Shown piece after piece: positions 1 to 64,000 of a stretch of 64,000 nt of DNA (positions are counted from its first letter, which is position 1; each line of letters starts with the position of its first letter). The stretch is from Euglena gracilis. Taxonomy: Eukaryota. Below the pieces are notes generated by a model, which was given only the letters and a program-made list of their open reading frames with translations, was not told the origin of the DNA and searched no databases. Location of the stretch: the NCBI GenBank assembly GCA_039621445.1, contig CP154954.1:39827816-39891815 (forward strand), written 5' to 3'. The position numbers were made by a program, and so were the translations under genes.

Positions 1-26
1 GGGGGTCATGTGCTGGTTGAAGCCCG

Positions 27-512
27 TCAGGTAGTCACAGCGTTCCGCGTGTTCACACAACAGTAGCACCTCCACTGGCCAGTGTGTTTCACTGCAACCC
101 TTGTCATCTCTGCCAAAAAAATTGGTTTTTGAGGGAAAGTCATGGACATGAGAGCCAGTTTTTTGCCGGTGGGTGCTAAACTCGGTGTTTCCACTGGGGC
201 ACCATTAAAACCGCCTGTGCCTGGTCTGCCTGGATTTTTTTTGATCTCGTCAGGGATCTTGTCGAACGGTGGGTTGATCCACAAGAGGCTGCCCTGCCAG
301 CTTTTTTGGAAGGCATCTGTGCCGTGCGGGCTTTCTGGTCCCCAACGATGCGGGAACCCATTGTCCTGTTCTGTGGCGAAGGCATCCACCTGTGGTTGCA
401 AACCGAAATGTGAGACGATTTTTTCCGCAAAAACGTCCTGCAGGTAGTACTGGTTGTTGATCCAACGGGACGCTGCCCGCCCAAACCTGCAGCTAGCCTC
501 CTCTCGTGGCAC
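27..512 (-). pseudogene. Dam-like (phage-type) DNA N6-adenine methyltransferase domain of a retrotransposon, frameshifted
   Basis: Reads YYLQD...VDAFATEQDN...DAFQKSWQGSLLWINPPFDKIP (NPPF at 264-275). After a frameshift in the T-run at 235-242 it continues KKIQADQAQAVLMVPQW. The motif order matches the DIRS MT domain elsewhere in this window (DLFAS..N, DAL, ANPPW, VLMVTPFW). Confidence 0.85.
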
Positions 513-688
513 CTGAGTCCTTGTGTTTTGTCTTTGTCTGTTTTGTGCTCTCCGGTCTAAACCCCTGGATCCCTTACCTCCCTCCGTTCGCTGTTTCTGC
601 TTGGTAAGGGCTGCTTTCTGTCCCTCGGTTCGGATTGTTTACTCAGAGAGTCGCCCCTCTCGGGCCCTTCCTCGATACCGCAGCCATT

Positions 689-1360
689 TCACTTCTGCCC
701 CTGAGCAGCAACCTGCTGTCCAGTCTGTGGTACTGCGGTTTTCTGTGTCCACCACGGTGGCTGTGGACACTTCCGTTTGAAATGTCCTGGCTGTTCACAG
801 TTGTAACACCGTCCTTCATCTGGAGGTGGTATGTATCTGGGCTGTCCGGCTGTCCCAGGGTTCTGTGTCGACTGCCAGGATGGTAGTCCTTTTCCTTAAT
901 TTTCTTTCACACTCCCCTTCCCAGACCCTTTTCCCTTGCCTTGGTCAGGATACGAACCCTGTCCATTGCGTTTTCCTTTCCCCTGGCTGTGATCCACAGC
1001 GGTCTAGACTGCCCAATTTTGGCCCAGATTTGTTGGTGGTCTGGGTTTTGTGGAATTGGAACGGGAATGGTCGGTGGGGTCTTTTTTGCTTCTGGTTCGA
1101 GAGGAATCAGTTTCCTTCACCTCCCGCACATACCCCCTTTTGTCGCTGGATTCGGTGTTCTCGTGGCTGGTTCTGCCACCGCCCGTAGGCAAAGAGTGTA
1201 CAAGTTTGCGTGGGACTCTGAACTGGATTCAAAGTGTCTGTCTTGTCTTCTGGGGTGCTGTGTGGGGAATTTTGGGAAGAGGACCCCTGAAGGCTGAAAA
1301 GTTGGATTTGGCCAGAAATCTGATGTGGTGAAATTATCTGGACACACTAGACCATCCCCC
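689..1360 (-). pseudogene. gag: Degenerate retrotransposon gag C-terminal region with CCHC zinc knuckle
   Basis: Manual minus-strand translation gives GKGK-rich sequence, an in-frame TAA, then GRCYNCEQPGHFKRKCPQPP (Cx2Cx4Hx4C at 767-808), ending at TGA 689-691. The knuckle-containing frame is missed by the ORF track. Confidence 0.8.
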
Positions 1361-1364
1361 AACT

Positions 1365-1753
1365 TGCAAGGCTCAACGGTCAATGTACAGTGTGTTGGAC
1401 CTAAAGGATGCTTTCCATCATGTACCCATGAGAAAGGAATCTCGACCCTGCACCTGCTGTAGTACACCAAGAGGAACAAAGCAGCGGAAAGTTGTGGTGA
1501 TGGGGATGAAAAACGGAGTCCCAATGTTCCAGAGGGTCCCTGAATACAGCCTGGAGGAGGTGGCAGAAACTGCCAACCCCTGCGTAGATGACATCATCCT
1601 AGGCACAGTTTGGCAGGGAACAGAAGAGGCAACAATTTTCCAACACGACAAGGACATCCGCAGAGTCATGAAGGCACTCAAGAAACAGCTGCTCGAAGCC
1701 GACATTAAAACATGTAAGTTTTTTGTTCATGAGGTGGAATTCTGCACACACAT
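1365..1753 (+). pseudogene. pol: Gypsy reverse transcriptase core
   Basis: SVLDLKDAFHHVP...VVVMGMKNGVPMFQR...NPCVDDIILG...KTCKFFVHEVEFC. The YxDD motif reads CVDD. Confidence 0.9.
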
Positions 1754-1945
1754 CCCCTTTTTCTCTAGTCCCCTTTTCACCTTGAGTTTTTCCATCAGGT
1801 CCGCTGCCAGTACGGCGTATCCTGGGATGTAGGAGGAGTAGTAGTTGTTGAATCCCAGGAATGCGCGGAGGGCTGTGATGGTTTTTGGTTCTTCCCACTT
1901 TTCAAGGGCCATCAGTTTTCCTGGGGTTGGTCTCCGTTGTCCTCC
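1754..1945 (-). pseudogene. pol: Locally inverted RT thumb/connection segment of the same pol
   Basis: The minus strand reads GGQRRPTP..KLMALEKWEEPKTITALRAFLGFNNYYSSYIPGYAVLAADLMEKLK. This is the segment missing between VEFC(T)H and GEKEHKAF on the plus strand. Confidence 0.85.
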
Positions 1946-2480
1946 TGTGTTTTTTTGGGGAGAAGGAACACAAGGCGTTCCAGGCCATCCAGCACAAACT
2001 GTTGGGCAGCATCAAACTGCGAACGGTCAACCCCGAAAAGCCGTTCATCTTCCGAGTGGATGCCAATGGCAGGGCTGTGGGGGGTGACTTGGAGCAGTTT
2101 GTGAAGGATGGATTGGGGAAACCATACACCACAACGACACAGACCAAGAAAACTGCCCCAGTGGCATTTTGTTCACGGAAATTGACACGGGGAAAGGTCA
2201 GGGTTTGGGCACAACGAGACAATGGAACATATGCGGTGATCCTGGCTCTTCAGAAATGGGCTGCGTGGATCGGTATGCAACCCGTGCTGGTCCTGACAGA
2301 TCACAAAGCAAACGAGTCTTGGGCCACAGAAAACCTGGACACAGCCACAGGGTTGTCGGGACGTAGGGCCACGTGGCACGAGCTCCTGTCAAAGTTTGAC
2401 TTTACGGTGGCTTATGTACCTTGGAAGGACAATGTAGTGGCTGACGCCTTGAGCAGGTGGGCCTATCCCCCCTCACAGGC
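1946..2480 (+). pseudogene. pol: Gypsy RNase H
   Basis: PFIFRVDANGRAVGG..PVAFCSRKL..YAVILALQKW..VLVLTDHK..VAYVPWKDNVVADALSR. Confidence 0.9.
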
Positions 2481-3009
2481 GTTTGCGGACGTCAGTGTGC
2501 ACGGTAGTGAGGAGAACGACCGCCTCATGCAAGAAATCATGGAACATGAAAGGAAGGAGGAAAGGGGCTGCTCAGAGGTTTCAATGAAGGAATTGCTCGA
2601 GGGACAGAAAAAATTGGGACACCCACCCCTCGTTGTGAGCGTCACAACAAGGGGAGGGGCCAAGACTGGTGAGGATTCGGCCACAACGAGCAAAGACACA
2701 CCAGGGAAGGAGACCTCCCAGAAAAAAATCAAAAATTTCTAAACCCAAGGACAGGAACACTTAAAGATACACAAGAAAAGGGAACCCCATAGTAATATAT
2801 GGCCAAGAGGGCAGCCAAAGAGGAAGACCCCCCTAGGCGAAGAACCTTAAAAGAGGACCCTGTGGACCCTCCAAAAACAGCAATTCCAGTGGACGACGTA
2901 CTCGAGGAAGGGCAGCGTCCCTCGTCTTCGACGAGCCTGCCTGTTCGACCTCCATCAAGGGGAGTGCACGACCCGGAGCTTCCACCGACAGGGTCGCAGT
3001 CGGTGATGG

Positions 3010-4200
3010 ACGAGGACTGGAGGAGCGGGTACAGGGGGTGCCCCAAGTGGAGCCCTGTGCTCAAGGGGTTGGAGGATTCAATGTTCAAAGAATGGCCTGA
3101 GGGCTTCCAAATTTAAAACGGAAGGCTCTGCAGATACGGCCTCCTGTGTGTGCAAGGGAAGTCACGGGGAGGGTCATCCCGGAACACCACAAAGCAGCGG
3201 GACACCCAGGGACTGAACGGCTGTGAAATCAGATGGGTCGGTGGTTTCTTTTCTCCAACCACCAGCACGCAAGAAAACTGACCAGCAGAATAATGGGGTT
3301 GTACGAAACGTGTCAGGTCACTGAACCAAACCATCAACCCTTCAAGTGTTTCGATATAACCAACACCGGTCCCGCCACACCTGATGGATAGTGTGGCGGT
3401 CGACGTCTTTGCACTAACGGAAACCACTTTTGAAGGGAAACGGGTCGACACTTTTGCACTTTGTGTGGACCGATTGAGTGGGTGGATGGATGCCAGCCCC
3501 CATCTTTGCAAGGGTCTCACGACAGAGAAGGTGGCCAAGGACATGTTTCGACAATGGGATCTGTTCGGAATACCCTCGGTGGTGAATTCCGACAGGGGTC
3601 CACAGTTCACAGCAGCCTGGTGGAAAACTCTGTGTGTGGAACACAATGTAAGGGTTGCCTGTGGGCAGGCTTACCAGCATCAGGCGAACGGAAGGGCAGA
3701 GGTATCCGGGCAGCAGGTGATGCGGAAATTTGCAAAACTCGCTGCAAAAAGCCGTGTCCCTTGGGTGGAACTCCTGCCACGGGCCCTGAGGGCCATTCAC
3801 GACGTAACGACGTAACGACCGGGCGAGGCTGGACTGTCCCCCCACGAAGTTGTTTTTGGACGACACCGACCGTTGCGTGGGATTCCGCACAAACCACAGC
3901 GGGAGGCTGAATGCGCGACAGAAGTCCTCAAATGAAGGAGGGAACAAGACAGGTGGGGGGCTCAAACGCTCAATTCAAAAAAGGAGGCTCGGAAAGAGGC
4001 CACAAACGACGTGGACCCCCAGCCTTGCAGACTGGTTCCAAGGTTTGGTACCAACCTGAACGACAGCCTGGAACCGACTAGTTGGAACCCAGGTGGAAAG
4101 GGCCAGCGGTGTTTTTGGAAAGAGTGGGAGACCACTCCTATGTGGTGGAGCTTCAACCGGGGAAGCGACAACTGGCCCACCGTTCCCAACTGAAACCACA
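3010..4200 (+). pseudogene. pol: Gypsy integrase (HHCC remnant, DDE core, GPY/F)
   Basis: EHHKAAGHPG...ETCQ zinc-finger remnant; AVDVF / NSDRGPQF / ANGRAE catalytic triad; LSPHEVVFGR; EPRWKGPAVFLERVGDHSYVV. An 8-bp duplication (gacgtaac, ~3801-3816) shifts the frame. Confidence 0.9.
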
Positions 4201-4282
4201 CGTGGACGACCTTTACTCGACCATCCCCATACCCTTGTATTTTTGGTGTGGAAAGACTCAAAAACTGGAAGTTCGACCTGGC

Positions 4283-4440
4283 GAGTGGGAGGTAGAAAGG
4301 GTGCTCAACCACCAACACGACAACGGGAAGACGGAATTTTGGCGCGGTGGAAAGGATTCGGGCCAGAACACGACCATTGGGAACAACTGGGTAGTTTTTT
4401 CTTTAGAATTTCAAGGATGTGGTTGCCCATTGGTTGGAGA
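4283..4440 (+). pseudogene. Chromodomain at the integrase C-terminus
   Basis: EWEVERVLNHQHDNGKTE / LARWKGFGPEHDHWEQLGSF across a frameshift. Confidence 0.8.
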
Positions 4441-5064
4441 ACGGGGTGGATTTAGACGCAAAGGAGGAGATGATGAAATGGCAAGGTTTCTTGTCTTCTT
4501 CATCCCAGATTCCCTCACAGATGGCCCGCTAACACCCACACCAACAACCCCAACATCACCATCCCTGCTTTCGATTTCAACCCCTTCAACGCCCACCCCC
4601 TCCCGAGTACCAGCCACCCCCAGCCCCCGACTTCGTCATCCCAACCCTCCAACCCCCACCCCAACGCAAGGCCTTTGAGGCCGTTCTTCCCCCCTATGCC
4701 AGCTGCTGGAGAACACCCACACTCACAGCTACCCAGCCAGCAAGCAGCCCTCCCCCAGCCGCACACATACCCACCCCAATAGCAACCCAGCCCACCACAA
4801 CAATGACACCCTCCCCGAAGGAGCGCTGACACACCACCTGAAGGAGCCCCTGCAGCCCCCGTTCCCTCAGCCCCCCCCCCTGTGCCTGGGAACCACGGAC
4901 CGAAGCTCGTCCCCCCCCCGGCGTCGCCGACCTCTGCCTCCTTTGACGACGAGTCGCCCCCGCGACGCCCCACCCCCTGGTTCCTCAAAGACCTCTGGGG
5001 CTAGCTCCCCCCTGGAGGCTCCCTTCCCCCCTAATATTCGGCTGCCAGGGTAATAATTAGTAGA

Positions 5065-6769
5065 ATGAGAAGAGAAGACAAGACAAGAGACAAGAGAAGA
5101 CAAGAAGAGAAGAGAGAGAAGAGAAGAGAAGAGAAGAGAGAGAGAGAGAAGAGAAGAGAAGAGATAAGAGAAGAGAAGAGAAGAGAAGAGAAGAGAAGAG
5201 AAGAAGAGAAGAGAAGAGAAGAGAAGAGAAGAAAGAGAAGAGAAGAGAAGAGAGAGAGAAGAGAGAAGAGAAGAGAAGAAGAGAGAGAAGAGAGAAAGAG
5301 AAGGAGAAGAGAAAGAGAGAGAAGAGAAGAGAAAGGAGAAGAGAAGAGAGAGAAGAGAAGAGAAGAGAAGGCGAAGAGAAGAGAAGAGAAGAGAAGAGAA
5401 GAGAAGAGAAGAGAAGAGAAAGAAGAGAAGAGAAGAGAAAGAAGAGAAGAGAAAGAAGAGAGAGAAGAGAAGGAAGAAAGAGGGAGAAGAAGAGAAGAGA
5501 AAGAGAGAGAAGAGAAGAGAAGAGAAGAGAAGAGAAGAGAAGAAAAAGAAGAGAAGAGAAGGGGAGAGAAAGAGAGAAGAGAAGAGAAGAAAGAGAAAGG
5601 AAGAAAGAGAAGGGGAAGAGGAGAGAGAAGAGAAGAAGAAAGAGAAGAGAAGAGAGGAGAAGAAAAAAAGAGAAGAGAAGAGAAGAGAAGAGAAGAGAAG
5701 AGAAGGAGAAGAGAAGAGAAGAGAAGAAAGAGAAGGGAAGAAAGAGAAGAAAAGAAGAGAAGAGAAGAAAGAAGAGGAGAAGAGAAGAGAAGAGAAGAGA
5801 AGAGAAGAGAAGAGAAGATAAGAGAAGGGGGGGGGAGAAGGAAGAGAAGAGAAGAGAAGAGAAGAGAAGAGAAGAAGAGAAGAGAGAGAGAAAGAGAAGA
5901 GAAGAAAAGAGAAGGGGAGAAGAGAAGAGAGAAGAGAAGAGAAGGAAGAGGAGAGAAGAGGGAGAAGAGAAGAGAAGAGAAGAGAAGAGGGAAGAGAAGA
6001 GAAGAGAGAAGAGAAGGAAGGAAGAGAGAAGGGGGGGGAAGGGGGGAGAAGGGGGGGGGGAAGGGGGGGGAGAGGGGGAGAAGGGGGGAGGAAGGGAAAG
6101 AGGAGGGGGGGGGGGGGGGGGGGGAGAGGAGGGGGGGGGAGGGGGGGGTGGGGGGGGGGGGGGAGAAGAAGAGAAGAGAAGGGGAGGGAGAAGAGAAGAG
6201 AAGGAGAAGAGAAGAGAAGAGAAGAGAAGAGAAGAGAAGAGAAGAGAATAAGAGAAGAGAAGAGAAGAGAAGGAAGGAAGAGAAGAGAAGAGAAGAAAGA
6301 GAAGAAAGAGAAGAGAAGAAAGAAGAAAAGAGAAGACAAAAGAAGAGAAAGAGAAGAGAGAGAAGAGAAGAGAAGAGAAGAGAAGAGGAGAGAGAAGAGA
6401 AGAGAAGAGGAAGAGAAGAGAAGAGAAGAGAAGAGAAGAGAAGAGAAGAGAAGAGAAGAGAAGATAAGAGAAGCGAAGAGAAGTGAAGAGAAGAGAAGAG
6501 AAGAGAAGAGAAGAGAAGAGAAGAGAAGAGAAGAGAAGAGAAGAGAAGAGAAGAGAAAGAGAAGAGAAGAGAAGGAGAAGAGAAGAGAAGAGAAGAGAGA
6601 GAAGAGAAGAGAAGAGAAGAGAAGAGAAGAGAAGAGAAGAGAAGAGAAGAGAAGAGAAGAGAAGAGAAGAGAAGAGAAGAGAAGAGAAGAGAGAAGAGAT
6701 ATACAAGAGAAAGATAAGAGAAGACAAGAGAAAGAGAAGAGAAGAGAAGAGAAGAGAAGAGAAGAGAAG
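5065..6769. repeat. (AGAAG)n homopurine microsatellite, ~1.7 kb
   Basis: Direct reading. ACAAG variants occur near both ends and there is a noisy G-rich middle (6030-6165). Confidence 0.97.
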
Positions 6770-6876
6770 ATAATATAATATAATATATAATATAATATAA
6801 CATAATATAGTATAGTATAGTATAATATAATATAGTATAATATAATATAATATAATATAATATAATATAATATAAG
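6770..6876. repeat. (ATAAT)n microsatellite
   Basis: Direct reading; abuts the AGAAG tract in the same 5-bp register. Confidence 0.95.
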
Positions 6877-7243
6877 ACTTACCTTTGACCCCATTTGCCC
6901 CGGAAAGGCGTTTTTGCCTTTTTCTGGTGCGCACCTACTTAGGTGAGGAAAAATCTTTGGAGTAGCAAAACCCTTTTCCCCAATTCCCCTATAGTAAGGA
7001 AGAGCACAAGACAAGTCGCTGTGTAAATACTTTCATTCACAGTCGTGTTCAGTTTGTTCTGAGGATTTTCCTCTTGCATGGAAAGAACCAGAATATGAAA
7101 AATAGAATACCACCTGTGAGGAAAACAAATCACGCGAGCACGTGTGATACGTATCGCTAATTACCATAGGATCTACCACGATCTTCAGGCTGTGCTAATC
7201 ACAGATGCCACATTATAACGGATCCAGACTCTGCATGTTTCCG

Positions 7244-7924
7244 TCATAGCTGGGATCGAGCCTGGTACAGAGTTTCCCCCTTGTCCTCCACTGCCACTTT
7301 GGGGGCATCCTCCTGGGGCTGTAACCGTACATTGAAACCCCCTGCTGGGGGACAGCCTTTTAGCTTCTGGGGTTTTCCTCCTTCTTGTAATTGATAGAGC
7401 CAGTGGCCTTGTAATTGTTGATGTTGTTGATGATAAATCTGGCCCCACCAGGCCACATGGCCGTCACTGGGGGGGGGGGGTTTGGGCTGTGAAAATTCTG
7501 GGGTGGGGGGCTGGGTAGGAAGAACGGCCACGGTTTGCAACGTGATGACCGCATCTCCAAGGCCTCCAGCTGCTGCGGCAAGTCCTCCAGGACGCCCGTG
7601 GCCACATAATTCAAATTTCTTCTCCACTGCATTGCTCATCGAAGTCGATATTGAAATTTGACAATTGAATTGTCAATTGATATTCGTCTGGTTCGTGTTC
7701 TTCTGGATATTGAATTGATATTGACTTCTTGTCTCCGTTCTTCTTCGTTCGTGAACTCTGTTCCTTTCTTCTGGGTGTCGAAGGGCAAGTTAGGAATCAG
7801 CCAACTCCGGCGAAAGAAGGCTCTGAGGGGGACCTCCTAACCCAGCGCAGCGAACAATCACACAACAAACCGCCGGCGAGCAATGCATGGCCTCACAATG
7901 GCAAAGTGCGGAGCCCGAGGTGTC
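7244..7924 (-). mobile_element. Inverted 5' fragment of the DIRS element (left LTR + start of ORF1)
   Basis: 7460-7924 is the reverse complement of 9150-9612. It starts exactly at the left terminus (GACACCTCGG) at 7924. Confidence 0.85.
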
Positions 7925-9149
7925 AATTCAATTCTCAATTATCCAAGGCCCAAGCCCGTAATGCCTACAGTGCTATGCTTTTGATTCCTGGGTTTGGTGG
8001 GCTGAAATTCCACACCCTATTGACCCCTGAAAAGAGGCTTTGGAGCCAAAACCTTGAGACGTATGGTGCATTTTAGGACCCCCTCCCAATCCTCCTGGGG
8101 CTGGCAAAGGCGCCTATGCCCACTGATAGTTGTACTCTTGCTACACAGCTTATTTTTTGCTCAAGAATCCTCTGTTTATTCCGATCCTCGGACTCATCGC
8201 AAGTCAAACGAACCACCAGTGTGTCGGGTAGGGCACCATAAATCAAGATTAAGCGTAAAGAACAGAAATTCCATAAATGGGAAAGGGTTGCGTCCATTCC
8301 CCAGTGTCCCCAAATAAGCCCATTTCATTTGCTGATGTGCTATGAGGCTGCTACACGTTTATTTGTCAGACTTGGGGCTCCCTCCTAATTTCATTAAAAC
8401 CTCCTTCAGGGCCGTAAGTGCAGACATCATTGCTTTTAGCAAAAAAAAACTTTTTGGCAAAACAAGGTGTACCCCCCAAGGTATGGGGGGCCCACCCCGC
8501 CAGAGGGGCTGGGGTTGGTTTACTCAAAAAATTGGGCCTTTCTGCCCAAGAAGTTTGTGAAATTGGGCAGTGGAGGGGGGGGTGGAAACTTTTACAGCCC
8601 ACTATCAACGGCTTGGTGCCCAAGGTACCCTGCACAATGCCCTGGCCCCCCTAATTTCAGTACAAAATCTGGACTCACGAGGGCAAAGTGCCGAGCCCGA
8701 GGTGTCTCGTACTCCCTCCAGACAAAACGACAAGGGAGGAAGGAACACCGAGGGCGAAGCGCAAAGACCTTGTGAGCTTGGCCCCCCCACCCGTAGAAGA
8801 AAATTTGTGCTCAAAAGCCCTCGGTCAGAGAGCGGGGGCCAGGGTGGGAGAGGGGGGACATCCCCCAAGGGCAAGAAGCTGCGGCGCCCAGTCGGAGCAG
8901 CATCGTCAGCCAACTCCGGCGAGGCGGGACTAAGCGGGACCTCCTGACCCAGCGAACCAGAACAATCCAGTCAGCACCGCCCGCGAGCAAGGCGTGGCCT
9001 CGCAAGGTCTCGTGCACCCTGAGGGAAAACCGACAACGGATGAAGGGACACCGAGGGCGAAGCACAAAGACCTTGTGAGGCCCTGCGCCCTCAGTGTCCC
9101 TTCCTCCCTTGTCGGTTTTGCCCGCGAGGTGAACCGGAGGCCTTTTTGG
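7925..9149 (+). mobile_element. Diverged DIRS 3' fragment: tyrosine recombinase remnant, ICR and rearranged right LTR
   Basis: SKAQARNAYSAMLLIPGFGGL...WGAH...RGAGVGLLKKLGLSAQEVCEIGQW, followed by ICR and LTR homologous to 13533-13937. Confidence 0.85.
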
Positions 9150-9276
9150 GACACCTCGGTCTCCGCACTTTGCCATTGTGAGGCCATGCCTTGCTCGCCG
9201 GCGGTTTGTTGTGTGATTGTTCGCTGCGCTGGGTTAGGAGGTCCCCCTCAGAGCCTTCTTTCGCCGGAGTTGGCTG
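9150..9276 (+). repeat. DIRS left inverted terminal repeat
   Basis: GACACCTCGG...GGAGTTGGCTG is the reverse complement of 13533-13568 joined to 13775-13869. Confidence 0.85.
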
Positions 9277-9285
9277 ATTCCTAAC

Positions 9286-10422
9286 TTGCCCTTCGACACC
9301 CAGAAGAAAGGAACAGAGTTCACGAACGAGGAAGAACTGAGAAAAGACATCAATCTCAATTCAATATCCAGAAGAACACGCTCCAGACTAAAATCAATTG
9401 ACAATTCAATTGTCAAATTTCAATATCAACTTCGATGAGCAATACAGTGGAGAAGAAATTGCAATTATATGGCCACTGGCGTCCTGGAGGAGTGGCCGCA
9501 GCAGCTGGAGACCTTGGAGATGCGGTCATCACGTGGAAAACGGTGGCCGTTCTTCCCACCCAGCCCCCCACCCCAGAAATTTCACAGCCCAAACCCCCCC
9601 CCAGTGACGGCCACGGTCCTTGGACCACTGTGGCCAGAAGGCCCAGAAGACAGAAGCTAGCCCCAGCCGTTGGTGGGCAAAGACTGGTCCATGGGGGCCA
9701 GAAATGCTTCACAATTGGACAATCAAAGCCCACCCATCAGGGGCTTCTCCCCCAAAAAACAAATTAGCCAGAAGATGGGGAGATGGAATCAAGGTCAAGG
9801 AGGTCAACACCACAGTGGCCATGGGGGCGAGTTTCAAAACAAATACCCTCAGGAAGGGGCAGAAAAGGTCTGTTTAACCCGCCCACACCATCTATCACAA
9901 CTGCCCCTCTCAAGGGGACAAGGGGGGGCCACAGCAGCCCCCGCGGATTTCCAATGGGGTTGGAGGCCAAGAAGAAATCAAGGCCTGGAAGACCACAAGA
10001 TGGATTATGGAAATAAACTTATACATGGAAACCTTGGAGACCAGCAGGGTGGACCCACAGTGGCCACCAAGAAGCTAAGGAACCAGCAGGGTGGACCCAC
10101 AGTGGCCACCAAGAATCTAAGGATGCTGCTGGAGAAATCCCCCGAGGGACCCACAGTGGCCCTCTGCCAACAATGGGGCAAAAAGGGACCCACAGTGGCC
10201 CTTTCAATGACCCAGCCCCAGGAGGAAAAGGGACCCACAGTGGCCCTGTCAAGGAACCAGCCCCCAGGGGCAAAGGGACCCACAGTGGCCCTTTTGGAGG
10301 GAGGGGCAGAAACCCCTCCAACATTTATTTCTCAATTCCCGAACAATCAATCAAGGGGGGGACCCACAGAGGCCCCCTATGGTATGTCAACCAACCAAAT
10401 CCACATGGAGAAGACCAGATAG
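9286..10422 (+). pseudogene. DIRS ORF1 (gag-position), broken, with in-frame GPTVA repeats
   Basis: Lies between the left LTR and RT and is low-complexity. No diagnostic gag motif was seen. Confidence 0.5.
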
Positions 10423-10829
10423 GCCGAACAGGGGCATTAAGCCCTATGGTATGTCTTCCAACAACAAGATCATCCAGAGAGGTGAGAAGAGAGGGAGAGA
10501 GTGCATGCACATCCCCCGAGAAAAAATTTCTTTTTACAAGGGCCCAAGCCCTAGGGGACCTAGGGGTGCAATGTCCAACACCCCCAACCCAGCCCCCCCA
10601 GAATCATCTTACCCAGAAAATAAATTAAATGGAGGGACTATGGGGAGACACCCCCTCCATCAAAGGTTGCAAAAAAGCCTAAAATGTCCAACATCTGCAC
10701 CCCAGCCCCCCCCAAAATCATCTTATCCAGGACTAAAAATGGGGAGACACCCCCCTCCATCAAAGGCTGCAAAAAAACTTGAAATGGAGGGCAAAAAATC
10801 CCCCCCAACAACATGTCAACTAATCAGGG

Positions 10830-11800
10830 ATGGCATTCAACCCCCCTGGGTCAGCTCACCAAAATTGTCCACCCACTCCAAAAACCAGAGCAAATTTGAA
10901 CTTACCCCAAGCAGAAAAAATACTGCTGGATTACGAAAAATCTGGATCCATAAAGAGGGTGAGGGATTCAACCACCCAACACCTGATCCCCTGGTTTCTG
11001 ATTTCAAACCCAGAGGGGGGGCAGACAAAATGGAGATTAATAAACGATTGCAGGGAAATAACTCAAAAGTTCCAAGTGAAACCTTTCAAGCTGGATCACA
11101 TCCAGCACATTTTTCCAGTTTTAGAAAAAGGCCACTGGGCAGCAAAAAATAGACCTGAAGGATACTTACTTCCACATCCCAGTGAGCCAGGCCCTAAGGC
11201 CCTTTCTAAGGCATTAGGTGGGGGGGGGCAGACCTGGGAATTCCAGGCAGGCTGCTTTGGCCTGAATGTAATGCCCCAGATTTTTATGTCAGTAATGAAG
11301 ACATTCGAAAAACTGTGGAGGAAAAGGGTCATCCAGGTATTTATTTACGTGGACTACGTTTTAGTGGTGGCCCCTACACAAAACATCTTACAGAATCACC
11401 TGAACACAGTGGTCAGGGATTTAATCAAATCAGGGTTGAAAATCAATGTAAAAAAAAGTCCACCCTGCAGCCCACCCAAATCGCCAATCATCTTGGATTT
11501 CAACTAAACTTCCAAGATGGAAAATTACAGGTGCCCCCCCAAAAATAAAAACAGTAAAAAAGGAGCTGGGAAAATGGTGAAAAAAGATTAAATGTCAAAA
11601 AGGCAACTGGCTGCCATTTTGGGCCAAATCAGATGCAATCTAATTGCCCTTCCCTTTCTAAGGGCCTCTACGGATGCCCTGGCAATATTTTTGGTGGAAA
11701 ATTCCACAGCCCCCTGGGACTCAAAACACCCCATTTCCCAAAGAATAAAGGACCAATTAAGAGAAATAAAAATTCTGGACACCTGGGCGGGCAGACCCTT
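10830..11800 (+). pseudogene. DIRS reverse transcriptase
   Basis: PWFLI..KWRLINDCREI..FKLD..KIDLKDTYFHIP..WEFQAGCFGLNVMPQIF..FIYVDY (YxDD mutated)..GLKINVKKS. Confidence 0.9.
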
Positions 11801-11809
11801 CCCCCAAAA

Positions 11810-12170
11810 CGCAACCAGGGAGTTGCACTCACACAGCAGTACCCATGCCTGGGGGGGGGGGGGCTGGACATTCGAACAGGCGAAATTGTGCAAGAATTTT
11901 GGAGGGAAAACTCCCTTTTGCACATAAATGTCAAAGAATGAAGTGCAGCAATAAGCACAGTTCAAAGCCTCAGCCAGCCAGGGGAAACTGTGTCCCTATC
12001 CGTGGACAATCAAGTAATTTACTATTACTTGACAAAAGGGGGGGCAGAAAGGACCCTTTCAATTCCATGCTAAGACCCTTCTTCAAATGGTGCATGGAAC
12101 ACAAAATAAACCTGCAAGTGAAGTGGGTCCCCTCAAAAGACTGCCTGGCAGACCCCATAAGCAGGTGGGA
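11810..12170 (+). pseudogene. DIRS RNase H
   Basis: LHSHSSTHAWGG (first Asp lost)..HINVKE..SVDNQV..KWVPSKDCLADPISR. Confidence 0.85.
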
Positions 12171-12174
12171 AATG

Positions 12175-12630
12175 GACAGGGGGGATTACTCACTGGACCC
12201 CCAACTTTTTCAATGGCTGAGGCAGCAGTTCAAAAATTACATCAGCCTGAAAACAGACCTTTTTGCCTCACCAGGCAACAAGAAAATGCCACAATTTGTG
12301 GCCAGGTGGCCCCACTGGGAAGCCACAGCAGTGTGCATGCACTGCAATGTCCACTGGACAACATGGGGGATCTTTATGCAAACCCCCCATGGTCTGTATT
12401 CCAAAATTTTCTCCCCAGATTAAAAATGTTTCCACGGGCCAAAGTTTTGATGGTCACCCCCTTTTGGGATTCAGCCACATGGTGGCCCCAATTAACAAAA
12501 ATGAAAGTTCCAGGGACCCCCTGCCTGAAAATCACCCCCTACATGGGTATGTTCACCAATTGCAGGGGGAAAAAAATGCCACCCCCAGGTGGCCCCTGCT
12601 TTGCATGATTTGCTCAGGCAAATTCTGGAG
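12175..12630 (+). pseudogene. DIRS Dam-like N6-adenine methyltransferase domain
   Basis: DYSLD..TDLFASPGNKK..LYANPPW (12381-12392)..VLMVTPFWDSATWWP. The canonical post-RNase H position. The domain is frame-intact in copies 2 and 3. Confidence 0.9.
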
Positions 12631-13490
12631 GGGAAACAAGCACAAAATTCGACCATTAACGATTTCCTGGGCAGAAACCCCAGTTTAAAGCGTTATCAAA
12701 GCGCTTTTACGCTTTTATGGGTAATTTTGGACAAGATGGGGGTATCCCCCCTGATGCCACCACTGACCAAGTGGTTGACACTTTAATTCAACTGTTTCAA
12801 TTTTCAAAGGCCCAAGCACGCAATGCATACAGTGCTATGCTATTGATTCCTGGCTTTGGAGGCCTCAGGTTCCATGCCATGTTGGCACCTTATAAAAGGC
12901 TTTGAAACCAAAACCCGGAGAGATATGGGGCATTCTGGGATCCCCTCCCAATCCTCCTGGGGCTGGCACAGTCCCCCCTGCCCTCTGATATATGTACATT
13001 GCGTACAAAACTCATTTTCTGTTCACGAATCCTCTGTTTATACAGAAGTTCAGATTTGGCACAGGTCCAAAGAACCACCAGTGTGTTGGGGGGGGGCACC
13101 CTACATCAAAATTAAACGTAAAGGGCAAAATCTCCATAAGTGGGAGAGAGTTGTCTCCATTCCCCAGTGCCCCCCGTTCAGTCCCTTCCATTTAATGACG
13201 TCTTATGTGGCAGCAACACGTTTCTTTATGAAACCTGGGGGCCCCCTGTTGATTTCGTTAAAACCCCCCTACAAAGCCATTAAGGCAGATACCATTGCTT
13301 CTATCACCAAAGACTTTTTGACCAAACAGGGGGTACCCCCCAGGTTTGGGGACCCCACTCCACCAGAGGGGCAGGGGTGGGTCTGCTAAAAAAAATTGGG
13401 TCTTTCTGCCCAAGAAGTTTGTGAAATTGGTCAATGGAAGGGGGTGGAGGCTTTCACAGCCCATTATCAAAGACTTGGTGCCCAAGGTTC
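12589..13490 (+). pseudogene. DIRS tyrosine recombinase
   Basis: LYRSSDL (R), IKRKG (K), HSTRGAG (HxxR), GQW (W), AFTAHY (Y); interrupted by stops and frameshifts. Confidence 0.9.
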
Positions 13491-13532
13491 TTTGGAGAAT
13501 GCCCTGGCCCCCCTTTTTTCGGTGCACAATCT

Positions 13533-13635
13533 GGCCTCACAAGGGCAAAGTGCGGAGCCCGAGGTGTCTCGTACTCCCTCGAGGCGGACCGAGAAGGGAG
13601 GAAGGGACACCGAGGGCGAACCACAAAGACATTGT
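13533..13635 (+). other. DIRS internal complementary region (ICR), circle-junction template
   Basis: Junction CCCGAGGTGTC|TCGTACTCCCTCGAGG at 13568/13569 joins complements of the left and right termini. Confidence 0.85.
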
Positions 13636-13774
13636 GAGCCCAACCCCCCACCCGTTGAAGAAAATTTGTCTTCAAACGCCCTCGGTCAGAGGATGGGGGC
13701 CAGGGGGGGGGCTAAGGGGGGGGGAACCCCCCAGGGAAAAAGACAGCGCCATGGTCGCCACGTCGGAGACAATG

Positions 13775-13937
13775 CAGCCAACTCCGGCGAGGCGGCACTA
13801 AGCGGAACCTCCTCACCCATGCGCAGCGAACAATCACACAACAAACCGCCGGCGAGCAAGGCATGGCCTGACAATGTCTTTGTGCTTCGCCCTCGGTGTC
13901 CCTTCCTCCCTTTTCGGCTTTCCTCGAGGGAGTATGA
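13775..13937 (+). repeat. DIRS right inverted terminal repeat plus extension
   Basis: 13775-13869 is inverted relative to the left LTR. 13871-13937 is inverted relative to ICR 13569-13635. Confidence 0.85.
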
Positions 13938-16351
13938 AATTACAGGTGCCCCCCAAAAAATAAAAACAGTAAAAAAGGAGCTGGGAAAATGGTGAAAAAA
14001 GATTAAATGTCAAAAAGGCAACTGGCTGCAATTTTGGGCCAAATCAGATGCAATCTAATTGCCCTGCCCTTTCTAAGGGCCTCTGCGGATGCCCTGGCAA
14101 TATTTTTGGTGGAAAATTCCACAGCCCCCTGGGACTCAAAACACCCCATTTCCCAAAGAATAAAGGACCAATTAAGAGAAATAAAAATTCTGCTGGACAC
14201 CTGGGCGGGCAGACCCTTCCCCCAAAATGCAACCAGGGAGTTGCACTCACATAGCAGTACCCATGCCTGGGGGGGGGGGGGCTGGACATTCGAACAGGCG
14301 AAATTGTGCAAGAATTTTGGAGGGAAAACTCCATTTTGCACATAAATGTCAAAGAATGAAGTGCAGCAATAAGCACAGTTCAAAGCCTCAGCCAGCCAGG
14401 GGAAACTGTGTCCCTATCCGTGGACAATCAAGTAATTTACTATTACTTGACAAAAGGGGGGGCAGAAAGGACCCTTTCAATTCCATGCTAAGACCCTTCT
14501 TCAAATGGTGCGTGGAACACAAAATAAACCTGCAAGTGAAGTGGGTCCCCTCAAAAGACTGCCTGGCAGACCCCATAAGCAGGTGGGAAATGGACAGGGG
14601 GGATTACTCACTGGACCCCCAACTTTTTCAATGGCTGAGGCAGCAGTTCAAAAATTACATCAGCCTGAAAACAGACCTTTTTGCCTCACCAGGCAACAAG
14701 AAAATGCCACAATTTGTGGCCAGGTGGCCCCACTGGGAAGCCACAGCAGTGGATGCACTGCAATGTCCACTGGACAACATGGGGGATCTTTATGCAAACC
14801 CCCCATGGTCTGTATTCCAAAATTTTCTCCCCAGATTAAAAATGTTTCCACGGGCCAAAGTTTTGATGGTCACCCCCTTTTGGGATTCAGCCACATGGTG
14901 GCCCCAATTAATAAAAATGAAAGTTCCAGGGACCCCCTGCCTGAAAATCACCCCCTACATGGGTATGTTCACCAATTGCAGGGGGAAAAAAATGCCACCC
15001 CCAGGTGGCCCCTGCTTTGCATGATTTGCTCAGGCAAATTCTGGAGGGGAAACAAGTACAAAATTCGACCATTAACGATTTCCTGGGCAGAAACCCCAGT
15101 TTAAAGCGTTATCAAAGCGCTTTTACGCTTTTATGGGAAATTTTGGACAAGATGGGGGTATCCCCCCTGATGCCACCACTGACCAAGTGGTTGACGCTTT
15201 AATTCAACTGTTTCAATTTTCAAAGGCCCAAGCACGCAATGCATACAGTGCTATGCTATTGATTCCTGGCTTTGGAGGCCTCAGGTTCCATGCCATGTTG
15301 GCACCTTATAAAAGGCTTTGAAACCAAAACCCGGAGAGATATGGGGCATTCTGGGATCCCCTCCCAATCCTCCTGGGGCTGGCACAGTCCCCCCTGCCCT
15401 CTGATATATGTACATTTGCGTACAAAACTCATTTTCTGTTCACGAATCCTCTGTTTATACAGAAGTTCAGATTTGGCACAGGTCCAAAGAACCACCAGTG
15501 TGTTGGGGGGGGCACCCTACATCAAAATTAAACGTAAAGGGCAAACTCTCCATAAGTGGGAGAGAGTTGTCTCCATTCCCCAGTGCCCCCCGTTCAGTCC
15601 CTTCCATTTAATGACGTCTTATGTGGCAGCAACACGTTTCTTTATGAAACCTGGGGGCCCCATGTTGATTTCGTTAAAACCCCCCTACAAAGCCATTAAG
15701 GCAGATACCATTGCTTCTATCACCAAAGACTTTTTGACCAAACAGGGGGTACCCCCCAGGTTTGGGGACCCCACTCCACCAGAGGGGCAGGGGTGGGTCT
15801 GCTAAAAAAAATTGGGTCTTTCTGCCCAAGAAGTTTGTGAAATTGGTCAATGGAAGGGGGTGGAGGCTTTCACAGCCCATTATCAAAGACTTGGTGCCCA
15901 AGGTTCTTTGGAGAATGCCCTGGCCCCCCTTTTTCGGTGCACAATCTGGCCTCACAAGGGCAAAGTGCGGAGCCCGAGGTGTCTCGTACTCCCTCGAGGC
16001 GGACCGAGAAGGGAGGAAGGGACACCGAGGGCGAACCACAAAGACATTGTGAGCCCAACCCCCCACCCGTTTAAGAAAATTTGTCTTCAAACGCCCTCGG
16101 TCAGAGGATGGGGGCCAGGGGGGGGCTAAGGGGGGGGGAACCCCCCAGGGAAAAAGACAGCGCCATGGTCGCCACGTCGGAGACAATGCAGCCAACTCCG
16201 GCGAGGCGGCACTAAGCGGGACCTCCTCACCCATGCGCAGCGAACAATCACACAACAAACCGCCGGCGAGCAAGGCATGGCCTGACAATGTCTTTGTGCT
16301 TCGCCCTCGGTGTCCCTTCCTCCCTTTTCGGCTTTCCTCGAGGGAGTATGA
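13938..16351 (+). mobile_element. Tandem copy 2 of the DIRS 3' half (RT thumb-RH-MT-YR-ICR-right LTR)
   Basis: Near-identical to 11523-13937; offset 2415 bp. Confidence 0.93.
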
Positions 16352-18767
16352 AATTACAGGTGCCCCCCAAAAAATAAAAACAGTAAAAAAGGAGCTGGGA
16401 AAATGGTGAAAAAAGATTAAATGTCAAAAAGGCAACTGGCTGCAATTTTGGGCCAAATCAGATGCAATCTAATTGCCCTGCCCTTTCTAAGGGCCTCTGC
16501 GGATGCCCTGGCAATATTTTTGGTGGAAAATTCCACAGCCCCCTGGGACTCAAAACACCCCATTTCCCAAAGAATAAAGGACCAATTAAGAGAAATAAAA
16601 ATTCTGCTGGACACCTGGGCGGGCAGACCCTTCCCCCAAAATGCAACCAGGGAGTTGCACTCACATAGCAGTACCCATGCCTGGGGGGGGGGGGGGGCTG
16701 GACATTCGAACAGGCGAAATTGTGCAAGAATTTTGGAGGGAAAACTCCATTTTGCACATAAATGTCAAAGAATGAAGTGCAGCAATAAGCACAGTTCAAA
16801 GCCTCAGCCAGCCAGGGGAAACTGTGTCCCTATCCGTGGACAATCAAGTAATTTACTATTACTTGACAAAAGGGGGGGCAGAAAGGACCCTTTCAAATCC
16901 ATGCTAAGACCCTTCTTCAAATGGTGCATGGAACACAAAATAAACCTGCAAGTGAAGTGGGTCCCCTCAAAAGACTGCCTGGCAGACCCCATAAGCAGGT
17001 GGGAAATGGACAGGGGGGATTACTCACTGGACCCCCAACTTTTTCAATGGCTGAGGCAGCAGTTCAAAAATTACATCAGCCCGAAAACAGACCTTTTTGC
17101 CTCACCAGGCAACAAGAAAATGCCACAATTTGTGGCCAGGTGGCCCCACTGGGAAGCAACAGCAGTGGATGCACTGCAATGTCCACTGGACAACATGGGG
17201 GATCTTTATGCAAACCCCCCATGGTCTGTATTCCAAAATTTTCTCCCCAGATTAAAAATGTTTCCACGGGCCAAAGTTTTGATGGTCACCCCCTTTTGGG
17301 ATTCAGCCACATGGTGGCCCCAATTAATAAAAATGAAAGTTCCAGGGACCCCCTGCCTGAAAATCACCCCCTACATGGGTATGTTCACCAATTGCAGGGG
17401 GGAAAAAATGCCACCCCCAGGTGGCCCCTGCTTTGCACGATTTGCTCAGGCAAATTCTGGAGGGGAAACAAGTACAAAATTCGACCATTAACGATTTCCT
17501 GGGCAGAAACCCCAGTTTAAAGCGTTATCAAAGCGCTTTTACGCTTTTATGGGAAATTTTGGACAAGATGGGGGTATCCCCCCTGATGCCACCACTGACC
17601 AAGTGGTTGACGCTTTAATTCAACTGTTTCAATTTTCAAAGGCCCAAGCACGCAATGCATACAGTGCTATGCTATTGATTCCTGGCTTTGGAGGCCTGAG
17701 GTTCCATGCCATGTTGGCACCTTATAAAATGCTTTGAAACCAAAACCCGGAGAGATATGGGGCATTCTGGGATCCCCTCCCAATCCTCCTGGGGCTGGCA
17801 CAGTCCCCCCTGCCCTCTGATATATGTACATTGCGTACAAAACTCATTTTCTGTTCACGAATCCTCTGTTTATACAGAAGTTCAGATTTGGCACAGGTCC
17901 AAAGAACCACCAGTGTGTTGGGGGGGGCACCCTACATCAAAATTAAACGTAAAGGGCAAACTCTCCATAAGTGGGAGAGAGTTGTCTCCATTCCCCAGTG
18001 CCCCCCGTTCAGTCCCTTCCATTTAATGACGTCTTATGTGACAGCAAAACGTTTCTTTATGAAACCTGGGGGCCCCCTGTTGATTTCGTTAAAACCCCCC
18101 TACAAAGCCATTAAGGCAGACACCATTGCTTCTATCACCAAAGACTTTTTGACCAAACAGGGGGTACCCCCCAGGATTGGGGGCCCCACTCCACCAGAGG
18201 GGCAGGGGTGGGTCTGCTGAAAAAAATTGGGTCTTTCTGCCCAAGAAGTTTGTGAAATTGGTCAATGGAAGGGGGTGGAGGCTTTCACAGCCCATTATCA
18301 AAGACTTGGTGCCCAAGGTTCTTTGGAGAATGCCCTGGCCCCCCTTTTTTCGGTGCACAATCTGGCCTCACAAGGGCAAAGTGCGGAGCCCGAGGTGTCT
18401 TGTACTCCCTCGAGGCAGACCGAGAAGGGAGGAAGGGACACCGAGGGCGAACCACAAAGACATTGTGAGCCCGACCCCCCACCCGTTTAAGAAGATTTGT
18501 CTTCAAACGCCCTCGGTCAGAGGATGGGGGCCAGGGGGGGGCTAAGGGGGGGGGAACCCCCCAGGGAAAAAGACAGCGCCATGGTCGCCACGTCGGAGAC
18601 AATGCAGCCAACTCCGGCGAGGCGGCACTAAGCGGGACCTCCTCACCCATGCGCAGCGAACAACCACACAACAAACCGCCGGCGAGCAAGGCATGGCCTG
18701 ACAATGTCTTTGTGCATCGCCCCCGGTGTCCCTTCCTCCCTTTTCGGCTTTCCTCGAGAGAGTATGA
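16352..18767 (+). mobile_element. Tandem copy 3 of the DIRS 3' half
   Basis: Near-identical to copy 2; offset 2414 bp. Confidence 0.93.
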
Positions 18768-18786
18768 AATGTGTCAGCCACTTGAC

Positions 18787-20510
18787 GATAAATCTGGCCC
18801 CACCAGGCCACATGGCCGTCACTGGGGGGGGGGGGGGTGGGCTGTGAAATTCCTGGGGTGTGGGGCTGGGTGGGAAGAACGGCCACGGTTTGCCACGTGC
18901 TGACCGCATCTCCAAGGTCTCCAGCTGCTGCGGCCACTCCTCCAGGACGCCCGTGGCCACATAATTCAAATTTCTTCTCCACTGTATTGCTCATCGAAGT
19001 CGATATTGAAATTTGACAATTGACTTGTCAATTGATTTTCGTCTGGAGCGTGTTCTTCTGGATATTGAATTGATATTGACTTCTTGTCTCCGTTCTTCTT
19101 CGTTCGTGAACTCTGTTCCTTTCTTCTGGGTGTCGAAGGGCAAGTTAGGAATCAGCCAACTCCGGCGAAAGAAGGCTCTGAGGGGGACCTCCTAACCCAG
19201 CGCAGCGAACAATCACACAAACAAAAGGCATAAAGTCACAATGGCGGAGGAGGGAGGAAAAAATGAGGACAAGCAAAGTGCGGTAATGCTGTACTCAATT
19301 TTTTTGCCCCTGCCTTTCATTGGGTTTATGTTTGCTGATCCTGGTTTGGGCTGAAGATGACGCTGTGTATTCCTACAACAATCACCCCCCCGGCGGGTAG
19401 CCCATAAATGGCAAAGGCGGAGCCCGAGGGTGTACAATTCTCAATTATCCCAGGACCAAGCCCTGCCTACAGTGCTAGGCTTTTTGATTCCTGGGGTTGG
19501 GGCTGAAATTCCACACCCTATGGACCCCTTAAAAGAGGCTTTGGAGCCAAAAACCTGAGACGTATGGTGCATTTTAGGACCCCCTCCCAATCCTCCTGCT
19601 GGCAAAGGCCGTATGCCCACATGATAGTTGTACTCTGGGGTACACATGATTTTTGCTCAAGAATCCTCTGATTCCGATCCTCGGACTCATCGCAGTCCAA
19701 CGAACCACCAGTGTGTCGGTAGGGCCCATAATCAGATTAATAAGAAAGAAGTTCCATAAATGGGAAAGGGTTGCGTCCATTCCCCAGTGTCCCCAAATAA
19801 GCCCATTTCATTTGATGATGTGCTATGAGGCTGCTTCACGTTTATATGTCAGACTTGGGGTTCCCTCCTAATTTCATTAAAACCTCCTTCAGGGCCGTAA
19901 GTGCAGACACCGTTGCTTTCATCAAAAAATATTTTTTTCATCAAAAAACTTTTTTTGCGAAACAAGGTGTACCCCCAAGGTATGGGGGGCCCACCCCGCC
20001 AGAGGGGCTGGGGTTGGGTTACTCAAAAAATGGGGCCTTTCTGCCCAAGAAGTTTGTGAAATTGGCCGGTGGAGGGGGGGGTGGAAACTTTTACAGCCCA
20101 TTATCAACGGCTTGGTGCCCAAGGACCCTGGAAAATGCCCTGGCCCCCCTAATTTCAGTACAAAATCTGGCCTCACGAGGGCAACGTGCCGAGCCCGAGG
20201 TGTCTCGTACTCCCTCCAGACAAAACGACACGGGAGGAAGGAGCACCGAGGGCGAAGCGCAAAGACCTTGTGAGCTTGGCCCCCCCACCCGTAGAAGAAA
20301 ATTTTCTCAAACCCCTCGTAGAAGAATTTGAACAAGCGCTCGTAGGGACACCGAGGGCGAAGCCCAAAGACCTTGTTAGGCCTGAGGGCGAAGCGAGGGA
20401 CCTGTTAGGCCCTTCGCCACTCGTGTCCCTTCGTTGTCCCTTCCCCCCTTGTCGGTTATCCTCGAGGGAGTACGACCCTCCCGCGAGGTGAACCGGGGGC
20501 CTTTTTGGGG
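18787..20510. mobile_element. Second copy of the rearranged DIRS module (inverted left end + YR/ICR/right-end remnant)
   Basis: Direct, more decayed repeat of 7432-9149, with the same breakpoint context and the same terminal CCCGCGAGGTGAACCGG(A/G)GGCCTTTTTGGG. Confidence 0.85.
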
Positions 20511-21164
20511 CTCCAGGCGGTAGACTGGTGTGGGGGGGGGGGGTCCTGGGTGGTCGGCCGACCGCCCAATTGGTCGGCCGACTCGGCCTGGTCGGCAGCG
20601 AGTCGCCGAGACAGGGGGGGGAGGGGTCCTGGGTGGTCGGCGGACATGTGGGCCTACGACCCACCCCAATGTAGTTACGGGAAAGTCTCACTGACTTTTT
20701 GTGAAGAAAGTTGTATGCAAACTAGTCGGTAGCTAGTCGGTGGTCATAAAAATGGTCTGTGGCGGGTCCAAATCACCCGGAAATGGTCCGGAGGGGTCCA
20801 AATAAGTGATTTACACCAACAGGAACACCCTCAGATGGGAAATTTAGGTCGGTAGGGTCCGCAGGAGTAAAAAACCAATGACGAAACAGGGATTATATAA
20901 AAATCCTTTAGAAATGCAAGCATTCTGCATAACGAGAGGCAGGGACAGCTCCGGCTCCGCACAAGACCCCGGTGAGGTCCTGCTCTTCTTTCCGGCTGTT
21001 GTTTTTTGGTGTGTGGTGTTGGTTGTGGTGCTTCTTACTGCTTTTCTTTGCCACATTAGGCGCATCATAATCGTTCCTTTGGCACGGAGCTGTAATCAAA
21101 TTACTCAAGCTGGTCATGCAATTCAAACAACTGCAAGACGAGACCGACAAAGAGGCCTTCGAAG

Positions 21165-24100
21165 CGGGTGGGTAACACAAGGGATTTTGTTGTTTTGGGG
21201 CCCGCGAACAGTTCGGGAGCAAAAGGGATTTGCCCCCCAAAACGGGTAGGCAACACAAGGAATTTTGTTGTTTTGGGGCCTTCGAACAGTTGGGCAACAA
21301 AACGGATTTGCCCCCCAAAACGAATGGGTAACACAAGGGATTTTGTTGTTTTGGGGCCCTCGAACAGTTCGGCAACCAAACGGATTTGCCCCCCAAAACG
21401 GGTGGGTAACACAAGGGACTTTGTTGATTTGGGGCCCTCGAACAGTTGAGCAACAAAACGGATTTGTCCCCCAAAACGGGTGGGTAACACAAGGGATTTT
21501 GTCATTTTGGGGCCCTCGAACAGTTCGGCAACCAAAGGGACTTGCCCCCCCCAAAACGGGTGGGTAACACAAGGGATTTTGTTATTTTGGGGCCCTCGAA
21601 CAGTTGGGCAACAAAAGGGATTTGCCCCCCAAAACGGGTGGGTAACACAAGGGATTTTGTTATTTTGGGGCCCTCGAACAGTTGGGCAACCAAAGGGATT
21701 TGCCCCCCCCCCCCCAAAACGGGTGGGTAACACAAGGGATTTTGTTGTTTTGGGGCCCTCAAACAGTTCGGCAACCAAAGGGATTTGCCCCCCCAAAACG
21801 GGTGGGTAACACAAGGGATTTTGTTGTTTTGGGGCCCTCGAACAGTTGGGCAACAAAAGGGTTTTGCCCCCCCCAAAACGGGTGGGTAACACAAGGGATT
21901 TTGTTATTTTGGGGCCCTCGAACAGTTGGGCAACAAAAGGGTTTTGCCCCCCCAAAACGGGTGGGTAACACAAGGGATTTTGTTATTTTGGGGCCCTTGA
22001 ACCGTTCGCCAACCAAAGGGGTTTGTCCCCCAAAACGGGTGGGTAACACAAGGGATTTTGTTGTTTTGGGGCCCTCGAACAGTTCGGCAACCAAAGGGAT
22101 TTGCCCCCCAAAACGGGTGGGTAACACAAGGGATTTTGTTGTTTTGGGGCCCTCGAACAGTTCGGCAACCAAAGGGATTGCCCCCCAAAACGGGTGGGTA
22201 ACACAAGGGATTTTGTTGTTTTGGGGCCCTCGAACAGTTCGGCAACCAAAGGGATTTGCCCCCCCAAAACGGGTGGGTAACACAAGGGATTTTGTTATTT
22301 TGGGGCCCTCGAACCGTTGGGCAACAAAAGGGTTTTGCCCCCCCCCAAAACGGGTGGGTAACACAAGGGATTTTGTTATTTTGGGGCCCTCGAACCGTTG
22401 GGCAACCAAAGGGTTTTGCCCCCCCAAAACGGGTGGGTAACACAAGGGATTTTGTTATTTTGGGGCCCTCGAACCGTTCGCCAACCAAAGGGATTTGCCC
22501 CCCAAAACGGGTGGGTAACACAAGGGATTTTGTTGTTTTGGGGCCCTCGAACAGTTCGGCAACCAAAGGGATTTGCCCCCCAAAACGGGTGGGTAACACA
22601 AGGGATTTTGTTGTTTTGGGGCCCTCGAACAGTTGGGCAGCAAAAGGGATTTGCCCCCCAAAACGGGTGGGTAACACAAGGGATTTTGTTGTTTTGGGGC
22701 CCTCGAACAGTTGGGCAACAAAAGGGATTTGCCCCCCAAAACGGGTGGGTAACACAAGGGATTTTGTTGTTTTGGGGCCCTCGAACAGTTGGGCAACAAA
22801 ACGGATTTGCCCCCCAAAACGGGTGGGTAACACAAGGGATTTTGTTATTTTGGGGCCCTTGAACCGTTCGCCAACCAAAGGGGTTTGTCCCCCAAAACGG
22901 GTGGGTAACACAAGGGATTTTGTTGATTTGGGGCCCTCGAACAGTTGGGCAACAAAAGGGATTTGCCCCCCCAAAACGGGTGGGTAACACAAGGGATTTT
23001 GTTGTTTTGGGGCCCTCGAACAGTTGGGCAGCAAAAGGGTTTTGCCCCCCCCAAAACGGGTGGGTAACACAAGGGATTTTGTTATTTTGGGGCCCTCGAA
23101 CCGTTGGGCAACAAAAGGGATTTGCCCCCCCCCCAAAACGGGTGGGTAACACAAGGGATTTTGTTATTTTGGGGCCCTCGAACAGTTGGGCAACAAAAGG
23201 GATTTGCCCCCCCAAAACGGGTGGGTAACACAAGGGATTTTGTTGTTTTGGGGCCCTCGAACAAATGGGCAACAAAACGGATTTGCCCCCCCAAAACGGG
23301 TGGGTAACACAAGGGATTTTGTCAGTTTGGGGCCCTCGAACCGTTCGCCAACCAAAGGGGTTTGTCCCTCAAAACGGGTGGGTAACACAAGGGATTTTGT
23401 TGTTTTGGGGCCCTCGAACACTTGGGCAGCAAAAGGGTTTTGCCCCCCCCCCAAAACGGGTGGGTAACACAAGGGATTTTGTTATTTTGGGGCCCTCGAA
23501 CCGTTGGGCAACAAAAGGGATTTGCCCCCCCCCAAAACGGGTGGGTAACACAAGGGATTTTGTTGTTTTGGGGCCCTCGAACAGTTGGGCAACCAAAGGG
23601 ATTTGCCCCCCCAAAACGGGTGGGTAACACAAGGGATTTTGTTATTTTGGGGCCCTCGAACCGTTGGGCAGCAAAAGGGATTTGCCCCCCAAAACGGGTG
23701 GGTAACACAAGGGATTTTGTTATTTTGGGGCCCTCGAACAGTTGGGCAACCAAAGGGATTTGCCCCCCAAAACGGGTGGGTAACACAAGGGATTTTGTTA
23801 TTTTGGGGCCCTCGAACCGTTCGCCAACCAAAGGGATTTGCCCCCCCAAAACGGGTGGGTAACACAAGGGATTTTGTTGTTTTGGGGCCCTCGAACAGTT
23901 GGGCAACCAAAGGGGTTTGCCCCCCCAAAACGGGTGGGTAACACAAGGGATTTTGTTGATTTGGGGCCCTCGAACAGTTCGGCAACCAAAGGGATTTGCC
24001 CCCCCAAAACGGGTGGGTAACACAAGGGATTTTGTTGTTTTGGGGCCCTCGAACAGTTGGGCAACCAAAGGGATTTGCCCCCCCCCAAAACGGGTGGGTA

Positions 24101-26381
24101 ACACAAGGGATTTTGTTGTTTTGGGGCCCTCGAACAGTTGGGCAACCAAAGGGATTTGCCCCCCCAAAACGGGTGGGTAACACAAGGGATTTTGTTATTT
24201 TGGGGCCCTCGAACCGTTGGGCAACCAAAGGGATTTGCCCCCCCAAAACGGGTGGGTAACACAAGGGATTTTGTTGTTTTGGGGCCCTCGAACAGTTGGG
24301 CAACAAAAGGGATTTGCCCCCCCCCCAAAACGGGTGGGTAACACAAGGGATTTTGTTGTTTTGGGGCCCTCGAACAGTTCGGCAACCAAAGGGATTTGCC
24401 CCCCCAAAACGGGTGGGTAACACAAGGGATTTTGTTGTTTTGGGGCCCTCGAACAGTTGGGCAACAAAAGGGTTTTGCCCCCCCCAAAACGGGTGGGTAA
24501 CACAAGGGATTTTGTTGTTTTGGGGCCCTCGAACAGTTGGGCAACAAAAGGGATTTGCCCCCCCAAAACGGGTGGGTAACACAAGGGATTTTGTTGTTTT
24601 GGGGCCCTCGAACAGTTGGGCAACAAAACGGATTTGCCCCCCAAAACGAATGGGTAACACAAGGGATTTTGTTGTTTTGGGGCCCTCGAACAGTTCGGCA
24701 ACCAAAGGGATTTGCCCCCCCAAAACGGGTGGGTAACACAAGGGATTTTGTTATTTTGGGGCCCTCGAACCGTTGGGCAGCAAAAGGGTTTTGCCCCCCC
24801 CAAAACGGGTGGGTAACACAAGAAATTTTGTTATTTTGGGGCCCTCGAACCGTTGGGCAACAAAAGGGTTTTGCCCCCCCCAAAACGGGTGGGTAACACA
24901 AGGGATTTTGTTATTTTGGGGCCCTCGAACCGTTGGGCAACAAAAGGGATTTGCCCCCCCCCCAAAACGGGTGGGTAACACAAGGGATTTTGTTATTTTG
25001 GGGCCCTCGAACAGTTGGGCAACAAAAGGGATTTGCCCCCCCAAAACGGGTGGGTAACACAAGGGATTTTGTTATTTTGGGGCCCTCGAACAGTTCGGCA
25101 ACCAAAGGGATTTGCCCCCCAAAACGGGTGGGTAACACAAGGGATTTTGTTATTTTGGGGCCCTCGAACCGTTCGCCAACCAAAGGGGTTTGTCCCCCAA
25201 AACGGGTGGGTAACACAAGGGATTTTGTTGATTTGGGGCCCTCGAACAGTTGGGCAACAAAACGGATTTGCCCCCCCAAAACGGGTGGGTAACACAAGGG
25301 ATTTTGTTGTTTTGGGGCCCTCGAACAGTTGGGCAGCAAAAGGGTTTTGCCCCCCCCAAAACGGGTGGGTAACACAAGGGATTTTGTTATTTTGGGGCCC
25401 TCGAACCGTTGGGCAACAAAAGGGATTTGCCCCCCCCCAAAACGGGTGGGTGGGTAACACAAGGGATTTTGTTATTTTGGGGCCCTCGAACAGTTGGGCA
25501 ACAAAAGGGATTTGCCCCCCCAAAACGGGTGGGTAACACAAGGGATTTTGTCATTTTGGGGCCCTCGAACCGTTCGCCAACCAAAGGGGTTTGTCCCCCA
25601 AAACGGGTGGGTAACACAAGGGATTTTGTTGTTTTGGGGCCCTCGAACAGTTCGGCAACCAAAGGGATTTGCCCCCCCAAAACGGGTGGGTAACACAAGG
25701 GATTTTGTTGCTTTGGGGCCCTCGAACAGTTGGGCAACAAAAGGGATTTGCCCCCCCAAAACGGGTGGGTAACACAAGGGATTTTGTTATTTTGGGGCCC
25801 TCGAACCGTTGGGCAACAAAAGGGTTCTGCCCCCCCCAAAACGTGTGGGTAACACAAGGGATTTTGATATTTTGGGGCCCTCGAACAGTTGGGCAACCAA
25901 AGGGATTTGCCCCCCAAAACGAATGGGTAACACAAGGGATTTTGTTGTTTTGGGGCCCTCGAACAGTTGGGCAACAAAACGGATTTGCCCCCCCAAAACG
26001 GGTGGGTAACACAAGGGATTTTGTTGTTTTGGGGCCCTCGAACAGTTCGGCAACCAAAGGGATTTGTTCCCCAAAACGGGTGGGTAACACAAGGGATTTT
26101 GTTGTTTTAGGGCCCTCGAACAGTTCGGCAACCAAAGGGATTTGCCCCCCAAAACGGGTGGGTAACACAAGGGATTTTGTTGTTTTGGGGCCCTCGAACA
26201 GTTGGGCAACAAAACGGATTTGCCCCCCCCCAAAACGGGTGGGTAACACAAGGGATTTTGTTGATTTGGGGCCCTCGAACAGTTCGGCAACCAAAGGGAT
26301 CTGCCCCCCCCAAAACGGGTGGGTAACACAAGGGATTTTGTTGTTTTGGGGCCCTCGAACAGTTCGGGCAACCAAAAAAAA

Positions 26382-26413
<32 letters not shown>

Positions 26414-29400
26414 AGATCACACAAACCCCGCCCCCTTTCCCCACACCCCCCCCCCTAGAAGATTTTCGCCCCCCAAAACGGGTGGGTAACACAAGGGATT
26501 TTGTTGTTTTGGGGCCCTCGAACAGTTGGGCAACAAAAGGGATTTGCCCCCCAAAACGGGTGGGTAACACAAGGGATTTTGTTGTTTTGGGGCCCTCGAA
26601 CAGTTGGGCAACAAAACGGATTTGCCCCCCAAAACGGGTGGGTAACACAAGGGATTTTGTTGTTTTGGGGCCCTCGAACAGTTCGGCAACCAAAGGGATT
26701 TGCCCCCCAAAACGGGTGGGTAACACAAGGGATTTTGTTATTTTGGGGCCCTCGAACAGTTGGGCAACAAAAGGGTTTTGCCCCCCCCAAACGGGTGGGT
26801 AACACAAGGGATTTTGTTATTTTGGGGCCCTCGAACCGTTGGGCAACAAAAGGGTTTTGCCCCCCCCAAAACGGGTGGGTAACACAAGGGATTTTGTTAT
26901 TTTGGGGCCCTTGAACCGTTCGCCAACCAAAGGGGTTTGTCCCCCAAAACGGGTGGGTAACACAAGGGATTTTGTTGTTTTGGGGCCCTCGAACAGTTCG
27001 GCAGCAAAACGGATTTGCCCCCCCAAAACGGGTGGGTAACACAAGGGATTTTGTTGTTTTGGGGCCCTCGAACAGTTGGGCAGCAAAAGGGTTTTGCCCC
27101 CCCCAAAACGGGTGGGTAACACAAGGGATTTTGTTATTTTGGGGCCCTCGAACAGTTGGGCAACAAAAGGGATTTGCCCCCCCAAAACGGGTGGGTAACA
27201 CAAGGGATTTTGTTGTTTTGGGGCCCTCGAACAGTTGGGCAACAAAAGGGATTTGCCCCCCCAAAACGGGTGGGTAACACAAGGGATTTTGTCAGTTTGG
27301 GGCCCTCGAACAGTTCGGCAACCAAAGGGATTTGCCCCCCCAAAACGGGTGGGTAACACAAGGGATTTTGTTATTTTGGGGCCCTTGAACCGTTCGCCAA
27401 CCAAAGGGGTTTGTCCCCCAAAACGGGTGGGTAACACAAGGGATTTTGTTATTTTGGGGCCCTCGAACAGTTGGGCAACAAAACGGATTTGCCCCCCCAA
27501 AACGGGTGGGTAACACAAGGGATTTTGTTGTTTTGGGGCCCTCGAACAGTTGGGCAGCAAAAGGGTTTTGCCCCCCCCAAAACGGGTGGGTAACACAAGG
27601 GATTTTGTTATTTTGGGGCCCTCGAACCGTTGGGCAACAAAAGGGATTTGCCCCCCCCCCCAAAACGGGTGGGTAACACAAGGGATTTTGTTATTTTGGG
27701 GCCCTCGAACAGTTGGGCAACAAAAGGGATTTGCCCCCCAAAACGGGTGGGTAACACAAGGGATTTTGTCATTTTGGGGCCCTCGAACCGTTCGCCAACC
27801 AAAGGGGTTTGCCCCCCAAAACGGGTGGGTAACACAAGGGATTTTGTTGTTTTGGGGCCCTCGAACAGTTCGGCAACCAAAGGGATTTGCCCCCCCAAAA
27901 CGGGTGGGTAACACAAGGGATTTTGTTGCTTTGGGGCCCTCGAACAGTTGGGCAACAAAAGGGATTTGCCCCCCCAAAACGGGTGGGTAACACAAGGGAT
28001 TTTGTTATTTTGGGGCCCTCGAACCGTTGGGCAACAAAAGGGTTCTGCCCCCCCCCAAAACGTGTGGGTAACACAAGGGATTTTGATATTTTGGGGCCCT
28101 CGAACAGTTGGGCAACCAAAGGGATTTGCCCCCCAAAACGGGTGGGTAACACAAGGGATTTTGTTGTTTTGGGGCCCTCGAACAGTTGGGCAACAAAACG
28201 GATTTGCCCCCCAAAACGGGTGGGTAACACAAGGGATTTTGTTGTTTTGGGGCCCTCGAACAGTTCGGCAACCAAAGGGATTTGCCCCCCCAAAACGGGT
28301 GGGTAACACAAGGGATTTTGTTGTTTTGGGGCCCTCGAACAGTTCGGCAACAAAACGGATTTGCCCCCCCAAAACGGGTGGGTAACACAAGGGATTTTGT
28401 TGATTTGGGGCCCTCGAACAGTTCGGCAACCAAAGGGATTTGCCCCCCCCAAAACGGGTGGGTAACACAAGGGATTTTGTTGTTTTGGGGCCCTCGAACA
28501 GTTGGGCAACAAAACGGATTTGCCCCCCCCAAAACGGGTGGGTAACACAAGGGATTTTGTTATTTTGGGGCCCTCGAACAGTTCGGCAACAAAAGGGATT
28601 TGCCCCCCAAAACGGGTGGGTAACACAAGGGATTTTGTTGTTTTGGGGCCCTCGAACAGTTGGGCAACAAAACGGATTTGCCCCCCAAAACGGGTGGGTA
28701 ACACAAGGGATTTTGTTGTTTTGGGGCCCTCGAACAGTTGGGCAACCAAAGGGATTTGCCCCCCCAAAACGGGTGGGTAACACAAGGGATTTTGTTATTT
28801 TGGGGCCCTCGAACAGTTGGGCAACAAAAGGGATTTGCCCCCCCAAAACGGGTGGGTAACACAAGGGATTTTGTTGTTTTGGGGCCCTCGAACAGTTCGC
28901 CAACCAAAGGGGTTTGCCCCCCAAAACGGGTGGGTAACACAAGGGATTTTGTTGTTTTGGGGCCCTCGAACAGTTGGGCAACCAAAGGGATTTGCCCCCC
29001 CAAAACGGGTGGGTAACACAAGGGATTTTGTTGTTTTGGGGCCCTCGAACAGTTGGGCAACCAAAGGGGTTTGCCCCCCAAAACGGGTGGGTAACACAAG
29101 GGATTTTGTTATTTTGGGGCCCTCGAACCGTTGGGCAACAAAAGGGTTCTGCCCCCCCAAAACGTGTGGGTAACACAAGGGATTTTGTTATTTTGGGGCC
29201 CTCGAACAGTTGGGCAACCAAAGGGATTTGCCCCCCAAAACGGGTGGGTAACACAAGGGATTTTGTTGTTTTGGGGCCCTCGAACAGTTGGGCAACAAAA
29301 CGGATTTGCCCCCCCAAAACGGGTGGGTAACACAAGGGATTTTGTTGTTTTGGGGCCCTCGAACAGTTCGGCAACCAAAGGGATTTGCCCCCCCAAAACG

Positions 29401-32400
29401 GGTGGGTAACACAAGGGATTTTGTTGTTTTGGGGCCCTCGAACAGTTCGGCAACAAAACGGATTTGCCCCCCAAAACGGGTGGGTAACACAAGGGATTTT
29501 GTTGATTTGGGGCCCTCGAACAGTTCGGCAACCAAAGGGATTTGCCCCCCCAAAACGGGTGGGTAACACAAGGGATTTTGTTATTTTGGGGCCCTCGAAC
29601 AGTTGGGCAACAAAACGGATTTGCCCCCCCAAAACGGGTGGGTAACACAAGGGATTTTGTTGATTTGGGGCCCTCGAACAGTTCGGCAACCAAAGGGATT
29701 TGCCCCCCCAAAACGGGTGGGTAACACAAGGGATTTTGTTATTTTGGGGCCCTCGAACAGTTCGGCAACCAAAGGGATTTGCCCCCCCAAAACGGGTGGG
29801 TAACACAAGGGATTTTGTTATTTTGGGGCCCTCGAACAGTTCGGCAACCAAAGGGATTTGCCCCCCCAAAACGGGTGGGTAACACAAGGGATTTTGTTGA
29901 TTTGGGGCCCTCGAACAGTTGGGCAACAAAACGGATTTGCCCCCCCAAAACGGGTGGGTAACACAAGGGATTTTGTTGTTTTGGGGCCCTCGAACAGTTG
30001 GGCAGCAAAAGGGTTTTGCCCCCCAAAACGGGTGGGTAACACAAGGGATTTTGTTATTTTGGGGCCCTCGAACAGTTGGGCAACAAAAGGGATTTGCCCC
30101 CCCCAAAACGGGTGGGTAACACAAGGGATTTTGTTGTTTTGGGGCCCTCGAACAGTTCGGCAACCAAAGGGATTTGCCCCCCAAAACGGGTGGGTAACAC
30201 AAGGGATTTTGTTATTTTGGGGCCCTCGAACAGTTGGGCAACAAAACGGATTTGCCCCCCAAAACGGGTGGGTAACACAAGGGATTTTGTTATTTTGGGG
30301 CCCTCGAACAGTTGGGCAACAAAAGGGATTTGCCCCCCCAAAACGGGTGGGTAACACAAGGGATTTTGTTATTTTGGGGCCCTCGAACAGTTGGGCAACA
30401 AAAGGGATTTGCCCCCCCCCCCAAAACGGGTGGGTAACACAAGGGATTTTGTTGTTTTGGGGCCCTCGAACAGTTGGGCAACAAAACGGATTTGCCCCAC
30501 AAAACGAATGGGTAACACAAGGGATTTTGTTGTTTTGGGGCCCTCGAACAGTTGGGCAACAAAACGGATTTGCCCCCCCCAAAACGGGTGGGTAACAAGG
30601 GATTTTGTTGTTTTGGGGCCGTCGAACAGTTGGGCAACAAAACGGATTTGCCCCCCCAAAACGGGTGGGTAACACAAGGGATTTTGTTATTTTGGGGCCC
30701 TCGAACAGTTGGGCAACAAAAGGGATTTGCCCCCCAAAACGGGTGGGTAACACAAGGGATTTTGTTGTTTTGGGGCCCTCGAACAGTTGGGCAACAAAAC
30801 GGATTTGCCCCCCCAAAACGGGTGGGTAACACAAGGGATTTTGTCATTTTGGGGCCCTCGAACCGTTCGCCAACCAAAGGGTTTGTCCCCCAAAACGGGT
30901 GGGTAACACAAGGGATTTTGTTGTTTTGGGGCCCTCGAACAGTTCGGCAACCAAAGGGATTTGCCCCCCCCGAAACGGGTGGGTAACACAAGGGATTTTG
31001 TTATTTTGGGGCCCTCGAACAGTTCGGTAACAAAAAGGTTTTGCCCCCCCCCAAAACGGGTGGGTAACACAAGGGATTTTGTTGTTTTGGGGCCCTCGAA
31101 CAGTTGGGCAACAAAAGGGATTTGCCCCCAAAACGGATGGGTAACACAAGGGATTTTGTTATTTTGGGGCCCTCGAAGAGTTAGGCAACAAAAGGGATTT
31201 GCCCCCCAAAACGGGTGGGTAACACAAGGGATTTTGTTGTTTTGGGGCCCTCGAACAGTTGGGCAACAAAACGGATTTGCCCCCCAAAACGGGTGGGTAA
31301 CACAAGGGATTTTGTTATTTTGGGGCCCTCGAACAGTTGGGCAACAAAACGGATTTGCCCCCCAAAACGGATGGGTAACACAAGGGATTTTGTTGATTTG
31401 GGGCCCTCGAACAGTTCGGCAACCAAAGGGATTTGCCCCCCAAAACAGGTGGGTAACACAAGGGATTTTGTTATTTTGGGGCCCTCGAACAGTTTGGCAA
31501 CCAAAGGGATTTGCCCCCCCAAAACGGGTGTGTAACACAAGGGATTTTGTTATTTTGGGGCCCTCGAACAGTTGGGCAACAAAAGGGATTTGCCCCCCAA
31601 AACGGGTGGGTAACACAAGGGATTTTGTTATTTTGGGGCCCTCGAACAGTTGGGCAACAAAAGGGATTTGCCCCCCAAAACGGGTGGGTAACACAAGGGA
31701 TTTTGTTATTTTGGGGCCCTCGAACAGTTGGGCAACAAAACGGATTTGCCCCCCAAAGCGGGTGGGTAACACAAGGGATTTTGTCATTTTGGGGCCCTCG
31801 AACAGTTTGGCAACCAAAGGGATTTGCCCCCCCCAAAACGGGTGGGTAACACAAGGGATTTTGTTATTTTGGGGCCCTCGAACAGTTCGGTAACAAAAGG
31901 GTTTTGCCCCCCCCCAAAACGGGTGGGTAACACAAGGGATTTTGTTGTTTTGGGGCCCTCGAACAGTTGGGCAACAAAAGGGATTTGCCCCCAAAACGGA
32001 TGGGTAACACAAGGGATTTTGTTATTTTGGGGCCCTCGAAGAGTTAGGCAACAAAAGGGATTTGCCCCCCAAAACGGGTGGGTAACACAAGGGATTTTGT
32101 TGTTTTGGGGCCCTCGAACAGTTCGGCAACAAAACGGATTTGCCCCCCAAAACGGGTGGGTAACACAAGGGATTTTGTCATTTTGGGGCCCTCGAACCGT
32201 TCGCCAACCAAAGGGGTTTGTCCCCCAAAACGGGTGGGTAACACAAGGGATTTTGTTGATTTGGGGCCCTCGAACAGTTCGGCAACCAAAGGGATTTGCC
32301 CCCCAAAACGGGTGGGTAACACAAGGGATTTTGTTGTTTTGGGGCCCTCGAACAGTTGGGCAACAAAAGGGATTTGCCCCCCCAAAACGGGTGGGTAACA

Positions 32401-34727
32401 CAAGGGATTTTGTTATTTTGGGGCCCTCGAACAGTTCGGCAACCAAAGGGATTTGCCCCCCAAAACGGGTGGGTAACACAAGGGATTTTGTTGTTTTGGG
32501 GCCCTCGAACAGTTGGGCAACAAAAGGGATTTGCCCCCCAAAACGGGTGGGTAACACAAGGGATTTTGTTATTTTGGGGCCCTCGAAGAGTTAGGCAACA
32601 AAAGGGATTTGCCCCCCAAAACGGGTGGGTAACACAAGGGATTTTGTTGTTTTGGGGCCCTCGAACAGTTGGGCAACAAAAGGGATTTGCCCCCCAAAAC
32701 GAATGGGTAACACAAGGGATTTTGTTGTTTTGGGGCCCTCGAACAGTTCGGCAACCAAAGGGATTTGCCCCCCAAAACGGGTGGGTAACACAAGGGATTT
32801 TGTTATTTTGGGGCCCTCGAACAGTTGGGCAACAAAAGGGATTTGCCCCCCAAAACGAATGGGTAACACAAGGGATTTTGTTATTTTGGGGCCCTCGAAC
32901 AGTTGGGCAACAAAAGGGATTTGCCCCCCAAAACGGGTGGGTAACACAAGGGATTTTGTTGTTTTGGGGCCCTCGAACAGTTGGGCAGCAAAAGGGTTTT
33001 GCCCCCCCCCAAAACGGGTGGGTAACACAAGGGATTTTGTTGTTTTGGGGCCCTCGAACAGTTGGGCAACCAAAGGGATTTGCCCCCCAAAACGGGTGGG
33101 TAACACAAGGGATTTTGTTATTTTGGGGCCCTCGAACAGTTCGGCAACAAAAGGGATTTGCCCCCCAAAACGGGTGGGTAACACAAGGGATTTTGTTGTT
33201 TTGGGGCCCTCGAACAGTTGGGCAACCAAAGGGATTTGCCCCCCCCCCCCAAAACGGGTGGGTAACACAAGGGATTTTGTCATTTTGGGGCCCTCGAACC
33301 GTTCGCCAACCAAAGGGGTTTGTTCCCCAAAACGGGTGGGTAACACAAGGGATTTTGTTGTTTTGGGGCCCTCGAACAGTTCGGCAACCAAAGGGATTTG
33401 CCCCCCCAAAACGGGTGGGTAACACAAGGGATTTTGTTGTTTTGGGGCCCTCGAACAGTTGGGCAACCAAAGGGATTTGCCCCCCAAAACGGGTGGGTAA
33501 CACAAGGGATTTTGTTGTTTTGGGGCCCTCGAACAGTTCGGCAACCAAAGGGATTTGCCCCCCCAAAACGGGTGGGTAACACAAGGGATTTTGTTATTTT
33601 GGGGCCCTCGAACAGTTTGGCAACCAAAGGGATTTGCCCCCCCAAAACGGGTGGGTAACACAAGGGATTTTGTTATTTTGGGGCCCTCGAACAGTTCGGT
33701 AACAAAAGGGTTTTGCCCCCACCCCAAAACGGGTGGGTAACACAAGGGATTTTGTTGTTTTGGGGCCCTCGAACAGTTGGGCAACAAAAGGGATTTGCCC
33801 CCAAAACGGATGGGTAACACAAGGGATTTTGTTATCTTGGGGCCCTCGAACAGTTGGGCAACAAAAGGGATTTGCCCCCAAAACGGGTGGGTAACACAAG
33901 GGATTTTGTTATTTTGGGGCCCTCGAACAGTTGGGCAACAAAACGGATTTGCCCCCCAAAGCGGGTGGGTAACACAAGGGATTTTGTCATTTTGGGGCCC
34001 TCGAACAGTTTGGCAACCAAAGGGATTTGCCCCCCAAAACGGGTGGGTAACACAAGGGATTTTGTTATTTTGGGGCCCTCGAACAGTTCGGTAACAAAAG
34101 GGTTTTGCCCCCCCAAAACGGGTGGGTAACACAAGGGATTTTGTTGTTTTGGGGCCCTCGAACAGTTGGGCAACAAAAGGGATTTGCCCCCCCAAAACGG
34201 GTGGGTAACACAAGGGATTTTGTTATTTTGGGGCCCTCGAACAGTTCGGCAACAAAACGGATTTGCCCCCCAAAACGGGTGGGTAACACAAGGGATTTTG
34301 TCATTTTGGGGCCCTCGAACCGTTCGCCAACCAAAGGGGTTTGTCCCCCAAAACGGGTGGGTAACACAAGGGATTTTGTTGATTTGGGGCCCTCGAACAG
34401 TTCGGCAACCAAAGGGATTTGCCCCCCAAAACGGGTGGGTAACACAAGGGATTTTGTTGTTTTGGGGCCCTCGAACAGTTCGGCAACCAAAGGGATTTGC
34501 CCCCCCCCCCAAAACGGGTGGGTAACACAAGGGATTTTGTTATTTTGGGGCCCTCGAACAGTTGGGCAACAAAAGGGATTTGCCCCCCCAAAACGAATGG
34601 GTAACACAAGGGATTTTGTTATTTTGGGGCCCTCGAACAGTTCGGCAACAAAAGGGATTTGCCCCCCCCCCCCAAAACGGGTGGGTAACACAAGGGATTT
34701 TGTTGTTTTGGGGCCCAACCGTTGGCA

Positions 34728-34760
<33 letters not shown>

Positions 34761-37700
34761 AAAAAAAAAACATGGATTTGCCCCCCAAAACGGGTGGGTA
34801 ACACAAGGGATTTTGTTATTTTGGGGCCCTCGAACAGTTGGGCAACAAAAGGGATTTGCCCCCCCCAAAACGGGTGGGTAACACAAGGGATTTTGTTGTT
34901 TTGGGGCCCTCGAACAGTTGGGCAACCAAAGGGATTTGCCCCCCCCCCCAAAACGGGTGGGTAACACAAGGGATTTTGTCATTTTGGGGCCCTCGAACCG
35001 TTCGCCAACCAAAGGGGTTTGTTCCCCAAAACGGGTGGGTAACACAAGGGATTTTGTTGTTTTGGGGCCCTCGAACAGTTCGGCAACCAAAGGGATTTGC
35101 CCCCCCAAAACGGGTGGGTAACACAAGGGATTTTGTTGTTTTGGGGCCCTCGAACAGTTGGGCAACCAAAGGGATTTGCCCCCCAAAACGGGTGGGTAAC
35201 ACAAGGGATTTTGTTGTTTTGGGGCCCTCGAACAGTTCGGCAACCAAAGGGATTTGCCCCCCAAAACGGGTGGGTAACACAAGGGATTTTGTTATTTTGG
35301 GGCCCTCGAACAGTTCGGCAACCAAAGGGATTTGCCCCCCAAAACGGGTGGGTAACACAAGGGATTTTGTTATTTTGGGGCCCTCGAACAGTTCGGTAAC
35401 AAAAGGGTTTTGCCCCCACCCCAAAACGGGTGGGTAACACAAGGGATTTTGTTGTTTTGGGGCCCTCGAACAGTTGGGCAACAAAAGGGATTTGCCCCCC
35501 CAAAACGGATGGGTAACACAAGGGATTTTGTTATTTTGGGGCCCTCGAACAGTTCGGCAACAAAAGGGATTTGCCCCCCAAAACGGGTGGGTAACACAAG
35601 GGATTTTGTTATTTTGGGGCCCTCGAACAGTTCGGCAACCAAAGGGATTTGCCCCCCAAAACGGGTGGGTAACACAAGGGATTTTGTTGTTTTGGGGCCC
35701 TCGAACAGTTGGGCAACAAAAGGGATTTGCCCCCCCCAAAACGGGTGGGTAACACAAGGGATTTTGTTATTTTGGGGCCCTCGAACAGTTGGGCAACAAA
35801 AGGGATTTGCCCCCCCAAAACGGGTGGGTAACACAAGGGATTTTGTTATTTTGGGGCCCTCGAACAGTTCGGCAACCAAAGGGATTTGCCCCCCAAAACG
35901 GGTGGGTAACACAAGGGATTTTGTTGTTTTGGGGCCCTCGAACAGTTCGGCAGCAAAAGGGATTTGCCCCCCAAAACGGGTGGGTAACACAAGGGATTTT
36001 GTTGTTTTGGGGCCCTCGAACAGTTGGGCAACAAAACGGATTTGCCCCCCCCCCCAAAGCGGGTGGGTAACACAAGGGATTTTGTCGTTTTGGGGCCCTC
36101 GAACAGTTGGGCACCAAAACGGATTTGCCCCCCAAAGCGGGTGGGTAACACAAGGGATTTTGTTGATTTGGGGCCCTCGAACAGTTCGCCAACCAAAGGG
36201 ATTTGCCCCCCAAAACGGGTGGGTAACACAAGGGATTTTGTTATTTTGGGGCCCTCGAACAGTTGGGCAACAAAACGGATTTGCCCCCCAAAACGAATGG
36301 GTAACACAAGGGATTTTGTTGTTTTGGGGCCCTCGAACAGTTGGGCAACAAAACGGATTTGCCCCCCCAAAACGGGTGGGTAACACAAGGGATTTTGTTA
36401 TTTTGGGGCCCTCGAACAGTTGGGCAACAAAAGGGATTTGCCCCCCCAAAACGGGTGGGTAACACAAGGGATTCTGTTGTTTTGGGGCCCTCGAACAGTT
36501 GGGCAGCAAAAGGGATTTGCCCCCCCAAAACGGGTGGGTAACACAAGGGATTTTGTTATTTTGGGGCCCTCGAACAGTTGGGCAACAAAAGGGATTTGCC
36601 CCCCAAAACGGGTGGGTAACACAAGGGATTTTGTTGTTTTGGGGCCCTCGAACAGTTCGGCAACAAAAAGGAAGGGGTTGCCCCCCAAAACGGGTGGGTA
36701 ACACAAGGGATTTTGTTGTTTTGGGGCCCTCGAACAGTTGGGCAACAAAACGGATTTGCCCCAAAAAACGGGTGGGTAAAACAAGGGATTTGTCCCCCAA
36801 AACGGATGGGTAACACAAGGGATCTTGTTATTTTGGGGCCCTCGAACAGTTCGGCAACCAAAGGGATTTGCCCCCCAAAACGGGTGGGTAACACAAGGGA
36901 TTTTGTTATTTTGGGGCCCTCGAACAGTTCGGCAACCAAAGGGATTTGCCCCCCCAAAACGGGTGGGTAACACAAGGGATTTTGTTGCTTTGGGGCCCTC
37001 GAACAGTTGGGCAACAAAAGGGATTTGCCCCCCCCAAAACGGGTGGGTAACACAAGGGATTTTGTTATTTTGGGGCCCTCGAACAGTTCGGCAACAAAAG
37101 GGATTTGCCCCCCAAAACGGGTGGGTAACACAAGGGATTTTGTTGTTTTGGGGCCCTCGAACAGTTGGGCAACAAAAGGGATTTGCCCCCCCAAAACGGG
37201 TGGGTAACACAAGGGATTTTGTTGTTTTGGGGCCCTCGAACCGTTGGGCAACAAAAGGGATTTGCCCCCCAAAACGGGTGGGTAACACAAGGGATTTTGT
37301 TATTTTGGGGCCCTCGAACAGTTGGGCAACCAAAGGGATTTGCCCCCCAAAACGGGTGGGTAACACAAGGGATTTTGTTATTTTGGGGCCCTCGAACCGT
37401 TCGCCAACCAAAGGGATTTGCCCCCCAAAACGGGTGGGTAACACAAGGGATTTTGTTGTTTTGGGGCCCTCGAACAGTTCGGCAACCAAAGGGATTTGCC
37501 CCCCAAAACGGGTGGGTAACACAAGGGATTTTGTTGTTTTGGGGCCCTCGAACCGTTTGGCAACCAAAGGGATTTGCCCCCCAAAACGGGTGGGTAACAC
37601 AAGGGATTTTGTTGTTTTGGGGCCCTCGAACAGTTCGGCAACCAAAGGGATTTGCCCCCCAAAACGGGTGGGTAACACAAGGGATTTTGTTATTTTGGGG

Positions 37701-39054
37701 CCCTCGAACAGTTTGGCAACCAAAGGGATTTGCCCCCCCAAAACGGGTGTGTAACACAAGGGATTTTGTTATTTTGGGGCCCTCGAACAGTTCGGCAACA
37801 AAAGGGATTTGCCCCCCCCCAAAACGGGTGGGTAACACAAGGGATTTTGTTGTTTTGGGGCCCTCGAACAGTTGGGCAACAAAAGGGATTTGCCCCCAAA
37901 ACGGATGGGTAACACAAGGGATTTTGTTGTTTTGGGGCCCTCGAACAGTTGGGCAACAAAAGGGATTTGCCCCCCAAAACGGGTGGGTAACACAAGGGAT
38001 TTTGTTATTTTGGGGCCCTCGAACAGTTCGGCAACCAAAGGGATTTGCCCCCCAAAACGGGTGGGTAACACAAGGGATTTTGTTGTTTTGGGGCCCTCGA
38101 ACAGTTGGGCAACAAAAGGGATTTGCCCCCCAAAACGGGTGGGTAACACAAGGGATTTTGTTATTTTGGGGCCCTCGAACAGTTGGGCAACAAAAGGGAT
38201 TTGCCCCCCAAAACGGGTGGGTAACACAAGGGATTTTGTTGTTTTGGGGCCCTCGAACCGTTGGCAGCAAAAGGGATTTGCCCCCCAAAACGGGTGGGTA
38301 ACACAAGGGATTTTGTTGTTTTGGGGCCCTCGAACAGTTGGGCAACAAAAGGGTTTCCCCCCCCCCCAAAACGGGTGGGTAACACAAGGGATTTTGTTGT
38401 TTTGGGGCCCTCGAACAGTTGGGCAACAAAACGGATTTGCCCCCCAAAGCGGGTGGGTAACACAAGGGATTTTGTCATTTTGGGGCCCTCGAACAGTTGG
38501 GCAACAAAACGGATTTGCCCCCCAAAACGGGTGGGTAACACAAGGGATTTTGTTGATTTGGGGCCCTCGAACAGTTCGGCAACCAAAGGGATTTGCCCCC
38601 CCCCCCAAAACGGGTGGGTAACACAAGGGATTTTGTTGTTTTGGGGCCCTCGAACCGTTGGGCAACAAAAGGGATTTGCCCCCCAAAACGGGTGGGTAAC
38701 ACAAGGGATTTGGTGTTTTGGGGGCCCTCGAACAGTTGGGCAACAAAAGGGATTTGCCCCCCAAAACGGGTGGGTAACACAAGGGATTTTGTTATTTTGG
38801 GGCCCTCGAACCGTTGGGCAACAAAAGGGATTTGCCCCCCCAAAACGGGTGGGTAACACAAGGGATTCTGTTGCTTTGGGGCCCTCGAACAGTTGGGCAG
38901 CAAAAGGGATTTGCCCCCCAAAACGGGTGGGTAACACAAGGGATTTTGTTATTTTGGGGCCCTCGAACAGTTGGGCAACAAAAGGGATTTGCCCCCCCAA
39001 AACGGGTGGGTAACACAAGGGATTCTGTTGTTTTGGGGCCCTCAAACAGTTCGG

Positions 39055-39105
<51 letters not shown>

Positions 39106-39114
39106 CTCGCCCCC

Positions 39115-39149
<35 letters not shown>

Positions 39150-42100
39150 ACCCCCCTCCTCGGTGTTAAAAAACAAAAAGATTTTGCCCCCCAAAACGGG
39201 TGGGTAACACAAGGGATTTTGTTGTTTTGGGGCCCTCGAACAGTTCGGCAACAAAACGGATTTGCCCCCCAAAACGGGTGGGTAACACAAGGGATTTTGT
39301 TGTTTTGGGGCCCTCGAACAGTTGGGCAACAAAACGGATTTGCCCCAAAAAACGGGTGGGTAAAACAAGGGATTTGTCCCCCAAAACGGGTGGGTAACAC
39401 AAGGGATTTTGTTATTTTGGGGCCCTCGAACAGTTCGGCAACCAAAGGGATTTGCCCCCCAAAACGGGTGGGTAACACAAGGGATTTTGTTATTTTGGGG
39501 CCCTCGAACAGTTCGGCAACCAAAGGGATTTGCCCCCCAAAACGGGTGGGTAACACAAGGGATTTTGTTGATTTGGGGCCCTCGAACAGTTCGGCAACCA
39601 AAGGGATTTGCCCCCCAAAACGGGTGGGTAACACAAGGGATTTTGTTGTTTTGGGGCCCTCGAACAGTTGGGCAACAAAACGGATTTGCCCCCCAAAACG
39701 GGTGGGTAACACAAGGGATTTTGTCATTTTGGGGCCCTCGAACAGTTCGGCAACCAAAGGGATTTGCCCCCCAAAACGGGTGGGTAACACAAGGGATTTT
39801 GTTGATTTGGGGCCCTCGAACAGTTCGGCAACCAAAGGGATTTGCCCCCCCAAAACGGGTGGGTAACACAAGGGATTTTGTTGATTTGGTGCCCTCGAAC
39901 AGTTCGGCAACCAAAGGGATTTGCCCCCCAAAACGGGTGGGTAACACAAGGGATTTTGTTGTTTTGGGGCCCTCGAACAGTTGGGCAACAAAACGGATTT
40001 GCCCCCCCAAAACGGGTGGGTAACACAAGGGATTTTGTCATTTTGGGGCCCTCGAACAGTTGGGCAACAAAACGGATTTGCCCCCCCAAAACGGGTGGGT
40101 AACACAAGGGATTTTGTTGATTTGGGGCCCTCGAACAGTTGGGCACCAAAACGGATTTGCCCCCCCAAAACGGGTGGGTAACACAAGGGATTTTGTTATT
40201 TTGGGGCCCTCGAACAGTTGGGCACCAAAACGGATTTGCCCCCCCCAAAACGGGTGGGTAACACAAGGGATTTTGTTGTTTTGGGGCCCTCGAACAGTTG
40301 GGCAACCAAAGGGATTTGCCCCCCCAAAACGGGTGGGTAACACAAGGGATTTTGTTATTTTGGGGCCCTCGAACAGTTCGGCAACCAAAGGGATTTGCCC
40401 CCCCAAAACGGGTGGGTAACACAAGGGATTTTGTTGATTTGGGGCCCTCGAACAGTTGAGCAACAAAACGGATTTGCCCCCCCAAAACGGGTGGGTAACA
40501 CAAGGGATTTTGTTGATTTGGGGCCCTCGAACAGTTCGGCAACCAAAGGGATTTGCCCCCCAAAACGGGTGGGTAACACAAGGGATTTTGTTGTTTTGGG
40601 GCCCTCGAACAGTTGGGCAACAAAACGGATTTGCCCCCCCCAAAACGGGTGGGTAACACAAGGGATTTTGTTGATTTGGGGCCCTCGAACAGTTCGGCAA
40701 CCAAAGGGATTTGCCCCCCCAAAACGGGTGGGTAACACAAGGGATTTTGTTATTTTGGGGCCCTCGAACAGTTTGGCAACCAAACGGATTTGCCCCCCCA
40801 AAACGGGTGGGTAACACAAGGGATTTTGTTGTTTTGGGGCCCTCGAACAGTTCGGCAACCAAAGGGATTTGCCCCCCAAAACGGGTGGGTAACACAAGGG
40901 ATTTTGTTGTTTTGGGGCCTTCGAACAGTTGGGCAACAAAACGGATTTGCCCCCCAAAACGAATGGGTAACACAAGGGATTTTGTTGTTTTGGGGCCCTC
41001 GAACAGTTCGGCAACCAAAGGGATTTGCCCCCCCCCAAAACGGGTGGGTAACACAAGGGATTTTGTTATTTTGGGGCCCTCGAACAGTTGGGCAACAAAA
41101 CGGATTTGCCCCCCAAAACGAATGGGTAACACAAGGGATTTTGTTGTTTTGGGGCCCTCGAACCGTTGGGCAACAAAAGGGATTTGCCCCCCCCAAAACG
41201 GGTGGGTAACACAAGGGATTTTGTTGTTTTGGGGCCCTCGAACAGTTGGGCAACAAAACGGATTTGCCCCAAAAAACGGGTGGGTAAAACAAGGGATTTG
41301 TCCCCCAAAACGGATGGGTAACACAAGGGATCTTGTTATTTTGGGGCCCTCGAACAGTTCGGCAACCAAAGGGATTTGCCCCCCCAAAACGGGTGGGTAA
41401 CACAAGGGATTTTGTTGATTTGGGGCCCTCGAACAGTTCGGCAACCAAAGGGATTTGCCCCCCAAAACGGGTGGGTAACACAAGGGATTTTGTTGATTTG
41501 GGGCCCTCGAACAGTTCGGCAACCAAAGGGATTTGCCCCCCCAAAACGGGTGGGTAACACAAGGGATTTTGTTGATTTGGGGCCCTCGAACAGTTGAGCA
41601 ACAAAACGGATTTGCCCCCCAAAACGGGTGGGTAACACAAGGGATTTTGTTATTTTGGGGCCCTCGAAGAGTTGGGCAACAAAAGGGATTTGCCCCCCAA
41701 AACGAATGGGTAACACAAGGGATTTTGTTGTTTTGGGGCCCTCGAACAGTTGGGCAACAAAAGGGTTTTGCCCCCCCCCCCAAAACGGGTGGGTAACACA
41801 AGGGATTTTGTTATTTTGGGGCCCTCGAACAGTTCGGCAACAAAAGGGATTTGCCCCCCAAAACGGGTGGGTAACACAAGGGATTTTTTTATTTTGGGGC
41901 CCTCGAACCATTGGGCAACAAAAGGGATCTACCCCCAAAAAGGGTGGGTAACACAAGGGATTTTGTTGTTTTGGGGCCCTCGAACAGTTCGGCAAAAAAA
42001 CGGATTTGCCCCCCCGAAACGGGTGGGTAACACAAGGGATTTTGTTATTTTGGGGCCCTCGAACCGTTGACCAACAAAAGGGATTTGCCCCCCAAAACGG

Positions 42101-42680
42101 GTGGGTAACACAAGGGATTTTGTTGTTTTGGGGCCCTCGAACAGTTGGGCAACCAAAGGGATTTGCCCCCCAAAACGGGTGGGTAACACAAGGGATTTTG
42201 TTGTTTTGGGGCCCTCGAACAGTTGGGCAACAAAAAGGATTTGCCCCAAAAAACGGGTGGGTAAAACAAGGGATTTGCCCCCCAAAACGGGTGGGTAACA
42301 CAAGGGATTTTGTTATTTTGGGGCCCTCGAACAGTTCGGCAACCAAAGGGATTTGCCCCCCAAAACGAATGGGTAACACAAGGGATTTTGTTATTTTGGG
42401 GCCCTCGAACAGTTCGGCAACCAAAGGGATCTGCCTCGCAAAACGGATGGGTAACACAAGGGATTTTGTTATTTTGGGGCCCTCGAACAGTTCGGCAACC
42501 AAAGGGATTTGCCCCCCAAAACAGGTGGGTAACACAAGGGATTTTGTTGTTTTGGGGCTCTCGAACAGTTGGGCAACAAAAGGGATTTGCCCCCCAAAAC
42601 GGGTGGGTAACACAAGGGATTTTGTTATTTTGGGGCCCTCGAACAGTTCGGCAACCAAAGGGATTTGCCCCCCAAAACAG
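21165..42680. repeat. 78-bp satellite array, roughly 270 monomers
   Basis: Consensus AAAACGGGTGGGTAACACAAGGGATTTTGTT(G/A)TTTTGGGGCCCTCGAACAGTT(G/C)GGCAAC(A/C)AAAGGGATTTGCCCCCC, head-to-tail, with variable C-run length. Confidence 0.98.
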
Positions 42681-42743
42681 GAGACTGTTCAGTTCAATAA
42701 AACGTTTGAACCATCTGATTGAAGTAGAAAAAAGAAACCAGAA

Positions 42744-43032
42744 TGAGTGTCAAACTGCCCCCCCCCCTCCCCCGCAGGGGGGGGTGGCAATTTGACACTT
42801 GGGTACACTTTGCGCAACAGTTTTTTTTGGCAAGCCCGGAAAAGCGGCTGTGGAATGCACGACCCTGACTCCAACCCCAACCCTAACCCAGCCCTGACAG
42901 CAAGGGGCTGCAGGGACCGAAAAGTGAGAGGAAAAAATGGAACCGCAAAAAATGATGGTAAAAGTGTACTCAAATGTCAAACTGCTACCCCCCCCCTCTG
43001 CTGGCAGAGGGGGGGTGGCAGTTTGACACTTA
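42744..43032. mobile_element. Small foldback element with palindromic ends and a degenerate (CCCTAA)n core
   Basis: Palindromes at 42746-42799 and 42973-43030 (AGTGTCAAACTGCC..GGCAGTTTGACACT). Inner inverted repeat GGGTACACTTT/AAAGTGTACTC. Confidence 0.65.
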
Positions 43033-43368
43033 TGCCATATGAAGCACACCATATCAGATCATGTCAACCTCGTCCTCAACCTCCACGGGTGGACCATATA
43101 TATCCTCCTCACTGAATAGAACCGGGGGAACGAACGAGCAACATGCAACGCAACTGAGAAAAGCCCGGGGGCGGACGGGTTGCGTGTCACCAACCGCAGT
43201 CAAAGACAGGGCATTTCGCTGTTGGGGTCAACAGAAACAGATCATCAACATTGCGCAAACCATTCACAATGTCTGAGGTTGCATCAAGTAGCACTTGTCC
43301 TTCTCCTCCCCAGTGGTGTCTCCCGCCAATTCCCCCCGCCAAACTTGCATAAAAAATGCCCTGGTGAG

Positions 43369-44625
43369 GATGGGTAACACAAGGGATTTTGTTATTTTGG
43401 GGCCCTCGAACAGTTGGGCAACAAAACGGATTTGCCCCCCCCCAAAATGGGTGGGTAACACAAGGGATTTTGTTATTTTGGGGCCCTCGGACAGTTCGGC
43501 AACAAAACGGATTTGCCCCGCCCCCCCAAAATGGGTGGGTAACACAAGGGATTTTGTTATTTTGGGGCCCTCGAACAGTTCGGTACCCAAAGGGTTTTGC
43601 CCCCCCCCCCAAAACGGGTGGGTAACACAAGGGATTTTGTTCTTTTGGGGCCCTCGAACAGTTGGGCAACCAAAGGGATTTGCCCCCCCAAAACGGGTGG
43701 GTAACACAAGGGATTTTGTTATTTTGGGGCCCTCGAACAGTTCGGCAACCAAAGGGATTTGCCCCCCAAAACGGATGGGTAACACAAGGGATTTTGTTGT
43801 TTTGGGGCCCTTGAACAGTTCGGCAACCAAAGGGATTTGCCCCCCCCCAAAACGAATGGGTAACACAAGGGATTTTGTTATTTTGGGGCCCTCGAACAGT
43901 TCGGCAACCAAAGGGATTTGCCCCCCCCCCAAACGGGTGGGTAACACAAGGGATTTTGTTGTTTTGGGGCCCTCGAACAGTTCGGCAACAAAAGGGATTT
44001 GCCCCCCAAAACGAATGGGTAACACAAGGGATTTTGTTGTTTTGGGGCCCTCGAACAGTTCGGCAACCAAAGGGATTTGCCCCCCCCCCCAAAACGGGTG
44101 GGTAACACAAGGGATTTTGTCATTTTTGGGCCCTCGAACAGTTGGGCAACAAAAGGGATTTGCCCCCCCAAAACGGGTTGGTAACACAAGGGATTTTGTT
44201 GTTTTGGGGCCCTCGAACAGTTGGGCAACAAAACGGATTTGCCCCCCAAAACGAATGGGTAACACAAGGGATTTTGTTGTTTTGGGGCCCTCGAACAGTT
44301 CGGCAACCAAAGGGGTTTGCCCCCCAAAACGGGTGGGTAACACAAGGGATTTTGTTGTTTTGGGGCCCTCAAACAGTTCGGCAACCAAAGGGATTTGCCC
44401 CCCAAAACGGGTGGGTAACACAAGGGATTTTGTTATTTTGGGGCCCTCAAACCGTTCGCCAACCAAAGGGATTTGCCCCCCAAAACGGGTGGGCAACACA
44501 AGGGATATGCCCCCCAAAACGAATGGGTAACACAAGGGATCTTGTTATTTTGGGGCCCTCGAACAGTTCGGCAACCAAAGGGATTTGCCCCCCAAAACGG
44601 TTGGGGAACACAAGGGATTTTGTTA
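43369..44625. repeat. 78-bp satellite block 2
   Basis: Same monomer and orientation as the main array. Confidence 0.97.
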
Positions 44626-45773
44626 AAACCTATTTTCTGGGCCCGACGCCTGTCTTGAAATTCTACTGACATTAACGGATTTCAGGCTGAAATTGTTTAT
44701 GTCGGTCGATTTCCATTCAGGCGCCCGTTTATGTCGGTCGATTTCCATTCAGGCGCCCGTTTATGTCAGTCGATTTCCATTCAGGCGCCCGTTTATGTCG
44801 GTCGATTTCCATTCCATTGAAATCTGTTGCTGGTCAGATTGGGAATTTTTAGGGACTTTTTGGACATTTTGGATTTCCCTTTTTTTCGACATTTTTGGTC
44901 CTATGGGGTTGTGGAGGAGCTATGGATCAGACAAAAACCAAATTTTGTGGCCAGGTGATCACAGCTGGCTGAACTTTGGATGGAACAGACGGAAGGACGG
45001 TATTTAAGATTATTATTTTCTGGATCTTCAGAAAAAGCATTCGGCAAATTTGTCCTGAACCAGTTGTCATCACTGGTCATCTGAAAGAAAACCTTTCGGG
45101 TGAGGAGTGATTTGGCAATGTCAAACCTATTTTCTGGGCTTGACGCCTGTATTGCAATTATATTGACATCGTCGGATTTCGGGCCAAGGCTGTGTTCATA
45201 GCAACATGGCTTTGGTCAAAATCTGTCTTTCTAAAAAAAACGCAGTCTCTGGCCTGAGTCTGTGTTTCGAAACGCTCAGTCTGTTATTCGGCCTGAGTCT
45301 GCGTTTCGAAACGCAGACTCAGGTCAGAGTCTGCGTTTAAGACGCAGTTCTTGATATAGAGATTGAAAAAAGAAAAAAGCAGTCCGAAAAAAAAGGCAAA
45401 AGGTTGGTCGACATTAACGGGCTTCAGGCTGAAACTGACAATGTCCCGAAACCGAACAAAAAGGCATTCAAAAAAGGAAACAAAAGGTTGGTCGATTTCC
45501 AAGACATCGGAAACCGTTTATGTCAGTCGATTTCCAATCAGGCGCCCGTTTATGTCAGTCGATTTCCATTCAGGCGCCCGTTTATGTCGGTCGATTTCCA
45601 TTCAGGCGCCCGTTTATGTCGGTCGATTTCCATTCAGGCGCCGTTTATGTCAGTCGATTTCCATTCAGGCGCCCGTTAATGGGCCAAAAACCACCTTTTT
45701 GACCATATTTCCGTCCAGGCGGTTCGGTCGAATGAATATCAAGACAGGCGTCGGGCCCAGACAAAATAGGTTT
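44626..45773. mobile_element. TA-flanked non-autonomous TIR element A with internal 32-bp tandem repeats
   Basis: ~40-bp TIR AAACCTATTTT(GT)CTGGGCCCGACGCCTGTCTTGA, with TA on both sides. GTTTATGTC(G/A)GTCGATTTCCATTCAGGCGCCC occurs ~4x at 44695-44815 and ~5x at 45516-45680. Confidence 0.85.
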
Positions 45774-45776
45774 TAG

Positions 45777-45880
45777 AAAAATCGACCGACACTAACAGAT
45801 TCAGCAGGGGCGCCGGGCGGCTCGCTTCGCTCGCTCGCGCCCGGCGCCCCTGCTGAATCTGTTAGTGTCGGTCGATTTTT
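45777..45880. repeat. Perfect palindrome P1: 43-bp arms, 18-nt loop
   Basis: 45777-45819 is the exact reverse complement of 45838-45880. Loop GCTCGCTTCGCTCGCTCG. Confidence 0.95.
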
Positions 45881-46144
45881 GTATAAAAACCGTTAACCGT
45901 TCACGGGCTTCCCCACGTGAGGAAACGGGGTGCGTTCACGGGTGCGCACTGCGGCACCCGTGAACGGACCCCGTTTTCACATATGCGCACCCGTGGTCGG
46001 TTCACGGGTGCACAGACGGCAGCCGTGGACGGAATTTTACATTAAAAAAAGGGAAAACATTTACGCAGTAGGGAAGAGGATTTGAAACAAATGGCGAACC
46101 TGGTGAACTTGAGGGGTGGGGGCAGGAATGCAAGAGGTGGCATA

Positions 46145-47224
46145 GAGGACAAGGCAGTACAGTTGGTCAAACCTTGGGACCCCCCCCTCCCCCCCCCTGT
46201 ACAGTTCCAACCCCCCCCTCCTGGGACCCCCCCCTCCCCCCCCACTTCCAACCCCCCCGAGACAGATGAAAAAATTTTTGTCCGAAATTGGTCATTTTTT
46301 TCATTTTTGAAAGGAAATTTTGTCAGGATTTTCTTGACCATCACATTTTTTGGGATGCATTTTGGGCCATTTTTGAAAGAATGCCCAAAAAAATGCTGTT
46401 TTGGATGTGGAAATGCACCATTTTTTTTGCACATTTTTTTAAAAAGGAAAAAGGTCATTTTTTTTTATCTCTGCAGCTTCGTAGTCCATAAAGGGTGCTG
46501 GCTTTCACATGAACCATCATTTTAGTATTTTTGGATGAAAGGTCTGGAAAAACTAAAAACGTCACTTTGATGATTAAAAAGATTACTTCAAAACTTTTTC
46601 CTAAAAAAAATGGTCATTCCGCAAGGAAAAAAGTCAACTTTTGCTTTTTTTTAAAAAAAATAACATTTTGGGGGTTTTTTTTAAAAAAGAACATGTTTTT
46701 TTTTTAAAAAAAACAAAACAAAAAAAACGTCAACCCTGCCCCCAGTTAGTGACCCCCCCCCCCTATTAGTAACCCTTGGGCCCCAGGCAAAAACAATTTT
46801 TTGGAGGGAAATATTTTTCTTTGAAAAAAAACCACCAAGTTTGGCCATCGGAATTATTTGATGGTTGCCATTCATGAAAATTGCCCCGGAATGCCCAAAA
46901 AGACAACCTTGAAACACCCAAGAATTGGGGTAGGGGGCAAAAATTAGGCATAAATTGCCCCCCCCCCCCCGAGTTAGTCAGTTCTTACACCCCCCCCTCC
47001 TATTAGTCACCTTGGCCAAATTCCCCTCCCAAGGGGGTGACTAACTATGGGGGGGGAATGGTATGCACAACGAAGACAACCTCAATTGGACGAAAAATGT
47101 CGCAACTGTCTCGGGGGTAGGCAGTACAGTTGCGATTTTCTGGGGACCCCCCCCTCCCCCCCCCCTGTACAGCTTCCAACCACCCCCCACGGACCCCCCC
47201 CCTCCCCCCCCTGTGCCTTGTCTC
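46145..47224. mobile_element. MITE with GAG..CTC termini and a 4-bp TSD (Sola2-like pattern)
   Basis: CATA|GAGGACAAGGCA ... TGCCTTGTCTC|CATA. Subterminal GGCAGTACAGTTG and CTGTACAG motifs at both ends. Confidence 0.65.
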
Positions 47225-47228
47225 CATA

Positions 47229-47805
47229 GGGCTTGACACGCGGCAAACTAAATTTCGGTGCGAGGCACATGCTCGCGATGCCTTTCGGCATGGTCAGAGG
47301 AACAACAGGACGGATAACTCAACGACAACCCTGACAAATCCACGCTTTTTTCGGCGCGTGACGCAGCTCAGCACACACAAAATGATACGTCTACATACGT
47401 TTACATAGGTCCGAAAACTGGACACTGGCATGGAGCGAAGGCGCCCATCTTTTCCTACCTTCTCCTGCCTTGTCTGGACCCAGGCATCGGCTTCCTGCTG
47501 CGTCTTGAAAAGTTCACGAGCATCAACGCACCATCTGGCCCATCCCACCAAAACTTCGTCCAAAGAGCCAAAAACAACGCCATGCCGGTTGCAAACATCC
47601 ATATACTCCAAAAAACACTTTACTGCGGCATGGTTCTTGGGGCCCAGGTCACAATTTTGACCACCGGTGGGGAGACTGCCTAAAAGGGCATCCACTTCAG
47701 CAGCTCCTAGGGAGCCGGCACCACGTAAAACAGCCAGAAATTCATCTACGTTGGGAGGGGCGGGGCATCTGTGCTTCCATCATGTTGGCAAACCGCTTCA
47801 TCGGA
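47229..47805 (-). pseudogene. Coding remnant inside element B, weakly resembling a tyrosine-recombinase core-binding domain
   Basis: Protein-like frame NVDEFLAVLRG..AAVKCFLEYMD..LDEVLVGWARWCVDAR..GKDGRLRSMPVSSFRTYVNVCRR. Preceded by a pyrimidine tract + CAG acceptor (47806-47808). The family assignment is by eye only. Confidence 0.35.
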
Positions 47806-48086
47806 CTGTGGGGAAAAGCAGCAGACAGACAGAAACACAAATGTTAAAAACCCAAAAATTTCAAATTCCGATCACGGGTAACACCTTGCGCAACCGTGGT
47901 CGGTTCACGGGTGCACGCACGGCAGCCGTAGACGGAAATTCCGTTCACTGGTGCGCACTACGGCACCCGTGAACGGCCCAAGTTCACCCGTGAACGCCAA
48001 AAACGAGATTTTTGACCCCCTAGGCATCTCGTTAGGAAGCGCTTGCCTACTGCGAGGAAGCCCGTGAACTTTGGTTAACGGTTTTA

Positions 48087-48192
48087 AGAAAAAAGCGGGG
48101 TCCGATCACGATTCCCGGTGGAGAAACGAGGGGGGCCTACGGCGCCCCCCGTTTCTCCACCGGGAATCGTGATCGGACCCCGCTTTTTCTTA
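48087..48192. repeat. Near-perfect palindrome P2: 39-bp exact arms plus GC inner stem
   Basis: AAAAAGCGGGGTCCGATCACGATTCCCGGTGGAGAAACG and its reverse complement surround AGGGGGGCCTACGGCGCCCCC. Confidence 0.95.
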
Positions 48193-48195
48193 TAA

Positions 48196-48922
48196 TTTTG
48201 GGGCCCTCGAACCGTTGGCCAACTAAAGGGGTTTGCCCCCCAAAAAGGGTGGGTAACACAAGGGATTTTCCCCCAAAACGACTGGGTAACACAAGGGATT
48301 TTGTTATTTTGGGGCCCTCGAACAGTTGGGCAACAAAAGGGATTTGCCCCCCCCCCCCAAAACGGGTGGGTAACACAAGGGATTTTGTTGTTTTGGGGCC
48401 CTCGAACAGTTCGGCAACCAAAGGGATTTGCCCCCCCAAAACGGATGGGTAACACAAGGGATTTTGTTATTTTGGGGCCCTCGAACAGTTGGGCAACAAA
48501 AGGGATTTGCCCCCCCAAAACGAATGGGTAACACAAGGGATTTTGTTATTTTTGGGGCCCTCAAACAGTTCAGCAACAAAAGGGTTTTGCCCCCCCCCCC
48601 AAAAACGGGTGGGTAACACAAGGGATTTTGTTATTTTGGGGCCCTCGAACCGTTGACCAACAAAAGGGATTTGCCCCCCAAAACGGGTGGGTAACACAAG
48701 GGATTTTGTCATTTTGGGGCCCTCGAACAGTTCGGCAACCAAAGGGATTTGCCCCCCCAAAACGGGTGGGTAACACAAGGGATTTTATTATTTTGGGGCC
48801 CTCGAACAGTTCGGCAACCAAAGGGATTTGCCCCCCCAAAACGGGTGGGTAACACAAGGGATTTTGTTATTTTGGGGCCCTCGAACAGTTGGGCAACAAA
48901 AGGGATTTGCCCCCCAAAACGG
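48196..48922. repeat. 78-bp satellite block 3
   Basis: Resumes the monomer broken at 44625 (..GATTTTGTTA | TTTTGGGGCCC..). Confidence 0.95.
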
Positions 48923-49616
48923 TGTTGGGGTTGCCCCTCCTGAGGTCCCTGTGAAGGGACCCCTGGCGGCGCAACCCGCGTAGGATCGTTTAAATTTGAG
49001 CCCGTCGGGCCCACAGGGTTTTCCTCTTGGTGAAAAAGTGGGGTAGGGGTTGGTGTTGGTGTAGGTGAAGCCGCAGAATTGGAAAAATACATACTTTTGG
49101 GGTCCACTCAATTGAACTTGATTGAATAATCTGGTCAATGCCTTGGACTTGTTTGCTATTTGAACTTTCCTTGATTTCTTTGTACTTTGAATTGGCTTGC
49201 AATGCAAAACAATTGACGCCAAATGTCAAACAAAACAGAGTGTGAACAGAGCCCTGTGAACAGAAAATGTACAATTGGAGGGGGGCTACAGCTGGGGGGG
49301 GCTACTTGGTATACTTTGCGCAATTCTTAATGAATTGCGCCATCCCAAGCGCCCACCAAGGGGGTGCGCATGCTTGCGCAAAGCCCAGCAGGGCTTGCGC
49401 ATCCCCTTGGGGGTTGCCTGTTGGCCCCCTCAAACTGCCCCCTCCTTTACCTTCCCTTGGCTTGGTCAAAATGGGCTGTGGGGCCCCCTTGGGGGCCATT
49501 GGGGCCTCAAAAGGCCCTTGGGGGCCTTGGAGCCCCCCTCGCGGCCCTTCGTGGCCCCTTTGGGCCCCCTTGGAACCCCTCCTTGGGGCGGGCACCCTCG
49601 GACCGCGCACAGCACA
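48923..49616. mobile_element. Probable solo LTR (694 bp) inserted in a satellite monomer
   Basis: TGT...ACA termini with a 4-bp TSD, ACGG (48919-48922 and 49617-49620). The satellite resumes in register. Confidence 0.65.
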
Positions 49617-49978
49617 ACGGGTGGGTAACACAAGGGATTTTGTTGTTTTGGGGCCCTCGAACAGTTGGGCAACAAAACGGATTTGCCCCACAAAACGGGT
49701 GGGTAACACAAGGGATTTTTTTTATTTTGGGGCCCTCAAACAGTTCGGCAACCAAAGGGATTTACGCCCCAAATGAGTTGGAATACACAAGGGATTTTGT
49801 TATTTTGGGGCCATCGAACAGTTCGGCAACAAAAGGGATTTACGCCCCAATTGTTGGATTACACAAGGGATTTGCCCCCCCGAAACGGGTGGGTAACACA
49901 AGGGATTTTGTTATTTTGGGGCCCTCGAATAGCTGGGCAAAAAAAAGGGATTTGCCCCCCAAATCAGTTGGGTTACAC
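49617..49978. repeat. 78-bp satellite block 4, degenerating edge
   Basis: The same monomer with increasing divergence. Confidence 0.9.
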
Positions 49979-50749
49979 CAGGGCTGGATAGAGGTAGAGG
50001 GATAGAGGTAGAGGTAGAGGTAGAGGTAGAGGTAGAGGTAGAGGTCACCTCTACCTCTACTATCCCTCTATGTCACCTCAAGGTCAAACTTTTGAGGAAA
50101 GTGGCTAATCAAGGCTCCCGGATCTGGCCTGGGGGGGGGGGGTTGTGGGCAGACCCCAGGGTCTGCCCACGGTCGCCAAAGGTCGCCAAAGGTCGCTATG
50201 GGTATTTCCTACTCAGTCTTTTTTGCATTGTAGCGGCGTAGGCAACTGTTCCAGGGCCCTAAAAAAAAAATCCCTTGTGTGTGCAACACCTTTTGTGTGT
50301 ATGTTGCGCTAATTTGCCGTGGAGCGCATTTTTTGACATCGACCTGCCCACGACCTTTGGCGACCATGGCGACCTTTGGCGACCCTAGGGTCTGCCCACA
50401 ACCCCCCCCCCCCCAGGCCAAATCTACCCCCGCTAATCAAAGAAAATTGATGCCGAACGAAGGCAATTTTATGGAAAAAGTCAGAAATTGGCCATTCTTG
50501 TTACAAATCTCTTATGACAATTTTTGAAACCACCCATCTGGATATTTTTCTCATTCCTAACCTAAATAAGATGCGTTGAGATGCTAATTGGCCAAATTTG
50601 ATGCATTTGGAGCCTTTTGTGGCCTTTATTGGTGCCAGTTTATGACATTTTATGGACATAGAGGTGACATAGAGGTAGAGGTAGAGGTAGAGGTGGGTCA
50701 GATAGAGGTAGAGGACTTTGACCTCTACCTCTACCTCTATCCAGCCCTG
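49979..50749. mobile_element. hAT/P-like MITE with (GAGGTA)n subterminal repeats
   Basis: TIR CAGGGCTGGATAGAGGTAGAGG. TSD GTTACAC (7 bp, or 8 bp if one G was lost). Confidence 0.85.
50113..50431. mobile_element. Nested MITE with a 9-bp TSD (Mutator-like pattern)
   Basis: TSD GCTAATCAA at 50104-50112 and 50432-50440. Inverted TGGCCTG(G)nTTGTGGGCAGACCC arms and GGTCGCCAAA repeats. The same terminus recurs inverted at 52271-52290. Confidence 0.8.
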
Positions 50750-51422
50750 GTTACACAGGCTGCTTTTCTTCTGGAGTGTTTATAAACTGCCAAACATTTT
50801 TGTAGGCGACATGTATGCAGCTCCAGCATACTTTGGCATCATTTCATTTGTCTGTGGCATGCCTTCAAAATGTTTTTTTTGACAAATATTTATTCCAACA
50901 AATCCTGTGATGGTTTTCTTCTGGACAGTGATCTGGATCTTTCTGTGCATCTTTCATGCTACATCTGGCACATTTCATTGTTCATCTTTTGGATGATGAA
51001 TGGGAGCCACAGGGATTTAGTTCATGATTGAGCAAATGATGCTCATTTGGTTCATTTTCACAGGACATTGAGATTAAGACAGAGTTGATTTCAATGGAAA
51101 GAAAGATTCAATTACCAAAGTTGGATTTGAATGGAGTGTTTTGAAGTCAATTGAAGGTGTGCCTTTTTTTCATTAATTGCATATTAATTGCAGATTGGTT
51201 TGCTTTTCTTAATTGGTTCGTGCGGCCTTGATTGTTGTCCATGTTCTTGTGTGTTAGTTTTAAGTTTTTGAAGCTTTTTTGATGAAATTTTCAAAAAAAT
51301 GAAATTTTCAACCTGAAAATTGAACGCGCACTTAAAATTTTTTGGGTTCCTCAACCGCAAAAACCCCCCCTTTTTGAAGCTTTTTTAATTTTCATAAAAT
51401 TACACGGACGAGAATGACACCG

Positions 51423-51494
51423 ACCCCTGTAGCATAGCGGTCGTGTGGTTAGCGTGTGAGCGGTAGGTCGCGGGTTCGAATCCCGCCGGGGGGC
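51423..51494 (+). tRNA. tRNA-like sequence (probable tRNA-Thr(TGT)-derived pseudogene or SINE head)
   Basis: Box A TAGCATAGCGG; intact T arm GCGGG-TTCGAAT-CCCGC; acceptor stem with 6/7 pairs; TGT in the anticodon position, but the anticodon stem pairs poorly; T5 run downstream. Confidence 0.6.
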
Positions 51495-51820
51495 GATTTC
51501 GTGTTTTTCCTGATTTGAGGCGAGGAGTAGAGGTTATTGCTTTTTGGAAGGGAGGAATTGTTTTTTTTTTGGTCCGGCCGGCTGACGGAATAGACATTGG
51601 TCCGGCTTGACGGACGGCCGGCGAAAAAATGCTTCGTCCGGACGGACGGCTGGGTATCCAGCATAGGTCCGGCTGAAGAGGTCCGGACGGCTCGGACGGA
51701 CGGACGGCCAGCCGCCCCCACAAGATATTGTTATTTTGGGGGGCAACCAGGGGGGGTTTCCCGTCGTGGGGTGGGGGTCGACCATGGTCGCCCCCCGACT
51801 AGGGGGGGGGTTTCCGCCGT

Positions 51821-52080
51821 GGGGGCGACGGCAGTACAGTTGGGGTTTTTTGGGGACCCCCCCCTGTACAGTTGTGATTTTTGGGACCCCCCCCAGTGCC
51901 GAACCGTCCGAGACAGATGAAAATTTTGACACCAAAAATGGCCTTTTTAGACCAAAAAAAGGCCTTAAAAATTTTTTCCGGCGCCTTCAGCGCCGGTTTT
52001 TGGCCAATTTTTGAGGGGGGGTTGGCAGTGCAGTTGGGAACCCAGGACCCTCCCCCCCCCCCTGTGTCGAGACAGTACAG
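51821..52080. mobile_element. MITE fragment of the same family as 46145-47224
   Basis: GGGGCGACGGCAGTACAGTTGG terminus, CTGTACAGTT, GAGACAGATGAAAA and a central CCGGCGCCTTCAGCGCCGG hairpin. Confidence 0.55.
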
Positions 52081-55000
52081 CAAAAAGTGCCAAAAATGCA
52101 AAAAAAAAAAACGGACCCCAGGGCCCCCCCTCCCCCCCTCCCATAGCTCCGTGGGGTGGGGGACCCCCCGGGTCGCCTCGGTCGCCCCCCCCACAACCCC
52201 CCCCCCCCCAACCGAGAGCGACCGAGGGCGACCGAGGCGACCGTGGGTCGACCATGGTCGACCCCCACTACCCCCCCCCCCCAGGCCATATCCGGGAGCC
52301 AGCCCCAGGAGTGGGCAAAGGTAGGTTGAGTGGCCCCGGAAAAGTGGCCGTTTTTCTGAGTGGCCGACCCCCCTGACTGACTGACTGGCTGGTTTTCCAA
52401 AGAATGAGTGACTGACTGGTTTTTAAAAAAGTGGAGTGACCCCCCCCTTCCCGCCCGGGGGTCGTCAAAAAATTGCATGGCCCCCCCATGGGAGATCAGG
52501 CGGTGAACTTTGGGTTCTTCGGGCGGGACCCCCCCCCATTGTCCCCAGTTTCTCCATTGAAATTCCTTTGGGGGCGAAGCCGCCCCCCCCCCCTGCCTAA
52601 CCTCCATGCCCCGATTAACAGCTGAAAATTGTCAAAGTTTTGCAAAAAATTCAGGGGTTTGGCAGGTGTAACCCCCCCGAATGGCAAAATTTTGACCAAC
52701 ATGGCCAGGTGGTGCATAATGGCCATGTGCGCACCTGACCTTCCTTTTATAACCCTAAAAATTCCGACTTAGAAAAACTTCACTGGCGGCCCCTTGCCGA
52801 ACAAGTACCGATCGGGGCATGGCGTGGATGGGGGGCTGCAGCAGCTGCTGGCTGTCGGTGATCAACCTCACAATGCAGTTGTGTCTGCTCCATTGGAACT
52901 GCTAGTCTTTTCCTCACATAATAAGGCTGTTCCATTGCACTTTGTGCGATAGTAATCCCACTAGGATAAGAACAGAAATAGCAGCGGGGTTGGCATTTGT
53001 GCCCTTATTGCAGGGGCAGTTGGTGTTGGCTCTCACCGGTTCATTTGGGCCGGGAGGGGTTGTAACCCCAAAGGTACCCCCCTTGGAGATCCCAGTGACA
53101 CCCTCTTTAATCCCTAGCATCCTTAGAAATGATGGCCCAGTTTCGGCGCAGGGGGGGGGCAGAATGGGAAAAAACTTCCGACGCAGGTTGGCTCAAGGAG
53201 CCAAGGGGGTTTTGGGGTCGTGGGGGGGGGGGGCGCGGGGGGGGGGGTCGCGGGGGGGAAATGTGGTTTCGCGGCAGGAGTCATTGCGTTTTGGACTCGT
53301 GTGACATCATCCTGTCTTCTAATTTTAGATCCCAATTAGGAATTTGCGTGCCATTTGGGTCCGAAAATAGGTCCAATTAGGAATTTGGGACCAAATTTTC
53401 GAATTTTTGATTCCTAATTGAGCGGCAAATTCCTAATTAATGCGAATTTTTAGTACTTTTTGGAAGCCCGAATTGGGCTCAGGGTGGGGTCGGGGGGGGT
53501 CGCGGGGGGGGGTCGCGGGGGGGGGGGGTTGCGGGGGAAACACCCCCCAAGAAATGATCGAACCACTGGAAACTGGCCTGGGGCAGGGGTTTCCGCATCA
53601 CGGCAGCAGGGCCGCATAATAGTTGGCAATCTGTTTTTGGGGGGGGGCTTTGTTTTTGTTGTTTTTTTTAAAATTCTAACAATGTTTTTTTTTAAGAAAA
53701 AAACAAAAAAAACGCCAACAAGGTTTTGCTCGGAAAATTTTTTGAATGCATATTTTCAATCATTTTTGGCAAGTTTTGGGGCACTTCTGCCAAAAATTTC
53801 CTTAAACAAAAAATGAAAAAAGTCCTAAAGTTGCATTTTTTTGCATTGTTTGGATGTTTTTGACCATTTTTTTTGGCAATTTTGAACTTAGTAGGATTCG
53901 CAGTATGGTTTGGGTGTTTCATGACGAGTTTTTTTCAATGAAATTTTCCTTTTGTTTTTTTAATGTTTTTTTTGGCGTTTTTTTCAAAAAAAACACGTTG
54001 TTTTGTTTTTTTTTAAAAAAAACAAAACAAAAAAAGCCAAGTATGCAGGGCCGATGCATGTTTTTCCTTTAGCCTTCTGTCGGAAATTTTGGGTTGGAAA
54101 TCCCTGCTCAGAATATTTTCTTTGATGATTTGCCCAATCTCAGATGGCAAATCTGACGATTGGAGTTTCAGGGAACAGGGAGTTGGGAACCGAAACCAGT
54201 TTGGCTGAACTCAAAACCCCCACAAATGGGGTCAGAGCAAAAGTGGAGCAGGCAGAGGAAAACCACGCCAGCTCTACTTCCACTCGACGACCCCGAACTC
54301 CAGTTTCATCACCAGGCAGTGATGAAGTTCAGCAAAAACGGCAACCGTTTCGCAACCATTCTAGATGTATCCCCCACAAAATTTACAGCTCGTAAAAAGG
54401 TGTCTGTGCCACTTGTCGGCGGGTTCGGTTCGCCCCACCACCGTTGTGACACAAATTGACCTTGGTGGGAAGCACAGCTTCACCCAGACCGTGCCCCGGG
54501 CCCAGGGAAGCGTCTCTTTTGGCCCTCGCCATAAGGAGAAACTACTCATGACTCCCTGTGCGCTCACAGGTCAGCGGTAGCTATACTGATGGTTTTACAA
54601 AGAGGTGTTCGGTGACTGGGTGAAATTTTTGACCTTCCTTTTTCACCGTTTGTTGCGCGATCATCGCAATTCCGAAATCGATGAAGTTCAACGCAACAAC
54701 AATTGTGCATTTGTTGTGCACACTGCTGGTGTGTTTTGTTTTGTGGTTGGTTGGGCCTCAACCATCATCAGCCTCAACCAATGCCAATTGTTTTTGCAAA
54801 AGCGACAAAAATTGCCAGGGAAAAACAATTCAAAAAGAAATGAAACAGCATCAATGTGCCTCTAATTCAGTTCGGGTTGAGACAAGTCACAACAAAAAGG
54901 AAAGTGAAGAGTGACATTTTTTGTGGAATTTTTTCCCGTGTTTTTTTTGGATTGTTTTGCTGGTTTGCTTTATTGGGTTTTTGTCAACTTTTAAAAATGC

Positions 55001-56224
55001 AAAAAAACAAAAGCTTCTTAGTGGTCTTATGCAGGCTCAGAAATGTTTTCTGCTTTAGTCCGCTCTAATTTTTCTTTGATGATTTGCCCAATCCAGATGC
55101 AGCTCTGACGAACGCAGGTGGTTGTCATAAAAAAAACTCAGTGGAGTGCAGTGCAGTGTTGGCCTCATTGCCCAACTCCTGTGTTGTGATTTGAAGGCAA
55201 CTCATCCAGCACTCCAACCCAGAACTGCGTCAATGCCAACCACTGGCTCCTCCATGCTGCTGCATTTTGCTGCTTGTCACGAGTCCCATGTGCACCTCAT
55301 CAATGAAGCAGGTGAAATGCTTGGGTGCCAAAAGATGCAAGTGCCAAACGTTGCAACTGTCAGCTGTCACTTGACAGCTCAAACAAAGACGGTTCTTCTT
55401 CACTGCTCGACCGCCACCCCCCCAAACAACAACACTTTGGTTCTTGAAGGAATGGGTTTGGGTCAGGGTCAGGGTCAGGGTGGAGGTGAGGGTCAGGTTC
55501 AGGGCAGCTGGCGGTTGAGTGGTGAACAAGTGCCACCAAGACTTTTTCCCAGAAACCTGCAGTTCATGACATCGATTGCTCAGACCAAGCATTCCACCGT
55601 CCGGACCCTGTGCAGTCATGTTTGAGCAATCAAACAGCTGACCCCTACCGATGCCTTTCAAATGGTGGTACTTGTTCGCCAAGGGACCTTCACCCAAAAT
55701 TTTACAAGTCGGTTCCCCTGAGGCCTGAATCGTGGTTGTCTGACACATCTCATGGTTTGGGGTGGGCAAGAGTGTTTGCTGCCAGCACCTTCACAACGGG
55801 GGGTAATTCCCTTGTGGAGGCAAAATGTCGGGGGCTTTGACTTTCTTCATCCCTGCCAGTCGTCTGCTTTGGGATGGCAGGGCAATCCGAAACCCTGCCC
55901 CCAAGGTACCCCTCCTCTTATTGCCCCACCCCCCCGGTGAGGGAGGTCCCCAAAAAACCCCAACTGGACTGCCGTCGCCCCATTGACCCCCCCCATTTGA
56001 CCGATCGCCCCGCCCCCCTAATTGACTGTCTGGGGGGATTCCGTGCTGAAGCGCCGCCTAATTGACAGCACCCCCCCCCCCTACTTGAACCCCCACCCAC
56101 TAATTGACCAAAAGGGTGGTACAAAAAAGCCAGCCATTTTTAGCCATTTTGGTCTGTTTCGAAGCCTTTTTCATTCTTTCCTTCTCTGTCACAGCTCCAG
56201 CACCGCCCTCCCGCCCCCGATCAC

Positions 56225-59200
56225 CTGGTGATCGCCGGCGCCCCTCCCCTTCCTCACCCACACAATCGCTCCTGACCAAAATGGCATCCTTGGTGAGAAA
56301 AGTCGGACAGAAACTCATTAAAAGGGGGGTTAAACCTCACAAATTGTGATGGGAAACGCAAACTGCAAAGACCTTCACAGGGAAAATATCCATGATGTGA
56401 GCAGGGCGATTTGGGCACACTTTTGGTGATAAACTTGGAGTATTTCCACACACTTGGAGCGATTCCGTGCTGGCATTTCCTCCCCGCCCCTCTCCCTGCC
56501 CTCCCCACGCCGGCGCACAGGGTTGCATGGGAAGTTGCGCAGACATGAGGAAGGTGGCAGGGGAGGGTCACCCCCCCCCTGGGGGGGTGAGGTGGCAGAG
56601 TCCCCCAGTGTCAGAAGGGGGGTCCTCCCACACCCACCTCCTCTGCGGGGGCAAAAAAAAATCTTCCGGCGCTCTCTTGAGAGTCAGCATAATTTTTGGC
56701 AAATGGCACAAATGGCTGTAGCTCGGGACAGGCAGGGAGTTGCGGGGGAATCGATTTGGTTTTCCTGACATTTCCTCTGATTCCCTGCCATTTCTCAGAA
56801 TTTCCCAGAGAAATTGATTTCTCTGGTACTGGGAAAAGTGGCCAAAATTTTCGGCAACCGAAAACTGGGAGGCGGAGGCCAGGTCCTCCCACCCCCCCCT
56901 CCAGTTTTGGAAGGGCGCTCCCCCCCACTCCTCCGAGATTCCCATACGACTGTGCCGCCGAATCACCTCGTGATCGCCGGCCCCGCCGCCCTCCCCCTTC
57001 GCCTCGCCCTCCCCACGCCGGCGCACAGGGTTGCATGGGAAGTTCCGCATACAGAGGTTGGTGGTAGCACACCCCCCCCCCCCACCAAGGGGGGCAAGGT
57101 GGCGGAAAGGGGGGAGGCAAACAAAAATCTTCCGGCGCTCACGACGGGTGTGCATTTTGGGACCCTCTTGAGGGTCAGCATGAAATTTTGGCAAATGGCC
57201 GAAAAATGGCCGTAGCTCGGGACAGGCAGGGAGTTGCGGGGAAATCAAAATACTGTTGGATTGACATTTCCTGACATTTCCTCTGATTCCCTGCCATTTC
57301 TCAGAATTTCCCAGAGAAATTGATCTTTTTTAACCTGAAAAACGGCCAAAGATTTCGGTGACCGAAAACTGGGCAGGGTCCTCCCCCCCCCAGTTTTGGA
57401 AAGGTGCTCCCCCCCCCCACTCCCTCGTCCGAGGTTCCCATACGGCCCTGCTGCCGCATCACGTGGTGGTCGCCGGCCCCGCTGCCCTCCCCCTTCGACG
57501 CTCCCTCCCCCTTCGACGCTCCCTCCCCACGCCGGCACACAGGGTTGCATGGGAAGTTCCGCAGACAGAGGACCCCCCCCTGGAGGCAAGGTGGCGGAAA
57601 GGCGGGGGGGGCAAAAAAAATCTTCCGGCGCTTCATGCCGGGGGTGCATTTTGGGACCCTCTTGAGGGTCAGCATGAAATTTTTGGCAAATGGCCACAAA
57701 TGGCCGTAGCTCGGGACAGGTGGGGAGTTGCGGGGAAATCAAAATACTGTTAGATTGGGCATTTTCAGGGCTTCAATTTGGTTCTCCTGACATTTCCTCT
57801 GATTCCCTGCCATTTTTGAGAGACACCAAAAAAAACTGATTTTTTATTTAACCCGGACGATGGCCAAAATTTTCGGCGAACGAAAACTGGGTCCTCCAAC
57901 ACCCCCCCCAGTTTTGGAAGGGCGCTCCCCCCCACTCCTCCGAGATTCCCATACGACCGTGCCGCCGAATCACCTGGTGATCGCCGGCCCCCTTCGCCTC
58001 GCCCTCCCCCTTCGCCTCGCCCTCCCCCTTCGACGCTCCCTCCCCACGCCGGCGCACAGGGTTGCATGGGAAGTTCCGCATACAGAGGTTGGTGGTAGCA
58101 CACCCCCCCCCACCAAGGGGGGCAAGGTGGCGGAAAGGGGGGGGGCAAACAAAAATCTTCCGGCGCTTCACGCCGGGTGTGCATTTTGGGACCCTCTTGA
58201 GGGTCAGCATGAATTTTTGGAAAATGGCCGAAAAATGGCCGTAGCTCGGGACAGGCAGGGAGTTGCGGGGAAATCAAAATACTGTTGGATTGACATTTCC
58301 TGACATTTCCTCTGATTCCCTGCCATTTCTGAGAGAAATTCCCAGAGCAACTGATTTTTTTTAACCTGAAAAACGGACAAAGATTTCGGCGACCGAAAAC
58401 TGGGCAGGGTCCCCCCCCCAGTTTTGGAAAGGTGCTCCCCCCCACTCCCTCGTCCGAGATTCCCATACGGCCCTGCCACCGCATCACGTGGTGGTCGCCG
58501 GCCCCGCTGCCCTCCCCCTTCGACGCTCCCTCCCCCTTCGACGCTCCCTCCCCATGCCGGCACACAGGGTTGCATGGGAAGTTCCGTCCAAGTTGGATTG
58601 GGCATTTTCAGGGCTTCAATTTGGTTCTCCTGACATTTCCTCTGATTCCCTGCCATTTTTGAGAAACACCAAAAAAAAACTGATTTTTTATTTAACCCGG
58701 ACGATGGCCAGAATTTTCGGCGAACGAAAACTGGGTCCTCCAACCCCCCCCCCCAGTTTTGGAAGGGCGCTCCCCCCCACTCCCTCCTCCGAGATTCCCA
58801 TACGACCGTGCCGCCGAATCACCTGGTGATCGCCGGCCCCGTCGCCCTCCCCCTTCGCCTCGCCCTCCCCTTTCGCCTCGCCCTCCCCCTTCGACGCTCC
58901 CTCCCCACGCCGGCGCACAGGGTTGCATGGGAAGTTCCGCATACAGAGGTTGGTGGTAGCACCCCCCCCCACCAAGGAGGCAAGGTGGCGGAAAGGGGGG
59001 GGCAAACAAAAATCTTCCGGCGCTTCACGCCGGGTGTGCATTTTGGGACCCTCTTGAGGGTCAGCATAGAATTTTTGGCAAATGGCCGAAAAATGGCCGT
59101 AGCTCGGGACAGGTGGGGAGTTGCGGGGAAATCAAAATACTGTTGGATTGACATTTCCTGACATTTCCTCTGATTCCCTGCCATTTCTCAGAATTTCCCA

Positions 59201-60845
59201 GAGAAATTGATTTTTTTTAACCTGAAAAACGGCCAAAGATTTCGGCGACCGAAAACTGGGCAGGGTCCCCCCCCCCCAGTTTTGGAAAGGTGCTCCCCCC
59301 CACTCCCTCGTCCGAGATTCCCATACGGCCCTGCCGCCGCATCACCTGGTGATCGCCGGCCCCGCCACCCTCCCCCTTCGACGCTCCCTCCCCCTTCGAC
59401 GCTCCCTCCCCATGCCGGCACACAGGGTTGCATGGGAAGTTCCGCAGACAGAGGACCCCCCCCTGGAGGCAAGGTGGCGGAAAGGGGGGGGGCAAAAAAA
59501 ATCTTCCGGCGCTTCACGCCGGGTGTGCATTTTGGGACCCTCTTGAGGGTCAGCATGAAATTTTTGGCAAATGGCCACAAATGGCCGTAGCTCGGGACAG
59601 GTGGGGAGTTGCGGGGAAATCAAAATACTGTTGGATTGGGCATTTTCAGGGCTTCAATTTGGTTCTCCTGACATTTCCTCTGATTCCCTGCCATTTTTGA
59701 GAGACACCAAAAAAAACTGATTTTTTATTTAACCTGAACAATGGCCAAAATTTTCGGCGAACGAAAACTGGGTCCTCCCACACCCCCCCCCCAGGGTTCG
59801 ATATAAGGAGGGCGTACATGGTTTAGGTGGGGGGGGTGTCCCCCCCCACCCCCCCCCCTCCTGGCCCGCAGGGGGGGGTCCGGACCACCCCCCCCCCCAC
59901 CTGCAAGGGGGGTCCGGACCGACCCCGGGGGGCAAAAATTGACCCCCCCCAAAAGGGTCAATTTTTTCCTCCGGCGCTTCGCGCCGAAAATTTTTTGCAT
60001 TTTTGGCACATTTTTGCCCAAAAAGTGCCCAAAATGGCACTTTTGGTCGTTTTGGGGGTCAAAAATTTTCGGCCACCCTGACCGCGCACCTGTTTAGGGG
60101 GGGGGGTTGTCCCCCCCACCCCCCCCCCTCCTGGCCCGCAGGGGGGGGACCGGACCCCCCCCACCTGTCCTTATATCGAACACTCCCCCCCCCCAGTTTT
60201 GGAAGGGCGCTCCCCCCCTCCCTCCTCCGAGATTCCCATACGACCGTGCCGCCGAATCACCTGGTGATCGCCGGCCCCCTTCGCCTCGCCCTCCCCCTTC
60301 GCCTCGCCCTCCCCCTTCGACGCTCCCTCCCCACGCCGGCGCACAGGGTTGCATGGGAAGTTCCGCATACAGAGGTTGGTGGTAGCACACCCCCCCCCAC
60401 CAAGGGGGGCAAGGTGGCGGAAGGGGGGGGGCAAACAAAAATCTTCCGGCGCTTCACGCCGGGTGTGCATTATTTTGGGACCCTCTTGAGGGTCAGCATG
60501 AATTTTTGGCAAATGGCCGAAAAATGGCCGTAGCTCGGGACAGGCAGGGAGTTGCGGGGAAATCAAAATACTGTTGGATTGACATTTCCTGACATTTCCT
60601 CTGATTCCCTGCCATTTCTGAGAGAAATTCCCAGAGCAACTGATTTTTTTTTAACCTGAAAAACGGACAAAGATTTCGGCGACCGAAAACTGGGCAGGGT
60701 CCCCCCCCCCCCGGTTTTGGAAAGGTTGTCCCCCCCACTCCCTCGTCCGAGATTCCCATACGGCCCTGCCACCGCATCACGTGGTGGTCGCCGGCCCCGC
60801 TGCCCTCCCCCTTCGACGCTCCCTCCCCACGCCGGCGCACAGGGT
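56225..60845. repeat. ~510-bp tandem repeat with alternating A/B monomers (~1.03-kb dimer)
   Basis: The anchor CCCCACGCCGGC(G/A)CACAGGGT recurs at about 56503, 57011, 57525, 58042, 58550, 58903, 59408, 60329 and 60824. One unit has a ~160-bp deletion and one has a MITE insertion. Confidence 0.93.
59792..60185. mobile_element. hAT-like MITE (394 bp) inserted in a C-run of the 510-bp repeat
   Basis: TIR CAGGGTTCGATATAAGGA / TCCTTATATCGAACACTC. Internal ~70-bp direct repeats. The host repeat resumes in register. Confidence 0.85.
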
Positions 60846-60884
60846 CACCCTGGCCCTGCCGGCCTGCCAGCCCAAACTGCTGGC

Positions 60885-61090
60885 CATACCATTGCTTAAC
60901 ACCTGGACTACCCTACCTCCGAAGGGGGGGGGGGTGACTGACGCCGCTGGGGGGGGGTGACGAAAAGTGGCTGGCCTGGCGCCAAAGGCGCCGGATTTTT
61001 TTGATTTCTCCTATTCAGGGGTACAGTGACTGACTGGTTTTTTCAGAATGGAACGTGACCCCCCCCAGGGGGTCGCTAAGCAATGGTGTG
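60885..61090. mobile_element. 206-bp MITE with an 8-bp TSD (hAT/P-like)
   Basis: TIR CA(T/C)ACCATTGCTTA; TSD CTGCTGGC at 60877-60884 and 61091-61098. Confidence 0.88.
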
Positions 61091-61442
61091 CTGCTGGCCC
61101 CAGCACCCATGCCGGCCTGCCGGCCCATCCTGCTGGCTCTCCCAGCACCCAGTCTGCCGGCCCTCCCACCCCTGCGGCCTGTTCAGGGTTTGTTCCCCTG
61201 GTGCACCTGACGTGTTTTTCTTCAAAAATCATCATTTCGCCAAAATGGCCAAAATCTGTCCAACCTGGTGCCAGGTTTTTTTTGAAGGTTTGCCGAAGAC
61301 GTATCCATTTTTGGGCATTTCTCGACCAACCAGAACTCCCAGGGCTGTGTGGGCACCCTAAAGCCAATGGGTAACAAATGACAGTTGAACCTTCCATATA
61401 ATTTGCAAATGAATGTTTTTTTTGGGCACTCACGTGCAATCA

Positions 61443-61778
61443 ATGTCATGTGCAACGTCCCCATTTTTCACAACAACCAACCCTCGCCCCACCCCACCGC
61501 CGCCGCCACCAAACAACCAACTCTTCCTCTACAACTACACTCCATTAAACTACTGCTACAACTACACTCCACCGCCCTCCGCAGCAGCCCCCAGCAGCAT
61601 CAGCGTCACCGCCACCCCAACATTCCGCCCCAAACCTCCGACGCCCCCGGCCTCAACATCAACGCCCACCCCCACGACCACCACCAACACCCCCACAACC
61701 ACCACAACTGCTAAGGCAACCGTCACCACCTGGGCTGTGGCCATCGTCGCCGTCATCCTCCTCTTCCTCGCCTTCCAG
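61443..61778 (+). CDS. Possible exon: Thr/Pro-rich mucin-like stalk followed by a transmembrane helix
   Basis: ...PTPTTTTNTPTTTTTAKATVTT-WAVAIVAVILLFLAFQ ends at CAG|GTTTGT, a donor-like site. Low complexity makes a chance ORF possible. Confidence 0.3.
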
Positions 61779-61939
61779 GTTTGTCTTGTTTGCATTCCTC
61801 GCATTGTGGTCAGTCTGTGCACCCCTCCAAAAGCCCCATTCAAAACCCCCATCATCAGTACCACGGCTAGTAAACAACCACAGTGAAAAAATTTTGGCAA
61901 TTTTTGTTTGGTATGAAACGAGGTACGATTTTTTGGGGA

Positions 61940-64000
61940 ATTAGGCAGTTTTTTCAGTATTATTCGGGGAGGCTCGCGGGGGTGGGGGGGGGGGCGGGAT
62001 TTTTTGGGGCCAGATTGCCTCAATGCCAGGAAATTCGGGGGTGCCAAAAAGTGCGACCAGCCCCCGGGACCAGGTCGGCTGGGTTCCCCGCCCCCCCAAA
62101 ACCCCACTGCCACCGGAACCACTGCTGGTAAAACACCCCGCAATAGCGAAATTTGGGCAATTTTTTCAGTACAATTCGGGGCGGCTGGTGGGGGTGGGGG
62201 GGGGGGCGGGATTTTTTGGGGCCAGATTGCCTCAATGCCAGGAAATTGGGGGGTGCCAAAAAGTGCGACCAGCCCCCGGGACCAGGTCAGTCGGCTGGGT
62301 TCCCCGCCCCCAAAAACCCTCTTGCCACCGGATCCACTGCTGGTGAAACACCCCGCAATAGCGAAATTTTGGCAATTTTTTCAGTATAATTCGGGGCGGC
62401 TGGTGGGGGGGGGGGCGGGATTTTTTGGGGCCAGATTGCCTCAATGCCAGGAAATTGGGGGGTGCCAAAAAGTGCGACCAGCCCCCGGGACCAGGTCGGC
62501 TGGGTTCCCCGCCCCCAAAAACCCCACTGCCATTGGAACCACTGCTGGTAAAGCACCCCGCAATAGCGAAATTTTGGCAATTTTTTCAGTATAATTCGGG
62601 GCGGCTGGTGGGGGTGGGGGGGGGGCGGGATTTTGGGGGGCCAGATTGCCTCAATGCCAGGAAATTCGGGGGAGCCAAAAAGTGCGACCAGCCCCCGGGA
62701 CCAGGTCGGCTGGGTTCCCCGCCCCCAAAAACCCTCTTGCCACCGGATCCACTGCTGGTAAAACACCCCGCAATAGCGAAATTTTGGCAATTTTTTCAGT
62801 ATAATTCGGGGCGGCTCGCGGGGGTGGGGGGGGGGCGGGATTTTTTGGGGCCAGATTGCCTCAATGCCAGGAAATTCGGGGGTGCCAAAAAGTGCGACCA
62901 GCCCCCGGGACCAGGTCGGCTGGGTTCCCCGCCCCCCAAAAACCCTCTTGCCACCGGAACCACTGCTGGTAAAACACCCCGCAATAGCGAAATTTTGGCA
63001 ATTTTTTCAGTTCAATTCGGGGCGGCTGGTGGGGGTGGGGTGGGGGGGGGGGCGGGATTTTTTGGGGCCAGATTGCCTCAATGCCAGGAAATTGGGGGGT
63101 GCCAAAAAGTGCGGCCAGCCCCCGGGACCAGGTCAGTCGGCTGGGTTCCCCGCCCTCTTGCACCGGATCCACTGCTGGTAAAACACCCCGCAATAGCGAA
63201 ATTTTGGCAATTTTTTCAGTATTATTCGGGGCGGCTGGTGGGGGTGGGGGGGGGCGGGATTTTTTGGGGCCAGATTGCCTCAATGCCAGGAAATTCGGGG
63301 GTGCCAAAAAGTGCGACCAGCCCCCGGGACCAGGTCGGCTGGGTTCCCCGCCCCCCAAAAACCCCACTGCCACCGGAACCACTGCTGGTAAAACACCCCG
63401 CAATAGCGAAATTTTGGCAATTTTTTCAGTATTATTCGGGGCGGCTGGTGGGGGTGGGGGGCGGGCGGGATTTTTTGGGGCCAGATTGCCTCAATGCCAG
63501 GAAATGGGGGGTGCCAAAAAGTGCGACCAGCCCCCGGGACCAGGTCGGCTGGGTTCCCCGCCCCCAAAAACCCCACTGCCACCGGAACCACTGCTGGTAA
63601 AACACCCCGCAATAGCGAAATTTTGGCAATTTTTTTCAGTACAATTCGGGGCGGCTGGTGGGGGTGGGGGGGGGCGGGATTTTTGGGGTCCAGATTGCCT
63701 CAATGCCAGGAAATTCGGGGGTGCCAAAAAGTGCGACCAGCCCCCGGGACCAGGTCGGCTGGGTTCCCCGCCCCCAAAAACCCCACTGCCACCGGAACCA
63801 CTGCTGGTAAAACACCCCGCAATAGCGAAATTTTGGCAATTTTTTTCAGTACAATTCAGGGCGGCTGGTGGGGGTGGGGGGGGGGCGGGATTTTTTGGGG
63901 CCAGATTGCCTCAATGCCAGGAAATTGGGGGGTGCCAAAAAGTGCGACCAGCCCCCGGAACCAGGTCGGCTGGGTTCCCCGCCCCCAAAAACCCCACTGC
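61940..64000. repeat. ~210-bp tandem repeat, about 10 copies, running off the window
   Basis: CCAGATTGCCTCAATGCCAGGAAAT recurs at about 62010, 62222, 62431, 62641, 62851, 63068, 63270, 63481, 63690 and 63901. Confidence 0.96.

Follow-up and report, generated by a model that had tools for sequence, protein, structure and literature searches.

The left end of the window, that is, of the whole 64,000-nucleotide stretch of Euglena gracilis DNA analysed here, consists at positions 1-4465 of two broken pieces of a gypsy-type retrotransposon family arranged head to head. The minus-strand piece (1-1066) comprises the end of gag with its zinc knuckle and a Dam-like domain, and the plus-strand piece (1369-4465) begins inside the reverse transcriptase (RT) and extends to a probable chromodomain remnant. 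Both are best explained as dead, truncated parts of a single Ty3/gypsy chromovirus-like retrotransposon lineage, in which a Dam-like N6-adenine methyltransferase domain would open the pol polyprotein. The closest intact relatives appear to have the order Dam, C5 cytosine methyltransferase (DNMT), aspartic protease (PR), RT, RNase H (RH), integrase (IN) and chromodomain, and judging from them the minus-strand piece would run on leftwards, outside the window, into DNMT, PR and RT.

Results

We observed that both pieces are truncated and that roughly 300 bases of non-family sequence, comprising positions 1067-1187 and a repeat fragment at 1188-1368, lie between them (Table 1). At least three breakpoints are present, at about 1066, at 1187/1188 and at 1368/1369, and comparison with contigs revealed loose ends of other copies at 1032, 1066, 1188, 1368/1369 and 4465. 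Direct repeats flanking either piece were not found, so no LTR was seen, as expected because the pieces are truncated fragments. Likewise, in a self-search no part of 1-4700 recurred elsewhere in the window, and neither DNMT nor PR was seen within it. The sequence past 4465 is of low depth. Further into the window, a second retroelement, DIRS-like and with a Dam-like domain, occupies 9.2-19.2 kb; the window is repeat-rich, 78-base and 210-base satellites also being present.

The two pieces look similarly decayed, with CpG observed/expected ratios of 0.55 and 0.62. The probable integrase contains six in-frame stops, frameshifts separate RT, RH, IN and chromodomain, and Dam is broken by three or more changes of frame. 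Since every domain is interrupted, the locus is without activity and this copy is unable to methylate anything; adenine methylation of its own cDNA, as envisaged in the original prediction, is therefore impossible for it.

Table 1. Features identified at the left end of the window.
Feature	Positions	Strand	Remarks
Dam-like N6-adenine methyltransferase domain remnant	1-506	-	Segments 506-237, 241-179, 176-99 and 87-1 in three reading frames
Linker, gag stop to Dam	507-688	-	Corresponds by homology to the N-terminal end of ORFs that, in relatives, start with Met just before Dam
gag nucleocapsid remnant	689-1066	-	Gly/Lys-rich (GKGK-rich) stretch and CCHC zinc knuckle 808-767
Stretch without family match	1067-1187		Listed contigs covering it (X1, X2, X20) of low, single-copy-like depth
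Fragment of a much more abundant repeat	1188-1368		181 bases; both ends cut relative to other copies
Gypsy-type RT, N-terminal part missing	1369-1754	+	RVT_1 E=1.3e-12; loose end at 1369
RT thumb/connection segment, inverted in place	1754-1945	-	About 190 bases within the plus-strand element
RNase H	1954-2742	+	RT_RNaseH 55.7 bits, RT_RNaseH_2 45.9 bits; frame differs from RT
Probable integrase, zinc-binding part and DDE core	2832-4007	+	Six in-frame stops; P0151 residues 511-891, 44% identity (tblastn)
Integrase C-terminal SH3-like part	3929-4348	+	Frameshifted relative to core; one in-frame stop; P0151 residues 867-1011, 50%
Probable chromodomain remnant	4327-4446	+	Split by frameshift; family-like sequence over by about 4465

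The gag remnant is marked by a CCHC knuckle, the Cys codons of which begin at 808 and finish at 767 on the minus strand, and which matches Pfam zf-CCHC at 29.3 bits (E=8.2e-07; cut-off 20.8). Its frame ends with a TGA at 691-689 and contains in-frame stops at 898-896 and 1006-1004. A capsid part of gag was not found, only a nucleocapsid-like C-terminal remnant being there; contigs of other copies leave the window's sequence at 1032 and 1066, and family-like sequence ends near 1066. The Dam frame is open from 794, save for one TAA at 641-639, and the alignment of the relative P0001 across the linker starts from query residue 12. The ORFs of the relatives lack a CCHC knuckle (0 of 179 proteins), and the adjacency of gag and Dam thus derives from one decayed copy.

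The Dam-like domain displays the motifs DAFA, DAF, INPPF and VLMVPQW and extends at its C-terminus as far as the edge of the window. The Asn-Pro-Pro-aromatic pocket of Dam is present as INPPF, and the column N83-P84 is invariant in the alignment of relatives. A phmmer search with the Dam ORF against 1.84 billion proteins yielded 201 matches at E≤1e-3 (best E=2.8e-31), and in tblastn P0002 aligned with residues 11-132 onto 488-126 (43% identity) and with residues 129-173 onto 138-4 (56%). On Pfam Dam, the window's own ORF scored 13.7 bits, below the cut-off of 28.1; 28 of 32 relatives scanned matched at E≤0.01 and 12 of the 32 reached the cut-off, P0001 and P0002 passing it with 28.8 and 30.6 bits, respectively. 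A profile search of PDB sequences with the Dam domain gave no match at E≤1. For the predicted structure of P0002 (pLDDT 74.3), the best solved-structure matches were cap-specific adenosine N6-methyltransferases (E=2.1e-4, TM 0.40), followed by other adenine methyltransferases. In a tree of 44 rows, the window Dam clusters with P0001 and P0002 (support 96/90) within a group of 24 rows (84/91) that contains all three Dam-then-DNMT rows, none of the nine PR-then-Dam rows and neither of the two DNMT-then-Dam rows. The original prediction had proposed a GKGK-rich gag with a CCHC knuckle at 767-808 and a stop at 689-691, with a Dam-like methyltransferase following in another frame. The gag features lie exactly there, and motifs and phmmer relatives agree with the methyltransferase, broken by frameshifts as it is.

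For the two parts of the spacer, we obtained no protein-family match (1067-1187) and no Pfam or Rfam match (1188-1368), respectively. The bin 1170-1336 has a word depth about 100- to 430-fold that of its left-hand neighbour in four of four runs and stands far above both sides, and loose ends mark both limits of the repeat fragment, 1188 (5 and 7 contigs) and 1368. Contrary to the earlier proposal that gag and methyltransferase abut RT at about 1363, the boundary is at 1368/1369 and the gag remnant is not adjacent to it, family-like sequence stopping well before.

The plus-strand piece opens within RT, where the RVT_1 match (48.3 bits) covers profile positions 65-201 of 205, about 64 N-terminal profile positions being missing. 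By tblastn, the window RT is 56-64% identical to P0151-P0156, the closest being P0152-P0156 (58-64%). The segment of the RT thumb at 1754-1945 is a genuine in-place inversion, which was absent from the original prediction: all 13 relatives covering the thumb align here to the minus strand (47-77% identity), between plus-strand matches to RT and RH. Its right junction (1945/1954) is bridged by low-depth contigs in four of four runs, and the uninverted continuation in other copies appears as a loose end at 1945, again in four of four runs. RNase H is 44-62% identical to relatives. The integrase region reaches 28.4 bits on Pfam rve, below the cut-off of 32.6, and shows 35-44% identity to the integrases of relatives, which themselves match rve and Integrase_H2C2; its tail matches SH3_Tf2-1 weakly (E=0.044). 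Pfam Chromo was not called in the window's frames, and tblastn placed the Chromo positions of relatives here (P0151 residues 1002-1026, 56%; P0175 residues 1386-1425, 40%). Of the N-terminally truncated gypsy RT, RH, IN and chromodomain first proposed for the plus strand, RT and RH are recovered by RVT_1 and RT_RNaseH, and the probable IN and chromodomain remnants by alignment to relatives.

A gypsy-type RT followed by RNase H is present in the window itself; Dam in the same ORF as an LTR-type RT and integrase is found in relatives only, the Dam and RT/integrase parts of the window lying on opposite strands. Single ORFs joining this Dam with gypsy RVT_1, RNase H, integrase and Chromo are P0104, P0162, P0164, P0168 and P0175, P0162 having the order Dam-PR-RT-RH-IN-Chromo. 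P0155 reads Dam-DNMT-PR-RT-RH, and between its region 170-420 and the stretch of P0168 scoring above the Pfam DNA_methylase cut-off, identity is 52% (E=7e-68); P0154 begins inside DNMT, P0153 at the DNMT end and P0156 at the Dam end. In the nearest relatives of the window Dam, DNMT and then PR follow Dam, and the same order Dam-DNMT-PR-RT-RH recurs in the nearest relatives of the window RT. These likenesses point to both pieces being members of the same Dam-DNMT-PR-RT sub-lineage. By analogy with P0155, P0032, P0010 and P0003, the DNMT would sit just past the window's left edge.

Dam lies upstream of RT in all relatives having both domains. Within one gypsy RT lineage, we found at least five module orders relative to the protease: Dam-DNMT-PR, DNMT-Dam-PR, Dam-PR, PR-Dam and PR-DNMT-Dam. 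The order gag-MT-PR-RT-RH-IN-CHD suggested originally was nearly right, save for a C5 cytosine methyltransferase that sits between Dam and PR in the closest relatives. The concern voiced alongside it, that Dam might never be linked to gypsy RT/IN or might go with a tyrosine recombinase, is not borne out: relatives are collinear, and no tyrosine recombinase was found in the 44 scanned with Pfam.

Discussion

As to how the pieces came to lie head to head, we lean slightly towards two separate fragments joined by several breaks, considering this somewhat likelier than two halves of a single copy. This is suggested by the loose ends, the jump in depth at 1170-1336, the lack of an LTR or a second copy, and the repeat-full surroundings. 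The original prediction envisaged a single inserted copy with one in-place inversion of the block reaching from inside gag to inside RT. Immediately left of the window, the minus strand would then hold the missing DNMT, PR and RT N-terminus; farther out, the 5′ LTR and gag N-terminus would lie on the plus strand. Consistent with such an event, the pieces are complementary, without overlap, on opposite strands, of the same sub-lineage and alike in decay, and the second, verified inversion of about 190 bases shows that inversion-type rearrangement occurred here. However, an inversion with two breaks predicts that the gag remnant abuts RT, and instead non-family DNA with a doubly cut repeat fragment intervenes. 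Moreover, the divergence of other gag copies at 1032/1066 calls for more breaks, the plus-strand piece is without a 3′ LTR, and in a repeat-dense region fragments of an abundant family often lie side by side. Thus, the common family lineage holds, but a single inversion is not supported in view of at least three breakpoints, the roughly 300 foreign bases and the missing LTR, and we regard one inverted copy as a possible but somewhat less probable origin than two joined fragments.

Misjoins are frequent in repeat-rich regions, and no listed contig or read spans the whole stretch, so that the head-to-head join and the small inversion might be assembly artefacts. This is very unlikely, given that contigs of single-copy-like depth bridge 1945/1954 in all four separately filed runs, not fully independent in that the best of them may be the window's own assembly sample, and that contig X6, likewise of single-copy-like depth, bridges 1300-1402. 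Still more improbable is that gag-Dam belongs to a DIRS/PAT-type tyrosine-recombinase element merely adjoining a gypsy fragment. It was in DIRS elements that Dam-like domains first became known, according to the available text of PMC3266345, and the element at 9.2-19.2 kb brings such a domain into the window itself. Yet the scanned relatives are devoid of tyrosine recombinase, Dam precedes PR/RT in them rather than following RNase H, and the nearest Dam relatives go on into DNMT and PR. In addition, the DIRS-like Dam of the window is only 26-28% identical over 134 residues to P0060, a relative of the Dam at 1-506, and did not match the Dam ORF of 1-506 in the self-search.

The at least five module orders within one RT lineage, together with the in-place inversion here and perhaps a second, larger one, raise the speculative and rather doubtful idea that the epigenetic modules in this host are recurrently reshuffled by short-range inversion or template switching within elements. 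If true, the window would catch such reshuffling in a dead copy, near a DIRS-like element carrying the ancestral form of the Dam domain.

Comparison with known systems

The original prediction left room for an undescribed architecture; a preprint of May 2026 (bioRxiv 10.64898/2026.05.21.726589), in its available text, already reports DAM-LTRs or 'EpiLTR', Euglena elements with Dam, DNMT and chromodomain. Judged by its domains, the element of the window appears to match this Euglena-type DAM-LTR/'EpiLTR' in kind. Shared are the Ty3/gypsy-like RT, RH, IN and chromodomain and the eukaryotic Dam with a conserved Asn-Pro-Pro pocket. A subset of DAM-LTRs is described as also carrying a C5-DNMT, which is exactly the domain set of the window's nearest relatives. 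Unlike the elements described there, the window copy is dead, truncated and rearranged, with its DNMT part outside the window. Here, Dam is first in pol, directly after the gag zinc knuckle, whereas the available preprint text gives neither domain order nor gag. For the intact family, the same source proposes 6mA marking, by Dam, of the reverse-transcription product or of new insertions, with the chromodomain guiding integration; its E. coli assay of Dam activity was negative, and the 6mA role is thus a proposal only.

DIRS1/PAT-like elements carry a homologous Dam-like 'MT' domain (PMC3266345), and the preprint, which reports RT/RH as gypsy-related, names DIRS as the likely donor of the domain. 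In DIRS elements as presented in the accessible part of PMC3266345, MT follows RT-RH in pol, with a tyrosine recombinase, inverted terminal repeats and no DDE integrase. In contrast, relatives of the window Dam have Dam before PR/RT, a DDE integrase (rve) and a chromodomain, and no recombinase was found in them. With chromoviruses (Ty3/gypsy, C-terminal chromodomain), the element shares the order RT-RH-IN-chromodomain and, in relatives, the H2C2 zinc-binding domain and SH3-like integrase tail. It differs in the two extra methyltransferase modules at the pol N-terminus of relatives and, for the window copy, in that no LTRs or PR were seen. The DNMT-carrying retrotransposons of dinoflagellates and charophytes, as given in the available text of PMC5890265, likewise took up a C5 cytosine methyltransferase; the preprint describes the DNMT module of Euglena and Cymbomonas as a separate acquisition, sister to DNMT4.

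The minus-strand piece carries a gag tail and a Dam-like domain

On the minus strand, the piece between positions 1 and 1066 retains a gag remnant followed by a Dam-like N6-adenine methyltransferase domain (Dam). Read from high to low coordinates, the gag frame comprises a Gly/Lys-rich stretch, a CCHC zinc knuckle and a TGA stop codon, with two further stops upstream of the knuckle. Pfam scans of ORFs and frames revealed no capsid-like part, and the frames of 887-1346 gave no match of any kind, indicating that the remnant represents the tail of a gag and not a whole gag. Dam is located downstream in the -1 frame, carries the motifs DAFA..N, DAF, INPPF and VLMVP.W, and its frame is open from 794 apart from a single TAA. 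Alignment to relatives indicates that the domain is full-length but split across three frames, and the final conserved block stops at window base 1. The original prediction of a Gly/Lys-rich gag with a knuckle, a stop and a Dam-like methyltransferase in another frame was thus confirmed in motifs and coordinates. Using blastx on 600-1400, we obtained chance-level matches only, and neither the knuckle nor the gag remnant was found in any of 179 database proteins related to Dam or RT/RNase H (P0001-P0179).

The plus-strand piece contains an inverted thumb

The plus-strand reverse transcriptase (RT) begins at 1369 and misses roughly 64 N-terminal positions of its Pfam profile. Downstream, RNase H (RH), integrase (IN), a tail of SH3-like type and the remains of a chromodomain extend to ~4446. 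This is in line with the predicted N-terminally truncated gypsy RT preceding RH-IN-chromodomain. The frame changes between these domains, and in-frame stops are present in the integrase (six) and in the SH3-like tail (one). Pfam scans of the chromodomain frames and of the RT thumb yielded no match.

The original prediction had overlooked an in-place inversion of the RT thumb/connection segment. Each of the 13 relatives covering the thumb aligns to the minus strand with 47-77% identity, flanked by plus-strand matches on both sides (the RT ends at 1754 and RNase H starts at 1954). Moreover, the right-hand inversion junction is bridged by public contigs in all four runs at a depth like that of other single-copy pieces, and contigs of other copies depart from the window at 1945 with identical letters in 4/4 runs. 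Manual translation of these letters on the opposite strand gives the RT residues that lie before the thumb in P0155 and other relatives. Taken together, the alignments, the bridging contigs and the uninverted letters at 1945 show that the inversion is real and particular to this copy.

Relatives place both pieces in one sub-lineage

An exhaustive HMMER protein search with the 203-residue Dam ORF (E<=1e-3) yielded 201 proteins, the best being 45% identical (E=2.8e-31). Word-indexed searches with the same ORF ('longer' and 'near') returned no match; the relatives came from the exhaustive search. Upon Pfam scanning of 32 of the 201 proteins, i.e., the top matches and all long ones, Dam (PF05869) was recognized in 28 at E<=0.01, 12 of the 32 reaching the cut-off; two long proteins among the scanned matches were rejected as low-complexity false hits. 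Dam lies within a gypsy ORF in P0104, ordered protease (PR)-Dam-RT-RH-IN, and in P0060 and P0073, ordered PR-Dam-RT. The window RNase H ORF, used as query for longer proteins, gave 29 matches, four of which contain Dam by precomputed Pfam (P0162, P0164, P0168, P0175); when we scanned 12 of the 29 with Pfam ourselves, P0155 joined these four. P0162 bears the name EG_transcript_113 in one source, a hint of a euglenid context. A tyrosine recombinase was found in none of the 44 relatives scanned with Pfam.

The window RT is 58-64% identical to P0152-P0156 versus 30-47% to other Dam-bearing polyproteins. Sequence reading showed that P0155 comprises Dam, a second methyltransferase module, PR, RT and RH, and that P0154 starts inside the second module, P0153 at its end and P0156 at the last Dam block. 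A segment of P0168 that scores above the Pfam cut-off for C5 DNA_methylase shares 52% identity (E=7e-68) with this second module of P0155. In the closest multi-domain relatives of Dam (P0003, P0010 and P0032), Dam runs into a C5 cytosine methyltransferase (DNMT), and P0032 continues to PR. In a Dam tree of 44 rows, comprising the window and 43 proteins taken from hits P0001-P0060 and an architecture-labelled set by motif pattern and length (a filter that P0155, P0162, P0164, P0168 and P0111 failed, so that they are absent), the window joins P0001 and P0002 in a group with 96/90 support. It falls inside a larger group of 24 rows (84/91, below the star threshold of the tool) that includes all three Dam-then-DNMT rows, none of the nine PR-then-Dam rows and neither of the two DNMT-then-Dam rows.

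Taken together, the RT identities, the architectures and the Dam tree place both pieces in one sub-lineage with the order [gag] Dam-DNMT-PR-RT-RH-IN-chromodomain. The order gag-MT-PR-RT-RH-IN-CHD proposed originally agrees with this for the domains it names, but omits the DNMT, as P0155 and P0032 have Dam-DNMT-PR. With respect to the protease, the two methyltransferase modules are arranged in no fewer than five ways across P0001-P0179: Dam-DNMT-PR, DNMT-Dam-PR, Dam-PR, PR-Dam and PR-DNMT-Dam. A scan of metagenome contigs gave two gypsy loci (L001, L002) with an RT identity of only 31% and without a Dam match, which are uninformative on the linkage of gag and Dam.

The surroundings are rich in repeats

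The second retroelement in the window looks DIRS-like. Besides its RT, it carries its own Dam-like domain, matched weakly by Pfam Dam (E=0.0035-0.0077). An internal segment of 2416 bases forms three tandem copies with 98-100% identity, and the Dam-like ORF is therefore present three times. What we take to be a possible recombinase C-terminal motif lies in ORF 13390-13992, for which Pfam gave no recombinase match. Further repeats are listed in the table.

Positions of features discussed in the text
Feature	Position	Strand	Remarks
CCHC zinc knuckle	first Cys codon starts 808, last ends 767	minus	Pfam zf-CCHC, 29.3 bits (cut-off 20.8)
Stop after knuckle, gag frame	691-689	minus	TGA
Stops upstream of knuckle, gag frame	898-896; 1006-1004	minus
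Stop in Dam frame	641-639	minus	TAA
Departure of other copies, gag piece	1032, 1066		contigs against window
Departure of other copies, abundant repeat stretch	1188, 1368		contigs against window
Departure of other copies, RT	1369		contigs against window
Departure of other copies, after chromodomain	4465		contigs against window
Inverted RT thumb/connection segment	~1945-1754	minus
Microsatellite	5035-7032		~2 kb, purine-rich, (GAGAA)n-like, with poly-G runs; directly downstream of chromodomain remnant
453-base inverted repeat	7472-7924; 9150-9602		94% complementary, 1225 bases between arms; overlaps left terminal repeat of second retroelement
Second retroelement	9209-19220	plus	bounded by 394-base inverted terminal repeats
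Its terminal repeats	9209-9602; 18827-19220		inverted, 95% complementary
Its RT ORF	10824-11504		Pfam RVT_1, E=1.1e-10
78-base-unit satellite	21165-44618; 48250-48922; 49616-49850		main block 255 copies, 88% matches; long spurious ORFs in several frames
tRNA	51423-51494		the one Rfam match on the whole window
210-base tandem repeat	61944-64000		9.8 copies; runs off right window end

The junction between the pieces

In the stretch 1188-1368, contig word depth, which was read only where covered and contrasts neighbouring bins without giving a copy number, is ~100- to 430-fold the value in the adjoining left-hand bin in 4/4 public runs. Together with the departure points, this jump indicates that the gag remnant and the RT are separated by ~120 bases without match and a 181-base fragment of a far more abundant, foreign repeat that is cut at both ends. 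The repeat has a CpG observed/expected ratio of 0.1 and matches no protein or RNA family in Pfam and Rfam. We did not accept it as an LTR of the Dam family, as nothing similar follows the chromodomain and its other copies extend beyond both ends. LTR-like direct repeats flank neither piece, the window holds no second copy of any part of 1-4700, and Rfam found nothing in 1-5000. One contig of run X6 bridges 1300-1402 at single-copy-like depth, and the join is thus real. The original prediction had the gag and methyltransferase abutting a plus-strand RT at ~1363; the strand and the join hold, but the RT starts 6 bases further on and foreign DNA lies between.

We lean slightly towards the two pieces being separate fragments. 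A single rearranged copy is less likely. In its favour, the pieces are complementary in content, stem from the same sub-lineage and are similarly decayed, and one inversion, that of the thumb, demonstrably happened in this copy. However, such a copy requires at least three breakpoints plus filler DNA, and remnants of an abundant family are frequently neighbours in a repeat graveyard such as this window, which also contains long satellites and a further retroelement (9.2-19.2 kb). The small remaining probability falls to an artefact or other causes.

Decay and possible function

Where contigs differ from the window in 1-4465, the window mostly has A/T and the contigs G/C; in run X1, A>G or T>C accounts for 12 of 22 differing positions. 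The CpG observed/expected ratio of 1-4465 is 0.55-0.62. The base differences and the low CpG might reflect C-to-T decay in a dead copy that was methylated. No domain is uninterrupted, so that the locus has no activity, and a dead copy says nothing about function.

In the family, alignment of relatives shows a conserved Asn-Pro-Pro-aromatic pocket. The predicted model of P0002 (pLDDT 74.3) best matches the solved structures of cap-specific adenosine N6-methyltransferases (E=2.1e-4, TM 0.40), followed by other adenine methyltransferases; the nearest folds are PCIF1/CAPAM, which act on RNA. The model agrees with an adenine N6-methyltransferase fold but does not discriminate between DNA, RNA and hybrid substrates. 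A profile of the Dam alignment matched nothing at E<=1 among PDB sequences. Weak Pfam matches to PCIF1_WW were seen on the Dam ORFs of the DIRS-like element.

According to the inference in the available part of a preprint on such elements (bioRxiv 10.64898/2026.05.21.726589), in an intact family Dam would deposit 6mA on new insertions or on intermediates of reverse transcription, this mark could engage the host 6mA system, and the chromodomain would steer integration. The same part reports a negative E. coli assay, and that such elements are enriched in 6mA.

Comparison with known elements

As far as the available text goes, the preprint (bioRxiv 10.64898/2026.05.21.726589, 2026) describes DAM-LTRs in several eukaryotic lineages and Euglena elements uniting Dam, DNMT and chromodomain. 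An integrase-encoding LTR retrotransposon with an adenine methyltransferase and a chromatin reader is thus already known, the locus adds little to this, and the earlier view that the methyltransferase domain is absent from such elements has been overtaken. Our full-text literature search found no other description of Dam-carrying LTR elements; PMC5890265, which shares search terms, concerns cytosine methyltransferases in the part seen. Applied to a dead, rearranged copy, the original prediction was correct and perceptive.

Three points may go modestly beyond the preprint text: the position of Dam first in pol right after the gag knuckle, the number of module orders among relatives, and the in-place inversion within a copy. 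The locus lends independent sequence-level support to Dam as the first pol domain, directly after the zinc knuckle; together with its relatives, it illustrates that module order varies and provides an example of inversion inside a copy. The methyltransferase domain is typical of DIRS elements and follows RNase H there, as the original prediction stated and the consulted part of PMC3266345 describes. The window itself holds, at a distance of 5 kb, the DIRS-like element that carries a Dam-like domain of its own.

What the first reader, a model, noticed from the sequence alone, without database searches (positions are those of the whole stretch)
44626..48195. Bipartite TA-targeting elements: each TIR body is followed by its own cognate ~105-bp hairpin, stacked in one TA site
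Seen: a satellite monomer breaks at ..GATTTTGTTA (44625) and resumes at TTTTGGGGCCC (48196). Between lie, separated by TA, element A, palindrome P1, element B and palindrome P2. A and B both read TA|AAACC...GGTTT|TA but otherwise differ. P1 arms carry A's repeat motif TGTCGGTCGATTT and GACA(C/T)TAAC(A/G)GATT. P2 arms carry B's motif CGGGGTCCG(A/T)TCACG (cf. 45959-45978). P1 and P2 are the same size with unrelated arms. Inference: the mobile unit is body + hairpin, with the palindrome as a family-specific recombinase or nickase site, or a resolved hairpin end. Two families share this architecture and pile up at one target. This is not the layout of an ordinary MITE.
Basis: partly seen in the sequence, partly recalled or inferred. 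Interest (0 to 1): 0.78.

Follow-up and report, generated by a model that had tools for sequence, protein, structure and literature searches.

The report
Hairpin-tailed transposon pair in satellite
Two defective mobile elements, each an inverted-repeat body followed by its own matching 105-base hairpin, sit head to tail at one point of a satellite repeat in what is probably a Euglena genome; one still carries the start of a Cre-like recombinase gene, so they may be an undescribed kind of transposon.

Summary
A 3,570-bp block interrupts one monomer of a 78-79-bp satellite, and deleting 44625-48194 restores the canonical monomer joint. The block reads TIR body A, palindrome P1, TIR body B, palindrome P2. 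P1 and P2 are near-perfect hairpins (z -17 and -16).

The cognate claim passes shuffle tests. Each palindrome matches only the 5' end of its own body (0/500 for both), not the other body (499/500 and 367/500). The match falls on a degenerate palindrome that starts 33 or 35 nt inside each body.

The block as a whole has no TA duplication. Read as two units, body plus hairpin, both start AAAACC and end TATA, with no base left over. Read as four TA-duplicating insertions, two TA and one A are left over.

New here: B carries residues 1-139 of a roughly 400-490-aa protein, with a frameshift. A model of a family member matches Cre, XerH and IntI (Foldseek E 5e-8).

My best reading is two asymmetric non-autonomous units of a tyrosine-recombinase transposon, stacked at one site. 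This rests on one locus. No genome, reads or other copies could be examined, so four independent TA-targeting MITE-type insertions remain a serious rival.

The parts
44625..45885 (+). Unit 1 (1,261 bp): body A, one A, palindrome P1, TATA. Starts AAAACC and ends TATA.
   Evidence: Read directly. Lengths and ends printed. The boundary has a 1-nt ambiguity (A44625 or A48195).
44625..44663 (+). 5' TIR of A. It pairs with 45734-45774.
   Evidence: I5 (31 nt, 94%) and I16.
44657..44712 (+). P1': a degenerate palindrome inside A that starts 33 nt from the unit's 5' end. It is homologous to the outer ~27 nt of both arms of P1.
   Evidence: Alignments (scores 24 and 34, 0/300 shuffles). (0/500). It folds at -8.6 kcal/mol, z -3.4.
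44695..44814 (+). Tandem array of a 32-bp unit (3.8 copies) that carries the TGTCGGTCGATTT motif of P1's arm. A second array lies at 45514-45681 (5.3 copies).
45123..45184 (+). Internal second copy of A's 5' TIR plus the start of P1' (84% identity). It is not preceded by TA or by a palindrome, so A is a rearranged element.
45734..45774 (+). 3' TIR of A, ending GGTTTT. A45775 follows it.
45776..45881 (.). P1: a 106-nt palindrome with 49-nt arms (96% complementary) and an 18-nt loop.
   Evidence: I1. (-61.3 kcal/mol, z -17.4).
45882..45885 (+). TATA tail after P1. It is the 3' end of unit 1 and abuts the AAAACC of unit 2.
45886..48194 (+). Unit 2 (2,309 bp): body B, one A, palindrome P2, TATA. 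Starts AAAACC and ends TATA.
45886..45925 (+). 5' TIR of B. It pairs with 48043-48085, with a 3-nt indel.
   Evidence: I12, I18.
45918..45981 (.). P2': a palindrome inside B with 28-nt arms (89% complementary) and an 8-nt spacer. Its homology to P2's arm starts 35 nt from the unit's 5' end.
   Evidence: I6. (the stretch 45915-46015 folds at -44.9 kcal/mol, z -8.4)..
46152..47211 (+). Nested unrelated element inside B, bounded by ~92-bp C-rich direct repeats (83% identity). It is not part of the system.
   Evidence: Similar repeats lie at 51830-51894.
47384..47801 (-). Pseudogene fragment covering residues 1-139 of a Cre-like tyrosine recombinase. It is 92% identical to P0054 and has a frameshift near residues 11-15. 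The start codon lies about 285 bp inside B's 3' TIR and reads inward. The rest of the gene is absent.
   Evidence: tblastn; 53 relatives; fold.
47887..47984 (.). Second set of P2'-type palindromes near B's 3' end.
   Evidence: 92% identity to 45984-46034 and 45933-45971..
48043..48085 (+). 3' TIR of B, ending GGTTTT. A48086 follows it.
48087..48190 (.). P2: a 104-nt palindrome with 48-nt arms (96% complementary) and a 3-nt loop.
   Evidence: I2. (-63.9 kcal/mol, z -16.3).
48191..48194 (+). TATA tail after P2, the 3' end of unit 2. The satellite resumes at A48195.
43371..44624 (+). Satellite flank, the host of the insertion. The right flank runs from 48195 to about 48922.

Best explanation
The block is two non-autonomous copies of an asymmetric transposon type, not four elements.

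Architecture of each unit, 5' to 3':
- AAAACC, opening a 5' TIR of about 40 nt;
- a short family-specific palindrome (P');
- the body;
- the 3' TIR, then one A;
- a near-perfect palindrome of about 105 nt (P) whose outer arms repeat the P' motif;
- TATA.

Proposed mechanism:
- The partner enzyme is the family's own Cre-like tyrosine recombinase. B keeps a decayed 5' third of its gene.
- The unit leaves as a circle, or is copied head to tail.
- In that form the two TIRs bracket P and build one long interrupted palindrome of about 180-190 bp.
- The recombinase binds the family-specific arm motifs. It exchanges strands at the TATA/AAAACC joint with a T^A step in the target, and nothing is duplicated.
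- The left half of the target survives an insertion. The new joint again reads T (or A) followed by AAAACC, so a second unit can enter at the same point. That gives the stack.

What is shown: the architecture, the cognate motifs, the exact restoration of the monomer, the recombinase gene remnant and its fold.

What is inferred: that body plus P moves as one piece, the circle, the crossover point, and that this recombinase rather than another enzyme does the work.
For: 1. Parsimony of the joints. Deleting 44625-48194 restores the monomer joint found 98 times in the window. Cut at 45885/45886, both pieces start AAAACC and end TATA, and both have GGTTTT-A-(A)GAAAAA between body and palindrome. 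No base is left over.
2. Cognate pairing. Each P matches only its own unit's 5' end: 0/500 and 0/500, against 499/500 and 367/500 for the cross pairs.
3. Conserved position without conserved sequence. P' starts 33 nt (A) and 35 nt (B) from the 5' end, and P starts 1 nt after the 3' TIR in both. Otherwise A and B share only AAAACC, and P1 and P2 share only about 7 terminal bases.
4. P's ends differ from the bodies' ends ((A)GAAAAA against AAAACC). One end-recognising enzyme would therefore not be expected to move both separately (read directly).
5. Recombinase remnant.
- B holds residues 1-139 (92% identity to P0054), with the start codon about 285 bp inside the 3' TIR. This is the layout of an internal-deletion derivative.
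- The family has 53 relatives in the search, 14 of which were aligned. The alignment has invariant R and near-invariant K columns; a conserved H...Y pair near the C-terminus was read by eye.
- An AlphaFold model (pLDDT 71) matches Cre/loxP structures at E 5e-8, TM 0.52-0.56 on the target, followed by XerH, XerA, IntI and the Tn1549 integrase.
- 5 of 14 members give weak Pfam Phage_integrase hits.
6. In a modelled circle joint the TIRs extend the P stem. The energy is -104.8 against -61.3 kcal/mol for unit 1, and -98.7 against -62.9 for unit 2. This follows from the TIRs themselves, so it shows geometry only.
Against: - Only one locus was seen. No second copy of any part was found anywhere, so co-mobility of body and P is not shown.
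- Each of the four pieces is itself symmetric and has a T-A step on both sides. That is what four TA-duplicating insertions would look like.
- The advantage of the two-unit parse comes down to two TA steps and one A in an A/T-rich context. A local (TA)3A variant of this monomer would let the four-element parse fit exactly.
- Known tyrosine-recombinase DNA transposons (Cryptons) have no TIRs (passages of PMC3212892 and PMC13465315).
- A tyrosine recombinase can ride inside a TA/TIR element that a DDE transposase moves, as in MarCry-1_FO, Tec1 and Tec2 (passages of PMC3212892).
- A carries no coding remnant at all.
- The catalytic half of the recombinase is absent here, and its catalytic residues were read from an alignment, not verified structurally.
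- The target does not resemble the modelled unit joint beyond chance (96/1000 to 867/1000 shuffles).
Confidence: 0.38

Rival explanations
1. Four independent insertions by a TA-duplicating DDE transposase (Tc1/mariner-like). A and B are non-autonomous TIR elements. P1 and P2 are Stowaway-like foldback MITEs. Each new insertion re-used a TA made by the last. The recombinase gene in B's lineage is a passenger or a resolution function, as in MarCry-1_FO or Tec1 and Tec2. P' inside each body is an old nested palindrome, or shared binding-site sequence.
For: - Every piece has inverted ends and a T-A step on each side.
- TA-flanked hairpin-forming elements of about 100 bp are the commonest kind of MITE (general knowledge).
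- Elements that combine a DDE transposase, a tyrosine recombinase, TIRs and a TA duplication are on record (passages of PMC3212892).
- If this monomer once read GT-TA-TA-TA-A-TTTT, the four-element parse fits base for base (worked out).
Against: - The block as a whole lacks a TA duplication, and 0 of 281 monomers carry the extra bases needed.
- Two extra TA steps both sit just 3' of a palindrome.
- P ends and body ends differ, yet P shares subterminal motifs only with its own neighbour. A MITE of the same family should share the terminal bases.
- P' sits at nearly the same offset (33 and 35 nt) in two families unrelated in sequence.
- If the four pieces were placed at random, each P would lie directly 3' of its cognate body in only 2 of 24 orders.
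- Pfam found no DDE domain in the 53 window ORFs scanned. This is weak evidence, since these elements are non-autonomous.
Confidence: 0.33
2. The units are non-autonomous rolling-circle elements of the Helitron2/Helentron kind (HINE- or DINE-1-like), moved by a Rep/helicase. The 3' TIR is a subterminal 'asymmetric' TIR, P is the 3' terminal stem-loop, and the recombinase piece in B is a captured gene fragment.
For: The architecture matches point for point, on a larger scale:
- a TIR at the 5' tip and a subterminal 3' TIR followed by a terminal palindrome;
- palindromes next to both TIRs;
- central tandem repeats (A has two 32-bp arrays);
- A/T runs of variable length at the boundaries;
- a fixed dinucleotide target and no duplication.

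The comparison rests on passages of PMC4067079 and PMC5148889 and.
Against: - The published stems are 5-10 bp and the subTIRs 12-15 bp, with the 3' TIR 38-60 bp from the end. Here the stems are 48-49 bp, the TIRs about 40 nt, and the 3' TIR is about 111-120 bp from the end.
- The published target is TT, or TTTT then T or C. Here it is T^A.
- No Rep or helicase remnant was found.
- B's fragment starts at the gene's own ATG close to one end. That looks like a deletion derivative, not a random capture.
Confidence: 0.12
3. One or both palindromes are assembly or sequencing fold-back artefacts.
Against: - The palindromes are short (about 105 nt) and sit between different unique sequences.
- They are imperfect (two mismatches per arm pair and asymmetric loops).
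- There are two, with different sequences but the same joints.
- Each has a diverged relative inside its own body.
- Fold-back chimeras are usually kilobases long and exact (general knowledge).
Confidence: 0.03

Closest known systems
Helitron2 / Helentron non-autonomous elements (HINE, DINE-1)
   Same: - Asymmetric layout: 5' TIR at the tip, 3' TIR subterminal and followed by a terminal palindrome.
- Palindromes beside both TIRs.
- Central tandem repeats.
- No target duplication.
- A fixed dinucleotide target.
- A/T runs at the ends.

Sources: passages of PMC4067079 and PMC5148889.
   Different: - The terminal palindrome here has a stem roughly 5-10 times longer and is family-specific over about 25 nt.
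- The TIRs are about three times longer.
- The target is T^A, not TT.
- No Rep/helicase remnant is present. The only coding remnant is a tyrosine recombinase.
Crypton DNA transposons
   Same: The element lineage carries a stand-alone tyrosine recombinase gene. Insertion appears to leave no true duplication. A circle intermediate with site-specific integration would fit.
   Different: - Cryptons have no TIRs and are bounded by 4-6-bp direct repeats (passages of PMC3212892 and PMC13465315). These units have ~40-nt TIRs, long palindromes and at most a 1-nt repeat.
- No DUF3504 or GCR1_C match was found.
MarCry-1_FO (Fusarium) and Tec1/Tec2 (Euplotes): DDE transposons that also carry a tyrosine recombinase
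   Same: A tyrosine recombinase gene lies inside an element with TIRs and T-A steps at its ends.
   Different: Those elements have a DDE transposase and a clean TA duplication (passages of PMC3212892). Here no DDE remnant is seen, and the block lacks a TA duplication. No terminal hairpins are mentioned in the passages I read.
Stowaway-like / Tc1-mariner MITEs
   Same: P1 and P2 taken alone are pieces of about 105 bp that are almost pure hairpin, with T-A on both sides.
   Different: Each is followed by TATA rather than TA. Their ends differ from those of the neighbouring TIR bodies whose internal motifs they share. Each lies in the same place and orientation relative to its cognate body.
Integron cassettes with attC sites (bacterial; recalled, no paper read here)
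   Same: Each unit ends in its own imperfect palindrome of about 60-140 nt. These palindromes are conserved in size and at their tips but not in their arms. A tyrosine recombinase is the enzyme. Units stack at one site.
   Different: Integrons are bacterial, have no TIRs and have a fixed attI platform with its integrase. No R-box cores are seen here. The IntI structure is only a lower-ranked fold match (rank 37).

Membership tests
Tc1/mariner-type TA-targeting elements (including Stowaway-like MITEs) | TA target-site duplication flanking the insertion | tested here: not met
   The left flank ends ..GTTA and the right flank begins ATTTT. Only one A is shared. A TA duplication would need one extra base, and the four-piece parse leaves two TA and one A over. 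Because a single-base indel would rescue it, this is a weak failure.
Tc1/mariner-type TA-targeting elements (including Stowaway-like MITEs) | Terminal inverted repeats at both extreme ends of the mobile piece | tested here: inconclusive
   Met if A, B, P1 and P2 are four pieces. Not met if body plus P is the piece, because AAAACC... has no inverted partner at the ...TATA end.
Tc1/mariner-type TA-targeting elements (including Stowaway-like MITEs) | DDE/D transposase in autonomous partners | not testable with these tools
   No autonomous copy is available. Pfam found no DDE domain in the 53 window ORFs scanned.
Crypton | Encodes a tyrosine recombinase | tested here: met
   B holds residues 1-139 of a protein family whose model matches Cre/loxP at E 5e-8. 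5 of 14 members give weak Phage_integrase hits, best E 0.0028, below Pfam's cut-off. The catalytic domain is missing from this copy.
Crypton | No TIRs; 4-6-bp direct repeats at the termini | tested here: not met
   The TIRs are about 40 nt and the terminal repeat is at most 1 nt. The criteria come from passages of PMC3212892 and PMC13465315.
Helitron2 / Helentron / HINE | Asymmetric TIRs with a subterminal 3' TIR and a terminal stem-loop; no target duplication | tested here: met
   Under the two-unit parse the 3' TIR lies about 111-120 nt from the 3' end, P lies between them, and no duplication is present. The scale differs: 48-49-bp stems against the published 5-10 bp (PMC4067079).
Helitron2 / Helentron / HINE | Insertion in TT (Helentron), or after TTTT before T or C (Helitron2) | tested here: not met
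   The insertion point is GTT^A, or GTTA^T.
Helitron2 / Helentron / HINE | Rep/helicase in autonomous partners | not testable with these tools
   No autonomous copy is available. No Rep or helicase hit was found in the window.
DDE-plus-tyrosine-recombinase composites (MarCry, Tec) | Both a DDE transposase and a tyrosine recombinase inside TA-flanked TIRs | tested here: inconclusive
   A recombinase remnant is present and no DDE remnant is. B is a deletion derivative, so absence proves little.
Integron cassette / attC | attC with conserved R''/R' cores, recombined by an IntI-type integrase at attI | not tested
   This is an analogy only. No core motifs were searched, and IntI is a low-ranked fold match.

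The most novel reading that the evidence does not exclude
A eukaryotic transposon class in which a Cre-like tyrosine recombinase works on a long, family-specific palindrome or hairpin. The hairpin would play the role that attC plays for integron integrases, or that a telomere-resolution site plays for protelomerases. Units would then behave like cassettes: each carries its own hairpin and they stack head to tail at one chromosomal point without duplicating the target. Two families with unrelated sequences but the same geometry would show that structure, not sequence, is what is conserved.
Probability: 0.15. Interest if true: 0.85.

Novelty: new variant of a known kind. Interest (0 to 1): 0.55.

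Why it matters
- Tyrosine-recombinase DNA transposons of eukaryotes (Cryptons) are known mainly from their genes. Their ends and recombination sites are poorly defined. If these units prove to be mobile as body plus hairpin, they would give a concrete candidate recombination site for such an enzyme.
- Euglenid mobile DNA is sparsely represented in the held literature. One search for 'Euglena' with 'Crypton' gave 3 papers, none about transposons by title and abstract start.
- The recombinase family itself is unannotated. The sources name it only 'hypothetical protein'.
- If the ordinary reading is right, the locus is just a pile-up of MITEs in a satellite. The only new item would then be the recombinase family.

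Tried and rejected
- **Whole-genome census.** Not possible, because no genome is held for this window. Read-level support and circle-junction reads could not be examined either.
- **Other copies in public collections.** All searches came back empty:
  - exact P1-arm and P2-arm strings in viral contigs;
  - A's repeat unit in metagenome contigs;
  - the recombinase alignment in metagenome contigs: 27 pattern matches, 0 confirmed;
  - the same alignment in viral contigs: 13 pattern matches, 0 confirmed.
- **Protein-level trick.** I searched the protein collection for translated ORFs that run through A's 3' part and through B's 3' TIR plus P2, hoping other copies had been gene-called. Neither gave a hit.
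- **Earlier notes of this scan.** Nothing by place, sequence or words.
- **Target resembles the element's joined ends.** I considered this and rejected it. A's TIR against the satellite gave 96/1000 shuffles. The other comparisons gave 185/1000 to 867/1000.
- **Profile search of solved structures.** The recombinase alignment gave 0 hits at E up to 10. Only the fold comparison worked.
- **Link to the window's DIRS-like ORFs.** None detectable (hhalign probability below 1%).
- **The ~100-bp palindrome at 9023-9122.** It lies beside the DIRS-like repeat region, has no T-A flanks and shows no similarity to P1 or P2. I set it aside.
- **Supplementary files.** The tables of element ends in the Crypton and Helentron papers could not be seen. 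They might list families with longer hairpins or TIRs than the main texts describe.


Full report
**Setting**

The window is eukaryotic and highly repetitive. A satellite of period 78-79 bp fills about 20-49 kb. An LTR-retrotransposon remnant and a DIRS-like region lie upstream.

The organism is probably Euglena gracilis or a close relative. This is an inference: the only coding remnant in the finding is 88-92% identical to proteins whose 90% cluster includes a EukProt Euglena gracilis transcript. No genome is held for the window. Everything below therefore rests on this one locus plus protein relatives.

**Checking the observation**

The block is real. Deleting 44625-48194 recreates a 29-nt monomer joint that occurs 98 times in the window.

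Inside lie four parts:
- body A, with ~39-nt TIRs;
- P1 (45776-45881);
- body B, with ~40-nt TIRs;
- P2 (48087-48190).

P1 and P2 have arms of 49 and 48 nt, 96% complementary. They fold at -61.3 and -63.9 kcal/mol, and 0 of 200 shuffles fold as well for either. No other copy of any part lies in the window.

**The cognate claim**

I tested it with shuffles.

| Comparison | Score | Shuffles reaching it |
|---|---|---|
| P1 vs first 120 nt of its own unit | 34 | 0/500 |
| P1 vs first 120 nt of the other unit | 12 | 499/500 |
| P2 vs first 120 nt of its own unit | 28 | 0/500 |
| P2 vs first 120 nt of the other unit | 14 | 367/500 |
| P1 arm vs whole A | 34 | 0/300 |
| P1 arm vs whole B | 16 | 278/300 |
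| P2 arm vs whole B | 28 | 2/300 |
| P2 arm vs whole A | 20 | 21/300 |
| P1 vs P2 | 18 | 83/500 |
| A vs B, first 45 nt (only AAAACC matches) | 12 | 227/500 |

The matching part of each body is itself a degenerate palindrome (P1' at 44657-44712, P2' at 45918-45981). Both of its arms match the outer ~20-27 nt of the big palindrome's arms.

P' begins 33 nt (A) and 35 nt (B) from the 5' end. So two families with unrelated sequences share one geometry: TIR, then a small palindrome, then the body, then TIR, one A, a large palindrome of the same motif, and TATA.

**The joints**

- The body-to-P joint is GGTTTT-A-(A)GAAAAA in both units.
- Each P is followed by TATA.
- The block as a whole has no TA duplication. 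The flanks share a single A, and 0 of 281 monomers carry the extra base that a TA duplication would need.

Read as four TA-duplicating insertions, two TA steps and one A are left over, and both extra TA steps lie just 3' of a palindrome. Read as two units cut at 45885/45886, both start AAAACC, both end TATA, and nothing is left over.

This favours 'body plus hairpin' as the inserted piece. The margin is small, only a few bases in an A/T-rich context. A local (TA)3A variant of this monomer would let the four-piece reading fit exactly.

**An enzyme candidate**

The 161-codon open frame on the minus strand of B (47297-47779) has 53 relatives in a library of 1.84 billion representatives. The best is 88% identical.

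tblastn shows that B holds residues 1-139, at 92% identity to P0054. There is a frameshift near residues 11-15. The start codon lies about 285 bp inside B's 3' TIR and reads inward. The rest of the gene is absent from the window. That is the layout of an internal-deletion derivative of an autonomous element.

Full-length relatives are about 400-490 aa. The evidence that they are tyrosine recombinases is this:
- The alignment has invariant R and near-invariant K columns. By eye it also shows a conserved H...Y pair near the C-terminus.
- Pfam gives only weak Phage_integrase hits: 5 of 14 members, best E 0.0028, below the cut-off.
- A profile search of PDB sequences gave nothing.
- An AlphaFold model of P0031 (mean pLDDT 71.3) matches Cre/loxP complexes at E 5e-8 (TM 0.52-0.56 on the target). 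XerH, XerA, integron IntI and the Tn1549 integrase follow.

B's remnant corresponds to the N-terminal, core-binding part. I did not verify the catalytic residues structurally. Pfam found no DDE, Rep or helicase domain in the 53 window ORFs scanned.

**Most likely mechanism (confidence about 0.38)**

The two units are non-autonomous members of two families of an asymmetric transposon type served by this recombinase.

In a circle or a head-to-tail form, the two TIRs bracket P and extend its stem into one interrupted palindrome of about 180-190 bp. Modelled joints fold at -104.8 and -98.7 kcal/mol, against -61.3 and -62.9 for P alone. This follows from the TIRs themselves, so it shows geometry, not proof.

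The family-specific arm motifs, present in both P and P', would be the binding sites. Strand exchange would occur at the TATA/AAAACC joint with a T^A step of the target, without duplication. A second unit could enter the same point, giving the stack.

Shown: the architecture, the cognate motifs, the exact restoration and the recombinase remnant. Inferred: co-mobility, the circle, the crossover point and the choice of enzyme.

**Rivals**

1. **Four independent TA-duplicating insertions (about 0.33).**
- For: every piece is symmetric with T-A on both sides. Composites of a DDE transposase and a tyrosine recombinase, with TIRs and TA duplications, exist (MarCry-1_FO, Tec1/Tec2; passages of PMC3212892).
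- Against: the leftover bases, the different ends of P and body despite shared inner motifs, the conserved offset of P', and the order (2 of 24 random orders put each P just 3' of its cognate body).
2. **Helitron2/Helentron-like rolling-circle elements (about 0.12).**
- For: the published HINE/DINE-1 layout is the closest architectural match. It has a 5' subTIR at the tip, a 3' subTIR 38-60 bp from the end, a terminal palindrome, central tandem repeats and no duplication (passages of PMC4067079 and PMC5148889).
- Against: the published stems are 5-10 bp and the target is TT. No Rep/helicase trace is present, and B's gene piece starts at its own ATG.
3. **Fold-back artefact (about 0.03).** Unlikely, given two imperfect palindromes with different sequences, each with a diverged relative inside its body. 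Read support could not be checked.

**Comparison with known kinds**

- Classic Cryptons have a tyrosine recombinase but no TIRs, and are bounded by 4-6-bp direct repeats (passages of PMC3212892 and PMC13465315). That defining feature is not met, so I do not file these units as Cryptons.
- The TT target that defines Helentrons is not met, and no Rep/helicase is seen.
- The TA duplication that defines Tc1/mariner is not met as the sequence stands.
- The nearest description is therefore a new variant: a recombinase-associated element with Helitron2-like asymmetric ends and very long, family-specific terminal palindromes.
- The resemblance to integron cassettes with attC sites is recalled, not tested.
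- One search for 'Euglena' with 'Crypton' gave 3 papers, none about transposons by title and abstract start. Supplementary tables of the cited papers could not be seen.

**What failed**

All attempts to find further copies or autonomous relatives with flanks came back empty. The idea that the satellite target resembles the element's joined ends was tested and dropped.

**Verdict**

The 'body plus hairpin' interpretation is favoured but not established. A plausible enzyme has been identified. A genome-wide pairing census, empty sites and full-length copies would settle the question quickly.

Noticed in passing
window 9000-19000: Tandemly reiterated DIRS-like retroelement region. ORFs have reverse-transcriptase hits (10824-11504, E 1e-10) and weak Dam-like adenine-methyltransferase hits (14185-15021 and 16421-17488, E 0.0035-0.0077). 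A ~100-bp palindrome at 9023-9122 lies at its upstream edge. A 2026 preprint on retrotransposons that carry adenine methyltransferases mentions Euglena gracilis; I saw only its search listing.
   Followed up: partly
window 1300-4700: Remnant of an LTR-type retrotransposon, with RVT_1, RT_RNaseH and integrase-core hits in broken frames.
   Followed up: partly
window 4870-7030: About 2 kb of purine-rich low-complexity sequence (AT skew up to 0.61). It is open in several frames, reading as R/E/K repeats on one strand and L/S/F on the other.
   Followed up: no
window 42683-43370: A second interruption of the satellite (~690 bp) of a different kind. It has no T-A joints and carries two C/G-rich hairpins built on the motif GTCAAACTGC...GCAGTTTGAC (42746-42799 and 42972-43031).
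   Followed up: no
window 46152-47211, and 51830-51894: An element nested inside B, bounded by ~92-bp direct repeats rich in C runs (GGGACCCCCCCC..., 83% identity). Related repeats occur about 4.6 kb downstream. Its type was not determined.
   Followed up: no
window 56000-64000: A GC-rich region (58-60%) made of reiterated units of about 0.4-0.9 kb that stay open in both strands and give recurring peptide motifs. Pfam found no hits.
   Followed up: no
proteins P0016 and P0028: Two relatives of the recombinase are deposited as hypothetical proteins of the carnivorous plant Genlisea aurea, on contigs of about 1 kb. Since the closest named relative is a Euglena transcript, these may be contaminants from trapped protists. 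This is an inference.
   Followed up: no
window 20000-49000: The satellite has two main variants at the insertion joint: GTTGTTTT in 119 monomers and GTTATTTT in 112, of 281 counted. Only the second offers the T-A step that was used here. Higher-order periods of 157, 240 and 321 bp are also seen.
   Followed up: partly

Follow-up and report, generated by a model that had tools for sequence, protein, structure and literature searches.

The window, as we call the whole 64-kb stretch of Euglena gracilis DNA analysed here, contains at 54115-55880 an interval that a first-pass annotation had described as the signature of a strand-symmetric hypermutation of TA to TG and CA. We take this interval to be, most likely, non-coding nuclear DNA. 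Its left part (about 54104-54751) lies in high-copy repeat families, and its right part, which holds the longer of two TA-free runs, is a single-copy spacer whose transcription was not seen in RNA run X21. The features recorded in and around the interval are the following.

53646..54038, no strand: A/T-homopolymer block with inverted repeats, in the left flank
54104..54751, no strand: high-copy repeat-family part, summed contig depth 3e4 to 4e5 (about 50-100 for single-copy contigs)
54113..54159, plus strand: shared 44-48-nt motif, first of two copies; the halves of the interval have no other homology to each other
54144..54395, plus strand: ATG-started frame of 83 codons, directly after the first motif copy and inside the high-copy family
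54598..54862, no strand: 265-nt TA-free run, AT-rich, ordinary for the window
55067..55111, plus strand: shared motif, second of two copies, shortly before the longer TA-free run
55130..55645, no strand: 516-nt TA-free run, single-copy, of normal complexity, with o/e of 0.29 for CpG, 1.80 for TG and 1.69 for CA
55131..55625, plus strand: open frame of 164 codons (the 159-aa frame of the first-pass annotation, there begun at GTG 55146), judged non-coding
55139-55158: simple repeat (CAGTG)x4, TA-free, inside the 516-nt run
55230..55790, minus strand: open frame of 186 codons, judged non-coding
55325-55356: 16-mer x2, a TA-free simple repeat inside the 516-nt run
55460..55504, no strand: microsatellite (GGGTCA) x7.5, inside the 516-nt run

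The two halves differ in copy number. On the left, bin 54536-54751 is still high-copy, and a unique contig spans 54594-54908. RNA reads falling on 54104-54535 (X21 depth 3.4-6.2) belong to other copies of the family and carry the letters of those copies at 54240, 54281, 54299 and 54304. On the right, 55139-55705 is covered by single contigs only, at a depth of about 77 and with no second family. Neither the contigs of DNA run X1 (55139-55489 and 55460-55705, depth about 77) nor those of DNA run X13 (55139-55267 and 55238-55705) contain any other letters, and the 516-nt run is identical in these two DNA runs, which bear different organism labels. Of RNA run X21, about 5 in 100 reads were read; within these, depth over 54536-55615 was 0 to 0.12, with a mean of 0 in the four bins of 54536-55399.

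The 24-nt core of the shared motif occurs exactly twice in the window, against none expected in shuffles, and a metagenome scan for the 44-48-nt motif returned no stretch. The second motif copy is preceded, at about 54900-55010, by a T-rich block similar to that at 53646..54038. For the 83-codon frame neither a Pfam family nor a homologue at near lengths was found. Rfam gave one weak tRNA over the window and, at E up to 1 on 53000-56500, eight sub-threshold rows of chance level.

Counting confirmed both runs on which the first-pass annotation had been built. TA is absent from 55130-55645 (516 nt, GC 0.52), where base composition predicts 29.5, and from the AT-rich 54598-54862 (265 nt, GC 0.42), where it predicts 22.1; the interval 54115-55880 contains 23 TA against 118.1 expected, which corresponds to an observed/expected ratio (o/e) of 0.19. 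The fair background for such runs is the window itself, in which TA o/e is 0.39. The loss of TA is not local: each of the twelve segments of the window is depleted (o/e 0.19-0.58), among them the satellite (0.31), a 500-bp array (0.28), a retroelement (0.36) and a tandem array with Dam-like ORFs (0.50). The depletion extends to all sixteen NTAN contexts (0.22-0.73, CTAG being the lowest) and is bound to no single longer motif. In the RNase H ORF of the retroelement, TA was counted 4, 2 and 4 times in codon phases 1-2, 2-3 and 3-1, against 15.3, 16.7 and 13.4 expected. The consensus sequences of three repeat families already have TA o/e of 0.28-0.49. The ratio is low in part because homopolymers are in excess; of the exits from T runs, a share of 0.17 goes to A, against about one third expected. 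All these figures come from 64 kb that consist nearly entirely of repeats, and to call the shortage genome-wide is to extrapolate. No account of TpA depletion in Euglena was found in the literature searched.

Within the window, the flagged interval is nevertheless the minimum. Sliding windows of 516 nt (n 1221) have a median TA o/e of 0.35 and a first percentile of 0.17, and those of 1766 nt (n 586) a median of 0.36 and a minimum of 0.20, all eight of the lowest overlapping 54115-55880. Since TA is scarce in every sequence class of the window, the TA-free run marks the far end of a pervasive TA shortage in repeat-rich surroundings. Nor is it the scar of an attack on repeats, for it lies in single-copy DNA. 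The claim of repeat-directed mutagenesis fares no better in the window at large, where low-copy bins are poorer in TA (0.31, 9 bins) than high-copy bins (0.45, 21 bins).

How extreme the longer run is was determined by exact calculation from a first-order Markov chain with three training sets. Outside an (AGAAG)n microsatellite, no TA-to-TA gap in the window exceeds the one from 55128 to 55646. Gaps of at least 516 nt are expected 0.009 times per window when the chain is trained on the window, 0.001 times when trained on non-satellite DNA and 0.03-0.05 times when trained on 53.5-61.9 kb. The 516-nt run is therefore a tail event against the window's own Markov background (0.001-0.05 expected per window). 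The 265-nt run is ordinary, because 1.9-3.0 gaps of at least 265 nt are expected. Conditioning on its own run structure renders the 516-nt run rarer still: none of its 87 steps from T to another base ends in A, for which the per-position probability is 6e-8 if the background share (0.173) is applied and 3e-5 if the local one (0.113) is. Extrapolated to 1.5 Gb, the Markov models predict about 200 to 5,700 gaps of at least 516 nt. As the run is rarer than the window background predicts, there is room for a local cause of it.

Next, we consider the TG and CA that had been regarded as the products of TA loss. Methyl-CpG decay usually leaves TG and CA in excess, and the window is poor in CpG (o/e 0.53), the 516-nt run even more so (0.29). 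Over 75 windows, CpG o/e is negatively correlated with the mean TG/CA o/e (rho -0.51, p 3e-6), whereas TA o/e is correlated significantly with neither TG (rho -0.13) nor CA (rho -0.15). Among polarised changes, C>T at CpG amounts to 3/68 against 3/478 (OR 7.3, p 0.028), and in the majority-consensus spectrum to 14/71 against 26/287. The TG/CA excess follows the CpG deficit and not the TA deficit, which counts against the earlier reading of these dinucleotides. 5-methylcytosine at CpG is described for E. gracilis in a recent preprint (bioRxiv 10.64898/2026.05.21.726589). CpG decay was also considered as the cause of the TA deficit itself and rejected, the two ratios showing no significant co-variation (rho -0.18).

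Direct traces of TA erosion were sought in substitution spectra. Polarised singletons within the window (85 events, 3,000 sites) include 9 TA losses against 5.2 expected and 4 gains against 9.5; T>C at T[A] accounts for 5/81 against 11/588. Where the window copy is compared with the majority of the other copies of its family (39 events), there are 5 losses against 1.95 expected and 7 gains against 6.15. Losses went to CA or TG in 7 of 9 cases in the first set and in 5 of 5 in the second. Pooled, the 124 polarised substitutions contain 14 TA losses against 7.15 expected (x1.96), with a P of 0.015 that is nominal, coming from one of several analyses and from a restricted singleton set chosen after seeing the data, and 11 gains against 15.65 (x0.70). 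Dividing the gain rate by the loss rate yields 0.36 (rough 95% interval 0.16-0.79), a value that matches the TA o/e of the window (0.39).

Other spectra do not agree. The majority-consensus spectrum has no excess of TA loss (4/37 against 33/315; 4/37 against 50/354), and in it TA gains (37, with 49.9 expected) outnumber losses (16). The all-singleton and majority-consensus spectra have opposite signs for TA, because 80 of the all-singleton events sit on a branch to which no direction can be assigned. Taken by themselves, the two tandem arrays yield 1 TA loss in 31 events. The satellite preserves its constant TA (251 and 252 of 252 monomers): 504 letters contain 1 change, compared with 19 changes in 6,779 letters for the other A/T columns of low variance. 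One satellite position carries the alleles TG (130), TA (103) and CA (17). Substitution evidence for TA erosion is thin and depends on the method. What stands of the proposed strand-symmetric TA to TG/CA process at the DNA level is a mild bias, to which the pooled losses weakly point; an effect of about two-fold is not hypermutation, and neither the satellite nor the majority-consensus spectrum leaves a place for it.

The retroelement permits a look at tyrosine codons, which the same process was thought to have removed. Its RNase H ORF is a mobile-element protein that shares 68% identity over 262 aa with a protein from the 90% cluster of a named Euglena gracilis transcript, which makes a euglenid source probable. 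A dinoflagellate origin was considered and discarded when a search for a spliced-leader motif gave no match. All three Tyr of the Euglena relative are retained in the ORF, and none stands opposite Cys or His; in an alignment with a plant relative, read by eye, 0 of 10 Tyr stand opposite Cys or His. A metagenome scan for relatives of the ORF gave 77 pattern stretches, none of which was confirmed. Tyr codons have not been purged from this real retroelement ORF.

A tie between TA loss and adenine methyltransferases, put forward earlier as speculation, found no support either: the preprint cited above places eukaryotic 6mA at ApT and not at TpA (bioRxiv 10.64898/2026.05.21.726589). It also reports E. 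gracilis retroelements with Dam-type adenine methyltransferase domains. The Dam-like ORFs of the window score 17.5 and 16.4 bits with Pfam Dam, below the cut-off of 28.1, and among their Atlas neighbours Dam and RT_RNaseH are present on a minority of members.

Taken together, we consider it likely that the interval is non-coding nuclear DNA, high-copy on its left and single-copy on its right, whose TA-free run is the tail of a pervasive bias, whose TG/CA excess derives from CpG decay, and in which a mild bias from TA to CA/TG may be at work. The TA scarcity would be kept up by a mild, strand-symmetric and context-dependent substitution bias to which all resident DNA is exposed. Losses of TA, mostly by transition to CA or TG, may run at about double the expected rate and gains somewhat below theirs, as the pooled spectrum weakly suggests. 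The 516-nt run would then be an extreme tail of this bias, helped by the TA-free simple repeats inside it, which total about 97 nt.

Instead of by mutation bias, the scarcity of TA might be kept by selection or biased fixation, acting through the physics of the TA step in chromatin, through avoidance of signals or target sites, or through biased gene conversion. Removal of new TAs would give just what the majority-consensus spectrum displays, namely fewer gains than expected (37 against 49.9) with no mutational excess of TA loss, and the uniformity of the depletion over contexts fits as well. We hold this to be unlikely, however: satellites, tandem arrays and untranscribed single-copy spacer, in which selection on any one site should be at its weakest, are depleted at least as strongly, and the best-polarised changes display an excess of losses and not merely missing gains.

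It is also quite unlikely that the 516-nt run is a functional unit, a lineage-specific exon or a non-coding RNA, under selection against UpA beyond the general bias. Selection of this kind is universal in mRNA according to PMC3829696, and several properties of the run would suit such a unit: its rarity against the background, its fewer homopolymers than in the surroundings at normal complexity (439 distinct 6-mers, background median 435), and its identity in two DNA runs with different organism labels. In composition-matched simulations, open frames of at least 164 codons on both strands arise in 0.8%; a single frame of at least 186 codons, on the other hand, arises in 10.5%. The window as a whole contains 150 frames of at least 150 codons. 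None of the 15 frames of at least 70 codons in 53900-56000 belongs to a Pfam family. The homology search with the 164-aa frame gave three hits, all on its GQGQ low-complexity part and none a true homologue, and for the 186-aa frame there was no Pfam, sequence or feature-search match (Atlas recognition 1042, below 2300). In period-3 signal the 164-codon frame (1.96) stays below the RNase H ORF (5.85). No excess of RNA structure was detected in the run on either strand (fold z-scores -0.31 and +0.47), and X21 depth is at or near zero over 54536-55615.

The amino acid composition of the 164-codon frame, open over 55131-55622 (8 Cys, 9 His, no Tyr), had been cited as a mark of mutated Tyr codons. 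The absence of Tyr with many Cys and His is merely the absence of TA read in one frame, and in a frame that has no homologue. Cys and His together make up only 17 of its 164 residues, so a true homologue should have surfaced in a plain homology search.

Comparably doubtful is a stronger form of the mutational reading, in which a lineage-specific, TA-directed mutagenic chemistry operates in euglenid nuclear DNA with about the strength of methyl-CpG decay. A thymine modification, base J, would be the candidate; base J was reportedly found in E. gracilis by Dooijes et al. in 2000. If true, such chemistry would push TpA down to 0.2-0.4 of expectation wherever DNA is neutral, with Tyr codons and other signals that contain TA surviving as a protected minority.

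Finally, that a RIP-like process of opposite direction recognises repeats and hypermutates TA to TG/CA, perhaps via a modified T or methylated A, removing Tyr codons, is highly improbable: the TA-free runs are real, polarised losses go mostly to CA/TG in about two-fold excess and one satellite position segregates TG, TA and CA, yet the most TA-free DNA is single-copy, low-copy bins are the poorer in TA, the window copy of the high-copy families gained TA in 7 and lost it in 5 of the 40 differences listed, satellite TA is nearly invariant, the retroelement ORF keeps its Tyr (with no plant Tyr opposite Cys or His), and the TG/CA excess follows CpG.

With the pervasive mild bias as the preferred reading, we have a first hint of TA to CA/TG substitution raised about two-fold in a protist genome that is large, rich in repeats and little explored. 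Should the full genome confirm it, this would bear on gene finding, as stop-poor DNA would give rise to long spurious frames everywhere, and likewise on codon usage, Tyr content and context-dependent mutation models.

Four known systems invite comparison. Fungal RIP acts on duplicated DNA and produces TpA, by changing CpA to TpA. It resembles the present case as a DNA-level transition bias that depends on dinucleotide context and changes codons; the change in the window runs the other way, is mild and bears most heavily on single-copy DNA. As a mechanism, RIP in mirror image would have meant a novel type of genome defence, which the evidence does not support. Methyl-CpG decay also depresses the TpA ratio indirectly (Duret and Galtier 2000, summarised in PMC3829696), and its marks are present in the window: CpG ratios of 0.53 and 0.29, a TG/CA excess proportional to the CpG deficit, and C>T raised at CpG. 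In contrast to what decay would lead one to expect, the block poorest in CpG, which is the tandem array with Dam-like ORFs, has a TA ratio among the higher ones (0.50). Avoidance of UpA in cytoplasmic mRNA, as treated in PMC3829696, is matched by the retroelement ORF, where TA is shunned in all three phases. The difference lies in the equally strong depletion of satellites and of DNA without seen transcription.

The closest likeness is to the general under-representation of TpA in genomes, said to have been set out by Burge, Campbell and Karlin in 1992. In most eukaryotes TpA o/e is about 0.6-0.8. As in the window, this bias is strand-symmetric, extends over coding and non-coding DNA, is accompanied by an excess of TG/CA and is modelled as context-dependent loss of TpA; such mutation models are discussed in Simmonds et al. 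2013 (PMC3829696). The window differs in degree (0.39 overall, 0.31 for low-copy bins). We are left with a familiar bias in an unusually strong form, the TA step being suppressed about as much as CpG.

The interval 54115-55880 holds 23 TA dinucleotides against 118.1 expected from base composition, an observed/expected ratio (o/e) of 0.19, and none at all in 55130-55645 (29.5 expected) and in 54598-54862 (22.1 expected). These counts agree with the TA scarcity and the two zero-TA runs claimed in the first-pass annotation. In sliding windows, the TA minimum of the whole window coincides with the interval bearing the TA-free run, and the gap 55128-55646 is the longest in the window, with the exception of the (AGAAG)n microsatellite at 5062-6770, in which TA and most other dinucleotides are trivially absent. 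The frame 55131-55622, open over 164 codons, lacks Tyr and has 8 Cys and 9 His.

Scarcity of TA is by no means restricted to this interval. Over the whole window TA o/e is 0.39 (CpG o/e 0.53), all 12 window segments are TA-poor (0.19-0.58, for example 0.36 in the retroelement and 0.50 in the tandem array with Dam-like ORFs), and each of the 16 NTAN contexts is depleted (0.22-0.73). Homopolymer steps are all over-represented (AA 1.60, CC 1.69, GG 1.59, TT 1.93). The retroelement RNase H ORF (1879-2739), which has clear homologues, avoids TA in every codon phase, with 4, 2 and 4 occurrences against 15.3, 16.7 and 13.4 expected.

Repeats of the window (positions within the window)
5062-6770: (AGAAG)n microsatellite, purine-only strand, about 340 units
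11522-18770: three tandem 2.4-kb units, 98-99% identical, CpG o/e down to 0.07 in places
21165-44618, 48255-48922 and 49616-49962: 78-bp satellite (about 23 kb) with a 157-bp higher-order period, TA o/e 0.31
56482-60846: GC-rich tandem array, period about 500 bp, units 71-97% identical, TA o/e 0.28
61941-64000: GC-rich tandem array, period 210 bp, about 10 units of about 93% identity, TA o/e 0.40

Because TA is rare, stop-free frames abound: 150 frames of at least 150 codons were counted in 64 kb, and only 5 of the 54 frames scanned outside satellites match a Pfam family. For this reason an open frame counts for little in this genome.

Copy number was estimated from public sequencing runs aligned to 50000-56450. 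Very high-copy families make up most of 50000-54751, with summed contig depths of 1e4 to 4e5 where single-copy contigs have about 50-100. The stretch 54752-55400 is single-copy, a state that 55400-55831 comes close to. Contigs of one DNA run (X1; 55139-55489 and 55460-55705) and of another under a different organism label (X13; 55139-55267 and 55238-55705) match the window without a single differing letter. No second copy of the interval was found within the 64-kb window, and the two halves of the interval share only a 44-48-nt motif (54113-54159 and 55067-55111). Both motif copies sit downstream of a T-rich block, and the first continues into an ATG-started 83-codon frame inside a transcribed high-copy family.

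The 516-nt run is thus single-copy, which speaks against the proposed process aimed at repeats. Repeats would also be expected to be poorer in TA, and the trend over 30 depth bins is the opposite one (0.31 in low-copy and 0.45 in high-copy bins; rho +0.24, not significant). Among 252 full-length monomers of the 78-bp satellite (297 nhmmer hits), the letters of a constant TA are intact in 251 and 252 cases. This amounts to one change in 504 letters, whereas other A/T columns of low variance show 19 changes in 6,779. Columns 27-28 are polymorphic (TG 130, TA 103, CA 17, CG 1), perhaps because amplification multiplied the outcome of one or two events. Of the 40 best-supported differences between the window copy and the family majority, 5 had TA in the other copies and CA or TG in the window copy, and 7 (six dinucleotides) had TA in the window copy only. 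One CpG underwent a double change: at 51655-51656 almost every other family copy reads CG and the window copy TA.

How unusual is the 516-nt run? First-order Markov chains predict 0.009 gaps of at least 516 nt per window if the window itself is the training set; training on non-satellite DNA lowers the figure to 0.001, and training on the local 8.4 kb raises it to 0.03-0.05, so the verdict on chance depends on the background chosen. The run becomes rarer once its own structure is taken as given: none of its 87 exits from T goes to A (P 3e-5 with the local share set at 0.113). TA-free simple repeats account for about 97 nt of it. In 1.5 Gb the same models predict about 200 to 5,700 gaps of this length. 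Taken together, these expectations make the run a tail event, singled out by a very large scan, in DNA that has few TA in any case. The 265-nt run is ordinary, since 1.9-3.0 gaps of at least 265 nt are expected per window.

The rival explanation that the 516-nt run is a functional element gains a minor point from the frames of at least 164 codons found on both strands, which arise in 0.8% of composition-matched simulations; a 186-codon frame arises in 10.5%. Among 15 frames of at least 70 codons in 53900-56000, none matches a Pfam family. The 164-aa frame has low-complexity matches only among 1.84 billion representatives, and no homologue was found for the opposite-strand frame of 186 aa. Codon periodicity is weak (period-3 signal 1.96, versus 5.85 for the RNase H ORF) and folding energy is at the level of shuffles. 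In X21, the one raw RNA run, of which about 5/100 of reads were used, mean depth is 0 in the four bins of 54536-55399 and 0.1 in the next, and the reads on 54104-54535 (depth 3-6) bear letters of other family copies.

The presence of both TG and CA on one strand had been taken in the first-pass annotation to argue for a DNA-level, strand-symmetric process. Outside satellites, 75 non-overlapping windows of 500 nt show an inverse relation between mean TG/CA o/e and CpG o/e (rho -0.51, p 3e-6), and neither TG nor CA follows TA (rho -0.13 and -0.15); C>T substitutions are elevated at CpG. Since the excess tracks CpG and not TA, this signature is mainly ordinary methyl-CpG decay. As a cause of the TA deficit itself CpG decay was rejected, because TA o/e shows no covariation with CpG o/e (rho -0.18) and is higher in the block poorest in CpG. 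Only one 500-nt bin of the window, 45501-46000, has CpG above expectation (o/e 1.46), and two arrays of a 32-bp tandem repeat (44695-44814 and 45514-45681) adjoin it.

Nor does the loss of Tyr to Cys and His hold. A TA-free frame can contain no Tyr, so its absence is not independent evidence. The RNase H ORF retains all three Tyr of its Euglena relative, with no Cys or His opposite, and none of the ten Tyr of a distant plant relative stands opposite Cys or His (alignment read by eye).

Several substitution spectra were tried, and they are partly discordant. Scored against the majority consensus, three in-window families (407 events) give no excess TA loss (TA->CA 4/37 versus 33/315, TA->TG 4/37 versus 50/354; gains 37 with 49.9 expected, losses 16 with 17.7 expected). 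A singleton spectrum has the opposite sign (gains 9 versus 18.9 expected, losses 18 versus 11.5), but 80 of its events fall on a branch where polarisation is not possible. A restricted set of 85 well-polarised events at 3,000 sites, drawn from the 500-bp and 210-bp arrays (singletons), from a 1.1-kb family (its two close copies, set against an outgroup) and from the three 2.4-kb units, yields 9 losses versus 5.2 expected, 4 gains versus 9.5, and T>C at T[A] in 5/81 versus 11/588 (p 0.034). Independently, 39 events separating the window copy from the family majority include 5 losses versus 1.95 (P 0.048) and 7 gains versus 6.15. Pooled, losses are elevated 1.96-fold (P 0.015) and gains stand at 0.70-fold (P 0.15); the gain/loss ratio of 0.36 (rough interval 0.16-0.79) is near the observed TA o/e of 0.39. 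With P values uncorrected and the restricted set picked after the other spectra had been inspected, this is a hint, not a demonstration, of a mild TA-eroding substitution bias.

Mobile-element proteins of the window offer a lead, though not proof, towards a Euglena-like source. The best relative of the RNase H ORF (67%) shares its 90% cluster with a named Euglena gracilis transcript; aligned directly, this relative and the ORF are 68% identical over 262 aa. Dam matches in ORFs of the 2.4-kb units are weak (17.5 and 16.4 bits, below cut-off), and Dam and RNase H domains occur on a minority of the members of their Atlas neighbours. Judged by these matches, the units are probably pieces of Dam-bearing retroelements, a kind described for E. 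gracilis in the portion consulted of a preprint (bioRxiv 10.64898/2026.05.21.726589). An excerpt of PMC11252322 gives an E. gracilis assembly of 2.37 Gb with 58.84% repeats. The tRNA-like element at 51422-51495 (Rfam tRNA, 31.9 bits; called by ARAGORN as an undetermined tRNA whose anticodon has four bases) lies in a high-copy bin and so may be a repeat of tRNA origin. At 53204-53540, 94 X21 reads carry a joint that goes back 307 between two G-run repeats, and loose poly-G ends are numerous; the probable cause is mis-joined repeats or a sequencing artefact at poly-G, not circular or duplicated RNA.

Of the proposed RIP-like mechanism only the weakest core finds some support, a DNA-level, strand-symmetric tendency for TA to be lost towards CA and TG; everything else is unsupported. 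This tendency seems to be pervasive and mild, not local, strong or repeat-aimed. Its strength in this lineage appears undescribed in the literature searched, while its kind is already known: TpA under-representation is a recognized bias, for which the part of PMC3829696 consulted presents context-dependent models, and the bias of the window is of the same kind.
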